Origin: Takakia lepidozioides
Lineage: Eukaryota; Plantae; Bryophyta
Reading direction: 5' to 3'
DNA: 64,000 nucleotides
Assembly: GCA_030704615.1 (NCBI GenBank)
Contig: CM060734.1
Coordinates: forward strand, 61,504,001-61,568,000
Shown here: positions 1 through 64,000 of the stretch, one piece after another
Position numbering within the stretch: position 1 is the stretch's first letter
Layout of the letters: every line of letters begins with the position of its first letter
Made by a program: the position numbers and the translations under genes
The notes under the pieces: generated by a model
Seen by the model: only the letters and a program-made list of their open reading frames with translations
Told to the model about the DNA's origin: nothing
Databases searched by the model: none

Positions 1-1040
1 GTGCTGATGTGTTCTCCTTTGCTATCATTCTCCAGGAGGTATGGCCAGCCTCATCTTTCTTTCCAGTATCTACTGACCAGTGAACTGGCACATCTGCCCA
101 TGCCCAAGGTCCCATTGATACATGAGCACTATTGGTTTCCCTGTACATGGATCAAAATGCATTTTGGAACCTTGGGTACTTTGATGTAGACTAGTGGAAG
201 GGTTTCACTAGGTTTCCAGGGCACTTCAAAACATTTTAGGAATCCCTTTGGAGAGGGAATGAATAGACCCAGATGTCTGCTAGGCCTCATTTACAGGCGC
301 ATTGATGCAATGTCTTGGAGTGTGTGACAGATGTTTGAGGGCTCTTCTAGCAAATTGAATACCCTAGATCCTCGAGTTGCAGCTGAAGAGAGGGCGGTGC
401 ATCATAAGCGGCCTGATTTGTCCGAGAAAAACTACCCAACTGGCATGAAAAAGTGAGTCTCTCTCCTTGTGCTGATTGTCGACACTGAGAAATCTTAACG
501 GCTGGTGAACTTGTAGATACAGCCAAATCCGTGCACAGTTGCAAGTGGCTGAGCCTTTGCACTGAGCAGTTTATCAATTGATGCAGTTGATTTGAAAGAT
601 AATGTCTTGCTCACATCCGTTCCTCACGAAGGTCTAGATAAAGTCCTGCTGAGGCCATTTAATTTTTCCTCGGAGGGCAACCTCTTCCTTGTCTTCCTAC
701 CTTTGTTAGATTTCTCTTTTAAATTTCACTCCAACACTACCACCCACACCCTCAGAGGTTTCAGAAGGCCTGCTATACTTTTTGTAAAGTGTACTCATGA
801 CTGTACGAAGAGAGGAAGATAATCCACATGGGTTTGGGAGAGTCCACATCAAGTGGTCCAGTCCATGGGAACCTGTAAAAAATGTGGAGCTCCTCTGCTT
901 GCAGACTGATCCAAGAATGCTGGCACGAAAACCCTGCTAAAAGGCCATCATTTGAAGAAATTACCAAGCGCTTGCATGAAATGCAGAAGATTTCCTTCTG
1001 CGGAGGACGAGAAGTGCGGCAGCGATGTTGCATCCTGTAG
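1..1040 (+). CDS. 3' part of a Raf-like (ILK/VIK-type) Ser/Thr/Tyr protein kinase gene; exons <1-38, 331-452, 905-1040
   Basis: GT-AG splicing joins ADVFSFAIILQE|MFEGSSSKLNTLDPRVAAEERAVHHKRPDLSEKNYPTGMK|KLIQECWHENPAKRPSFEEITKRLHEMQKISFCGGREVRQRCCIL* in one frame (kinase subdomains IX-XI). Stop TAG at 1038-1040. Not shown by the ORF track because it is spliced. Confidence 0.9.
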
Positions 1041-2219
1041 GAGAGCTTTGTACATGAACCCACCAAAATTGCCATTACTTGCTCAAGCAGAGGTGTGATC
1101 TCCATATTAGGCAAAGCTCTAGGACATTCTCGCATTCAAGTCTTTGAATGAGCCTCAGATCTAGCTTAGAAAGCATGTCCACAAAGTGACCACAGCCCCA
1201 CAGTAAGCTGCCGTGACTTTGACACAGCAGCTCCGCAGTGCGTCTGCCGTGAGCTGCAGGAGCAGGAAGTAAAGGAATATGGAGCCTCAAAGGCCAACGA
1301 CCGCAACTTGTGAGGAAGGCATTACGGGTCATGATGCGTGCAGGTCTGCAGATGAGATGTGGTTTCTGACACACTGAGATCAGGAAGTGTGTATGTATGA
1401 GTTCCGTGATTCAAAAGCTTTTGAATCACTATGACCGCAGATTGGTGTTGCTCACATGAAATAAATTTGCAAACCCTTGATTAGGGTTTCTGTTATCCCT
1501 TGTCAACCCTACACGCATGTCTCATTCATGTCCCCCGTACTTTCACTTCTGTGATGTGCCAAATAAATTGTTGTAACACACAACTCAGTTGATGAATTTG
1601 CAGATACAATCTCCAGTGAAAGGTAAAAGCTAGCCAAATACACAGTGTAGTAGTAGGCCATGAAACCTACAATTTTAGTGGACACAGGCCCAAAGATATG
1701 GTAAAGAACGTAAAGAAGGTCTGGTCTACAAGGCCATTTTCCAACCGGATTGTCATGGGTTGGAGCATTGTACAAGATCATATAACTGTTATTGAGATTC
1801 TTTAACCCCTGGTGAGCGACGACACCTGTTTTTTTGGACAAAACCGGGACCCACCCTCACACTCAGCTTGTAGCTTCCTACCCCATTCATCCACGTGGAT
1901 GAACTGTACGAAGTCATCCCTACCTACCAATCCACCCTTTTGTTTGGGAGATTATAACAATTGAATAAGGTGCATTTTCCGTAAAATGAAAAAAACAACC
2001 CCTAACTTCATGTTTGACCAAGCAAAAAATCAATTTTGCAAAATGTTTGTGGAAGAAAACTTAAGTGCCATATTCTAATGTAGTGTTGCATCCGAAAACC
2101 CTCACCCCAATCTGCCAAAACTTTGGGGGGGTTGCTTTGTGGTCAAAAGATTGAATTTGCAAAGCAAATGGTTCAGGTCCCATTGGGACCCAAAATTTTA
2201 CTCCAATGTGGATTTCCAG

Positions 2220-2496
2220 CAGTGTTTTTTTTTTAATTTGGAAAATAACAGGAGTGGCTACTGAGTTTTGTAGGAATAGCCATATTTTCTATTCATCCAC
2301 TGAAATTTGGACAGAATCATCCTCCTCTCTACTTTCATCCATGTATATCATCCATATTAGGCGAATTCATCCAATATTTATATTTGTTTTGGAGAAGTTT
2401 GGCGATTTCATCTATGAGAAAACAAGAAATTTACAACAAAATATTCATTTCTTGAGGTCGAAAAATTGCGAAATTTCGCCAGATTTAAAAACACTG
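2220..2496. mobile_element. hAT-type MITE
   Basis: TIRs CAGTGTTTTT...AAAAACACTG flanked by a perfect 8-bp TSD ATTTCCAG (2212-2219 and 2497-2504). Confidence 0.85.
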
Positions 2497-3017
2497 ATTT
2501 CCAGCAGTTAGACACTAGTGGTAGGCTAAGAACTACACTACACTGTCCTAGAATTTCCCAAAAATCTCCAAAATTGCATTTGAGATGGAGGATTTTGTGA
2601 ATTTTCCGGCCTCCTTCAAGTCAGCCAAATGGTTGCCGGATTTTATACTGAATCCGGCTATGTTTTCCGGGCCACGTCATGCTTCCCCAATAATTCCCAG
2701 GGCCACCTCATTCCAACCGTCTCAGTGTTCCTCCCTGTTTTTTGTAGGGCCTGTGATCCACTCGACTCCAACTGCCATTCAACTGTTGGGTTCATTCTCA
2801 ACTACTAGCAGACAAAGCCAAAGACAGCAGATAGGGGACAAGTACTCGACGCTTACACCCTGAAGGTCAAACCCCCTGATCTGCCCTCATATGCAGATTG
2901 CCCCCCCCCCCCCCCCCCCCACATATGTCACTCCCGTGAACCTACCGGCATGTCCGAACGCCAGCGTAGCAGCAAACAACTACAGATGCGATTCCCACCT
3001 ACACACACACAATTAGT

Positions 3018-3350
3018 TCATCGACCGCAGACGAGATGTGCTTCGCGCCAACAACTTCTAAGACAGAGGAATGCATTATCGCATTGGTGACAAAAGTAAT
3101 GGGTACAACAGCCCGCACTGCATGCATACATGGCGAAGCGGACTGTGCAAAGAGGAATGCCAGCGGGAAGGCGAGGTCGTCAACACGGAGGCACGAATCG
3201 GGTGCACAGCCAGCCTGACAGGAGCCGTCAAACTGTCTGCCAAGGCCAGCAAAAACTCAAGATGGGTCATCCCATGGTGCAACCCCCTCGGGCGCATGTG
3301 ATACACATGCAAGAGATAACCATTCACAACTCTGTATCTATTATCTACAA
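3018..3350 (-). pseudogene. piggyBac transposase C-terminal fragment with cysteine-rich domain (frameshifted)
   Basis: VVNGYLLH...MTHLEFLLALADSL...RHVCMQCG/(frameshift)THYFCHQCDNAFLCLRSCWREAH* matches the piggyBac vNayily..mthleFrlalaeaL region and the CxxC-CxxC-LC-C-H tail. Confidence 0.75.
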
Positions 3351-4758
3351 GCAAGCCGCCTTCTCAAGACTCGGAGCACCTGGCAGTACCGTATGATGGC
3401 CTCGTGATATGATAAATCTTTTTGTTGTTGCTCTATACACTTCCCTGGTGAATCAATGAAGACCTTTGGTGGTGCTGCAGCAGTATTAGGCAGTTTTATC
3501 TTCGTAGGACCCAACAAGAAAGATGTTGTGCGAGGTAAACACATTGCTGTGACGCAATATGAATGTCATGCAACTTTCTTCCTTAACAAGATGCAGGTGA
3601 TCAACTATACTTGATATGTAGAATGTCAAGTTAATAAATTATATATTTTCATATCCTCATGTTAACTCCAATACATTCTTGTTTAGCTTATATCTAGTCT
3701 GAGTCTCGTTGGAGGAATTTGTGTCTAATAAAAAGTTTGTTGTATGTACCAATGAGGTTTTGTTGTCGTCGTGAGGTTTATCACTTTCCATGTACATCCC
3801 TCTTTCTCAAGAGTCAAATCTTTTTGTTGATCATGATATTTGTCAATAATCACTACTCCCTCATTGTGATTTAGGATGCTCAAATGTATATCGCAACGTT
3901 GTAGTTGTCTGCATGAGGCTGTGTCAATTTAAAGTCATTCTATATTGACTTATGATGTGTGATTGTTTTCAACAACCAGATATGGTCATTTGACATAATT
4001 GTTGCAATTACATAACGTCATTGAGAATAAAACTTTGTCATTAAATTGCTCGATGTTGTCATTGTGCATGACCGTAAGTGGATGAGTCACATGATTCAAG
4101 GTTGCATTCAATGCCGTCAGTGTGGGATTGTGAACATTCCAGAGGTTGAAGTCTTTTAGCTTTGTGAAGAAGTTGAAGGAAAGGAACACATGTTGTTGTA
4201 AGTATCAAGTGACATCTACAATCTGTAGGTTGGAGTACGTCCAACAGTTTCTTTGAAATCTTCATCAAAGTTACGCGTTAGGCATTTTTCTGACACTCAT
4301 GTTGCGTTTGGGGGAGCTAGGTGTTATTGGAGTCCAATATGTGAAACCATAAACTGGAAACATTTGGTCTGCAGGTGTAAGTTTGGTACAACGAATGTAA
4401 TTTATTTAAATCCGTAGAAGATAAGAGAAAGATAAGAGTACTTATCAACCCATGTCCACCACAACTGCAAGACTTGAATACCATCAGCACCTGTGAGCAC
4501 CTGTAGTGACAAACCAACAAAATGAGCATTTCATGTAGATTAAAAAAAATGTCATCGCACACAAACAATAAGAAACAAGCAGACAATAAGAAAGTAAACA
4601 CGCACCAAACAAAAAAATACCAGTCAGTCTACATATTTGTGCTTAGGTGATCAGTCTGCATTCTTGGGACTAAGTCCCTGGTACACTATCTTAGGCAAGG
4701 TCCTATTCTCGAGGACGACGTAAGGTTCTTAGAACACTCAAGACGGTGTGTGTGCCTT

Positions 4759-5187
4759 GCCTCTCATTTTACAATAATTGGGACCTTATGGCGCACGCAT
4801 GAGCTGACCGGTGGGCCCCGCGCACGGACGCCCGGCTCCCCCCACCCGGACCCCCCTGCCCGCCGCTGCGCGCGGTCGCCCACCTGCTGCCGCAGCCCCA
4901 CCAGCCGCGCCCGCGGCAGCCCCGCCCGCGCTCCGCCGCGCCCTCCGCCGCGCCCCCAGTCCGGCGCGGCCAGTCCGCCCGCCAGTCCGCTGCCCGTGAG
5001 TCCAGTTCCCCTCAGTCCGCCAAACCGCCAGTCTGCTGTGCACACCAGTCCGTTGTGCCAGTCCCCGCAAGTCCACCCAACAGTCCGTTGTGCCCGTCTG
5101 CTGCCCCCCAGTCTGCCAGTCTGCCAGTCCGCGCTAGCCGAAGGATCTGGATCGTCCATTCTGAGAAACCCATCCGCGCCATCCATG
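4759..5187 (+). repeat. Left long GC-rich TIR of the MULE (weaker similarity extends to ~5340)
   Basis: Reverse complement of ~18511-18906. Mirrored ORF translations (MDGADGFLR.DDPDPSA...VPIIVK) occur on opposite strands. Confidence 0.9.
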
Positions 5188-5484
5188 CCAGTCCGATGTG
5201 CCAGTCCCGGCCAGTCCACCCAACAGTGTGCCTGCCAGTCCGCCGCCCATGAGTCCGCTTTCCTCCAGTCCACGGATGATGCCACATCTGGACCGTCCGT
5301 TCGCAAATGCCATCTGAGCCCTCCATTTTTAGGGCATGAATTGAAACCTTATCCCTGCCACCTGCCACTTGCCAGCAGCCGCGAACGTGCGCATTGATGC
5401 TCCTTGCACGTTGTCCATCGTGTCCAGTGTACTGCGGCGCGTTTCTTGCAGGTTTTGAAGCGTGTCCTCTGTACTGTACAGGGC

Positions 5485-8400
5485 ATGGACGTGGAAGCAA
5501 AAGGTGTTGATATACTAAAAACGGGATGCTGGATTATACGGCCTCTTCGACAAAGTTTGCAAACACCCAAACCAGGACTCTTCAACAGGAAGGACCTCCA
5601 ATGGAAGAGAGACACGCAATATGGTTATATGGGTGCCAGATAGAATGTTTTGAAGGCCTGAATACCATGGGATAGAGTTGATGACTTTCTCCTTGGAGAT
5701 GAGAGTTTGGTGGACTACCCCACTCAGTTTTGGGTGAATGTCCATACTAAAGTGCAACCCGGCATGCTAAAAGAGCGGAGAGCCAGCAGTTCTCTGAATA
5801 GTATCATGTGTGCTCCATCCTCATTGTCCTTTTGTAGTCTGATTGCATGTCTGTTGCCATTTTTCGTACCCACGTTCTGTGATTTCATGCTTCCAGAAGT
5901 CGATGGATATCCATTGTGATTTTTATGTCCAGGTATCAATGCTTCTATGGTCGTGATGACAAGCGCACCAACAATGCGACAGTGGAGGATCCGAAACTGA
6001 AACGTGGAGGACCTCTTCTGGGTGCTGGAACATCTCATCCTCATAAAGGCCCAAGGAGAAAGAAGTCGGAATATGGAGAGTCTTACAAGCGTGGTTGCCA
6101 GTGTTTTTTCAAGGTCCAGCAATGTTATCTTGCCCCCGACATTTGTGTCCTCGCGTACTACAACAATATGAAGCATACAGACGCGAAAGGGAACCCCTGT
6201 CATGGGAAGTCCTTTGAGTTCAGGAACACTCGCCGCGCCTACGCACCACACATTAGCGAGGAATTGAAAGCATGGGTCATGGAGTGTCTATGCCGAGGCC
6301 TGTCAGTCGCCCAAATCATGATGGAACATAAAGAGCACGTCATGAACAACACCGGGTTGGGGGATGCATGGACACGGGACGATTTTTTGCTAGAGCAAGA
6401 TGTGCGCAATCTGGCCGAGAAACGGGCATGGCAAACGTTCAAAAACCATGCGAACGATGCGGAGAGTGTCCGCATGTGGAAAGACCAGAACCCGAAATCG
6501 ATCTTCTTCTATCAAGAGGAAAAATTGGCGCCAACATTCAAGCACTACGATGACGACTTAACATTCACAATCGGCATACAGACTGAGTGGCAGAAGAAAC
6601 GAATGCTTCAATTAGGCCATGCCCGTATCGTTGCATGCGATGCAACCTTCGGGACAAATCACCACAAGGTACTCTTCATCCCTTTCACAATTTATCCACT
6701 TGCAGAAGTAGTGGATGTACGCACACTGGCAACATCTGACATTCTGCATTTGAACAGTTCCCATTGTACACGTTGATGGTCTTCGACGAGTGGCTTAACG
6801 GTATACCAGTTGCGTACATCATATGCGCGCGTGAGCGGACAATAGATGGCAGCCTTACGGGACTCTCTCCTCGCAGAAATGCCGGACTGGCGACCCAATG
6901 CTTTCATTGTGGACGATGTCGACGCCGAAATAAACGCCATTACGTAAGTTTCACGTACCATCCTGTACACTCACGTGCAAGTCCGTCGTCTGCGTCAATT
7001 GTCTGTCTCTTCGGCAAGTCCCCTGCCATACAACATAGTCTTGGCTGCAAGTCCAGCCCATTCATTTCTGCAAGTCTGCTGGCAAACCAATCCGCTGGTA
7101 ATGTCCTCTAGCGAAGTCCGCTGGAAGACTCACTTGCGCAAGTACGCTGTAAGGTTAGTCTGCTCGAGTGTGTTGCCAGCAACGTCTGGGTAAGTCTGCT
7201 GCCGGTCTCCTAAGGGCAAGTCCACTGGCAGGCCAGTCCGCCGGAGGGGACTGTTCGCAAGCAGTCCGCTGTAAGACTCACGTGCGCCAGTCTGCTGCGA
7301 CCTCAGTCTGGTCCAGCAAGTCCGCTGGCAGGCAGGTCCGCCAGAGGAGACTGTTCGCAAGCAGTCCGCTGCAAGACTCACGTGCGTCAGTTTACTGCGA
7401 CCTCACTCTAGTCGAGCAAGTCCGCTCGCAGGCGAGTCCGCCGGATGGGACTGTTCGCAAGCAGTCCGCTACAAGACTCACGTGCGCCAGTCTGCTGCGA
7501 CCTCAGTCTGGTCCAGCAAGTCCGCTGGCAGGCAGGTCCGCCGGAGGGGACTGTTCGCAAGCAGTCCGCTGGCAACCCAGTCCGGTCGGGATGTCCTTTG
7601 GCCAAGTCCGTTGCAAGACTCACTTACGTAAATCCGCTGCGAGGTCAGCATGGTCAGGTCTGCTGGCGGTGTCGTGAGGGCAACACTCATGGCAGGTCAG
7701 AGTGGGCGAGTCTGCTGCCTGAATCCGTTTGGAACAGACGGGCAGACCAGTCAACTAGACAGTCTACTGGGTTAGTGCCCAAATCCACCGGCCAAGTCCT
7801 CTTTGAAGTCTCTCATGTGGGCATGTGTACTTTGCAGGGCTGTTTTTCGAGGAGTGCTAATTTTCATGTGCCTTTGGCATGTCCGGCGGGCTTGGGTGAA
7901 GCAATCATGCGCGAAAACCAAAGATCCTATCACTGTCGCAAACTTGCTGAAAGATATGGGAGACCTCATGTACTGTAGAGGTGGACCAATCAATCCCAAA
8001 GAAGGTCTTGCATGGGTAGCAACAACGCTCCGACGCATGAGAAAGAAATATATGAATTTCTGGACTATATCGATAAGGAATGGCGTCTTAAAATAGCAAT
8101 GTGGTGTACAGCAGCTCGCCATGTTCCGCATGCCAGTCAAGACACCAATGCTAGCATTGAGGCATACCATGGAAACTTGAAGGCAAGACTGAGGATGGGG
8201 AAAGGCAAAATGACTGGGCGTAGAGTGGATTGGCTCATATGGGAACTCGTGTGCTAACACACTACTGGTATGCAATTCACCTGAAGACGCACGGATTCAT
8301 AAGGAATGACAAACAGGAGAAGTACATGTCCAATTTTGTGCTTGCGGCACGCGATATCCCAGCTTGCAATGTCACTCTTCCGTTCCATCCTGGGCAACCA

Positions 8401-9069
8401 GCCTATGTTCTAAGCACCAATCACCCAAACACAATTTACATTGTTTACAACCCCGGATGCGAATGGGCTTCTTGCACTTGCCCATGGGCAATGAAGGGCA
8501 ATTTGTGCAAGCATCAAGTCCGAGTCCTGAAGTTGCTTCATCCACAAGTGCAGGATGGACTCATAGTGCGCGCTTGTGGCACGGCGCTGGGAACCATTCA
8601 TGGAGGATTGCATAATGTGTTTAGGGTTCATGCAAGTATCGGCGACGAAGAGGGTTTGGGAAATGCAACAAAGGGCCCTTCCACAAATGACTTCCCCTAT
8701 GATGCGGAGCCTGTCCTCGTACCATCCTCCATGGGTGAAGAATTTGCAGACATATTTCGCATTATTAGGGACGACAAATACCTGCAGAAACATGTGTTGT
8801 CTTCTCTTCATATCTGTAGGGGGCAGCTTGTTGATATTCTCGCCAAGAGTGCTGCAGGAATGTTGCACCCTGCGGCAGCAAAGAGCTTTCGTCCTGTAAA
8901 TGACAACAACAATATGTCGCTGAAAAGGAAATGGGATTTCGTTGAGGCATGGAAAACGCAACCCAGGGTCTTACGCAAAACAGGGAAGAGGGTCGGTGCC
9001 CCAACACTTGCAGCACACCTATACTCCACAATCCGGAGAGTCGCAGACCGTATACCAGTTTTAAAGTAG
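5485..9069 (+). pseudogene. MULE transposase with SWIM zinc finger (spliced; stop and several frameshifts)
   Basis: IPWDRVDDFLLG..YPTQF | YQCFYG..KRGCQCFFKV..H..CHG, DDE core IVACDATFGTN / LMVFDEWLNGIPVAY / PNAFIVDD / FMCLWHVRRAW / TNASIEAYHGNLK, RRVDWLI, SWIM CTCPWAMKGNLCKH. In-frame stop at 5641 and frameshifts near 6830, 8020 and 8250. Confidence 0.9.
7216..7572 (+). repeat. Tandem repeat, exact 100-bp period, ~3.6 copies, in a transposase intron
   Basis: CTGTTCGCAAGCAGTCCGCT recurs at 7251, 7351, 7451 and 7551. Confidence 0.9.
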
Positions 9070-9956
9070 AGTAGGAAATGTAAGAAATGGTACAGTATCA
9101 TTCTCCCCCATGAAATAAAATTTCGGCAATACGATTGCATGTGCACCAGACGTCCAACCTGCCTGCCAACCAGCCTGATAAACCAGTCTTCTGGCATCTG
9201 AACCGGTCTGCTCAATCAGTCTTCTACCGTCTGATCCAGTCTGCTCAACCAGTCTTCTGGTGTCTGAACCAGTCAACCACTCTTCTGGTATTTGAACCAG
9301 TCTGACTAGGCTGGGACTCAGTCTTCAAACAGTCTGCTATGCCAGCCTTCTCCTGAGCAGACCAGTCTCCCGGTTCTGAACGTGCCTGCACCTGGCTGAC
9401 CAGTGAGCCTCATGCGGTCTGCCCATCAGACTGGCCATTCTCAGCACGGTGGACTCTCATTACTCTGCTGACCAGACTTGGCAGTCTACTGGCCAATGCC
9501 ATCCACCTGTACTATACCACTCCGGTGACTCTCGACAGTCTGCTCACCAGTGCAGACTCATGGTTCCCAATCGCATCTGCCAGTCTGCCGGACTGGTCCC
9601 AACTCCTCAGTCTGTCGGACTCTCGTCAGTCTAGCGACATTGTCATGTGTCTGCTCACAAGCCTAGGCATACCCTCTTCCCGTACTCTGGCAGTCTGCTG
9701 ACTCTCGGTTGTTTGCTGACCAGTGGACTCCCTTGGTATGTTAAACAAAATGATTGTGTGTGCAGCGGTAAGTCCGCTTAACAACATGTAGTGAATTGGT
9801 CACAAATCTACAGCGACTACTCCACACTGCACTCATATGCGACCAATAGGATGTGTATACAAAGTCATATTTTATTTCGTTGCAAATGCTCAAAAGCATG
9901 CTTACATGACAGATGCGTTTTATGATGCACATCTAATCTCGGACCCAGATGGATAT

Positions 9957-12900
9957 CTATGAGGATACTGCTTTCTCAGCAGCACTCAAACCAGTCAAGA
10001 TGTACTTAAGACACTGCATCCGTTGGCCAAGTGCAAACTTGAACGTAAACCAGTGTTTCGTGAAAGGTACTCCTCTCTCTGCCCTTTTAGAAGAGGTTCG
10101 AGTATGCCCAGTTTGTAGCCATTCATAATATCCTTGGATGAAAGACATGACGTAAAACCCGCATTCCCAGCTGAATGGCTGTTGGGGCACTTCAGGCTGG
10201 TTGAACTGAAATGCCCTAACCTCCTCCCAACTCGGTGAATCAACACTGTAGCCTAAACACTCCGCATGCAGCTTCCGTATCCATGACAAAACATATGGGC
10301 AACCATGCAAAGACTCGATGGAGTTCATGTGAGTATAGCAGCCTTTCCGCACGTCGATGACAACAACACTCCAGTGCGCCCTGCAAGACGAATCTCATGA
10401 GTCTCACGGCAACAGTCCACTCAGCAGACCACTCAAATTGTCTCTCCAGCAAACTCTACAGACTCCCACACTGCACGGGTCCCACTACACTCAGCCGACT
10501 CGGCAGAGTCACGACTCAGCAAACTCAGAAGACTCATCACCCAGCAAACTCGGCATAATGAGCAGACTCAGCAGACTCAGCATAATGAGCACACTCAGCA
10601 GACTCGGCAGATTGAGCAGACTCAGGGCTGAGTGGGCTGACCGAGCAGACTGTCCTCATTCAAAAGACTGGGCAGATTTGCCAGACTGAGCAGGCGAGAG
10701 GCAGGTGTGAACGTAGTGACGTCATTCAAAAGACTGGCCCGATAGAACAGACTGGGTATGCGAGATCTTACTCCTCCACAATCGGAATGATTATATGATG
10801 ACAGTCTTTTATGTCTTTGCCGAGCCGAGGGACGCTCCAGCAAGAATGCAGATACTCCACTAGTCTTTCCCGTGGCCCTTCCCAATGTGTCATCATACGA
10901 GACCATGTTGAGGCTGGTAGAAAAGCAACAGTACTTGAGTACTTGTCTTCAACCGTCTTCTCATAGAAACGACACCACAGCTCCAGCATTCTATTTGTGC
11001 ACTCCGACTCCACCGTCTCAAGTGGCTTCAAGTCCGGAGGCCCGATAGAGCACTCATACCGGGGGTCGACTTCATAAAAGTGAACCATGCAATTGCCGGC
11101 CACGACATTCCGTCGCAGGGCCGCGGCAAAACGAGAACCCAACCTGCACACAGACCACGGCCTTGTGTGAAAACCCATGTACACAACGGTCTGAGCGGAC
11201 TGACTCCATTCAACAGACTGCCCATACCGAGCGGACTGAGAAGACTCACACTTCTGAGCAGACTGGAGTGACCAGACTCAGCAGACTGGGAGGACTACTC
11301 ACTGGTGCATTTCTCGCTGAAGAACCACTTCCTTGTCTGTATCCAATGCCATTTTGCGGTCCTTGTTCATGAAGACAGCGGACTTGCCTTTCTTCGCAGG
11401 TTTCTTGGCAACAGGACCCTCCCAAATTTCCTGAGTCTGCTCCACGACAGTCCGCTTCTTCGCTCTACTTGTGCCTAGGGATTCGGCGACTATTGTGGCC
11501 GGGTTCGATTCAGCAGACTGTCGAAGTGATGCGGTCCTGCTTCGCAAGACGACTGTGTCTGCAGGCTTGTTCACACTTGCAGGACTTGTATTGGCAGCCT
11601 CACGGGTTGCATGCGTTGAACTAATCCGTGCATCTGTTGGCGTTGTAAGTAAGCCACCTTTTCTGGTTGTGGAGCCAACGTGAGCAACATTGGCGGGTTG
11701 TGGAATTGCCTGGGAGGGAAACGGTGTCCTCAAGTCCTGTAGGTACAATAGATCTTGTCAATACACAGAAATTGAGCATGAATCTGAAATCACAGAGGTG
11801 GAAGACGGCAGGGCACAACCTGTACGGCGTCATTGGAAGGAAGCGACTAGGCAGACTACTCCCCTACTTGAACGTCAGTCTGTCTGTGCTGCTCAGAGCG
11901 GTTAGCCTAGTGCTCAGTCTGCTCGCCGCTATGGTCAGTCTGATGTCGAGTCTGGTGGACACTCTCGTGTGGGGGGAACGACATGTTGGCCCTTAGTCTG
12001 TCCATGTTCGGCATCGGTCTGCTACTCAGTGTCCTCAGTCTGGCCAGTCTGGTACTCAGTGTGCTCACCGCTCTGGTCAGTCTGCTGTCGAGTCTGGTGG
12101 ACACTCTCATGGGCGGGGCGAACGGCATGTTGGCCCTCCTCCAGAGGACCATGTTCAGCGTCAGTCTGCTGCTCACTGTCCTCAGTCTGGTCAGTCTGGT
12201 GCTCAGTCTGCTTTTTGCTCTGGTCAGTCTGTTGTTCAGCCTGGTGGTCACTCTCGTGGTCGGTCTGCTCTTGCAAGGAGGGGATCAATCTATCAACTTG
12301 CAAGTCAACTGTGTTTTCAGGGTCTGATGCAGAAAAAGCTTGACTACCGCCGACATCTAAATTATCCGCGGCAACTACATCGTCTAGTTCTTCGGTAAGG
12401 TCAATGATACGGGGTTGAGTTCCCATATTGCGATCAATCACGTAACAATCATCTATAGCTTTTGCAAGCGAACGAACCAAAACCGGGCTGAGCTGAATGG
12501 AAATAGTTGGCAGGCCATGGGTCACTGGAGAAGAATGGTTTACCGGTGCTCGGCTTATATCCTCAAACGATGCGCCAGTATGTGAAGATGGCCGGGCGGG
12601 AAAAGAAGACTCTGTCAATGCACTGATAGAACTCCCCACAAATTCAGAGACAGGGTCCCGTTGAGGCTAGTGCAACCGACTCTATTCAACAAGCCAGGAT
12701 CCAGACTGGTGGACAGGAAGTGTAGTTGGGTCCTCCGAGTCAGTGTGGTCATGAATCTGCTGGACAGTCTGCAGGGCACTTTCATTGTGGTGACTGCTTT
12801 CAGTCTGCTGGACGGTCTGCTCAATGGTATGCTGCACAGTCTGCTGGTGCACAGCCAGGTGATCCGTCTGCAGCCCGGTCTGCTCATTGGTATGGTGGAC

Positions 12901-15500
12901 GGTCTGCTTGACAGCGACGTCATCGGTATGCTGCACGGTCTGGTGCACGGTCTGGTGCAGAGGCAGTCCTTCAGTCTACTCGCCGGTCTGCTCATGAGTC
13001 TCCTCGTCCTCGGTGTGGCCTGTAGTGCGCCCACTCTCCTGAACAGTGGCTGGGATAGTGTTGACAGTCTGTCCATCCTCTTTTTGTTGCAGTGGGTCAG
13101 TCTGCTGAGCAATGGCGTCATCAGCAATCTACTGAACGGTGTCATAGAGTCCTTGTAATGCCAGCACAACATCTCGTGCACCTCTGGCAAGGGAATCGAA
13201 AGCACACTGCACGTGCTCGTCTAAATCGGACATTCCTGAAACAGATGAGTTGGACAAAGTGAGTCTGACAGGATGGTGGAAGAAAAGACCATGAACTTCA
13301 CAACGGTCCAGAAGAAGTCGACATTACCTTCTAGGAGGTTGCCAATGAGACCAATATCTTGGATTTGGCGTCCCAAGCATGCTCCATCGAGATGGCAAAT
13401 CGCTGGCATGCGGTTTTCAAATGGGGAGCCGCACCATAGGACTTTGAACACATCCGGTCTGTTCAACACAATATCGAACACTGCTCGCTCCATTACCGCA
13501 GCAAACCATTGCAACGCCTCATCCACAACACTCTTCTTACCCGCATCCGAATCTGAATGAAACAAATACTTCCTCAAACTTTGCAGGTCCTTTACCAATT
13601 TACTGTATGAACGGAAATTGCCAAACTGCATCCATCGATGGTGAAGGAAAGAATTAGCAATGCGATCAAAGTACTCTTCAGTAATTCCAAGCAAGTGCTT
13701 TCCCCGCACCCCAAAGGTGGGATGTGCCATGGGCATATGTCTGAGTTCTTGAGGCCATGGGTCATCCATGAGGATTAATTGGACAAGCAGTGGCGGGGCA
13801 TTTTGGACCTTCGTGGCTGCCAGGGCCACAGAATGTGCGCTTTCGAGGACTTCATTCGCTTCTGCCATAGTAAATTCCATGGAATAATGAAAGGGAACAA
13901 AAGGCCACTGGCCGTCCATGACAATGCGATGGAGCTCATTATACCAATCCACATTGGCATTGACTTCCCCCACCCTCAGACGGGCAAGTGTCAGGTCCAC
14001 AGCTTCGGGATCAATGAGCGGCAATGGCGAGCATCAAACTCCAAAAAGTCCCGTGGTGGTCGTGACAATGAGAGTCTGATGGCTGGGAGTCCGCTGGACA
14101 GTAGTGTGGTGGATGGGCGTCTTCTGGGTGGCAGTCTGCTGGTTGGGAGTCTCCTGAATAGCAGTCTGCGGGCTGGGAGTCTGCAAAGCAGTCTGCTGGA
14201 TAGGAGTATGTTGGACGAGAGTCTGGTACATGGGAGTGTGCTGGACAAGACTGCGCTGACTGTGAGTCTGGTGGGAAAGAGTCTGTTGGGCAAGAGTCTG
14301 CTGGATGCCAGATTGGGTGAGGTCTGTGTCCACCGAGTCTGCAGTGAGTATGGTGTTGACCGAGGAGTTGGCGAGTGCTTTGTCTGCAGAGTCCAGTGCT
14401 GCTATGGCGTCTGCTGAGCCAAGGTACTTAAACAAGATGTAGTCCCGCACCCGCTCCACTTCCCGGCGCACTGCATTCACTGCTAAAGGAGGGTCGGAGC
14501 TCACCGTCCGCCAAGCACACAAGGCCTCACAAATACTGGCTCGTTCATCCTGGTATATGACAGAAAACCCAAAAACTCAGCATCGGACTCACTAGCAGCA
14601 GACTCACGAGCAGACTCACTAGCATCGTGGCACAGAACAAAGGAACCAGCGGACTCCAGGGACTGACGAGCAAGTCCACAAGCAGGGGACTGACCAGCAA
14701 GTCCACAAGCATGGGACTGACCAGCAAGTCCATAAGCAGACTGACGCAGCAGACCAAACATGTAGACTGAACTAGCAGACTCTATGACAACAGACACCAA
14801 CTATGGGGACAGACTGGGCATTACCTCGTCGTCGTCGTCGACACAGACATCCTCCTCATCTTCAAGGGAGCTCAACCAATTTTCCTCCGCTGCTCAAATG
14901 GTTCTGCTGAGCTGTCCGGACTGGGCGAAACTGTAGAAAAAACGAAAGAAGTCTCGATCGTCCACTGGTGGGCACACCGATGGGAGAAGCCCAAATGGTA
15001 TGAGGCGCAATGTGCCTGGATAGACTCCACTAGTAGTCTCTTTCGACTGGACTTCATCCACGTGAACCCTCGACTGGTCAGGCAAGACAAGGTCGACGGG
15101 AGATGAGACACCTCCCAGACCTGCGAATTCATCATTCCGAATGATGTCTACAGACGGCTCAGCAGACTGGCTCTCACTCGAAGTACTGATGGTCTGCGTT
15201 TGCTGTGTAGACCGTCTCCCTGGCACAGCCCGTGACACTTCCCGACTGCCTTGGGGACGAGTCTGCTGTTGCGATTTCGCCCTCGCCTCCCGAGCAGACC
15301 TTGCATGTCGCGGCCCTTTGCCTTGAGGGCAGGGGGTCGGGACACATGAGGGGCTGCCCCTGTGGTGGGGGCAGCGGCAGCGATAGGTATGGGGGGGCTG
15401 GAGCACCCTTGAGTGCCCAAGACACTCAAGGAGGCGGAGGCGCTCACTAGGTGGAGCCCCGCACACCGGGTTGCGGTGGGGGGTGGCTCCACAAGGGGTG
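9957..15500 (-). CDS. Multi-exon MULE cargo gene with C-terminal Ulp1/C48 (SUMO-type) cysteine protease and Q/T-rich low-complexity linkers; 5' extent and intactness uncertain
   Basis: Spliced C-terminus ...HHIIIPIVE|AHWSVVVIDVRKGCYTHMNSIESLH...VPQQPFSWECGFYVMSFI (exons ~10771-11184 and 9957-10380) is the Ulp1 His/Cys motif set. Upstream minus-strand ORFs at 11299-11748, 12022-12639, 13221-14024, 14034-14522 and 14894-15466 are probable further exons or a second gene. Confidence 0.7.
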
Positions 15501-16010
15501 TGGTAGCTTAGCGGGACTTAGTGGGGGTGGCATAGGACTCACCATGGGGTGGAGACCTCGAGGTGGGAGTCGTGGGGAGTCTTGGGACTCATCACGGTCC
15601 ATTGGGGCCGCGGTGAGTGGGCCAAGACTCACCGCGACTCACCACCGGGAATCGAGGGTCTTTGTGGTGGTTCGCCATAAAATGGCATGGCTGGTTGTGA
15701 AACCCCCGCGGACAGCTACAAAAGTATATATAGGGAGTAGTAACCCCGAGAACGGTGCAAGCCCGTTGGTGACCAAAAACTAGTGAGTAAGCGAGCGAGC
15801 CGGAAAACGACCAAAGAGTGGGGAGCTGTTCCGGACTGCCAACTACCAAAGGGAATTCCCGCTGGTTCCAAATAGGTGGAGGGTTCTTTGGGAGAACAAA
15901 GGGGGACCATTATGCCCCGGTGAGCAGCCGAAGCTCCAAGTTGGCCCGACGGCCAGGTTGGGAGTCAGGCGCGCGCATCAAAGCGAGTAACTATGACTTG
16001 AGGGGGGAGC

Positions 16011-16561
16011 TTACCAAAGTGAGGTGCGCGACATTGCAGCCTTTTCACTTTCCTTCTTCTGGGCCCCATCACTAAGTTTCCTTTTTCTGGGAGCCACAGG
16101 TGATGGCGATGTCAGGTCATGCACATCTTGCATTGAAACATTCGAACCCACCCCATACCGTGCGCGCACCTCCACCAAAGTGCGGGCCTTTGGGTTTGCA
16201 CCACGGAGTCTGGCGGTGGCCGTATTCACCACCCTCATTGAACTTTGAACTGGCCACGGCTTGAAGCCAGGTGGGATATAACGCTTGTTTTTGCAACCCG
16301 TGTCAACACAATGGCGGTTTAGCTGTGCACTTTGTCCTTGATAATTTCACTACAGAAGGGACAGTGGAGCTTATCTTTCTGCCAGTTGGAGTCTGCAGGC
16401 TTGATTGCGCGGAGATCTAAGAATGCTTCGACTATTTTCGCATCATACTCCTCAGGTGAGTACCAGTACCTTCGCTCCTTTAGCCTGGACTTGTGCATGA
16501 AATGCAACCAGTCTGCTCCACCCTTTGCACAAGCATCCTCCATGGCTGCAGAATCAGACAA
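16011..16561 (-). pseudogene. Small MULE accessory ORF with C2HC-type zinc finger and basic NLS (one frameshift)
   Basis: ORFs 16319-16561 and 16011-16238 join by a frameshift to give LHCPFCSEIIKDK/AQLNRHCVDTGCKNK...SPVAPRKRKLS. Confidence 0.5.
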
Positions 16562-18510
16562 GAGCTACAGTGGCAATGAGCGACAGACAGACTAAGAATA
16601 AGAAAGCAGAGAAGAGCAGAAAAGAGAATGGAAAAAAACCAAAGCACAAAGCACAAAGAGGAAAGCTCACCGGGCAACAGACGACGGTTGTTGCGACGAT
16701 TCGGTGCTCACGCGACTGTCCGCGCCTCGAAAACCTAACACACACAAAGGACCAATGGGAGGTGGACGGTGTGAAAGAAGTATAGCGGGAAGTGGACCCT
16801 GCATGTGCGGAGTGACGTGGCGAGATTTCACTGGCGCCCTTTTTTTGCCACCATCGCATTAAATAGTTGCAGACCCCTCACACGTGCTGGCGGTATGCCA
16901 CTGCACGGACAGTCCAGCAGGCGGGAGGAGTGGGACAATCGTCAGTCTGTCGTCGTCGCATTCATCAAGTCCAGCAGACTTACTCTTGATGACAAAGACG
17001 GCCGAGCAGACCCAGTACCCTCCTCAACATATTCATATGCCACTGCAAGGACAGACTGACGACTGAGGTTAAGCGGACTGACGAAGAGACTAAGGCGAGT
17101 ACGGAGTCTGGTGCGGAGTCTGATGACGTGCCGCGACGTGACTGGGCCTCCTTACCGCCATCGCTGCGTTTATTGCGTCCAGCAGACTTAAACCTAATGA
17201 CATAACGGCCGAACAGACCCACTGCAAACAAACTTGTGCAACAACATACTCGTATGCCGCTGCACGGACAGTCCAGCAGACAGAAGGTTCAACAGATTGA
17301 CGAAGAGATTGGCGCAGAGTAATTTGCGCGACAACAAACTGATTTCTAACAGACTAATATCCCAAAAGACAAAGTATCCCCTAGGCGGCCGGGTGATACG
17401 GGAGTAAACCGTAAACCGCGTCCAGCAGACTTACAGTGATAATAATCACGGCTCAACAGACCCAGCGCAAATAGACTTGCGCCACAGTAGACTGACTTTG
17501 TGACAGTCCAGCTGATTGATATCAGAAGAGACGGACAGACCAGCAGTCCGACGGCTCAGCAGACTCACGACAATGCGGATAATTAAAAGGTAGTAGTTAA
17601 ACGGACTCATATCCGAAGAGACGGACTTCCAGCTGACCAACGGTTCAACAGACTGACGAGAGAAGAGACTTCGGGGATAAGACGAGAGAATACACTTCGG
17701 AATTCGGCAGGCAGTGACGGCCCAGTAGTCCAATAAAGAACAGACTCATGCCACACCAGACTTGTATCCTTACAGACCAACAGTCCAGCAGACCAGACTG
17801 ATATCCCATCAGAACCACGCTTGGCGTCGCCATCATGTCGTGGTTGCATTTCATCCCTCCAGCAGACTTGCATATGCCCATAATCATGGCACAACACACT
17901 GCTAAGAGAAAGTACTGACAAAGACGCAGTCGAAGAGCCTGTTGATCCACGCGCATTTGAAGTCGTAAGGACCTCGAACATCCACAAGCAACGTGAATCC
18001 ACGTCTCTCAGGCTACGTCTCCTTTCCCATTGTCCAGTTTTCAAGGAGACAGTAATGGTTGAGATGTGATGTTTCAGGAGGTGCATCTGGATGTTTGAGG
18101 ACCTTCGGAGTGGATATTGTTCCGTTCACACTCTCCGCACTTCCCAGACATGTGGTGGCAGAGACGTCCTCCCCTGAACAGTCTCATCGGTGGACATAAA
18201 TTCTGCAATGTATACACGCCCCCCACGTGCATATGCTTCCGCGATTTCCGCTATCGTGTTACCAATGGTTTCCTGCTCCATACGAAGGAGCTCGGACTCG
18301 GAGACACACCACAAACCGTAAACGCATGCAATTTCTCCACATATCGTCCTAAAAAATAAGCACGTCAGCACAAAACGAAGGCGAAAATAGTGGAAGCATA
18401 TGCACGAAAGTCACCTCCACAACATTGGACAACAAAGAGCCGCAAGAACAAGACAACAAGAACGAGTGGGCGAGTTCGTGGAAGGGTGTTACGATCTTCC
18501 ATGCCCTAAA

Positions 18511-18906
18511 CATGGATGGCGCGGATGGGTTTCTCAGAATAGACGATCCAGATCCTTCGGCCGGCGCGGACTGGCAGACTGGGGGCAGCAGACGGGCACA
18601 ACGGACTGTTGGGTGGACTTGCGCGGACTGGCACAGTGGACTGGCGTGCACAGCGGACTGGCCGGCAGGTTGGCGGTTTGGCGGGCAGCGGACTGGCGGG
18701 CGGACAGGCCGCGCCGGACTGGGAGTGCGGCGAAGCGCGGGCGGGGCTGCCGTGGGCGCGGCTGGTGGGGCCGCGGCAGCAGGTGGGCGACCGCGCGCAG
18801 CGGCGGGCGGGGGGTCCGGGTGGGGGGAGCCGGGCGTCCGTGCGCAAGGCCCACCGGTCAGCTCGCTTCTACGCCATAACGTCCCAATTATTGTAAAATG
18901 AGAGGC
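18511..18906 (-). repeat. Right TIR of the MULE
   Basis: Inverted copy of 4759-5187. Confidence 0.9.
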
Positions 18907-20300
18907 GTGTGCCTTATGGTGTAATCCGGGGTTTTGATTTTTTTCCCTAAATAATTATTAATAATATTCATCAAGGCCACTGTCTCCTTTTCTGGAATAT
19001 CCTTCAATATATCCTTCATTTATTCAGCGGGTATAAAAAGGGTAAATCATTTATCCTTACCCGGTAGGATAAATAAATGGACATATAAATAATTTACCTC
19101 TACCCGGAAAATAAGTAACCCTCTGATTTCTAATCATTTTACCCTTACCCAGAGGATAAGCAAAAATCTATTTATCCACACATCACTGGTACTAACTACT
19201 AATCAGTGTTGTACCGGTATGTGCTAGTGGGGCGGGGTATGTGTTGGAGTACTCACCATCTGTAAGCTTTTAGAGACATTGCGGTGAGCACACTCCATCT
19301 CTTTCTACACTTGCTTCATTGTCTCTGTCTTCTCACCAATTCTTGCCCAAGTAAAAAATAAAGTGTCTTTAACGTCCAGTGAATTTACAGAGCCTACTGC
19401 TCAACACACAGCCCATCGAGGGCCCAATGGACGGTCTAAAAGGCACATGTTGAAGGATTGAACCCAGGATCACCTAGGTTATCACCTATATAAAGTATGA
19501 CGCCTCCCCAAGGAAGCTTAACTGATGGTGTCTCTCTTCACCCGAAGGGCCACAGCCTTCCAGCAGGAAGGTGGACACTTTTGTGACACCAATCGGTGGA
19601 TTGAACCCACAACCACTTCCGAGGTGGTATGTGCCCATTACTACAACTTGGTTGTCAATTCTTGTCAAAAAAAAAAATCTTGTCACAGATACCTGCGCAA
19701 CTATCTGCAAGTCATCTTTAGTTAGAGATGTAGACTGGGAGTGTGCAGCAGCTTGGTGTCGAAATTTGACTAAGTATAACTCAGAGTACAAAGGAAAAGT
19801 TACAGCTGATGAGAAGGTATGGCTAAGACGTCTTTACCTGGCAGACACGCTAGTGTAGTGAGGTCCTCAAGGAATACATAACTATACAAGTATTGTATGG
19901 GTATGTGCGTATAGCATTCTCACAGTAGGGTGTATTGGTAAGTTACTAGGTAGTAGATGCAAGGCCTTCTCTTTGATGGCCGATTGTCCTTTTGCTCTGC
20001 TTTTGAAATCAGCAACGCAGCGCTGCAACACCACACTGCTTTGAATTCTGCTGGGCTGTTGTTGGCATTTGCAGCAACCAAGAGCTGTGCAAGCAATTGC
20101 TTCAGGTGTTCTCGCCGGGAAACAGAAGATAGGTAGGGCGACAGGGTAGTGAGATTATGTGAGGCACAAGTATTTCTTCCTCTCCACTTTTGAAGAGATT
20201 TGTTGGAAGCTTGTTGGATTGGTACTAGATTGGGAGTATGTCAATGCAGGGGCGTGCGGATGCTTGGATAAGGTAGACTTGGAAGGTGGGACCGGACACC

Positions 20301-23300
20301 ATGGCTGAGAAAGGCAGCGGGAAGCTGCTCTCAGTGTCCGATTGGGAGCAGTTGCTGCAGGATTTTCGGACATCTCATGAATTGCAGGAGAGGTGGCTGA
20401 AGACATGGCCAGGCCTCACCGTTGTCGACCAGGCCCTCCACACCATCACCAAGAGGGAGTTCCCTCTCAAACCACAGCTGTTCAACTTCCTGGAAGAGAA
20501 TGCGGAGTTGTTGATTGGGGATGACACCGTGGCAGGGGTGGGCACTGTGGTAGAATCGATGCGCAATGTTTTGCAAGCCTTTATTGATGGCGTTGTTGTC
20601 ACAAACACGTTGAAGGAGCAGATGCTGGTGATGACGACAACAATTGCCATCACGGTGGATGCCCTGCACACGGCCACCTCTCACTTCGAGACCCTTGTTG
20701 AGATTCTACTGGGATTCATCAGTCGAACAAATCATGCATCAGATAGACATGTGCGGGCGAGTGCTTGCGAGTGTCTACGGGAGCTTGAAATGGCCCACCC
20801 TTGCTTATTACACGTCTGTGTGGGGCACGTATTTTCTCTGTGCCAGAGTGAGAGGACCCATGCGGGTCAGAGTTACACCCTCTTGCTTACTGCAATATTG
20901 CATAACATGGCCTGCCACATGTATACGATTAAGTCTAGATCAGCAGGCGCCCAACCCTTTCTCTCCATCACAGTTCCTCTGGTGCCCTTTTCGGTTCCTG
21001 CATTTCTGACGGCGTCCATTTCCGGGCAGGAAGCACTGTCGGTGCCTGCAAGGGAGCTCACCGAAGGTTCTCTCTCTCCCCCTCTCTCACATGTAGGGTT
21101 TTGGTAGTCCATTTGAAAGGTCCCCTTCCCAGTCTCCGCAGTCAATGTAGTGATGTTTTCTTAGGTTGTTCTTCCAACTATTAGAATGGGCAATGAACTT
21201 GTGACGGAGATCCAACAGAGAGGGAAGGACAACCTGGAGGTAGGCTGAACCCAGAAAATTGATCGTAGAACGGTCCCACTTTGACCCAATGCTGGTCTCT
21301 GGAACCTGGGCAATGCAGCTTCTGTGGAGAATATTATCGCTCTGGGTGAGCCTGGGAGACAAAAATGCTGAGATTCGATGGCCGGCTGCTGTACTGCAGT
21401 ATGAAGACCTACTTGTTCCATGTAGACTTCAGGTGTGCGTTTGAGCTCCACCTGTTGAGTCCTTCAACAGACTAAAGACCTTACCTTTTGCAACAGGATG
21501 TGACATTGAAGACAAATTCAATACCTTTTGATGAATCATTTGAGTGATTTTCCAAGACAAGAATTTTGCAAGAACTTTGAGTTAAGCAGGTGCTTTCATT
21601 TATGACATAAGTAGCAGTTGGCAAGCAAAGGTATGATTGCCTTTGGGGAACTTGTTAACTTATTTGGATTGAAGGAAGACTTTGAGTTTGATGGATAATC
21701 ATGGCAGGCAGCTTGAAGGAGTTCCGCCGTGCAGTTGCATTTCTTCTAGAGCGACCTCAACTTTTGACCGAATTTGGGATGCTGGAGTTCGTAGCCAAAC
21801 TCATCAACATCGCCCGTGCCCTGGACCTACATGGCTCTTTACTGAAGCACCAGTTTTCCAGTTTCTTGTACAGCTACAGTGCAATTTTATGTCATGTGGT
21901 ACTTTTAATCTACTCTCAGTTCATGGAAGCATTCAAGGGAGACGAAGGGGCCATCTTGAAACGGTTGGTGTGTCTCTGCAGGGAGAGCCTGCAGCCTCTT
22001 CCTGTCCGGTTACTAGGTATTCACTGGTTGCTTGGTGTAGAAAGCCTTCATGCTCGGAAAGATGGACGCTCCATCATTGCTCCCCTAGCACCAGGTCTCT
22101 ATCCACTGGTCTTTGATCCTCTTTCCCTCAAAGCTGCAAAGCTCAGGGCCCTTGCTGAATGTGCAGCATCGTTGAGTGCATGCTCATCACCCCCACCCTT
22201 GCCATCAGCACCTAAGGGGAGTGGGGCAGGCCTCCATCAGGTGTTGGCTATGGAAGAGCCACCAACAGATCCTGCAAGCAGGTTGCTGAATGAAGGACTA
22301 CTTTGTGTTTCAGCCTTCACTTGGCTCCCCTCCTCCAGCACAGAGACCCGTCTTACTTTCCATTCCTTCCACAAGTTTCTTACGGTTGCAGTGCCTCATG
22401 GCACCCAGGGGAGCTCTCTGTCCGATATGCCACTGTTTATTCATTCTCAGCTTTTTAAGACTCTGCAGAATATTCTTGTTGTAATGGCTTTAAGATTGCG
22501 TGATTCAGTCCCCAGTATTCTTGCCCTGCTAGACAGACTGATGGGGTGCAACACGCATCAGGCGTTGGGCAAGCACCTCCTCAGGACTTTCAACAAGGAT
22601 TTACTTTCCCAGTTGAAGCCAAACTGGTATTTGCCAGCATATTTCTCTCTTATAGAGCGAATTGCAGAGAATGCCGACATACCTCCTGGCAGTCTACTGG
22701 AGCTTCTTACGGTCTACATAAGGAAGAGAGTGGAAGAGCACAACGGAGATGCAGACTGGAAACTATGGCTGCAGGGAAACCATGTAAGAACAGCGCATTT
22801 GCTTCTGCCTATCTAAATGCATTTGCTAGCCACACGTTTGCATTCTAACTCGGACACACGCACGTCGGAGTTCCAAACCTTGAAGAGTTTCCAACAATGT
22901 GATCACTCGTCTGGCTTGAGGTGTAAGTCACAGCGTAAATGACTTGCTTCTTGGTGTATGTAGTGCTCTAGCGAATTGGAGAAAATGTCACTACTGATTC
23001 ACTGTATCCTGAAATGGTTTGTAGGTGCTGGGTATATGCCGAACAGTGCTCATGAACCACAAGAGCTCGCGGGGATTTCAGGGGCTGACGCAGTTGCTCA
23101 CCTTCCTTTGTCGATTCTTCCCTGACATTGAAGTGCGAGACACTGCCAGGTGGGTTGTAGTGTTCCTCCTTTGCAAATCATATGAGCACTTGAGTGTAAG
23201 TTAGAGTGAGAGTGGGAATATTGCTTTGATTGATATTCTTTTGTTGATTGGAGCAAAGGTTGCAATTGAACAGTTTGATTAACAAAGGACATTTTTACAA

Positions 23301-26154
23301 CCTGCTTCTCATAGAGAGCTTCGTCCTCCCCCTAAAACTTGAACTCACCATGGCTGAAGATGTTCAGTAGTGGTCTAAACCCACTGCTTAAGATCAAAGG
23401 AACCAAATGCACAGGAAGGCATGATCCTTTTTTGGTACTTCTCTGCTACGTTGCCTTTCTTGGGTCAAGATTGGCCTTGTGTTGGTATAAAAGATCATGT
23501 GATTTGTAGTGCTAATTGTACTGAGGAAGGCAGCTGTATGTGGGGAGCAGACTTTACCTACGGTTGCTGATCAGTGTTCCGGGCAACCGCCTGCGTGACA
23601 TTCTGAGCTATGGTGACGAGCGCATAGAAGAGGCGAAAGTCCCTAAGTCTTCGCAAGTCTCATCTCTTTTACGCTCGCCGTCCCCACCTACTTCCCAGGC
23701 CCCCAAGCAATCCTTGCCGGTTAGTTTTCTTTGTATGACCGAAATCTTGTCATTTGAAAGTGGGATAGGCTGTTGGTTGGTGCTTACTGCTTGAGCATGC
23801 TTGGGGCTTTGTTGCCACATATACCTATTAAAAATGCTGTTGATGCCACAAAGGTCTGTCTGTGCAATTAACTTGATTGAAATTGAGTGCTAGGGGCATG
23901 ATGGCACTTGAATCAGGCCTTGGAAGAGTGTGATGTCACTAATTCATTAGGAACCCGGGAATGGCTGGTTTGCATATGACATAGAAGGAGCTTGTGAAGT
24001 TGTCCGCATTCTCTGACACCGTTATAACAACACAACTTGGAAGAGTGAGACCTTGACTGAGCTGTTTGGGAAGTCACTAACTCAATAGAAACTGAGAAAT
24101 GGCTGGTTTGCATTTGACATAAAAGGAGATTGTGAAGTTGTCTGCATGCTCTGAAACCGCTAAGACATATACATAAGAGACAGTTTCTGAGGCCTGTAGA
24201 ATAGTCCTGTCTATCCCTTCAGGTGTTGACATTGCTAGTGCCAGCATCACTGTGGTGTGCTGATGTTTTCATTTGGAGCCAGACTGTTGCCTGTAGTCTT
24301 TTGGGTGGCCTGCTGCAAGCCCCAGTACCACAAGTTGGTGCCACCAGGCTTGGATGTTGGTCTGGAGTTCTGATGCTTACCATGTACCTAGTCCTATGTC
24401 TGCTCAGCTGAATCATATCCAGCAGGCAGGAGGGACCCAGTTAGCAGGTCATCAATCCTTTGGTATTTTGAGAATCTTCTGTGATATCCATACGTTGAAA
24501 TTAGCAACTGCTGTTTTTATGTGAGCAGCTGCAGGTTGGTGCATACATTCGACTGACAAGAGAGAATCGCTTGTTGGTCCGACTATCTTGGTCCTTGGTA
24601 CTCTATAACACATTCCGCACAGGTGTGGATGGGGGCTATAAGGATGTATCCTTAGGGAGTAAATTTTCAGAAGTTGTTGTGGAGGAGTTAAGTGACCAAA
24701 CAAAGGAGGTCAGTGGACAAGAAAATGGGGGGAAGACAGGGACACTTGTAGTGAAAATGGCAATGCCTGGTGATGTGGATAAGCCAGAGACGAGGGTGGA
24801 TCCAATACCACGAGTGATGGATGCCAAGACCTCAGAAGTTTTGGAAATACTACGGAGACATTTTGAGCAAATCCCTGATTTTCGGTGTAATTCTGGTGTG
24901 AAAATAAATGTACCATGCAATCTGAGGTTTCAAGGGGAGACCAGGCAGCGCATGCAGGGAGAAACAGAGACAAGTTCAGATTCACCACAATCGACAGGGT
25001 CTTTTTACAGTGTTCCGGATTCCTGGCCGGCTATATATGCTGTCGTCATTTCATTTATCACAACTGGGTTGTATGGCCCAATCCCATCGGTCCATGTGCC
25101 CTTTCTTCTTAGTGAACCCCCTCAGCGTAAGGCCTGGCAGAGGCCTGCTACTGACAGCCCTACTTCGACCATCAGAGAAGAATTTGTAAGGACAAGGAGA
25201 GCGGACCATCAGAGCACAGCCAGGAAAGGGAAGGCCAAACAGTCACCTGAAACTTCCCCCAGACACTCTGATGATGGTAGAGACAGCCAAGCCCTGGTCA
25301 GAGACTCATTGGGAAAGGATGGAGACCTGTTTAACAAAACGGTTGTAGTTGAGCTCGAGCCGAAACAACCGGTACCTACACTGGTAGATGCACGAATTGT
25401 GTTCAGTGATGAGGAGGGACAGAGTGTGCAAGGTCAGTTGGACTCTATTCCTGTGGGGATTGAGGATTTATTTGTGAAACCACCATTTCCTGACGGTCTA
25501 CCCCCCCAGGCAGAAGCTGAGTACTACTACTCTCTCTTCAATGCACTCTGGGAGGCATGCAGTGGGCCTGGCCGCCTGGGCACTGAGACTTTCTCTCTCA
25601 AGGGTGGAAGCCAGGTTGGAGTTCACATTGAGGGCTCTGAGTCAGTGAAATTGCTGGAAGGCCAGGCAGATCGAGTGGTGGGGGCTGTTGAACAGTGGCT
25701 AGCCTCTTTTGTTGTTGCAGTGAGTGGAGGCCCCTTAGTGTCAATGGCTCGGGACGGTGGAATGCTGGAGCATGTAGTCTGGCAGGATGATGATTTCTCA
25801 TTTGCTCCAAGCGGAGGGACATCCATTAAGGTCCGTGGTTGGGGCAGCGGTTCGAATGTGACAGAGGCTGGGCCCCACAGACGAAGTGGCAGTGGAGATG
25901 AAGGCTCCTTGCGACGACTAGAGTATCCAAGAGATGGGGGTGAAGCAGGAGGATCTGGAACCTTGGGGTTAGAGGAGGGGAGTAAGGGTGGCCTAGGGCG
26001 TTTTTTTGTTCTCATATTCTTACCCCCTCGATACCACTTGCTGCTCATAATGGAGGTCTCCGATTGGTCAACACTTGTGCGCATTCGGACTGACCATTGG
26101 CCATGCCTGGCACATGTAGATGAGTTTCTAGAAGCACTTGTCATGTCAAGATAG
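20301..26154 (+). CDS. AP5B1: AP-5 complex subunit beta-1; exons 20301-21066, 21708-22783, 23025-23149, 23551-23719, 24535-26154
   Basis: N-terminus LSVSDWEQLLQDF...KREFPLK.QLFNFLEE, internal ACECLRELE and PDIEVRDTARLYLRLL, C-terminus FLPPRYHLLLIMEVSDWSTLVRIRTDHWPCLAHVDEFLEAL are typical of plant AP5B1. All junctions are GT-AG and in phase. Confidence 0.92.
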
Positions 26155-26724
26155 CATAAAGTTTCTCTGCTGTAGGAGAGGCATATATCTCTCTCTTTCC
26201 CTCCATTTTTCTTTTACCATCAGGTACCTTGGGGAAGTTCTTTTGTCTACAAAGCAGGAACTTAGTAATGTAGTGGCAATATATGTAGCAAAGAAGCTAC
26301 AGAGCTCCCCAACTTTCATTATGGCATCCTTGGAAACTAAGTGCAGTAGTTGGTGAGAACCCAGAGACACCTTAGATTTGGAGTCCTGCAGCATGATTTC
26401 CATTCTCTAGTGTGTGGGTGTGAAGGTCAGCAGAGTGAAGGTGGCAAGCACACAAGTTCATCACACCTGCACGGCTGAAAGAAGCAAAACAACAGAGAAA
26501 CAAAGCAAGAGAATGACTAGGCCTGTGCTTCATATTATGAACCTTGTAACACCATGAGAAAGTTTGGTCTAGAAGGAAGGAACTGACACACATTCACTGT
26601 CGAGACAACTTGCAAATGAGTTGTGTCAATCTGCAATACCAAAAGATGGAGAGAAGGACGTATGATTCACTCTCTTGCAATCGGTGACAATCCATGTACT
26701 TTGTGTAACACCCTTGATCTTTCT

Positions 26725-26990
26725 TTCTCGTTCAGGAAGTTGAACAGCTATGGTTTGAGAAGGAACTCCCTCTTGGTGATGGTCTCGAGGGCCTGGTCGA
26801 CAACAGTGAGGCCTGGCCATGCTGTCAGCCACCTCTCCTGCAATTCACGACATGTCCGATTCAAAGACTGAAGCATCTGGTCCCAATCGGACACTGAGAG
26901 CAGTTTTCCGCTGCCTTTCTCAGCCATAGTGTCCGGACCCACCTTCCAACTCTAGCTTATCCAAGCATCCACAGGCCCCTACATTGCATC
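26725..26990 (-). pseudogene. Inverted duplicate of the AP5B1 5' UTR and first ~65 codons
   Basis: MAEKGSGKLLSVSDWDQMLQ...WPGLTVVDQALETITKREFLLKP*LFNFL is homologous to ~20243-20500. It has a premature stop and no further exons. Confidence 0.9.
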
Positions 26991-29802
26991 CAAGCAGCCA
27001 CAGGCCCCTACAAGCATCCACAGGCCCCTTATTCGTAAGAATTTTGCAGCATGCAGCTGGGCATGTCAGTACGTTTTTATATCCAATCTCTGTCACAGTA
27101 CAGTCTGCCCTGGATCCATCTTCCAATCACAAGACCACTAAGTAAGTGGGAGGTAATACTAAAGCGAATAGATGAAACAAGTGTATATACAACATTTCGA
27201 GACTTGACATGGAAGTTATTTTTGAGATACTACGAATGTATGTTGACTTGACATGCAGGATGTTTTCGAGAGACCAGATGACATAAGTTATGTGGTAGTT
27301 GTGCATGCGTTAGCTATTTTGCAAGTAGATGGTCGATTGGTCTTTTAGTGAGTGTAGTTAACTCACAAACAAAGAGAGAATAGAATATATTACACTTTAT
27401 TTCATAAGTGTTACTTTCATAATTTTTATATTTGTTAAATGTTACATTCTATAAATGTTAATGTGCTACAACTAACCCCTTCATAAACTGTTAATGTGTT
27501 AACCTTGTCTAAATGTTATTTTTTTCCTACCCCCGACTGTTAACATTTATCCAGGGCAGACTGTAGAGTGAGACTCTCCGAGAAAAAACAATATACAAAA
27601 GCGACACAAGAGGGTACAATAAAGACAGACAATACACAAGAGCGACACAGTGGCCTTAAGTAGTCTCTGAGTGTGCAGGAGGAATTTCCTGCTCTCTTCT
27701 TGGAATTCACGAAATTCAAGCTTGAATTCCAAGACTAGAAGAGAGCAGGAAATTTCGTTGTGCTTCGCAAATGTGAGAGGAGTGTATCCATTCAGTGCAG
27801 ACAAAGTTATTTTTCCTTGCACCTCTCAATTTTTGAGTTTATGACATGTAGATGTGCTATGAGGAACAAGTTAGTTCAGAGAAATCTTATGTGTGGGAAA
27901 AGTTGGAAGCTACCAGCTGGGATGGAGCTATAGTTGACAAATCTTGCACACCACTTGTTTTCCTCTTAAGAAGGATTCAGTAATTTTGAAAAAAAGATAT
28001 ATGTCGGAAGACGGCTAAGATCCTTATTACATTGGAAAAGGAATGATGTGAGGGAGCCAATAAAAAACGAGAGTGTAGTATCCCAGCTAGAAGTGCAATT
28101 GCATCGCCATGGCAGGTACTCAGACTTCTCGAAGCAGTGCACAGCCGCCGGGAAACCCCTTCTTTGCGACTCCTATTAGGCCCCCTCCCGTGCCACCTAC
28201 AATTGTACGCAATCTCGAAGGTTTTTGCCTCTCCAATATATGCCTTAGTTCTATACTTCAAAAGAAAAGAAAATCCAGGGATGTGATTTCTAGCATATTA
28301 TTGTTTGTTAGGCGTCTAAGTTCATTCATAGCACTTCATATCTCACTGTTTGGAATTCAAGCTTGGATTGCGCAAGGATGTGAGTCTCTTCTTTGTCAGA
28401 AGTTGAAGTTGCATTCCACGTCCTACACATTGCTTTCACATTGTTTTTTTTTTTTTTTTTTTTTTTTTCGTCACATCGTCCAATTCATTGCTCGAGTTTC
28501 TTCACTGCATGGTGAAAGAAATTAGAGCCGATGATATTGTCATGTGGTTACATACGTATGAATAAATCCATTGAGAATCCACTTTAGAGCCGAAATGTCT
28601 GTATATTGATCTGATGTTGGATAACAACCAGCACTCTAGTCGTCATCTATGTCAATTAAGGTTCGAATGACTCTCTGCCTTCTCTAGTTTCCAAAGGCGG
28701 TGCCTTCTCTGGCTCTGATTAATCGTTTCTCTTTTTGCTGACTTTGCGAAGTGATTTGCTTGTTGAAACCTCTTTCACAAGCAATTACTGTGCTAGAATC
28801 ACCACACGATCGTTTGTCATAAGATTATGAAAGCCTTCATGTCATTAATAATCAGTTATATATTTTCCACAAGATGGCAGCTCGCACAAGTTCATGAATA
28901 GGGCCAATTACAGACGTATAACTAAAGGTGATATCCAGTCAACATTGGGATTCTATGCAGAATATATTTCACGTATACATTCCGATATAGTACATCCTTA
29001 CAAAGCCAATCCATTTCCCAATGAAATTGATCACCTCCTCAATTTAACAATCTTCATTTCTCAACCTCTTTGACCTGTCTTCTTTCATCTTCACAGTTTT
29101 ATCTACTTGCAACCAACTATGCTTCATTAATTTGTTGAATCTAGATTTGAGGTTAATTCCCAAGCTTTCTTGTAGACTGCCCGTTTGCAATTTAGAGCAA
29201 GTCTAATATATATATATATATATATATAGGTTGGGTGAATGTATAGTTACTCCAGCGAGGGATGCATTTTTAGTGTTACTTACATCTTCGCGTGTTTGCT
29301 CATCCAAACAGAGTTATTGCAAACTACTTTATTTGACATATGCATTCACGAGCCAGACTTGATTCTGAGAAAACTTTGTGGCTGATAAGAGCCTCACAAT
29401 AATACCCAAACAACGAGCAGTTGAAATTAACATACATCTGCAGTTGAAAATTAGCAGTTGAAGTTAACATACATCTGTCAGCCAGAATGTGACATTTTAT
29501 TGGGTCGTTTGTTTATCTTTTTATCTTCAGTTACCTCTCTTATGTGAATTCATTTTTTATGACACTACAACATTGTTGATATGTACTATGTATCCACATG
29601 AGATGCAATTTAAGTATGATGTTCAAATAGTCTTATCTGTTTTCTTTTTGTGCCTCTTTTCCTTATATGATCCTTGCTATAATTTTTGGAGCTTAGTGAC
29701 ATTTTCATGGCTGGTCGTCCATCTCCAACTATCATCATCTTATGTTGCAGATGACCCAATTTACTCTCACCATCTCAAGCTCAAATTCAAATATGGTCGA
29801 AA

Positions 29803-31439
29803 TTAAACCTTGCGGATCAGCTTGATGGGTACTCCATTTTTTGGATAAGCAACAGGGTAATAGGTAACACCCATGTCTTCCCCCGTCATCTCCCAACTGC
29901 GTCACATATATCAACCATGTGAGAAACAATATATCCAAGTAATTCCATCATATCACTATGTAATATGTTAATAGAGCACCTGCCCCTTTCCCATATATAT
30001 TTATTACTTATTGGGCCCTGTACATACTGTATTCATCTACTTACTTTGCCTTGTACCTAGCAAATTAACAATGTATTACATGGAAACTATGTTTGTACTT
30101 TAGTTGCGAGAAGAGGAAGAAACTGAGAAGTCATATTATACCTCCAATTGGTGACTAGTCGGTGGACGAACACCAAAATCTCCAACTTAGCGAGCTCTTT
30201 ACCGGGGCACACCCTCGTACCAGTGCCGAACGGAAGGTATGTATTCGGCTTTGGTGGATTCTACACATATTTTCACGAAGACTTTTGGTTTGTTAAGAAC
30301 GCAAGAACATTGATGTTAGAATTGGGGGTTGTCTAAGTGGATCGTCCACTGTTTGTGAATGGAATCACATCTAGGGGTTAAAATCAGAGAAGACATTGAT
30401 GAGTAACATTGAGACTTGAGCTTCTGCAAGTTCACTGAGGAAATTTGCTCTTCCAACTCTCAATGCCAGATGGGCTCCTAGGGAACTATACAAACGACGG
30501 TTTAATTTAAGAGGTTTAAGAAGCACTTGTAGTCTCCTCTGGCGGCTAGTGCACCCACTGCTAATACATGAGATCTGTACACATATTGTCTCTATGTCTC
30601 TACCTGATATATGGATTGGTGTTTGTTCTTCATGCGCTTGCAATCTTGAGACTTCAAGTTCAACCAACAAATTATGAACTCAGATGTAGGAAAGATTCTA
30701 TTGACAGATTCATACATGTTATGGGAAATCCTTGAATCAAACTATGATTCAGTACTTGCACTCTTTGCTGCAAAAGGTCTCAAAGGAAGTTACCTCAAAG
30801 CGAGCAGGATTGAATGTCAATGGATCTTTGTAGTACTTGGGATCGATATGAAACTGACTGAACCAAACCAGAACCTTCCAACCCTTTGGAATGCAGTAAC
30901 CTGATACATAGCACGTAGAAAAATCAACATTCATCGAAACTACAATATCCTTCCTCATCCATTGGAGGTGTTTTCCAGGTTGGGCGGTTATTTGATTTTT
31001 TTCATAACCGGTGGTTCCGGTTGCTTCAACTTTTAGAAAACTATTAAGCTGCGGTTGCGCTTATTAATTTTTTTATGGCTAGATATAACCTGCCGGTTAC
31101 GGTTACTTGCAAAAACCTCAAATAACCGGTGGTTTTCATCAAATAACCGCGGGTATTGGGCGGTTCTTTAAGAGGTTTTCTACTCGGTTATTTGAATACG
31201 TGATCTCCGCCGGTTCCTAATTGGACCGGTTACTTCATTTTTTCACCTCCGCCGGTCATATATATATATAACCGGATAGGTAACCGCCGGGTATTAGAGA
31301 GAAATTCAAATAACCGCCCAACACTGGTGATTTCTGTCTTATGGCCTTTCTGGGCTTTTTTCTTTGAAAAGGGAAGGAAGCCCTTGGAGCTTTATTTCCT
31401 TTTATCAATAAAAACTAAGTGGCACATGCCTTCGCAAAG

Positions 31440-31472
<33 letters not shown>

Positions 31473-34152
31473 AAAAGCCTACATTCATGGCTCTTTCTGT
31501 CCATACAAAAATGCTTCTACTGGACCATCGGAGTTAGATACCTCATTTTTCTAATTAACATAATTAAATTTACAGACAATATATGCAACGTATTTGCAGA
31601 AATCACCCATTCCATACTAAATAATGCCATTAGCCTATTCACAACATACCATCGTATTTCATATCTTGCAAAGTTTCCCGCCAAGTGAAGGGTATTACAT
31701 TTGCAACCCTTAGTGTCTCTAGAATCAACTGCATAACAAATGTCACGGTAAATCAAACAACACCCAAACAAATCAATTCCTTAAATCGAACCTTTATATT
31801 CCAGCGGTACTCTATATGTTTTGTAATAGATTCTACAAACACACAAGAAAAAAGATTAACACATCCGACGGTGTTGGTTATTCTCTATACCTCGACTTAC
31901 CCGTAAGGTGTATGGCATGGCCTTGATGTCATTCCAATCCAAAAAATAGTCTTCATTGGCTTTCATAGACCTCACTTTGAATTGTTCTTCCTGACATTAA
32001 CAACAGATAAATTTAAATGATAGGTCGTAGATGGTTCGAAGGATATGTGGATTATATCCTCGAATGCAACACTAGAACGACAAATATCAATCAGCTCCGA
32101 TTCCACATTCAAGCAAAACAGACTTAAGAAATGGATCGATACCTAGTTCAATTATGCCTCTAAGACAATCTCTCAATGAAATGCAAAGTTCCACCTACAA
32201 CTACAAAATAAAAAGATCATGGCCATGACATTTCCAATGCATACCCACCTTGACTTGCTTCAAAACCTCGGGATTCTCCGACAAATTTTTTATCGTCCAC
32301 ACAAGAACATTTGCTGTCGTATCATGGGCACCAAAAATCACGCCAATGGTGGCGTCGATGATTTGAGCATCGGTCAGCTTACGTCCACCATCACCACCAT
32401 TTACGAAAGAACCTATAATATCATCGTGGGCTTCCATCCCTTCCTTTCGCCGAGCTATAATGTTACCCAAAATTTGACATACCTTTGTCCTTCCCTATAA
32501 AAATAAATGTTGTAAGTGGAAGAACAATTCTTGTTTAACAACAGACTCAAGCAATAAATCAAATTCAAACTAAAACGACAGAAGTAGAAGTTTTGTTTTT
32601 TTTTTCAAACAATTCTAGTAAGTCGTGCGGAGATTAATTTTTTTTCTGTATAAAAAAGGATTATAGTGGAAGATAGCTTACCTTTAGCGCCCGACTGTAG
32701 GCAGTGCCAGGTATATTAATGGCAAGAGACATTAGTCCTTTCTCCATCATTTCAAAAGAACTCCACAACTCCTCAACTTCGTGACCAGTTGGATTACAGG
32801 CCAATGCCAAACCAACTCGAAAAGCATACTGCCAAAACAATTCACATATATTAGCATTGAGAGCAAAATACAACATTCATGTTATAAAAATGATAGGGTT
32901 AATTTTTTCCCCTCCTTAAGGGCCTGGATTGTGAGTAGTCGCTCCTAGGTTTCCTTTTGAAAAATAAATAAATAAAAATGATAGTACTTGATCTATGAAA
33001 TCAAGCTCACAATTGTTCTGACCTATCATCGTGTTCAATGAGCTAAAAATTATGAAAATGTGCATTGGTTCACATTTTCAGAATTGCTCGCTCTAACTTT
33101 GGTGAGATAAAGTTGCAATGAAATTTATGTAAATAGTAGGGATCTCGAGCCAGTATGAAGCTGTCAAATGCAACTCATACAGTTGAACGAGAGTGGGTAT
33201 AATCTTTCATTTCATACTTTCATTGCCACTGTACGGGAGTTGATCAACTCTCCAAATTTCCATGAGGAGATGATATCTTTTGCAAAACTGTCTATCCAAG
33301 AGACACGATCTTTCAGTGACTCTGGAAGAATCGGGGCTTGTATCATCTTTCGCATGGTTTGATGTAGAGCTCCATGGACATTTGTTACATTCTCCGGACC
33401 TATAATTTTCTTGAAGGATGGCATGTAGTCGATGCGAAAATTCTTCTGCTCTGTCACTAGAACAAATTTCGCTGCCTCCGGGGTAGAAACCGAAATGCTC
33501 TTCTTGCCGAACAGTTTCATTTTGAACGTTTCTCCGTAACTTAATGTCACATGTCATTGATCACAACCCAAAATACAAGGTAAGTGATTCCCTTGGCAGC
33601 TTGGAGCATGCCTAATATATATAGAAAACTTGGTTGGTCTTTAAGAGAAAGTAGTGAAGTAAACAAGTCATATCTAATGAAAGAGCCCTCACAAAAAGTG
33701 TTTGCAAACTAACTAGTCCAATTATCAAGTAGACACTTTAAAGTTTGTCATAGTGGAAAAACAGTGTCGAACTAAATGTAAAAAACAAACCAAGCCTGAT
33801 GATATGATTTTATTAGACCTACTGCTAGCTAGATCATCAATCTAGAATTGCAACAGAGGTGTATGAAATCCAACCAACTGTAGCGTTTTTTATAGAATTC
33901 GTCGGGGCTGCTTTTCATAAACTCCAAGTTTTGTAATAATTGAGGGCGATTCAAGTCTCCCGGAGGAGTATGGACATCTTCTGAGTTGCTCTTATCTGTA
34001 ATCCTACTTCTCATGAAGAGGACGACCAATGAACCAAATAACAAAACACTAACAAGAAACAATTGGGTGATAAAACCAAGTCCATAGGTGTCTTGCAAGC
34101 CTTGTGGAAGGAAGATGAGTCCTTTCGAAGTGCCCCAAAAGTTGTAAGACAT
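29803..34152 (-). CDS. Cytochrome P450, CYP85 clan (CYP707/CYP88-like); exons ~33876-34152, 33218-33539, 32682-32828, 32249-32494, 31901-31990, 31650-31728, 30794-30900, 30142-30260, 29803-29896
   Basis: TM anchor plus PPG, I-helix IGVIFGAHDTTA, ETLR, FNPARF, heme motif PFGTGTRVCPG. Exon sizes 322/147/246/90/79/107/119 fit the conserved CYP85-clan intron pattern. The exon-1 donor site is weak or uncertain. Confidence 0.9.
30976..31326. mobile_element. hAT-type MITE in a P450 intron
   Basis: TIRs CAG(T)GTTGGGCGGTTATTTGA / TCAAATAACCGCCCAACACTG. Near-perfect 8-bp TSD GTGTTTTC / GTGATTTC. Internal ACCGG/CGGTT subterminal motifs. Confidence 0.8.
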
Positions 34153-34567
34153 GTTGATAATTAGAACACCGAATGTGAGGCAATGATGATGCTCCCAAGT
34201 GACGCTTGAAATCAATACATGCAGGAGTTATGGAGACTGCGGTCTCTAGATCCGCTCCTAGTCTACTAATTTAATGAGACCGTGCAACCAAAAAGAAAAG
34301 ACATTGAGAGGGATGCATGCAATAAGACCGAAAAGAATTGGGATATCTCTTCGTTAATATCGTTTCTTTATGAAGCATAATAGTCAACCACGAGTACAAG
34401 AGCAATACAACAAAGTATAATGCACAATGTCGATTACACTCTATGTAATGCATACCTCCGACATTACCGTATCTTTTACCTCCAAGATCTTTTCCTTCAC
34501 TAGTCCCATTTCTTTTTATCATCAAAAGAAACGATGAAAGGAAAAAAAAACATCCCATTTCTTTGCG

Positions 34568-34683
34568 TAGAGGAAGACCCTCGTGTCGGGCGCCGCTTGA
34601 ATTTTATGCCCTACGGCCTTGGCCACGCCCTCGGCCCTGGGCATAAAATTCAATGAGTGCCCTCTACTCGGGGCCTTCCTCTA
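34568..34683. repeat. Imperfect ~50-bp-arm inverted repeat (hairpin) upstream of the P450
   Basis: TAGAGGAAG...TTGAATTTTATGCCC pairs with GGGCATAAAATTCAA...CTTCCTCTA. Confidence 0.7.
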
Positions 34684-34897
34684 TAACAAACACACACTTT
34701 TTACTGGAATGTCCTCTAGGCGTTATGCTCTATTGTCTATTTGGAGCTATGTCATTTTTGTACTACTTCTAGAGTCCAACATTGATTGTATCGCATCTGA
34801 ATGATTTCAATATCATTTAGTTTCTCGTTAGATTAACATTGTCTCCATTTTCTATGCATCAATTGAGACCCAGTAAAAACGTGCTCTAACTTAGAGT

Positions 34898-34899
<2 letters not shown>

Positions 34900-34970
<71 letters not shown>
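34900..34970. repeat. (CT)n microsatellite
   Basis: About 35 uninterrupted CT units. Confidence 0.95.
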
Positions 34971-34975
<5 letters not shown>

Positions 34976-36039
34976 GGAGAAGACTACACTTCTCTAACGA
35001 GTTGAATGCAAATGTGGGGAGCCTTGCCGGTCTGGTCGCCGAGGATGATGGCCGTATCGGCGATGTTCCACTTAGCCGCGCTGTCAAATTCCCCCCCCCC
35101 CCCCCCCCCCCTTCCCTCTCACAAGCAAGGATATATATTGAAGAACAAAACATTTAGAGATTAAAGGATAGTTAAAAGTCTTGGTCGGTAGTGCGATGGC
35201 TAGTTGTGATGCAACATAATGATGAGGTGTGAGGTTCAAACTGTGACGAATCAACATAATGATTGTCGTATTTATAGGTTATTGATGTATGTTGTCAATC
35301 TCCAAAATAATTGTAAGTCCAATATCCCCCCTCCGCTCCCATGTTCCCAATATCCGCTCCCCTGCTCCCTTTGTTCCTAGTCTCGCTCCCCTGCCCTGGT
35401 CTTCGCTCCCCGATTCCGGTCGCCCTTCTTCGCCCTTTGGAATCAGGCCTGCTCCCCATGTTCCTAGTCCCCGCTCCCCTTCTTGCTCCGCTATCCCACT
35501 ATGGGGAGCAAGGATCGGGAAGCAGGAACAAGGGAGCAAAATCGGAGAATGTTTGGGAACATGGTCGTGAAGACGGGGAGCATGAGGAGGGAATTGGAGG
35601 TCTGCATTGTGGAGCACTCCCCACCTTCCTAATGCGGGATAGATTTGATCGGCCATCTCATGGAGTCTCCGGCCAGCAGGCCCCACCACCTCACACGCCT
35701 GCCTTAAACTCGTTGGGTTAGCTTAGTCCTCGCCGTAAAAAATACAACTTAATTATAAGTGGGGCCTTAATTAACTAGTCAATAAATTGACCACTAACTA
35801 AGCTGGAATGTCTAACTAAATTTGTAAGCGGCCCTTCCTCCCAACGGAGATAGCTAGAGTTAGAGTGGTGGAGCGACTACATGCATGAATTCCTACAGTA
35901 AGGGCCAACTTCCATGTATCGCAGGCCAAGTTGGCACTAGATGACAAAAATGACTACTTGCTTCCATGCGTTATTTTTAGCCGGCGCCCAGATATGAGTG
36001 ACCTACATCAGTGAGCACAATACATGGTGAATTTATTTC

Positions 36040-36526
36040 TTATTATTATGCATCATGACATTTAATATCTATTCTAGAAGGTGAATGAAATCATAAATAT
36101 CTACATTGAATCGGAGAACACTATGAATAATGTAAGAACTAAATGCACCCGTGCAATCTACGGTTTTCGGCATATCAAGTTTTCTCCACCCTCTCTTGAG
36201 AGTGATATGGAACTGAAGGGAGTATAACTCCAATTGGGGTGACACTAGGTTACATAGGAGGCCCGAGGGACTGTATGCATCAATATGATGAATTTATTAT
36301 TATGCATCATGACATTTAATATCTATTCTAGAAGGTGAATGAAATCATAAATATCTACATTGAATCGGAGAACACTATGAATAATGTAAGAACTAAATGC
36401 ACCCGTGCAATCTACAGTTTTCGGCATATCAAGTTTTCTCCACCCTCTCTTGAGAGTGAAATGGAACTGAAGGGAGTATAACTCCAATTGGGGTGACACT
36501 AGGTTACATAGGAGGCCCGAGGGACT
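36040..36526 (+). repeat. Near-perfect tandem duplication, period ~254 bp, followed by short GGGTTACA repeats
   Basis: CATCATGACATTTAATATCTATTCTAGAAGG... at 36051 and 36305. Both copies end GGCCCGAGGGACT. Confidence 0.85.
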
Positions 36527-36855
36527 CTACACTCCACTTGGGATTACATTGGGTTAGACAGCGAGGAGTGTAGCTTCACTTGGGGTTACACCGGGTTACA
36601 TGGTGGAGAATGTAACTCACTTGGGGTTATAGTGGGTTACATGGAATGGAGTGTAACTTCATTCCGTGTAACTCACACTTCGTCTCAAAATTTGACTAAG
36701 TCCAAATTTGGCTAAGTATAAAATAGACTAGGAAGAGCTACACAAGACAATGGCAGGGTTGCACCAACCTGGGGTTACACTAGCTAGAGTTACACAAACC
36801 CAGGGTTATATTAAACACCAATCAAGAATCAAACTCCACACCTTATTGTCTATAC

Positions 36856-38263
36856 CGGTGTTGGGCGGGTATTACTTTTTTCTAATACAAGCCGGGTCCT
36901 GGTATCGAAAAGAAATTAACCTTCAATACCAGCTGGTTCCATTGTATTGGAAGATTCATTTAATTTTAATATCCGTCGGTTTTCAAGAGTAATATAATTT
37001 TTGATTTGTGGACGGGTATCGGATGGGTATTCCAATCTAATACCAGCCGGTTATCAACCCGGATATAAATAATTAATATTAAAATAAAAATAAATCATCA
37101 ATATGTCTTTAATTGAACTTAGAAGCTGATTTCACAAATTGTTATGTTGAAAAATTCAAACTTTGCATTACAATAACGTTGTAGATTTTAGTATGCAAAG
37201 TGAAGCAAGATTAGTTAAAAGAAGATTGATTGCAACCCTCATCGTCAAATAAACCAGCATCTGCAATGAGGTCCTGGTATTGAAAATGAAGAATAGGGGC
37301 AAGCCCACCCTACATTGCTAGAAAATGAAGAATAGTGGCGAGCACTTGGGGCTGGACATGCCCTGGCCCTGAGATGTGCACCCGCCCAATTTCATATCTA
37401 TGCCATGTGCATAGTCTTGTTTTTCCCCATAATACGGGTATTAGACGGGGTATTGCCTTTGGCAATACCAGCCGGTCCTGTTATTAACCCTAGTATTGGA
37501 ATTGCCAATACCAGCCGGTTCGGGTATTAACCAGTGTTGGACTGGTATCATATTTTGAACACACCAGGCTGGTACTGGGCCTCCGGCCAATTTTGATACT
37601 AGGGAGATACCGGTATTGGCAGAAATCTGAGATTTGGATAGCATGGTGGTATCAATAATACAGATTGGTGTGGTATTTTACGGGTATCAATAGCAAGAGT
37701 TTTAGAAATCGATACCAGGGTATTATCAATACTGGCCTGGTATTAAAAAAACTCGTGATATGTTAATATAATATTGACAGGCCCACTTCTCATATAAATG
37801 TGCACAAGCATGCTTCTCATTGATTTTATCCAGCCTCGCGTATTTCATCTGACGGCATAGTCAGAGATCACACCCCAAGACCTGATTTATATTTTGCTTA
37901 TTGAAAGCTGCATCCATATCGTGCATAGTGTATACTACATCGTCGATATTGATACCTAGGATTTCCTCATAAAAATGGATCTGGTAGTGGTACCAGGTAC
38001 CAGATTTTCAACCACCTACGAGACTGGAGGACCGTATTGTCCACAATATTAGGAAGCAAACACTAGGCCAATACGGGTATCATGCTAGGTAGTGGCCTGT
38101 ACTTCATACCGGTATACATACCAGTATTGATACCAACTTCTTATCGGTCTACCAGTCCAACACTGGTATTAACTCTAGTATTATAATAGTCAATACCAGC
38201 TGGGTCAGTTATTCAATACCCTAGTTGATACCCGGCCAGACCCTATATACCAGTCCAACACTG
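36856..38263. mobile_element. Non-autonomous hAT element
   Basis: Ends CGGTGTTGGGCGGGTAT / ATACCAGTCCAACACTG with perfect TSD GTCTATAC (36848-36855, 38264-38271). Many GGTAT/ATACC subterminal motifs. Confidence 0.85.
37532..38165. mobile_element. hAT MITE nested inside the previous element
   Basis: TIRs CAGTGTTGGACTGGTA / TACCAGTCCAACACTG with perfect TSD GTATTAAC (37524-37531, 38166-38173). Confidence 0.88.
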
Positions 38264-39520
38264 GTCTATACTGCCATCACCTTACCAGTAGGCTACTTAC
38301 TGCTGCTGAACAACCATCTGCACTCTAATATATTAGGATGATGCGTTGTTTCGCACTGATGCTTGGGACGATTTCTGGGAACAATGTTCAAAGTTCAACG
38401 TTTATTTCATATTGATTGGAAATATATTTTACGCAAAAAACAATAGAAAGAATAATATAAATAGAACTTAATGCAACCATGCGATCAACAGGTTGCGATG
38501 CATCCCCTCGCAGCTCCACTATTCGGTTGCGCCTCATCTACCCGCAACAACGGATTTCGGGCAGAAATACCTGGAGCTGATCATATCATCTCCAACCTGC
38601 AACACGTCGGCTTCCCATGCGTAGCCCACATTCCTGCAGCTCGTTAACTCGGCCTGCAATTGAAGAAGACGACCACCAGTTCGCCCACTCGTGGGCAGCA
38701 TCTCCTCCGCTTCACACTAGAAGCCCAAATTTGGTTGTCATAGCGTTGAGCTATGCAACACTGACTGCCTCTCTATCCATTGCAAACCTGCAACCTGTTC
38801 ATCTTCGCACTCTATCCGCTTTGGATAGGCTCATGCACGGATCCCTGCACTCTAGGCTGAACCATTTTTCATGATTTGAAAACACAAGTGCTACAACTAA
38901 CTCGAACCTGGCACTCACAGACTCGAGCTGATCTTTCTCGAGTGATAAATAAGAAGGATACAAACACACAAACTCTCTCAAACTCACACACTTGCACATG
39001 AAAACATCACTCATATATTAAGTCGAGCCAAGTGCACCCCACGCCATGGGGACGTTATAGCTAGACGCGGTGAGGCTCAATTCAAGAAAGATGAGCCCAC
39101 CGTGATCTGCCGTGAAGATAACAACGCCATGTGCCCAAACATATATCGGCCCTTGGATTGAAACTTGGGTCAATCCCAAATGTCAATATATCAAAACTAA
39201 CTATTTCCTAGCTAGTTTCAAACTAGTGGTAAAATAACTTGACATCTGATTATAGGCCAAGAAGGAGGATGAGTCTTTTCTATCCAAGCCATTGGCTAGT
39301 GATAACACTCAGGATTTTGTGAAGACTTCTTTTAGGATCAACAACCGGGTTTTTGAGAATGTTTGATTTTCTTTTGTGTGAAGTTGTACAAATTTCTGAT
39401 TAAGCCGAAAATTGGTAGCACGACAAATCTCCCATCAGAACATCGTGCGGTTCTGCAGGGGAAAGTTTTGAGGAGGCTTCACGCATGGAAAATTTGTACC
39501 CTCGGACATTTTGTGTCGGG

Positions 39521-39884
39521 TGTCATGGTTTTAGTCATGGTTATCTAGAATTACCTACTTCTAGTTAACTAGGACATTTTAGATATTTATATTTATATTT
39601 TGTGTGTTGGGACTTCATTTGGTCTCACATGCCAAGTGAGGTGTCGAGCCTCACTTGGGACATGGGATAGGTTTTCCCCTTGTGAGGATGGAGGAGGCTC
39701 ATCTTCTTGTAGTTGAGCCTCCATGAGCCTGTCTCGCCTCCATAGCTCTAGGTATTGAGAGAGAGTGTGGTGAGGGCTTTGTAGGATGGATTCTCTTAGC
39801 AAGGGTGCCCTTGGCTTGACTTACTTTATGTGATTGAGTGGATTCATGAGTGGAGGGTTTCCATTATGTTCACTTTCATTATAA
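39521..39884 (+). repeat. Terminal repeat (LTR segment B) of Gypsy copy A
   Basis: Starts TGTCATGGTTTTAGTCATGG. Homologous to 52809-53174 and 62496-62861. Confidence 0.9.
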
Positions 39885-40648
39885 CTACAAGAAGATGACC
39901 TTATGCTTGTGAGTGCGGAGTGTCAGGGATGCCTCGGCGTGAGCCTAGTCACGTGAGCGCGTGAGCGCAACTGCGCTCACGCCACGTCACCTTGCGCCAA
40001 TGCCACATCGCGAGGCTCACTCCACGTCATCACACTTGAAGACCGCGTCACCACGCGCCCAGGAAGAAGTGGAGTGTATTCCCGCGGATTGGCACCCTTT
40101 ACCGCGGAAACAAGCTGGACGACATAGTAAAAGGCAGTGGTCATTCCCACCTGAAAGCAACAGATGAATAAATGATGGATGAATGTACAGTTGGATGATA
40201 AACAGATGGATGAGTGTGAAAAATGAATGTAGATGGATGAATGAGGGATGGATAAGAGTCAAATGGATGAATGTATAATGGATGTTGAGCAATGTAAAAC
40301 ATTCATGATAGGAAGATGCATAACTAAAACTTTAGACGAATGCACAACGTATATGACATGAGTGTGGTAGGTTTGTGGGGTGGATTAAAGAGTACAGAGG
40401 ATGAATGTACAATGGATGTTGAACAAAGGAAAACATTCATGAATGGAGCACGCATGAATACACTGTAGATGAAAGCACAATGGATATGACAAGAGTGAGG
40501 GAGGTTTGTGAGATGGATTCATACATATGGCAATATAAATGGTAGTTGATTCTTTGATTATTTTTCTTTCCAAAGGAACAACAATGGTGGAGGAAAGGGA
40601 TTCAACGTTTTCCAAAGAGGATGAAACAGAATATTAAAAGAACATAGT

Positions 40649-43600
40649 TCAGTCTGACTCAGAGTCAGTACAATGTATCCCCGCTTCCTCTGCATCTAAG
40701 TCTAAGTATTTAAGAACTCCGGATCTACGCTGGCTACACCTACGGCCGGGTAGTAAAAAGTCAGGGGATAGGGACTCGGCCGCATAAAGTGCCATTGCTT
40801 CGGCATAATCAGGAAACAGAAAATTGGAAAGGGGGCTGTCGAAAACAGACTCGCCACAAATGATTGTATCTCCTGAAGATCCACCGTTGCCTTTCCTGAA
40901 AGACAACCTGAAAAAGTTATTACTGTAACTTTGATGTTATTGAGAAATTGAGTATGGCTCCCAAAGTGGGTTTAGCACTTACTCACATGAAAAATCGTTG
41001 TCGACCTGCTTATCTTCGGGATAGTCATCATTTCGAATTTGAATCCGATTAGTCTGTGTGCCTGAAGTGGAGCCAGACAAAAGGGGGAGGAGCACTGTGT
41101 TGTAGAGGTCAGAATCACCCTCCATGCCAAAAAGGCTTCTTCCGCCTGCCTTGCATGCATGGTAAGTTGCTCCTGCACCAGACAGGAGGACATGAACAGT
41201 TTGGTGGGGGGATTTAAGCAAATGGAACTGGTGAAAGAAAATCAATTCAGAAGGGAGAGAACGAACCTGTGGACACAGAAAGATCGACCACCCATGCAGA
41301 GTGGTGGCTGCATGACTCCAGCAGTATTTGCATGAACGCTAGGGATTTTTCCTTTGCACCTCTCCAGGGAGTGTCATCTGGTCTCTTGAGAGTCTGACTG
41401 GACTGCATGCAGTTGTACAAAATGTCATCGATATGCGGCTCATAGGGGGGGTTGACGAAACAACCCTGGTCAGAAATCTCAAAGTTGCGGATGGAGGATG
41501 GTGTTTTTGAGGTGCGAATCCTCCGCAGGCAGATCGCCTCGAACATCCTCGTCTGCCAAAGATAGCAGGTTAGTGTGGTAAACACAATCTATAGTGGAAG
41601 TGTGTACATCGGCTATTCAGAACTCAGGCATAAAACAATCATTTTTATCACGAATCGGTGATGATCGGTGTCGATCATGACAGATTCTTCTAGAGTGGAG
41701 CTGCAGAGAACATTGAAACTCATCATGAAAGCACAAGCAGAAGGGAGATGGCATACGAGCTGACCAGGGAAACCCCCTTTCACAAGGTAGAGGTTGTTCA
41801 CACAATTCCATGTGCGCAAAATTTCAAACCCTGAAGACTTCAGGTATGATGCCAATGCCCGACGACTATCTTTGTCACATGACTGAAAAAAGCAGAAGTG
41901 TCCCTGCATCAGAGAGAAAATTATTACAGAACCCGAACACCCAACTCCAGTAGTTGTCCTCGAATTTGTTCCAGCCTGGCGTCTTGCCCTTTGGAAGAAC
42001 TTCTGGCACAGCCTGGCCATCCGGGATGTCGAGAATGACAATGTCAGCCGCATATGTTTTCTGCACACCGCACACTAAGGTGGGACCAGTGCTCACCTGC
42101 AACACACATGTTTATTTTCAGAACGATGGCAAGAATGTTTTCAAAGAACCAGATTGAAATACTGCCAATGAAACTTTCAGAGAAAAAGGTAAGAAACTGG
42201 AATCCTCACCAGATTGAGGAATGAGATTATATTGTCCCAGGTAGGCGAAGGCACCCCAGTGTATCCTCTCTTTCGACTTTGCATCATCGCCAGCCAACCC
42301 TCATTGACAATTTTTAATCTCTCCTGCCGAATCAGAACGGGAAGGGTGTGGCTTGGCATCAAACACGCACTGAACTGTGCGGGTATATCTTCCAGTAGTG
42401 AAGTCCTGCCCACTCTCCTTTTCCTTCTCCATCTCCTTTTCTTTCTCCTTCCCCTTGTCATTTTCCTTCTCTTTGGACTTGTCTTTGTCCTTTGGCTTTG
42501 CTGGTGAGATGACTATGACATCAGGAGCCTTGTCTTTTGGTTTGCGGCCCGCCTTCTTTCCCTTCTGCGGCGTTCCCTGAGCATCAGGCTCCTTGGCAGC
42601 CAATGTTGCTATGTTTCTTTGGTACTGCTCGTCAGTCAGAGGCGCCAGCATCTCAGCATTATTGTTCAAATATTTCATGTGCTGTTCTTGAAAGGCCGTG
42701 TGCTCCGGTGGGCAGTCAAGGTACCAGCCACAGTCTCTGAAGTGAGAAGGACTCCAGTCCTTCAATATCCCTGCAGTATACATGGTTGGATCATTTGTAG
42801 GGTCCGACCACATGTCAAGATAGTCTGGAATACCGCTCAGGTGATTTCCTTCCATAAGCACATATTTCGTGTACCTGTTAAATAGGAGATAAATCCCAAC
42901 CGACCAAAGCGCGAAGTGAGTAAGATGCAAGTAGCACAGAATGAAAAAAACATGGAATGAAATGGCTCTGAGAACTGCTCCAAGGAGCTCTCAGGACCAC
43001 GCGACAGCTCTGGATGTGAATGTCGTCAACGCCATTCAAAAAATTCCATTCAATGATACTGCAAATACACCCTAATCCACGTGAATGCAAACTCTCGCTT
43101 TGGAATGACACAGACATAGAAGTGAATGTCGTCAACGTCATTCACTTTGGATTTGTGAATACACTGCTAATCAAGCCTAATGATTTCTCAAAAGAGGCAA
43201 AATCATTGGATGGAAACTGAATGTCGGCAACGACATTCAGAAACTCGAGTAAGGAACCCTCCCTAAAAACTCAATGGACATTCAAAACGTACATAACACT
43301 GAGGACCTCATAATAACACTGGATGTGAATGGCGTCAACGCCATTCACAAAATTCCGAACAAGGAACCAATAAATACACCCTAAGCTCCTAATGCATGTA
43401 AATTCAAATTGTCGCTGGTGAATGACACAGACATAGAAGTGAATGTCGTCAACGACATTTACTTTGGATCTCTGATAACACAGCTAATCAAGCCTCAAGA
43501 TTTTTCGCAATAGGCAAAAGCATTGCAGAACAACTGAATGTTTGCATTGACATTCAGCAAACTGGAGTGAGGAACCCTCACTGTAAACTCTATGGACATT

Positions 43601-45660
43601 ACAAAAACTTACATAACTCTGAGGACCTCTTAACAAATTTGGATGTGAATGCCGTCAACGCCATTCAGGGACATTATCAATTTTAATCAGGGACACTATA
43701 AATACACCCTAAGCTCCTAATCCAGGTGAATTCAAATTCTCGCTTAAGAATGACTCAGACAAAGAAGTGAACGTTGTCAACGACATTCAATTTGGATCTA
43801 TGATTACAATCCTTATGAAGCCAAATTATTTCCCAAAAAGTGCAGTAGAGTTTCCAGTATGATATTGCACCTGTACACAACTCGCATCATGGCCCACTCT
43901 CCTCCAACCTGACTGTCAAAGTCGTTGGACCGTAAAATGTTACCATCTTTGGAGAACTCCCGGAAAAAACAGTATCTCCAAGTGAGACCTCTCCACTTCC
44001 TTATGTATGCCTCCAATGACATTTGGGGAGGGGAAACAATCGAAATGTTCAAGTCCTTCAAAGTCTGATCCAGCACAATGACGGCGCGTTTTTCGAGCTG
44101 CAAATTGTATATTTGTTAGTATTGCAAATAAGATACTCATCACATAATTGAAGAAAAGAAAACGGTTTATTTGAATACACACCTGACTCCGAAATGTAGC
44201 CTTGTGGAGTCAGTTTTCAAACACCAAATCACTGATTCCTTCCACCTTTGTGCCAGGCTATATGGTGCTCTTTGGGAACTGAATCAAGTCCTTTACTGTC
44301 TGATCTGAGTTCCATATCTCCAGCCACCTTATTTTTGTTTGTGGGTCGACCATGGATATGGCCAGCCGGTGCAATTTCTCCTGCTGCATGCACATGCTTG
44401 TCATAGTGAGATTTGATCTGCTGAAGGAACTCATAACCAAGTCCAGGATCTACTATTCTAAGCTACTTTCCGAAGGCGGACATCAATTTGGTTCTTCACA
44501 TTTCAAACTCATTTTTTATTGCTGCTTCCACACCCTTTGATGTCCTTAGTTCCTCTGGTGTAGTGCGGTAATATTCGGATTTTCCCTTCTCAGCTGCCTC
44601 TGCCAGTTCTTGCTGCATTGATTCAAATACTGATTAGCACCGAAGGAACTACAAACATGTATTCGAAAAGTAAACTGAGTACAGACTCGGGCTTACCGCA
44701 TACATGTACTCCAGAAACGCCTCTCGAGTCAAAGAATACCAAGTGCCTGTAGCTCTTCATGTTTCGCACTTCTTGATTATATTGGGGGGGGAGTACTGTC
44801 CGAAAATCATCCAGCTTCATCAAACCAATCCTCTGAATTCGGAATAGTGTGTGGACCAAGCTTGTTGTCTCATGCGATTTCTCTGTCGATCTGCAAAAAC
44901 ATTGGAAACATTGCATTCCTTAACACCGTTTTTTTGGGATTAACAAGATACTACAGAGGGAATGAATTCTCTAGGATGACTTACTTGTTCACGTCGTGCA
45001 TAGTTGTAAGAAGCCTAGCGATGTTGTTTCCTGGATCCAAAACCATTGCCTCCACAGCAACATGCTTGTTTTTGTCTTTCGCATGATGTTTCTGAATGTA
45101 TCCCATCCATGCCAGCAATCAGTGGTTGCCGTCCCAGACATAGAACATGTGGTTGGAGAATTGCTGGGTGTTCTTTCCCATCATGAGGCCCAGCTCGAAC
45201 TCCTCATTAGCATCTTTCCAACACTCATCCCAGGTATCACTGATCTCTGGAGACACTAATGTGCTTTTCCCATTTATATCCATCAGTGACACATAAAAAA
45301 CTTATGCACCAAGTCTGTATCCATGCACAAAATCACTCTCCAATTTTGTTATGTCATGGGAAAGAGGTGGACGCACAACAGGCATAGATATCATCCGACA
45401 TAGGGGGATGTCCAGACGCCCTCCAGATACGAGCATGTCCCTTATAACCTCCTGAGAGTTTACCTTCTGGAATGACATGAGTTCTTTCACCTTGTCAAGG
45501 TAGTGCACTTCAGATTCATCTGCTTCATCGTTATTCTCTGAGTTTTTTCCAGACTCGTCCCCATCTCCAGATCCTTTCCTCTCTGATCCTGTAGGCTTGG
45601 ACCTCACAGTTTTCTGCACGATGCCATTCAAATCTGACTGAGTAATGTGCAAATAGTGAC
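40649..45660 (-). pseudogene. Spliced gene: N-terminal ParB/Srx-like domain, charged linker, C-terminal beta-class N4-cytosine/N6-adenine DNA methyltransferase-like domain
   Basis: ParB-like MFYVWDGNH*(R)LLAW at ~45105-45150. The MTase reads ADIVILDIPDG...FLSDAGTLLLF...PWRGAKEKSLAFMQILLESCSHHSAWVVDLSVST|GATYHACKAGGRSLFGMEGD (exons ~41757-42097, 41267-41552, ~40985-41172), i.e. motif IV before motif I as in PF01555. Stops at ~45302 and ~45119 plus frameshifts. Confidence 0.75.
43018..43788. repeat. Intronic array of eight 20-bp palindromes (consensus GAATGTCGTCAACGACATTC) within a ~310-325-bp higher-order repeat
   Basis: Copies start at 43018, 43124, 43219, 43327, 43441, 43536, 43647 and 43769. 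Spacers 1/4/7, 2/5 and 3/6 are homologous. Confidence 0.85.
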
Positions 45661-46709
45661 GAAGCTTTATTGTGCACCAAGGGTTTGAGAGCTTGGAAAA
45701 GAGCTCTTGCATCACAAGAGAAGAGTCTTGTATGTGGAGAAGATAGACACTAGGGTTTCAAGAGCAAGCTCTAGTTGTTCATGGTATGAAAGAGAAGCCA
45801 AAGAGCGGCACATGCTTGGGTTAGAAACACTATAGAAGGAGTACAACAAGGATAGCTTGAGGAGCATTGAGTAGCTCAAGAGAAGCTAAGAAATGGTTGT
45901 TTTATCCATGGTGAAATGAAGCCAAGTGAGGTTTCATTTGGTTGACAAACAAGCAAGCTAAGGCGCTAGAAGGGAGTGTTTTTGCTAGTCTATGAGTTCT
46001 TGGATTGCTCTTGGTGAAGCAAGTGGTTGACCAAGCAAGTGGCGCATGTGTGGAGCATGTTTTCCAAGTGCGGCTTCCAACTTCAAGCTGGAGGAGAGCT
46101 AGAAGGTGAAGGGAACAAATCATTCTTTTGTGTATGAGGTGATGCTTATGTGGAGCATGTTTTCAGCCCATTGAGGCTTCTATTTTCAAGCCTTGGAGAG
46201 CAAGAAGAAAGGAAAAGGGTTGGTTTCCACTTAGGTGAAAGAAAAGCACTTGTAGAGCACATATTTGAGTTGGGGTTTCAACTTAAGCTTGAGGAGAGCA
46301 CGACTCTTGAGCTAGCAAGTGAAGGGACTTGAATCTTCCTCTTTGCATGAGATGGAGATGTATTGATGCTTGGAGAAGCAACACATAGAAGCCAAGAATG
46401 GAGCATGTGTGTGGATGGCCAAAGGAGAGCACATGAATAAATGCAAGACTTGGTTGCTTGTCAAATGAGGTAAAAAGCTTGATTCTTGAGCTCTAAAAAG
46501 AAGTGAAGCTTGTTGTGTGGAAAATGCATTGCTAGGTGAGATGGAATCAAGCTTGGTTGTGGCTTGAGGTGAAGAAGATCAAGGTAGTTTGCCTTGGTAT
46601 CTCATAGAAGTCATGAATGCTTGAGGAGAGCAAGCATGAAGCTCAAGGAAGCCCAAACCCTAGCTTGGAATGCACAAACCCTAGCATGAGATGCACATGA
46701 AACCCTAGG

Positions 46710-47280
46710 TGCATGGGAACAGTCACCAAAGTGTGGGAACCGTCACTATAGTTTGGGAACGGTCACCAAGGTGTGGGAACGGTCACTATAGGCTGGGAAC
46801 ATAGTGACATATAAAGACAATATAGGGCTTTCGGAGGATTTTCAAGGGCCTTTTGGAGGATTGTTTGGGGGATCTTTGGGGTCCTTTGGGGAGCTTTGGA
46901 AGACACTCTGAGGAGTTTTTGTAAGGCACTTTGAAGAGCTCTTGAAGAGGTATTTGGATGACTATTTGGAGGCCTATTTGCGGTCCTTGAAGGCCAAGTT
47001 TTGGCAAGTTTTTGGAGCCTTGGAAGGCTATGTGGAGGACCATTTGGGGTCTTTGAAGGCCAAGCTTTGGCAAGTTTTTGGAGCCTTTGGAAGGCTATGT
47101 GGAGGACCATTTGGGGTCTTTGAAGGCCAATATTTGGCAAGTTTTTGGAGCCTTTGGAGGGCTATTTGGGGTCCTTGGAGGCCGATATTTGGCGAGCTTG
47201 AGGAGTCTTTGACGACTTGTTGAAAGGACTATTTGGGGTCTTTGAGGGCCGAGATTTGGCAGGCTTTTGGGGCCTTGGTG
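46710..47280 (+). repeat. Short tandem repeats in the Gypsy 5' UTR (GGGAACGGTCAC units and ~60-bp TTGGGGTC..GAAGGCCAA..TTTGGCAAG units)
   Basis: Directly visible. The equivalent region of copy B (60730-60990) has GGTCCTCCAA repeats. Confidence 0.75.
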
Positions 47281-47944
47281 TACTGTTTGAGTACCATTGT
47301 CCAAGCTCTGGGAGTCTTAGTGAGATTGTTTGAGAGACATCTTGAGGGATCTTAGAGTTATTTGAGAGATCCTTGAAAGGTCTAGGGTAGTGGGATGAGA
47401 GCATGCTGTGATAGGAATTGCTTTAGTCTCTTTTCCTTGTAGTCTTCCACCCTCTCTGTAGGCCAAAATCTTTCCGTAGGTGGAGCAAGAGTCAGTCCGG
47501 GTTTGGGCTGGGGTGTCTTGCAGGAGCGACATTGTGGAGTGTTTTTGGTGTGGGGGAGTTACTGTTTTGATTTTCTTGTGCTTGGATCCCCTCCACACTT
47601 GCATGTTTGACTGTGCGCCATGTTAGTTTTGTGTGGGCGCTTGTTTTCATAGGAGGTTGGTCCGGATTTGAACATCGGACAATCCTAGAGAGTGATGTCG
47701 GTGGTGAGGCTGGGGTGATGACCAGTCAGACCTCATTGTTCTCTTATGGTGAGGTTGGGTTGATGACCAGCAGACCATAGGAGTGCTTGCGGTGGATGCA
47801 CGTGCAGGTGCAGGTGCAGGTTTATGTTATGAACCTAGTAGTCTAAGCCATAAGCTGCAACAGGTTCTTTACCCGGTTACCTTGTGGAAAGGGGGATTAG
47901 AGACAGGTTTACAACAGGTGTGGTTGTGAATTTTCATCACGGAG

Positions 47945-50262
47945 GTGCCACCAGTTGCTGAGGGGAGTGCCGGTACGAGCACCAGCGATACTAGTGGGTA
48001 TACAAGACGAGGTGTGTGGTTTAGGCCACCTTCACCTTCAGTGTCTTTTGAGGAAGGTTCAGACTCAGAGTTAGGAGGATTCTCGCCAAGGGTGCAAGCC
48101 ATTCCCGTGCCATTGTTGTGGGATACGATGGAGGAAATGTATGGAGCTACTAAGGGGCCACGTCGATACTCTGGAGCTGTGGGCACCATCGAGCTTGATG
48201 ATTTCATACAGGAGTTTGATAGTTGGTATGATTTGCAGCGGATGCATAATCCACAACTGTTTACGCCTTTTATGGCGTGGAAGGGGTTGTTTCAGCACCT
48301 TGAGGGGCCGCCTATGGATGACTATCATGGTTTAGGCGGGGAAATGAGGTGGAGATTGAGGAGTGGCGACAATATTGGTCACCTGGCAGCGGCGACACCA
48401 ACAGCAACACCAGCATCTCCAACTGCAAACACTAGTAGTGGGACAAGTAAAGATGGAGCTGGGAAATCCACTCAAGTTCCTGCTGCAGCACCAGCACCCG
48501 TGCCTGCCTTTAACCCAGTTGTGGAGTTCTTCGAGGAGTTGAGGAGAAACTACCAGGGGATAAGGACGGAGAAATTGCGGAGCTTGTAAGAGTTCCAGCA
48601 CAAGCCTACTGAGAGTTTGAGGGAGGCTTACACCCGCATGAGGCGCTTGATAAACGTAACCCAAGGGGTTACAGAAGCTCAGGCAGTCCAGTTCTGGTAT
48701 GGGATATTGGACAAGGAGCTGAGGAGAAGGGTGCGGGATGCAACTCTCCTACAAGTGAACCAACCCACCTTAGCAAATGTGTTTTTGCTGGCAGAGCAGA
48801 TAGAGCTTAATATGGTGGAGGAGCGAGTGGTTATGGTAGGGTTTGGCAAGGAGACACAACGAAGTGGGGTTCCTAGCCAACAACAACCACTACCCCAACG
48901 TGTTCAAAGCAACAAGGGGGCTCAGGTGAAGCCTAGGGAAGGACATAGAGGATCTCAGATGCAGAGGTCTCTTCCTTCATTTTCAGGCCAACAACAGTCG
49001 GGTGTGACTTGTTGGGATTGTGGAGGACCTCATGTCAAGAATGATTGCCCGGAGAGAGGCAAGGGCGGGCAAAGGCACAGCCTACACAACTACAGCGTGG
49101 GTATTGTGGAAAGTATGGGCATGAGGAGGCCCATTGTTATGGCTTTATCCTGAGCTACGGCCAGGCCAGTTCCAAGGGAATAATGGTGGCCGAGGACGAG
49201 GCAATGTAGTCCAGAGAGGTAGAGGAGGCAGAGGTTGGGGTGGAGGTTGTAACCAAAACCAAGGAGCACATGATCAAGGTCATGACCAAGACATGGTGGA
49301 TAGACTTGCCCAGCTAGAGCAACGTCTTGCTGCCATGGCCACTACTCATGTTGCGCCAGCTCCAAGGCTTGAGGTTCAAGCCCCACCAGCACAATCTCTT
49401 ATGCCTAGGGAAGATCAGATTGGTATGGGCTTCATGTGTGGAGCCGCACTTGCAGGGCCATTGCATGTATTGGACTCTACTGCTGCTGTCACTCGAGCAG
49501 CAACGCGTGCTCCTGAACCAAGAGGAGCGGATGTGGATTTTGATCCACAAAGGGGGGAAACAAGTCGTCAGACAAGGCTTCCACAGTCCTTTACATTGGC
49601 TGAGACAGTGCCACCTACGCCATCAATGGCACCCGCTCGCCCAAGTGTGTCAGAGGTAGAGCCACGAGTGTCATTGGGGAGAGTTGGTGTGGCTCGGGAA
49701 ATGCCAGTGGGTGGTGCTGCAAAACAAGGTGCAGCCAGTACATTGTTGGGGGCGGCTACGGCGGTTTGCCAAGCTCCATTATTTTCTTCCACGACAATTG
49801 CATTGTCGGGGATGCGGTCAGCTGCAGTGTTTAGACTGGCAGCTGCACTCTGTGAGAGTGGTGATGCATCGGCACTATCTGTGGGGATAGCGGATAAGGC
49901 GCAATGCATGAATGCCATGTATTCAAGGGTGAAGACAGCCACAGCTGCGCCATGGCAAGTGGCAGTTGCAAGGTTGCAGGAATTGTCAGCTATGCCAGCC
50001 CTTGAGCGCAGTATGGTGACTCCTGGGATAGTCCTGGTGGACAATCAGGATGGTGTGTTTCAGTTGGGTGGCCCAGCTGGGAGGAGGTATAGGCCACTGC
50101 GGGTCGTATTGGACTCGGGAGCACATCCATTGATGTTGGGGAGAGCAGCAATTGCAGGCTTGGGCCTTACAGAGGCGGATTTGGAGCCTTGCCCTTTCCA
50201 AATTCAAATATCTTTGGGTGGTTCAGAGAAGGCACGAGGGATTACACACCATGAGCTCTTCA
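47945..50262 (+). pseudogene. Gypsy gag (two CCHC knuckles) and aspartic protease, disrupted
   Basis: ELDDFIQEFDSW, ESLREAYTRMRRL, CWDCGGPHVKNDC, CGYCGKYGHEEAHC, RVVLDSGAHP. Stop at 48587 and frameshifts. Confidence 0.85.
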
Positions 50263-51014
50263 CACTACAACACACCCTATGTAATTTCGACGATTTAGTT
50301 TGACGCTGGCGTTGACTGTTGTCACTTTCGACTGTTCCAACCATTTTGCAGTCAAAATTTATATTAAAATATTCGAGGTGCTAGACAACCGCAAAATTTT
50401 TGACTGTAGTGAGAGATTTTGATTACCTAAAATAAGCTGACTAAGACAACCAGTTAAGCAATAGCATGTGTAATCACAATATATAAACTATATATAACAA
50501 TATATACGTGGATAATAAGAAATAAAAATATTTAACTATTTTTTCACTGACCCAACACATTAATAGTAAACTAATCATGTGTTGGTTAAGGTTAGTGAAA
50601 CAAAACAACTGAATTATCTGAACGAATGATAAACATACGCCTTGCTGGCAGCTATTGGATGAACGTATGAAAGGTTAGTGAAACAAAACAACTGAATTAT
50701 CTGAATGAATGATAAACAAACGCCTTGCTGGCAGCTGTTGGATGAACGTATGAAATATAATTTGTGTGCACTGGATGAACGTATGAATGAACGATAAAGC
50801 AAACATCTTGCTGACAACTATTGGATGAACGGAAAATTAAATGGATGGATGGATAGATTGATGGAAAACCCAAAATCCATCCATCTACGATACCTTCATC
50901 CACATAATTCAAAATAGATTTAGGGTTGCGGGATTGCGTTCAGCGATGAGTAAGTTATGGGACTTGATCGTTTTGCTGTGTTTGCATGGGAGGATTTGCA
51001 AGATATGCAATAGC

Positions 51015-51460
51015 TACTACATTGTGGGCATTGTGGCAAGTATGGGCATAAGGATGCCCATTGTTATGACTTGCATCCTAAGCTCCGGCCAAACCAGCTC
51101 CAAAGGAACAATGGTGGGCGAGAACAAAGCAATGTAGTCCAGAGAGGTAGAGGAGGCAGAGGTCGTGGTGGAGGTCATACAAAACCAAGGAACACATGGT
51201 CTGGGTCAAGGTCATGACCAAGGCATGGTGGATAGACTGGCCCAGCTAGAGCAACGTCTTGCTGCCATGGCCACTACTCATGTTGCCCTAGCTCCAAGGC
51301 CTAAGGTTCAAGCCCCACATGCACAACCTCCATGCCGCTGCATTACCTATGGTAGACCAAATTGGTATGGGGTTCATGTGTGGAGCCGCACTTGCAGGGC
51401 CATTGCATGTGGACTCTGCAGCTACTGTCACTCGAGCAACAACTTGTGCTCCTGAGCCAA
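51015..51460 (+). pseudogene. Isolated third gag fragment of the same Gypsy family
   Basis: Homologous to ~49090-49520 (CGKYGHKDAHC, MVDRLAQLEQRLAAMATTHV). Confidence 0.8.
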
Positions 51461-52315
51461 TCGCAAGGTGTGGCTTTTCTTAATGTACGATGTGAAGATG
51501 TTTGTCCATCCTGCAAATGTGGGCTCTTAGTACCATGATTTGGTATCCTTCCTGATGTTTACAACGTTCTTGGGAGAGTCGGCTTGGTCTTAGCAGGCCG
51601 TGTTTCAATCTCCGCCCGCTCAGCTGCATCGTGGTGGTTCCCGCAGACCAATCCTCTCGCAGACCAATCCGACATTACCTGACTACAGACACAAGCAACA
51701 CACACAAGAGGTGGTCCGTCAAATCCTCGATGGGTCATGACACAAGGTTGAGGACAATGTGGTGAGGGCACCTTATTCGACGTCTTTCAGCCTGTTTTGC
51801 CCGCTCATCAGACTCGGCCCTGAATTTGCAGCACGGAGCAGAGTAGACATGAATTTTATAAAGATCCTTCACGATGGTGCGACAACCGCAATCGCAAGGT
51901 GTGGCTTTTTCTTAATGTACGATGTGAAGAAGTTTGTCCATCATGTAAATGTGGGTTGTTGGCTCATGTTAGTACCATGATTGGGTATTCTTCCTGATGT
52001 TTACAAGGTTCTTGGGAGAGAGCTTCTTCTTAGCAGGCCGTGTTTCAATCTCTGCTCAGCTGTACCGTGGTTGTTCTCACAAACCAATCCGACAGTTCCT
52101 GACGATGGACACACAACGACGCAATGGCGTGAGCCTTGCGCGTGAGCGCGCGAGCGTACGCTCACGCAGGAGTGACGTGGCGTGAGCGTGCACCCACGCT
52201 GACGTGGCGTGAGCATGATGTCACCAGGGTGATATGGCGACAAATGCTAATGTGGCACTGCGCCGTCATCTGCCACGTCAGCATGAACATGCGCCGCCTA
52301 TAACCGAGGATGGTC
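51458..52315. repeat. ~200-bp direct repeat (period ~431) followed by a GTGAGC-rich TE-terminus-like block
   Basis: CAATCGCAAGGTGTGGCTTTT at ~51458 and ~51889. 52120-52315 resembles the 39926-40070 block. Confidence 0.55.
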
Positions 52316-52723
52316 CTATGACTGTGGGATTAATGCAGAAAATCCTTGGCTGAATACAATGAAGACTACCATGGTTCCTACAATTGTAGCTTCCAACATT
52401 GTGCAATTACAAATTTTTGTTTCACTTTTACAATTACAAGAACAAGAAAATATCCTCACAAAGTATGAGCCATAGAGGCTGCCATGGAAAAACCTTGCTC
52501 CCTCCCCAAATAACAATGAGAGTTAGGATCATCTTCAAAAGATGATTGCAGAGCATAGCCACACGAAAATATGTAGACTTCGAAATGTGCAATGATGCAT
52601 GTGCTTTTAAAGTTGTCACTCAGAGCTCACTCAGTATAGTTGGAAGCATAATGGAGGGATAAGGGACGCCATATCATTGCACTGTCGACGATGTTGCAAA
52701 CGAATTGATTTGAATTGAATTTA

Positions 52724-53255
52724 GTCGTGCACCTAAGCATCGTGCCACAACATACATCGCTGTCCACCATACATTCTAAGCACACAATCCTAGAAAGCTA
52801 TGCCACAATGATAATGAAAGTGAACACAAGGGAAACACTCCACTCATGAATCCACTCAATCACATAAACTAAGTCAAGCCAATGGCACCTTTGCTAAAGG
52901 AATCCACCCTACAAAGCCATCACCACACTCCCACTCAATACCTAGAGTTATGGAGGTGGGAGAGGCTCATGGAGGCTCAACTACAAGAAGATGAGCCCTC
53001 CTCAACGCTCACAAGGGGAAAACCCATCCCCATGTCCCAAGTGAGGTTTGACACCTCACTTGGCATGTGAGACCAAATGAAGTCCCAACACACAAAATAC
53101 AAATATAAATATCCAAAATGTTCTAGTTAACTAGAAGTAGGTAATTCTAGTTAACCATGACTAAAACCATGACAGCTGTCGTGCACCTAAGCATCGTGCA
53201 TACATCGCTGTCCACCATACATTCTAAGCACACAATCCTAGAAAGCTATGCCACA
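52724..53255 (-). repeat. 3' terminal structure A1 (53177-53255) - GC - B2 (52809-53174) - T - A2 (52724-52807)
   Basis: The ~80-bp unit GTCGTGCACCTAAGCATCGTG...GAAAGCTATGCCACA occurs on both sides of the 366-bp unit. Confidence 0.9.
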
Positions 53256-53504
53256 ATTGCCCCCCTAGCTGGTGATTAGATCCCTCTAACACCGAATAGC
53301 TGACAAGTATCCATCTCAATAAGATCATCGCTTGGTCTTCAATCGCACATGTCCCAATTTTTTAAAGTATATGGATCAAGAGGCTGGGTGCAACGAAAGC
53401 CCCATTGTTAATCGTCTACTTGCAATCCATGATCTTCAATTGAGTATCTATGGCGTTGAGCTCCTACAAGCTAGACCTTGGATCACTTGTCAATTCCACC
53501 ATTG

Positions 53505-55150
53505 TCATGCCCACCACCTATGTCCAAGGCATCGTGGACTCAACCATTCTCCACTAGAAACCTCCTCAAGTGGCGGTGTCAAGCATCCCATGTGCCACCC
53601 CCTTGAGCATTTGTCACACACTAGCATAGTTACGGCACCACCAGCATGCCCATATAGCATGCAACGCAACCCTGCAGGTACCACTGCAAGGTTGAGATCT
53701 ATCCTCCCATCCACATGTGGAAGGTGACATGGCGCACAATTGCGCACATGGTCCTTCCATACCATGCCATCTCGACCCTCCAGAATCAACACTCCTGAAG
53801 GCAACACCTCCCGGACCCTTAGAATCACACGCCCTGCTGTGACATCCAAAGTCGTAGGCGCTGTCTGCTGCAGATACACATAGTCTCCAGGGTGGAAACG
53901 CCGAACACCTGGCCGGTATCCCCCTCCACGTACAGTGACATACCTCAATGTGTCTCGGTGTTGGGCAATAGCAAGGTTATCAAAAGCCATAGGCATGACT
54001 CTCTTGAACAACTCTGCCCGTTGGGCACATGCTTGTGTCCACACATCCGGATCATCAAGATTGAGGACTACTGCAGTCTCCCTGCGAATAGATGCATGCA
54101 AATCTAGCTCTCGGCCAAAGAGAAGGAAATAAGGTGAGAATGAGGCAAGTGAAGCTTGTTTGCTGAACCTATAGCCCATAGCTAGCCAAGGCAGCTGAAG
54201 GCCCCAATCTTCCAGGTGTCCCTTCTGCAAACCGTACTTGCACAAACCTCTCTTAACTGTCTGAACAACTCTCTCCGCCAAGCCAGCCTCGGGATGATCC
54301 CAAGAAGTAGTGCGGTGATCTATCAAGGCTTGCTCACACAAAGCCTGAAACTCCCCCAGGAATTCTCTCCCCTGGTCCGTGAGTACCTCGGCTGAAGCAC
54401 CAAAATGGCTAAGCACTCGATCTAAGAATGCATACGCAGCCCCCTCACTTGCCTTGTCAGGCAATGCCACCAGTTCAATCCATTTGGAGAAGTGTTCCAC
54501 CATCATCATCACATACTTGTTATGGTGAATCGTCAGTGGCAATGGGCCTGCGAAGTCAAGACTCCAACGATAGCCCAAACCCATAATGGGTAAAGGATGC
54601 AATTGTGGAGTAGGGGCGTTGAAAGAAGCCCGCATTTCTCTTTTTGCTCAATATCTCTGGAGTCTAGCTTCTCTTTCATCACTCATGTCCCATGTCTTTC
54701 ATTTCTGTTAATGTGGCAATAACCAAAACTCTCTTCTGTAGTATCTCTCGTATATGCCTGGGTTTCTTTCAGCTTCAATGCACCCTTGGCTATACTAGAA
54801 GTCTCTGTTACCATATAACCATATGGCAAACAAGTCTGGAAAGCTGTTCTTGGTGTGAGTTTGATCCACAGAATATCCTTAGGAATCCAATTCTTTACCA
54901 GTACAAGCTCTTCATGCATATGAGTATAAACATTCACCTTCCTTTCCTCCCAACCTTCAAACTCTACTCGCTTAATGGATAACAATGCTATCACATAAAC
55001 CAGTGTTGGTAACCAACATATATTACACACCATGCACCTTGCCATTAACTGTTGCACATCCGTGTGCATGCCCCGCCACCAATACTGCCCTTGCAGCAAA
55101 CTATGAGTGCGTCGCACCCCAAAATGTCTCAACTCCTCATGGGCATGGCG
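53505..55150 (-). pseudogene. Gypsy integrase (HHCC + DDE) with C-terminal PHD finger; interrupted by a ~390-bp insert
   Basis: HAHEELRHFG...CMVC, WSLDFAGPLP, LTDQGREF, LAERVVQTVK, and the tail CMLYG...MLVCDKCSRGWHMGCLTPPLEEVSSGEWLSPRC. Confidence 0.9.
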
Positions 55151-55551
55151 TACCAATCGCGTTCGTTGTGTTGGATGAGGCACAATCCTCACTCGTCCAT
55201 CCTCCCATACCCGTAGTAGGTGAGTCCCTTCCCACTTGAACCTCTTGGCTCGTTGTAGGATCCGATCTCTTTCCTTAGCAGTCACACTGGCTGCTGTCTC
55301 TCCTGTACGAAGGTAGATCAACACTGCTGCATCTTCATGCACATCCTTAGCACCACCAAACTCCTCACTGATCTCCGAATCGTCATGCACACCATCTACT
55401 TGACCAATGCTATGGGATGGACTAGCTTGAGCTCCCATTGCTAGGATGCACAAAAAGGCAGATGCATGCCATCCTGGCACCATCTCCTCATTTGGCTCAC
55501 CATGCCACCAAGCTCCAGTATCATCATGCTTGCTCGTGCAAGGATTACGAC

Positions 55552-56588
55552 TCAATCCATCTGCACCCGATTGACAATACCGGCTCGATGCACCACCTGG
55601 AAGTCGTACTCTTGAAGAATAAGTGCCCACCGTGCAAGCTTCCCTGTAAGCTTATCTAACTCCATCAACCACTTCAATGGTTGGTGATCTGTGACAAGGG
55701 TGAAGAGGTTGTTATAGAGGTAGCATCTGAAATGTGACACTGCCCATACCGCAGCTAGACACTCCCCTTCATATGAGCTATACTTCGCCTCGGCATCATT
55801 GTTCAAGCAGCTAGCATATGTCACAACGAACTCTCTTCCCTCATTATTCACATGTGTAAGCACTGCTCCAATCCCCAGCATACTCCAATCCATATGTAGC
55901 TGGAAAGGCCGCCCCCGAATAGGCCGCCTCAGAATAGGTGCAGAAGTCAATCGAGCCTTGAGTTCCTCAAAGGCTTCCTCCTGTTCCTCCTCCCACTACC
56001 ACTCCTGACCCACCTTGGTCAACTTGGTAAGAGCCTTTGCAATGCTGCTAAATCCCTTGACAAACCGTCGATAGTAGTTTGCCAACCCCATGAAAGCTTA
56101 AACTCTGCTAAGCGTGGAATGCGTGCAAGGGCCTCCACCTTCGTCTTTTGAACACCCAATCCTCCAGGGTATATCATGTGGCCCAGATACTCAATCTGGT
56201 TGTGGAAGAACTTGCACTTCCCAGGGTGCAATTTCAACCCGTGCGCTCTCAAGCGCTCAAACACCACCTGAAGGTGTCTCTCATGCTCCTCAACTGTAGC
56301 ACTAAAGACGACGATGTCATCAATGTAGCACCGGACGAAGTCTAGTCCCACGAGAATCCTATCCATGACTCTCTGAAACTCTGCAGGAGCATTCTTCAGC
56401 CCAAACGGTAAGAACCGCCATTGGTACAAGCAATCCTTCTCATGTTGGTCAATCCCCCAAAATGCCGTCTTTTGCTTGTCAGCCTCTTTGATTGGCAACT
56501 GGTGGTAACCGGATTGCAAGTCCAATGTGCTAAACATCTTTGCATGCCCAATGACATCAAAGATCTCATCTGGAGTTGGCATGGGTGG
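55552..56588 (-). pseudogene. Reverse transcriptase (N-terminally deleted) and RNase H
   Basis: PMPTPDEIFD, FSTLDLQSGYHQ, LPFGLKNAPAEFQR, YIDD. RNase H FQLHMDWS...YEGECLAAVWAV...TDHQPL. Confidence 0.92.
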
Positions 56589-57185
56589 CCGTTGAATGGA
56601 ATCATATGCTCTCTTGAGTAGCTCTGGTGGTGCAAGATTGGTCCACCACAATCGAGGTCGATGCGCGCGTGATCCCACCGTTGCTGCATCCAATAGCACC
56701 GCCGATCCAATCCAAGACCGCACCTGATGCACACTGGCCATAACCCTGGCCCGAGAGTCCCCCATAAGAGGAACATTCTCCAAGATATAGGCTAGAGGTT
56801 GCACTTGCTTCGTCTGCAAGTCACGCAACACTCTCAACATCTCCCAAAACAAATGCGATCGTGCATCATGCAAGCCATTCCCATGACCTGCTGTCCTCGG
56901 CAAGGCCATCCAGCTATCACCAAGTCAATGGCACCATGCTGGTCCAAATCATCCGTCCCCAGCATGGTAATGTCTGCTGGCAAGGCCTTTTGGTACCCTT
57001 GAATTGCTGAGAGATGCAGCAACTCAGGGTACTGGTGGGTGAGCAAGGCAACGTGACGCATAGAAATACACCAAGCTATCTTATCCTTCTCCACATACAA
57101 GTACTTTTGTACTTTAATCCCAGCTTGCAACACTCCTGCAAGCCCAGTGCTCATGCCTCCAAACAGGTCTAGCAAACAAATCCCC
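56589..57185 (-). pseudogene. DNMT3-like C5-cytosine DNA methyltransferase domain embedded in pol (frameshift after motif IV, C-terminal motifs deleted)
   Basis: Motif I LLDLFGGMSTG, II YVEKD, III ADIT, IV DLVIAGWPC, GLHDARSHLFWE, VI YILENV, VIII AHRPRLWWTN. Confidence 0.9.
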
Positions 57186-57539
57186 GAGTCAGGTGGTTGC
57201 CAGATAATGGGCACTGTGTCCAAATGAGCTAACTGAGGAGGTCCAAGTGATGTCACTGAACTCCCCTCACTCACCAATGGATAGGCCTCCTGCCATGCTT
57301 GGTGCACACACTTGCCTGCTATTCGATGCAAATTCCCAACTGTACCCCACAGTGGAATATGAACAGGCACATGAGGAGCCTTGTATGTCAATTGTTTGAC
57401 CTCATCAGGTGGCGGCCTATCATCTGCATGGCTATTGCCCTCCAAGAGCTCACCACCCCAAGCCACCACCCCTAAGAATGCAGCCAATGTAGGCATCATG
57501 TTCCTATGATCCACCGCTACATTCCCAATAAACCGCACT

Positions 57540-60003
57540 GAGAGCAGTGCACGTTGACCATCCCCTGACTGCCATTCCGGCCTATAGGATGCCGTTTCCT
57601 CCCAAAATTCCAAAGTAAAGCCCATCGGGTATAATACAGCCCCACCAACAAGCACATCATAAGACATCGCGTCCGTAATAATGGCTTTAGCTCTCATGAC
57701 CATCTGTAGGATGATCTAGCTGCAATCGAATGAAGAGCTCATGGCATGTAATCCCTCGTGTCTTCTCTGAACCGCCCAAATATGTTTGAATTTGGAAAGG
57801 GCAAGGCTCCAAATCTGCCTCTGTAAGGCCCAAGTCTGCAATTGCTGCTCTTCCCAACATCAATGGCTGTGCTCCTGAGTCCAACAAGACTCGCAGTGGC
57901 CTATACCTCCTCCCGGCTGGGCCACCCAACTGAAACACACCATCCTGATTGTCCACCAGGACTACCCAAGGAGTCACCATACTGCGCTCAATGGCTGGCC
58001 TAGCTGACAACTCTTGCAACCTTGCAGCTGCCGCTTGCCATGGTGCAGCTGTGGTTGTCTTCACCCTTGAATCCAGGGCATTCATGCATTGCATCTTATC
58101 TGCTATCCCCGCAGATAGTGTCGATGCATCACCACTCTCACATAGTGCAGCTGCTAGTCTAAACACTGCAGCTGGCCGCATCCTCGGCATTGCAATGGTC
58201 GTGGCAGAAAACAATAGAGCTTGACAAATTTCCGTAGCCGCCCCCAAAAATGTACTAGCTACACCTTGCTTTGCAGCACCACCCACTGGCATTTCCCGAG
58301 CCACACCAACTCTCTCCACTGGCACTCGTGGCTCTATCTCTAACACACTTGGGCGAGCGGGTACCATCGATGGCATAGTTGGCACTGTCTCAGCCAATGT
58401 GAAAGACCGTGAAAGCCTTGTCTGCCGACTTGCTTCTCCTCTTTGTGGATCAAAATTCACATCCGCTCTTCTTGGCTCAGGAGCACGTGTTGCTGCTCGA
58501 GTGACAGCAGCTGCAGAGTCCACATGTGCAAGTGCGGCTCCACACATGAAGCCCATACCAATCTGGTCTTCCCTAGGCATATGAGGTTGTGCAGATGGGG
58601 CTTGAAGCTCAGGCCTTGGAGCTGGCGTAACATGAGTAGTGGCCATGGTAGCAAGACGTTGCTCTAGCTGGGCAAGCCTATTTACCATGTCTTGGTCATG
58701 ACCTTGACCGTGACCCTACACTCCTTAGTTTTGGTTACGACCTCCACCACGACCTCTGCCTCCTCTACCTCTCTGGACTACATTGTCTCGTCCTCGACCA
58801 CCATTGTTCCCTTGGAACTGGCCTGGCCGTAGCTCAGGATGCAAGTCATAACAATGGGCCTCTTCATGCCCATACTTGCCACAATGCCCACATTGTAGTT
58901 GTGTAGGTTGTGCCTGTGCCGGCCCTTTGTCTCTTTCCGGGCAATCTCTCTTAACATGAGGTCAAGATCCTCGCGGCCCTCCCCTAGGCTTCGCCTGAGC
59001 CCCCTTGTTGCCTTGAGCATGTTGGGGTAGTGGTTTTTGTTGGCTAAGAGCCCCACTTTGTTGTGTCTCCTTACCAAACCCCACCATGACCACTTGCTCT
59101 TCCACCATATTGAGCTCTATCCGCTCTGCCAGCAAAAACACGTTTGCTAAGGTGGGTTGGACCACTTGTAGGAGAGTTGCATCCCGCACCCTTCTCCTCA
59201 GCTCCTTGTCCAATATCCCATACCAAAATTGGACGGCTTGAGCTTCCGTAACCCCTTGGGTTACATTTATCAATTGCCTCATGCGCATGTAAGCCTCCCT
59301 CAAACTCTTAGTAGGCTTGCGCTGGAACTCCTGCAAGCTCCGCAATTTTTCCATCCTTATCCCCTGGTAGTTTCTCCTTAACTCCTCGAAGAACTCCACA
59401 ACTGGGTTATAGGCAAGCACGGGTGTTGGTGGTGCAGCATGAGCTTGGGTGGACTTCCCAGCTCATGTTCCACTTGACGTCCCACTGCTGCTTGTAGAAG
59501 CTGCCGGTATAGCTACCGATGTCACCACTGCCCTTATGCCTCTAGTGATGGAGACATAGTCAGGTGACCAATACACCCGCCATTCCTCAATCTCCACCAC
59601 ATGTCCCCGCCTAAACTCATGGTAGTCATCCATGGGCGGCCCCTCAAGGTGTTGGAATAGCCCCTCCCACGCCATAAAAGGGCGTAAACAGTTGTGGATT
59701 ACGCATTTGCTGCAAATCACACCAACTATCAAACTCTTGTATGAAGTCATCAAGCTCGATGGTGCCCACAGCTCCAGAGTACCTACGTGGCCTCTTGGTA
59801 GCTCCATACATCTCCTCCATCGTGTCCCACAACAATGGCACGGAAATTACTTGCACCCTCGGCGAGAATCCTCCTGACTCCGAGTCTGAACCTTCCTCAG
59901 AAGACACTGAAGGCGAAGGTGGCCTAAACCGCACACCTTGTCTTGTATACCCACTAGTAGCGCTGGTGCTCGTACCGGCACTCTCCTCAGCAACTGGTGG
60001 CAC
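57540..60003 (-). pseudogene. Gypsy gag and aspartic protease of copy B (frameshifted)
   Basis: Parallels 47945-50262. Protease RVLLDSGAQP...SYDVLVGG. Confidence 0.88.
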
Positions 60004-62481
60004 CTCCGTGATGAAAACTCACAACCACACCTGTTGTAAACCTGTCTCTAATCCCCCTTTCCACAAGGTAACCAGGTAGAGAACCTGTTGTAGCTTATGG
60101 CTTAGACTACTAGGTTTGTAACATAAACCTGCACCTGCATCCACCGCAAGCACTCATATGGTCTGTTGGTCATCAACCCAGCCTCACCATAAGAGAAACA
60201 ATGATGGTCTGACTGGTCATCACCCCGGCCTCACCACCGACAGCACGCTCTAGGATTAGCCGGTGATCAAATCCGGACCACTATGAAAACAAGCGCCCAC
60301 ATAAAGCTAACATGGCGCACAGTCAAGCATGCAGGTGTGGAGGGGATCCAAACACAAGAAAATCAATACAGCAACTCCCCCACACCAAAAACACTCCACA
60401 GTGTCGCTCCTGCAATGACACCCCAGCCCAAACCCGGACTGACTCTTGCCTCCACCTACGGAAAGGTTTTGGCCTACAGAGAGGGTGGAAGACTACAAGG
60501 AAGAGAGACTAAAGCAATTCCTATCACAACATGCTCTCATCCCACTACCCTATCTCCACACTGTCTTGCTTGAACAATAGACAAGACTACCTTTCAAGGG
60601 TCTCTCAAATAACTCTCCAGGAGCCCTCAAGAATATGTCTCTCAAACAATCTCACTAAGGCTCCCAATCCTTGCACGATGGGACTCCAAAACAGTACACC
60701 AAGGCCCCAAGCTTGCCAAAACTTAGCCCTCGAGGACCCCAATAGTCCCTCACACAAGTCGCCAAAGACTCCTCAAGCTCGCCAAATATTGGCCTCCAAG
60801 GACCCCAAATAGTCCTCCAAAGAACTCTAAGGACCCCAAACAGTCCTCCAAGGACTCCCAATGGTCCTCCAAATGGTCCTCCAAACAGTCCTCCAAGGAC
60901 TCCCAATGGTCCTCCACACAGTCCTCCAAGGACTCCCTATGGTCCTCCAAATGGTCCTCCAAGGACCCCAAACAGTCCTCCAAGGACTCTTCCTATATCC
61001 CATGTTCCCAATGCGTTCCCAAGTTCCCAATGGGTTTCCAAAGTTCCATAGGAATATTCCCAAGAATATGCCATAGTATTCCCCCAGTATTCCACTAGGC
61101 CTATACATATTCCCCTTGTATTCCCCTTGTATTCCCCTTAGGAATAGCCATTTCCCCCTTGCCCCTCATAAAGTAGTTCATTTCCCCCCAGGGTTTAGCC
61201 ATTTCCCCCTAGGCTTTAGCCACTTCCCCCTTTATTTCCTTGAGGTTTAGCCTTACCAAGCTAGGGTTTGTGCTCCTTGGGGCTCTATGCTTAATCCCCT
61301 CAAGCATCCATGAATTCTATGGGGTACCAAGGCAAATTCCCTTGATCTTCTTCACCTTAAGCTACTCAAGCTTGTCTCCAACTCAACCAGCAATGCATTG
61401 GCCACACAACAAGCTCAATTTTTCATTGGAACTCAAAATCAAGCTTGTACCTCCTTTGGCAAGCCACCAAGCCTTGTCTCCTCTCAAGCCTTGGTCATTC
61501 AAGCTCCCTTCACTTGCTAGCTCAAGAGCCATTCCTCTCAAGCTTGCTCAAGCCAAAAGCTCAAGCCAAAAACATGCTCCACACATGCATCGCCTCATAC
61601 ACAAGGAAATCAACTTGCTCCCTTTACCTTCTAGCTCTCCTCAAGCTTGAAATTGGAAGCCACACTTGGGAAGCATGCTCCACATAAGCATCACTTGCTT
61701 GATCAACCATCCACCACAAAACTTAAGCCAAAAGGGAATGAATACATAAGCTTCACCTTCCCCTTCCTTGTCTTGTCACATGCTATATGGTTGAAGTTGC
61801 TATGCATGCCTTGAGCCACAATCTCTTTTCTTTATGAAGACCACCTCCAATGATCTCCCACATGTGCTCCAAGCTCTTCAATGCTCTAGGCTTGGTTTCA
61901 CATCATCATGGATAGAATTTTCACCCATATGCTTCCCTTCAAACCTCTTGAGCTTCCTAATGCTCTCCAAGTGTTTGCCCTTATTGTCTTCAAGCCCAAG
62001 CCTATGTAGCTCCTTGGCTTCTCTTCCACAACATCCACAATTGAGCTTGCTTAACCCTAGATTGATAGTGACATGAGTACTAACAATCATTTAGTTGCTC
62101 TCCACAAGCCATGGCACACACCATTGACTCCATAATGCATTGAAAAGATTCTCAAACCCTAGAATCCATGCTTCCACACACACAAGACTTCCCTCTTGCA
62201 ATCCTTGCAAATCTTGTGGCAACAAGCTCCTTCTTGAGTTCTGCAACACCTTGGTGTAACACCACAAGTACCTTTCCTTGCAAAGGCTTGTGATCTACAA
62301 GAGCTCCATCTTTGAGCTCTCCACCTCCTTAGGGCAAAGCAATATCTCTCAAAGCCCTAACACCACAAGGATTTTCCTTTGCAATATATGCAACACCTGG
62401 CAGCACAAGAGCTATCTTCCCAAGGTCTTCAACACACAAGTGCTAAACTAACCCTTACACTCCGCACTCACAAGCATAAGG

Positions 62482-62496
62482 TCATCTTCTTGTAGT
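62482..62496 (-). promoter_or_regulatory. Putative self-priming primer-binding site
   Basis: ACTACAAGAAGATGA at the inner edge of repeat B is perfectly complementary to 62667-62681 inside B. The same pairing is present in copy A (39884-39898 vs 39699-39713). Confidence 0.6.
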
Positions 62497-62861
62497 GATA
62501 ATGAAAGTGAACACAAGGTAAACACTCCACTCATGAATCCACTCAATCACATAAACTAAATCAAGCCAATGGCACCTTTGCTAAATGAATCCACCCTACA
62601 AAGCCCTCACCACACTCCCACTCAATACCTAGAGCTATGGAGGTGGGAGAGGCTCATGGAGGCTCAACTACAAGAAGATGAGCCCTCCTCAACACTCACA
62701 AGGGGAAAACCCATCCCCATGTCCCAAATGAGGTTTGACATCTCACTTGGCATGTGAGACCAAATGAAGTCCCAACACACAAAATACAAATATAAATGTC
62801 CAAAATGTCCTAGTTAACTAGAAGTAGGTAATTCTAGTTAACCATGACTAAAACCATGACA
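62496..62861 (-). repeat. 5' terminal repeat (segment B) of Gypsy copy B
   Basis: TGTCATGG...TTATCA on the minus strand, 366 bp. Confidence 0.92.
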
Positions 62862-62933
62862 ATTTCCATGACAATGTTGCAAATTGCACATTTCATAGCA
62901 TGATCGTCCACATACCACATTGCATAGCAGATG

Positions 62934-63650
62934 CTACCTATGTGTTGTATCCCGCTGCAATAGAGTATCAACCTCGTTGAAACTCAGAGTGGCCTGGTGA
63001 ACGAAGTTGTCACGTTTGGAATCGCAAACCATCCTCTTCAAATACAAATGTGTGCAGGGTATGAATTTACCTCTCTTGCCCAAACTGGTTGATAACATAT
63101 TCACAAAATCAGGACATGTGCAATTGGGGAAATTGAAAACCGTGATGTCGTAGGCCCTGTCATGAACAGCAGATGTCGAAGTGATCGTTGTATACACCCG
63201 ACTATATCCTGAATCGGGCACTTCCATGGTGCTTGCAACACGAGCTTGGAGCATTCTTGCGGACTTCACTTTGCCAAAATGTTCAGCGGTTGGATTGAAA
63301 TGCCGAACCAGCTTTCCATCTCGTTTGGTTGGCCACAAGTGAGGATTTGCCGGAGGGACCCGAGAGGATGCAGAAGTAAAAGCACATGCATGCAATTGGG
63401 GTTGTCTCGCAAGAGAAAAGCCTGCCTCCTCCAGCATTGCAATCTCCTGACTCGTGAGATGTGTTCCCACCTTGACGGGCGAAACGGTTGGAGGAGCTGG
63501 CTTCATTACCACGGAAGGATGCACAGTTCTATGCACACATCTATCGTCTTGATGCTGAAGCCTGCAGTCGTGTCGGAGGTTCTTCCAGAATGGAGGTTCC
63601 GGACATGGATCTGTCATGCAGGGGAACACGAGGCTTCGAGAAGTTATCAC
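62934..63650 (-). CDS. TE-associated SWIM zinc-finger ORF (probably partial or decayed)
   Basis: YDITVFNFPNCTCPDF...FIPCTHLY is a SWIM CxC-xn-CxH motif followed by HQATLSFNEV. No DDE core visible in the window. Confidence 0.65.
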   Translation of the reverse strand: MITSRSLVFPCMTDPCPEPPFWKNLRHDCRLQHQDDRCVHRTVHPSVVMKPAPPTVSPVKVGTHLTSQEIAMLEEAGFSLARQPQLHACAFTSASSRVPPANPHLWPTKRDGKLVRHFNPTAEHFGKVKSARMLQARVASTMEVPDSGYSRVYTTITSTSAVHDRAYDITVFNFPNCTCPDFVNMLSTSLGKRGKFIPCTHLYLKRMVCDSKRDNFVHQATLSFNEVDTLLQRDTTHR

Positions 63651-64000
63651 GGTTTGCCCTGTGCGAATCGGAATCCGAACCAGGTGGGGTGTTCAATTTC
63701 CTCTTACAGGAGCCGAATCTCTCCTCCCCTTCAAGATGTAGAATTCTAGAAACAAGTGGCGTTCCCTGGGCATACAACAAAAAAAAAAAACAAAACAGAA
63801 ATGATGATCGGCGGCACCGACCATCGCGTCCACCCAAATGTCAAATGTCAAAAGTCACCTTAAATTTATATATATATATATAATAAAAAATCGGAAAGTG
63901 ATGATCGGTGGCACCGACAGAAGTGATTGTCAGCACCGACCATCACATCCACCCAAATGTCGAATGTCAAAAGCGGAAAAAAATTAAAATTAAATTTAAA

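Follow-up and report, generated by a model that had tools for sequence, protein, structure and literature searches.

A DNMT3-like methyltransferase in a decayed Ty3/Gypsy element of Takakia lepidozioides and in its green-lineage relatives

The window, that is, the whole 64-kb stretch of Takakia lepidozioides DNA that was analysed, holds a decayed Ty3/Gypsy element of 10.1 kb (52723-62861, minus strand) in which a DNMT3-like segment lies between the protease and the reverse transcriptase (RT). Judged from its sequence, this element is dead, belongs to an old Ty3/Gypsy family of the green lineage, and cannot itself methylate anything; it is disabled by frame breaks near 57700, 56895 and 56112, and by stops in gag. 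That the family is real, and that its DNMT is under selection, is close to certain. In the text of PMC5890265, DNMT-bearing Gypsy elements are a lineage-specific acquisition of one alga, Klebsormidium nitens, with no function shown. To that element, KnitGypsy-Dnmt3, the family described here adds a land-plant range, a stop codon and a permuted-LTR anatomy. The question at stake is this: why should a transposon carry an enzyme that silences transposons? The family includes 15 annotated proteins of Marchantia polymorpha, a species with methylation mutants and methylomes, so that the question is now testable.

As for the methyltransferase segment, the ordered C5-methyltransferase motifs proposed in the initial annotation are indeed present, on the minus strand from 57172 to 56637. 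Motif I reads LDLFGG (57172-57155), motif II YVEK (57097-57086), motif III ADI (56977-56969), motif IV AGWPC (56914-56900), motif VI ILENV (56786-56772) and motif VIII AHRPRLWWTN (56666-56637), all taken directly from the translated letters. The segment as a whole, delimited by structure matches and alignment, spans 56589..57205 on the same strand; its target-recognition domain and motifs IX-X are deleted, and the one small frameshift that had been claimed was located just after motif IV. The DNMT has its motifs in the order I to X and sits, intronless, inside a polyprotein, unlike the stand-alone multi-exon cellular DNMT3 or the rearranged DRM. Among solved structures, the best matches of its two halves are DNMT3C/3A (E 1e-4 and 1.9e-6), with DRM2 and HaeIII behind, and the likeness to DNMT3 is one of best matches rather than of a tree with cellular DNMT3. 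The suggested check with PF00145 came out just below the cut-off (21.6 bits for the window piece alone, against 22), the structure matches to DNMT3 being clear. With the first half as query, 11 longer relatives were found among 145 candidates, with E down to 1e-40, and seven of these are named Marchantia; over 95 aa, the window DNMT has 68% identity to a protein of Calypogeia fissa. Diverged contig pieces from sequencing runs of the window's own organism cover the segment as well. A feature search with the DNMT (Atlas) offered no discrimination, since plant and phage methyltransferase clusters tied at 0.96.

The other parts of a Ty3/Gypsy element surround this segment, all on the minus strand. 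A long 5' leader with short tandem repeats (60100..62481, repeats at ~60733-60995), also found in a second partial copy at 45763-47800, precedes gag (58778..59820), where a capsid-like region and CCHC-type remnants are interrupted by stops and frame breaks (PF03732, E 4.6e-4; tblastn with the Marchantia protein P0004). The aspartic protease (57540..57960) has its DSG at 57881-57873 and a frame break near 57700, and was identified by the alignment of relatives together with a PF13650 match at E 0.0027, which is below the cut-off. Downstream of the DNMT are the RT (56000..56585; PF00078, E 7e-32), with its N-terminus missing and a frame break near 56112, RNase H (RH, 55567..55995; PF17917, E 9e-33), the zinc-binding domain of the integrase (INT, 55022..55175; PF17921, E 3e-13), its DDE core (54090..54634; PF00665, E 4e-12) and a damaged C-terminal PHD finger (53508..53665; PF00628, E 4e-7). 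No Chromo match was obtained in the window or in the scanned relatives, which have PHD instead. The placement of the DNMT between protease and RT was thus read correctly at the outset. The frame that it was said to share with the protease is shared by the C-terminal protease half and motifs I-IV, whereas the catalytic DSG lies beyond the further break near 57700. Between the two parts of the integrase is a later insertion of ~390 bp (54635..55020, no strand assigned), seen as a gap in tblastn and joined across by contigs of all four sequencing runs used; it occurs once in the window, has deep coverage in these runs, and is possibly a MITE or a solo repeat.

How widespread is this arrangement? 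With the Marchantia domain as query, 73 DNMT matches were obtained among 7996 candidates, and those named comprise 15 from Marchantia polymorpha and one each from Calypogeia fissa, Sphagnum fallax, Monoraphidium neglectum and an entry labelled as a bacterial MAG. Two layouts occur: type A, gag-PR-DNMT before RT, and type B, RT-RH-DNMT-INT-PHD. In a metagenome scan that obtained 80 of 96 loci, both DNMT halves lay between protease and RT in 42/42 loci showing protease then RT, a count biased by the use of a DNMT peptide as one search pattern. These loci are not independent, because most of them belong to one moss-type family matching the Sphagnum protein (199 identities, gapped gene model); locus L051 represents a second family. 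The same position and the full domain recur in liverwort, moss and algal relatives, so that the DNMT is not unique to this copy. In 15/34 type-B proteins (e.g., P0035, P0036, P0048 and P0052), and also in P0100 of Closterium, motif IV reads GWEC for GWPC, with the Cys, ENx and RxR kept. Three Gypsy polyproteins, the family members P0221 and P0074 together with P0184, carry bacterial or cyanobacterial labels, and are probably eukaryotic contigs in metagenome bins.

Trees were made from both the RT-RH region and the DNMT, and both are quickly built, query-biased and without reference lineages and cellular DNMT3. In the RT-RH tree (FastTree on 133 rows of query-biased matches, partial RT-RH rows having been dropped by a length filter), the window element falls in a 15-row clade (support 97) with Calypogeia, Marchantia and the moss-type loci. 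Next to this clade is a Coleochaete scutata transcriptome ORF (96), further out are Closterium elements with the DNMT before RT (87), and K. nitens RTs and type-B elements fall within the same clade of 124 rows (99). In the DNMT tree, which is unrooted, the window element groups with the bryophytes (20 rows, 100), and type A and type B are split from each other (99). The K. nitens RTs of the broad clade are not equated with KnitGypsy-Dnmt3, because no DNMT-bearing K. nitens protein was among the 73 matches from the 7996 candidates. As far as such trees go, they fit an old capture of the DNMT followed by largely vertical descent.

Comparison with intact relatives also clarifies what happened to the window copy. 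From motif VIII to the RT motif MPTP there are 23 residues in the window, against 364 in L011 and 378 in L051, both intact, so that the fusion of DNMT and RT in the window is a deletion product. Some 341-355 codons are gone, and with them the target-recognition domain and the last two motifs (IX and X) of the DNMT, as well as the beginning of RT. The junction, at 56586..56590 on the minus strand (~1.0-1.07 kb lost, from the landmark spacing and the domain maps of intact loci), joins the DNMT remnant to mid-RT. The reading frame common to DNMT and RT is therefore true of this copy, whereas intact relatives have an in-frame stop between the two. In the closest of these, the DNMT is the end of the Gag-protease ORF, followed by the stop TAG-CAA-CCN and then by RT-RH-INT-PHD; the uninterrupted Pol with DNMT and RT in one piece, as first proposed, has to be abandoned for the nearest relatives.

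The stop is found at the same codon in all 35 in-frame junctions (44 were examined, nine of them frameshifted). It is TAG or TAA in 45/47 junctions, and the next codon is CAA in 46/47. Proteins of the first ORF from Marchantia, Calypogeia and others finish at the equivalent place, 72-108 residues past motif X, and the database has many stand-alone proteins of ~1030-1170 aa with the order RT-RH-INT-PHD. Readthrough of this conserved stop is the likely way in which the RT-RNase H-integrase-PHD part is made. It is favoured by L051, whose junction TAG-CAA-CCA has no Met there and is a full match to CAR-YYA, the readthrough signal of tobacco mosaic virus (PMC2194720). An ATG three codons past the stop in 43/47 junctions, mostly of one moss family, makes re-initiation possible. 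The common context, CAA-CCC, departs from CAR-YYA in its last letter, and a similar stop in Tca2 gave no readthrough in yeast, as described in PMC2194720. Nor is the stop universal, because one locus has GAG in its place, and three type-A proteins (P0085, P0113 and P0132) continue from DNMT to RT with no stop at all. Should readthrough be correct, the DNMT would be made at the level of Gag, and RT at a few percent of it; the stop codon thus predicts the amount of enzyme made.

Another unusual point concerns the ends of the element, and here the unusual termini that the initial annotation had remarked on, together with the PHD reader, are borne out. On the minus strand, the 5' end is repeat A1 (62496..62861), which starts TGTCATG, ends CA, and is 97.3% identical to A2 over 366 nt. 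The 3' end consists of B1 (53177..53255; TG at its start, CACGACA at its end, 93% identity to B2), A2 (52809..53174, recognized by its identity to A1) and B2 (52723..52807, recognized by its identity to B1), whose terminal CA is CT here. The order is thus A1...B1-A2-B2, and the same order was found in L006, L014, L044 and L048. Family elements end in TG...CA, and the insertion in the window is flanked by an identical target-site duplication, AAAT, at 62862..62865 and 52719..52722. Among nine loci, the duplication is an exact 4 bp in seven, matches in 3 of 4 letters in one, and is absent from one with a damaged left end; none of the nine has a 5-bp duplication. Where B meets A, the letters are CA-NN-TG, with a 2-nt spacer in 6/6 loci and in the window, as counted from blast-based ends. 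In the window this B1/A2 joint (53168..53183), CACGACA-GC-TGTCATG, is a near-perfect 16-bp palindrome and, on comparison with relatives, a predicted internal integrase site; the A2/B2 joint reads CA-N1-2-TG. A purine tract, AGGGGGG (53260..53266), stands 4 nt ahead of B1, and the same tract is 5 nt ahead of B1 in the moss-type loci. Since A and B have no significant sequence in common between the two families, it is the layout of the repeats that is conserved and not their letters. The paired repeats of one element share private variants (two columns in B and nine in A, both small counts), as expected if the pair is rebuilt from one template in each cycle.

Related to the ends is the question of priming. 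No tRNA-type primer site was found after A1, and the 64-kb window contains no tRNA genes. Instead, the predicted primer-binding site comes straight after A1 (62482..62496, minus strand), without the tRNA-type TGG, and is the exact complement of a predicted 15-nt self-primer inside A (62667..62681), likely near the start of the transcript. The complement between the inside of A and the end of A1 with the letters that follow is 15 and 16 nt long in the two window copies, where the long stems have folding z values of -4.2 (the 15-nt primer) and -4.4; it reaches at least 10 nt in 10/17 loci and is below 10 nt in 7/17, with different letters in the two families. In shuffled controls, 9/2000 reached 10 nt and 0/2000 exceeded 12 nt.

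These features suggest how the element may have replicated. Transcription would start inside A1, and the 5' end of the RNA would fold onto the site after A1 and serve as the primer for RT, in the manner of Tf1/Tcn1 elements. The plus strand would then be primed at the purine tract, yielding a normal cDNA with an LTR composed of B+A at each end; B+A is taken as the LTR because the primer site follows A and the purine tract precedes B. Joining of the cDNA ends would give a two-LTR circle whose junction is the A2/B2 joint, CA-N1-2-TG. DDE integrases insert recessed CA ends with 2-nt overhangs, and just such ends would arise if, within the CA-NN-TG palindrome of the left LTR, the integrase cut each strand just behind its CA. 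Insertion of the circle so cut would produce A1-body-B1-A2-B2, and the PHD finger could steer the choice of insertion site. A precedent exists in foamy virus, whose integrase cleaves the palindromic two-LTR junction (PMC1180852); the CA..TG circle joint is cut likewise, but at the LTR-LTR junction, which restores a normal provirus, whereas here the cut would fall within the LTR and permute the ends. A circle opened by an internal integrase cut has a little better than even prospects of being correct. There are two B/A joints per two-LTR circle, and the other permutation (A-B-A-body-B) was seen in none of 22 left ends, representing ~18 distinct insertions; the model accordingly needs a bias that it leaves unexplained.

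This one-sidedness also speaks for a different route, in which the split repeats are replicated in the style of the PAT/Ngaro-type DIRS elements. In these, an internal joint serves as template for rebuilding the ends; the RNA would here run from A1 to B2, the B1/A2 joint would be the template, and no standard two-LTR cDNA would form. The repeat order is indeed that of DIRS. However, with a purine tract before B1 and a primer site behind A1, B+A has the marks of an ordinary LTR, and the TG/CA ends with 4-bp duplications are those of DDE integration. DIRS elements have a tyrosine recombinase and lack an integrase-type target-site duplication; the window element has the DDE integrase of PF00665, Pfam found no tyrosine recombinase in the scanned ORFs, and 4-bp duplications are present in 7/9 loci and in the window. 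DIRS-style replication is for these reasons a minority reading, albeit a serious one. If the integrase-cut circle is right, the repeat anatomy gives a concrete answer to how DIRS-like ends came to be on an element with a DDE integrase, and revives circles as precursors of integration.

Some copies have a different structure. Those of the form A-body-B with a single B (L005, L013, L026, L037 and L060) were considered as insertions of one-LTR circles and set aside, recombination between B1 and B2 or collapse in assembly being equally good explanations; their 4-bp duplication is exact in four, and L060 has 3 of 4 letters. They were not counted, because L005 has the same right flank as L034, once with and once without A2-B2. 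Other rearrangements are a lone A inside another copy (L052:1676-2014) and a B in inverted orientation that stands right ahead of the primer site (L016:7057-7168 and L017:6343-6454).

What would the methyltransferase do in such a cycle? Lying ahead of the stop, it would be packaged at a Gag-like abundance, freed by the protease, and could methylate the cDNA or the circle, so that the insert arrives already marked. Whether the element's own cDNA is the main target is an even call. The account as a whole, with Gag-protease-DNMT, self-methylation of new DNA, readthrough and a circle cut inside the LTR, falls just on the probable side. A DNMT that is active but directed elsewhere, at host chromatin in trans, at the insertion site, at RNA, or towards restraint of the element's own jumping, is an unlikely alternative, for which it can be said that a domain encoded ahead of the stop should be made in quantity and is not bound to remain with the cDNA; RNA methylation and self-restraint are among the options given by de Mendoza et al. 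in PMC5890265. Against it, the fusion to Gag-protease would, as retroelement biology suggests, place the DNMT in the particle, where cDNA is made, and the fold matches the DNA-directed DNMT3.

Is the enzyme likely to work at all? The catalytic Cys is found in 29/31 type-A gag-PR-DNMT proteins, the other two having gaps, and in 34/34 type-B RH-DNMT-INT proteins. All 65 proteins (31 of type A and 34 of type B) have the Glu of motif VI and the second Arg of motif VIII, and SAM-binding motif I is kept across both layouts; catalytic motifs are therefore not missing from the relatives. The dN/dS of the DNMT is 0.12-0.17 between L051 and six loci and 0.13-0.20 between the window and six loci, compared to 0.41-0.51 in the adjacent linker, the between-family ratios being rough because dS is near or at saturation. 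For motifs IV-VIII, pN is 0.17-0.22 and pS 0.77-0.82, with dS saturated. Neutral evolution, which had been named as a refuting outcome, does not describe the comparison between families; inside the moss family, a pN/pS of 0.58 is what decay after insertion would produce. An alignment-based model of the L051 domain has a pLDDT of 88.9, and in Foldseek it retrieved DNMT3A/B/C in all matches listed (best E 2e-19). From the conserved residues and the modelled fold, it is probable that the intact enzyme is active on DNA.

The contrary reading, that the DNMT persists as a module that binds DNA but is non-catalytic or needs a co-factor, appears less probable still than a different target. In its favour, the one related domain assayed, that of KnitGypsy-Dnmt3, failed to methylate DNA de novo in yeast, an outcome described by its authors as inconclusive (PMC5890265), and the Pro of the PC motif is replaced in 17/34 type-B proteins, 15 times by Glu. 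However, human DNMT3B failed in the same yeast assay (PMC5890265), and the motif IV Cys, VI Glu, VIII Arg and motif I are retained in both layouts. The decay of the copies is silent on self-methylation: C-to-T changes in the DNMT region of the moss-type loci affect 17% of CG, 21% of CHG and 5% of CHH sites, which fits ordinary host silencing; CT sites (15%) stand above CA (7%) and CC (4%). That this one copy picked up a fragment of a host DNMT3 by chance, or that the assembly is at fault, to which the broken copy and its incomplete DNMT might point, is refuted for practical purposes by the full domain at the same position in liverwort, moss and algal relatives, the diverged contig pieces that cover the DNMT, and the low dN/dS.

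A broader picture can be offered tentatively. In it, an ancient clade of PHD-bearing Gypsy elements, including those of Marchantia, would prime itself, circularise, be opened inside the LTR by its integrase, package a DNMT at the level of Gag and insert already methylated; the DNMT would be older than land plants and occupy two positions in the polyprotein, and the whole would be unlike any described LTR retrotransposon.

How does this family compare to known systems? With KnitGypsy-Dnmt3, as described in PMC5890265, it shares the Ty3/Gypsy domain set, the DDE integrase, an intronless and unrearranged DNMT3-like domain with its key residues (whole in the relatives and truncated in the window), purifying selection on the DNMT, and DIRS-like split repeats. 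The algal element differs in having the DNMT in a Pol ORF with RT and RNase H, whereas in the window family it is at the end of the Gag-protease ORF, and in more distant relatives there is one ORF. PMC5890265 also presents the algal element as an acquisition of the K. nitens lineage, while relatives are found here in liverworts, peat moss, Closterium and, with the second layout, a chlorophyte. No discussion of priming, termini or target duplication of KnitGypsy-Dnmt3 was found in the text of that paper that was available. The Symbiodinium elements SymbioDIRS-Dnmt3 and SymbioLINE-Dnmt (PMC5890265) are also retroelements with C5 methyltransferases, the former methylating CG de novo in yeast, but they are dinoflagellate DIRS and LINE elements and not Gypsy elements with a DDE integrase. 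The EpiLTRs of Cymbomonas and Euglena (bioRxiv 10.64898/2026.05.21.726589) likewise combine an LTR element with a DNMT and a chromatin reader; theirs are a DNMT sister to DNMT4, a DAM methylase and a chromodomain, and in the text available their authors separate them from "streptophyte Gypsy-DNMT3".

With the Tf1/Sushi and plant Tcn1 chromoviruses (Neumann et al. 2019, PMC6317226), the common feature is predicted self-priming in place of a tRNA primer. Those elements have chromodomains and ordinary LTRs, whereas the window family has a PHD finger, a DNMT and permuted repeats; a search of the main text of PMC6317226 for methyltransferase, PHD and Marchantia gave nothing. Gypsy-7a_cRei and REM1 of Chlamydomonas (PMC9940879) share a Gypsy polyprotein with PHD, and their description, on which the comparison is based, mentions no DNMT or split repeats.

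In the library of papers that was searched, no land-plant Gypsy element with a DNMT is described. The corresponding terms were found only in de Mendoza 2018 (PMC5890265) and in bioRxiv 10.64898/2026.05.21.726589, the accessible text of which cites "streptophytes (Gypsy-DNMT3)" without naming a land plant. Six Marchantia gene identifiers of the family were found in no paper of that library, and neither the main text of PMC5890265 nor its readable supplements mention Marchantia. In PMC12344493, as far as its text was available, Marchantia is named only for 4mC. In practice, standard LTR finders would probably miss or mis-delimit such elements, and the ORFs of these elements probably inflate DNMT counts in bryophyte proteomes.

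The remainder of the window offers several observations of its own. A second, inverted and partial copy of the same family is on the plus strand at 39521-39928 and 45763-51460, in the order A with primer site, ~5.8 kb of other DNA, leader, gag and protease; it is 84-89% identical, stops short of the DNMT, and includes a further gag fragment at 51016-51460. The host gene for AP-5 complex subunit beta-1 lies at 20277-26154 on the plus strand, with at least three large exons (PF21588, PF21589 and PF21590). An ORF with a SWIM-like CxC...CxH pattern, 62934-63692 on the minus strand, is well covered in the sequencing runs, has no Pfam match, and is possibly the remnant of a MULE-like transposase; the element was inserted in or beside it. 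It was rejected as a part of the element, since it is outside the target duplication. The region 4650-18950, bounded by inverted repeats (~4760-5190 and 18510-18910), looks like a MULE-type DNA transposon and holds a transposase-like ORF (5883-6776), a SWIM finger ORF (8224-9069, PF04434) and several short tandem arrays.
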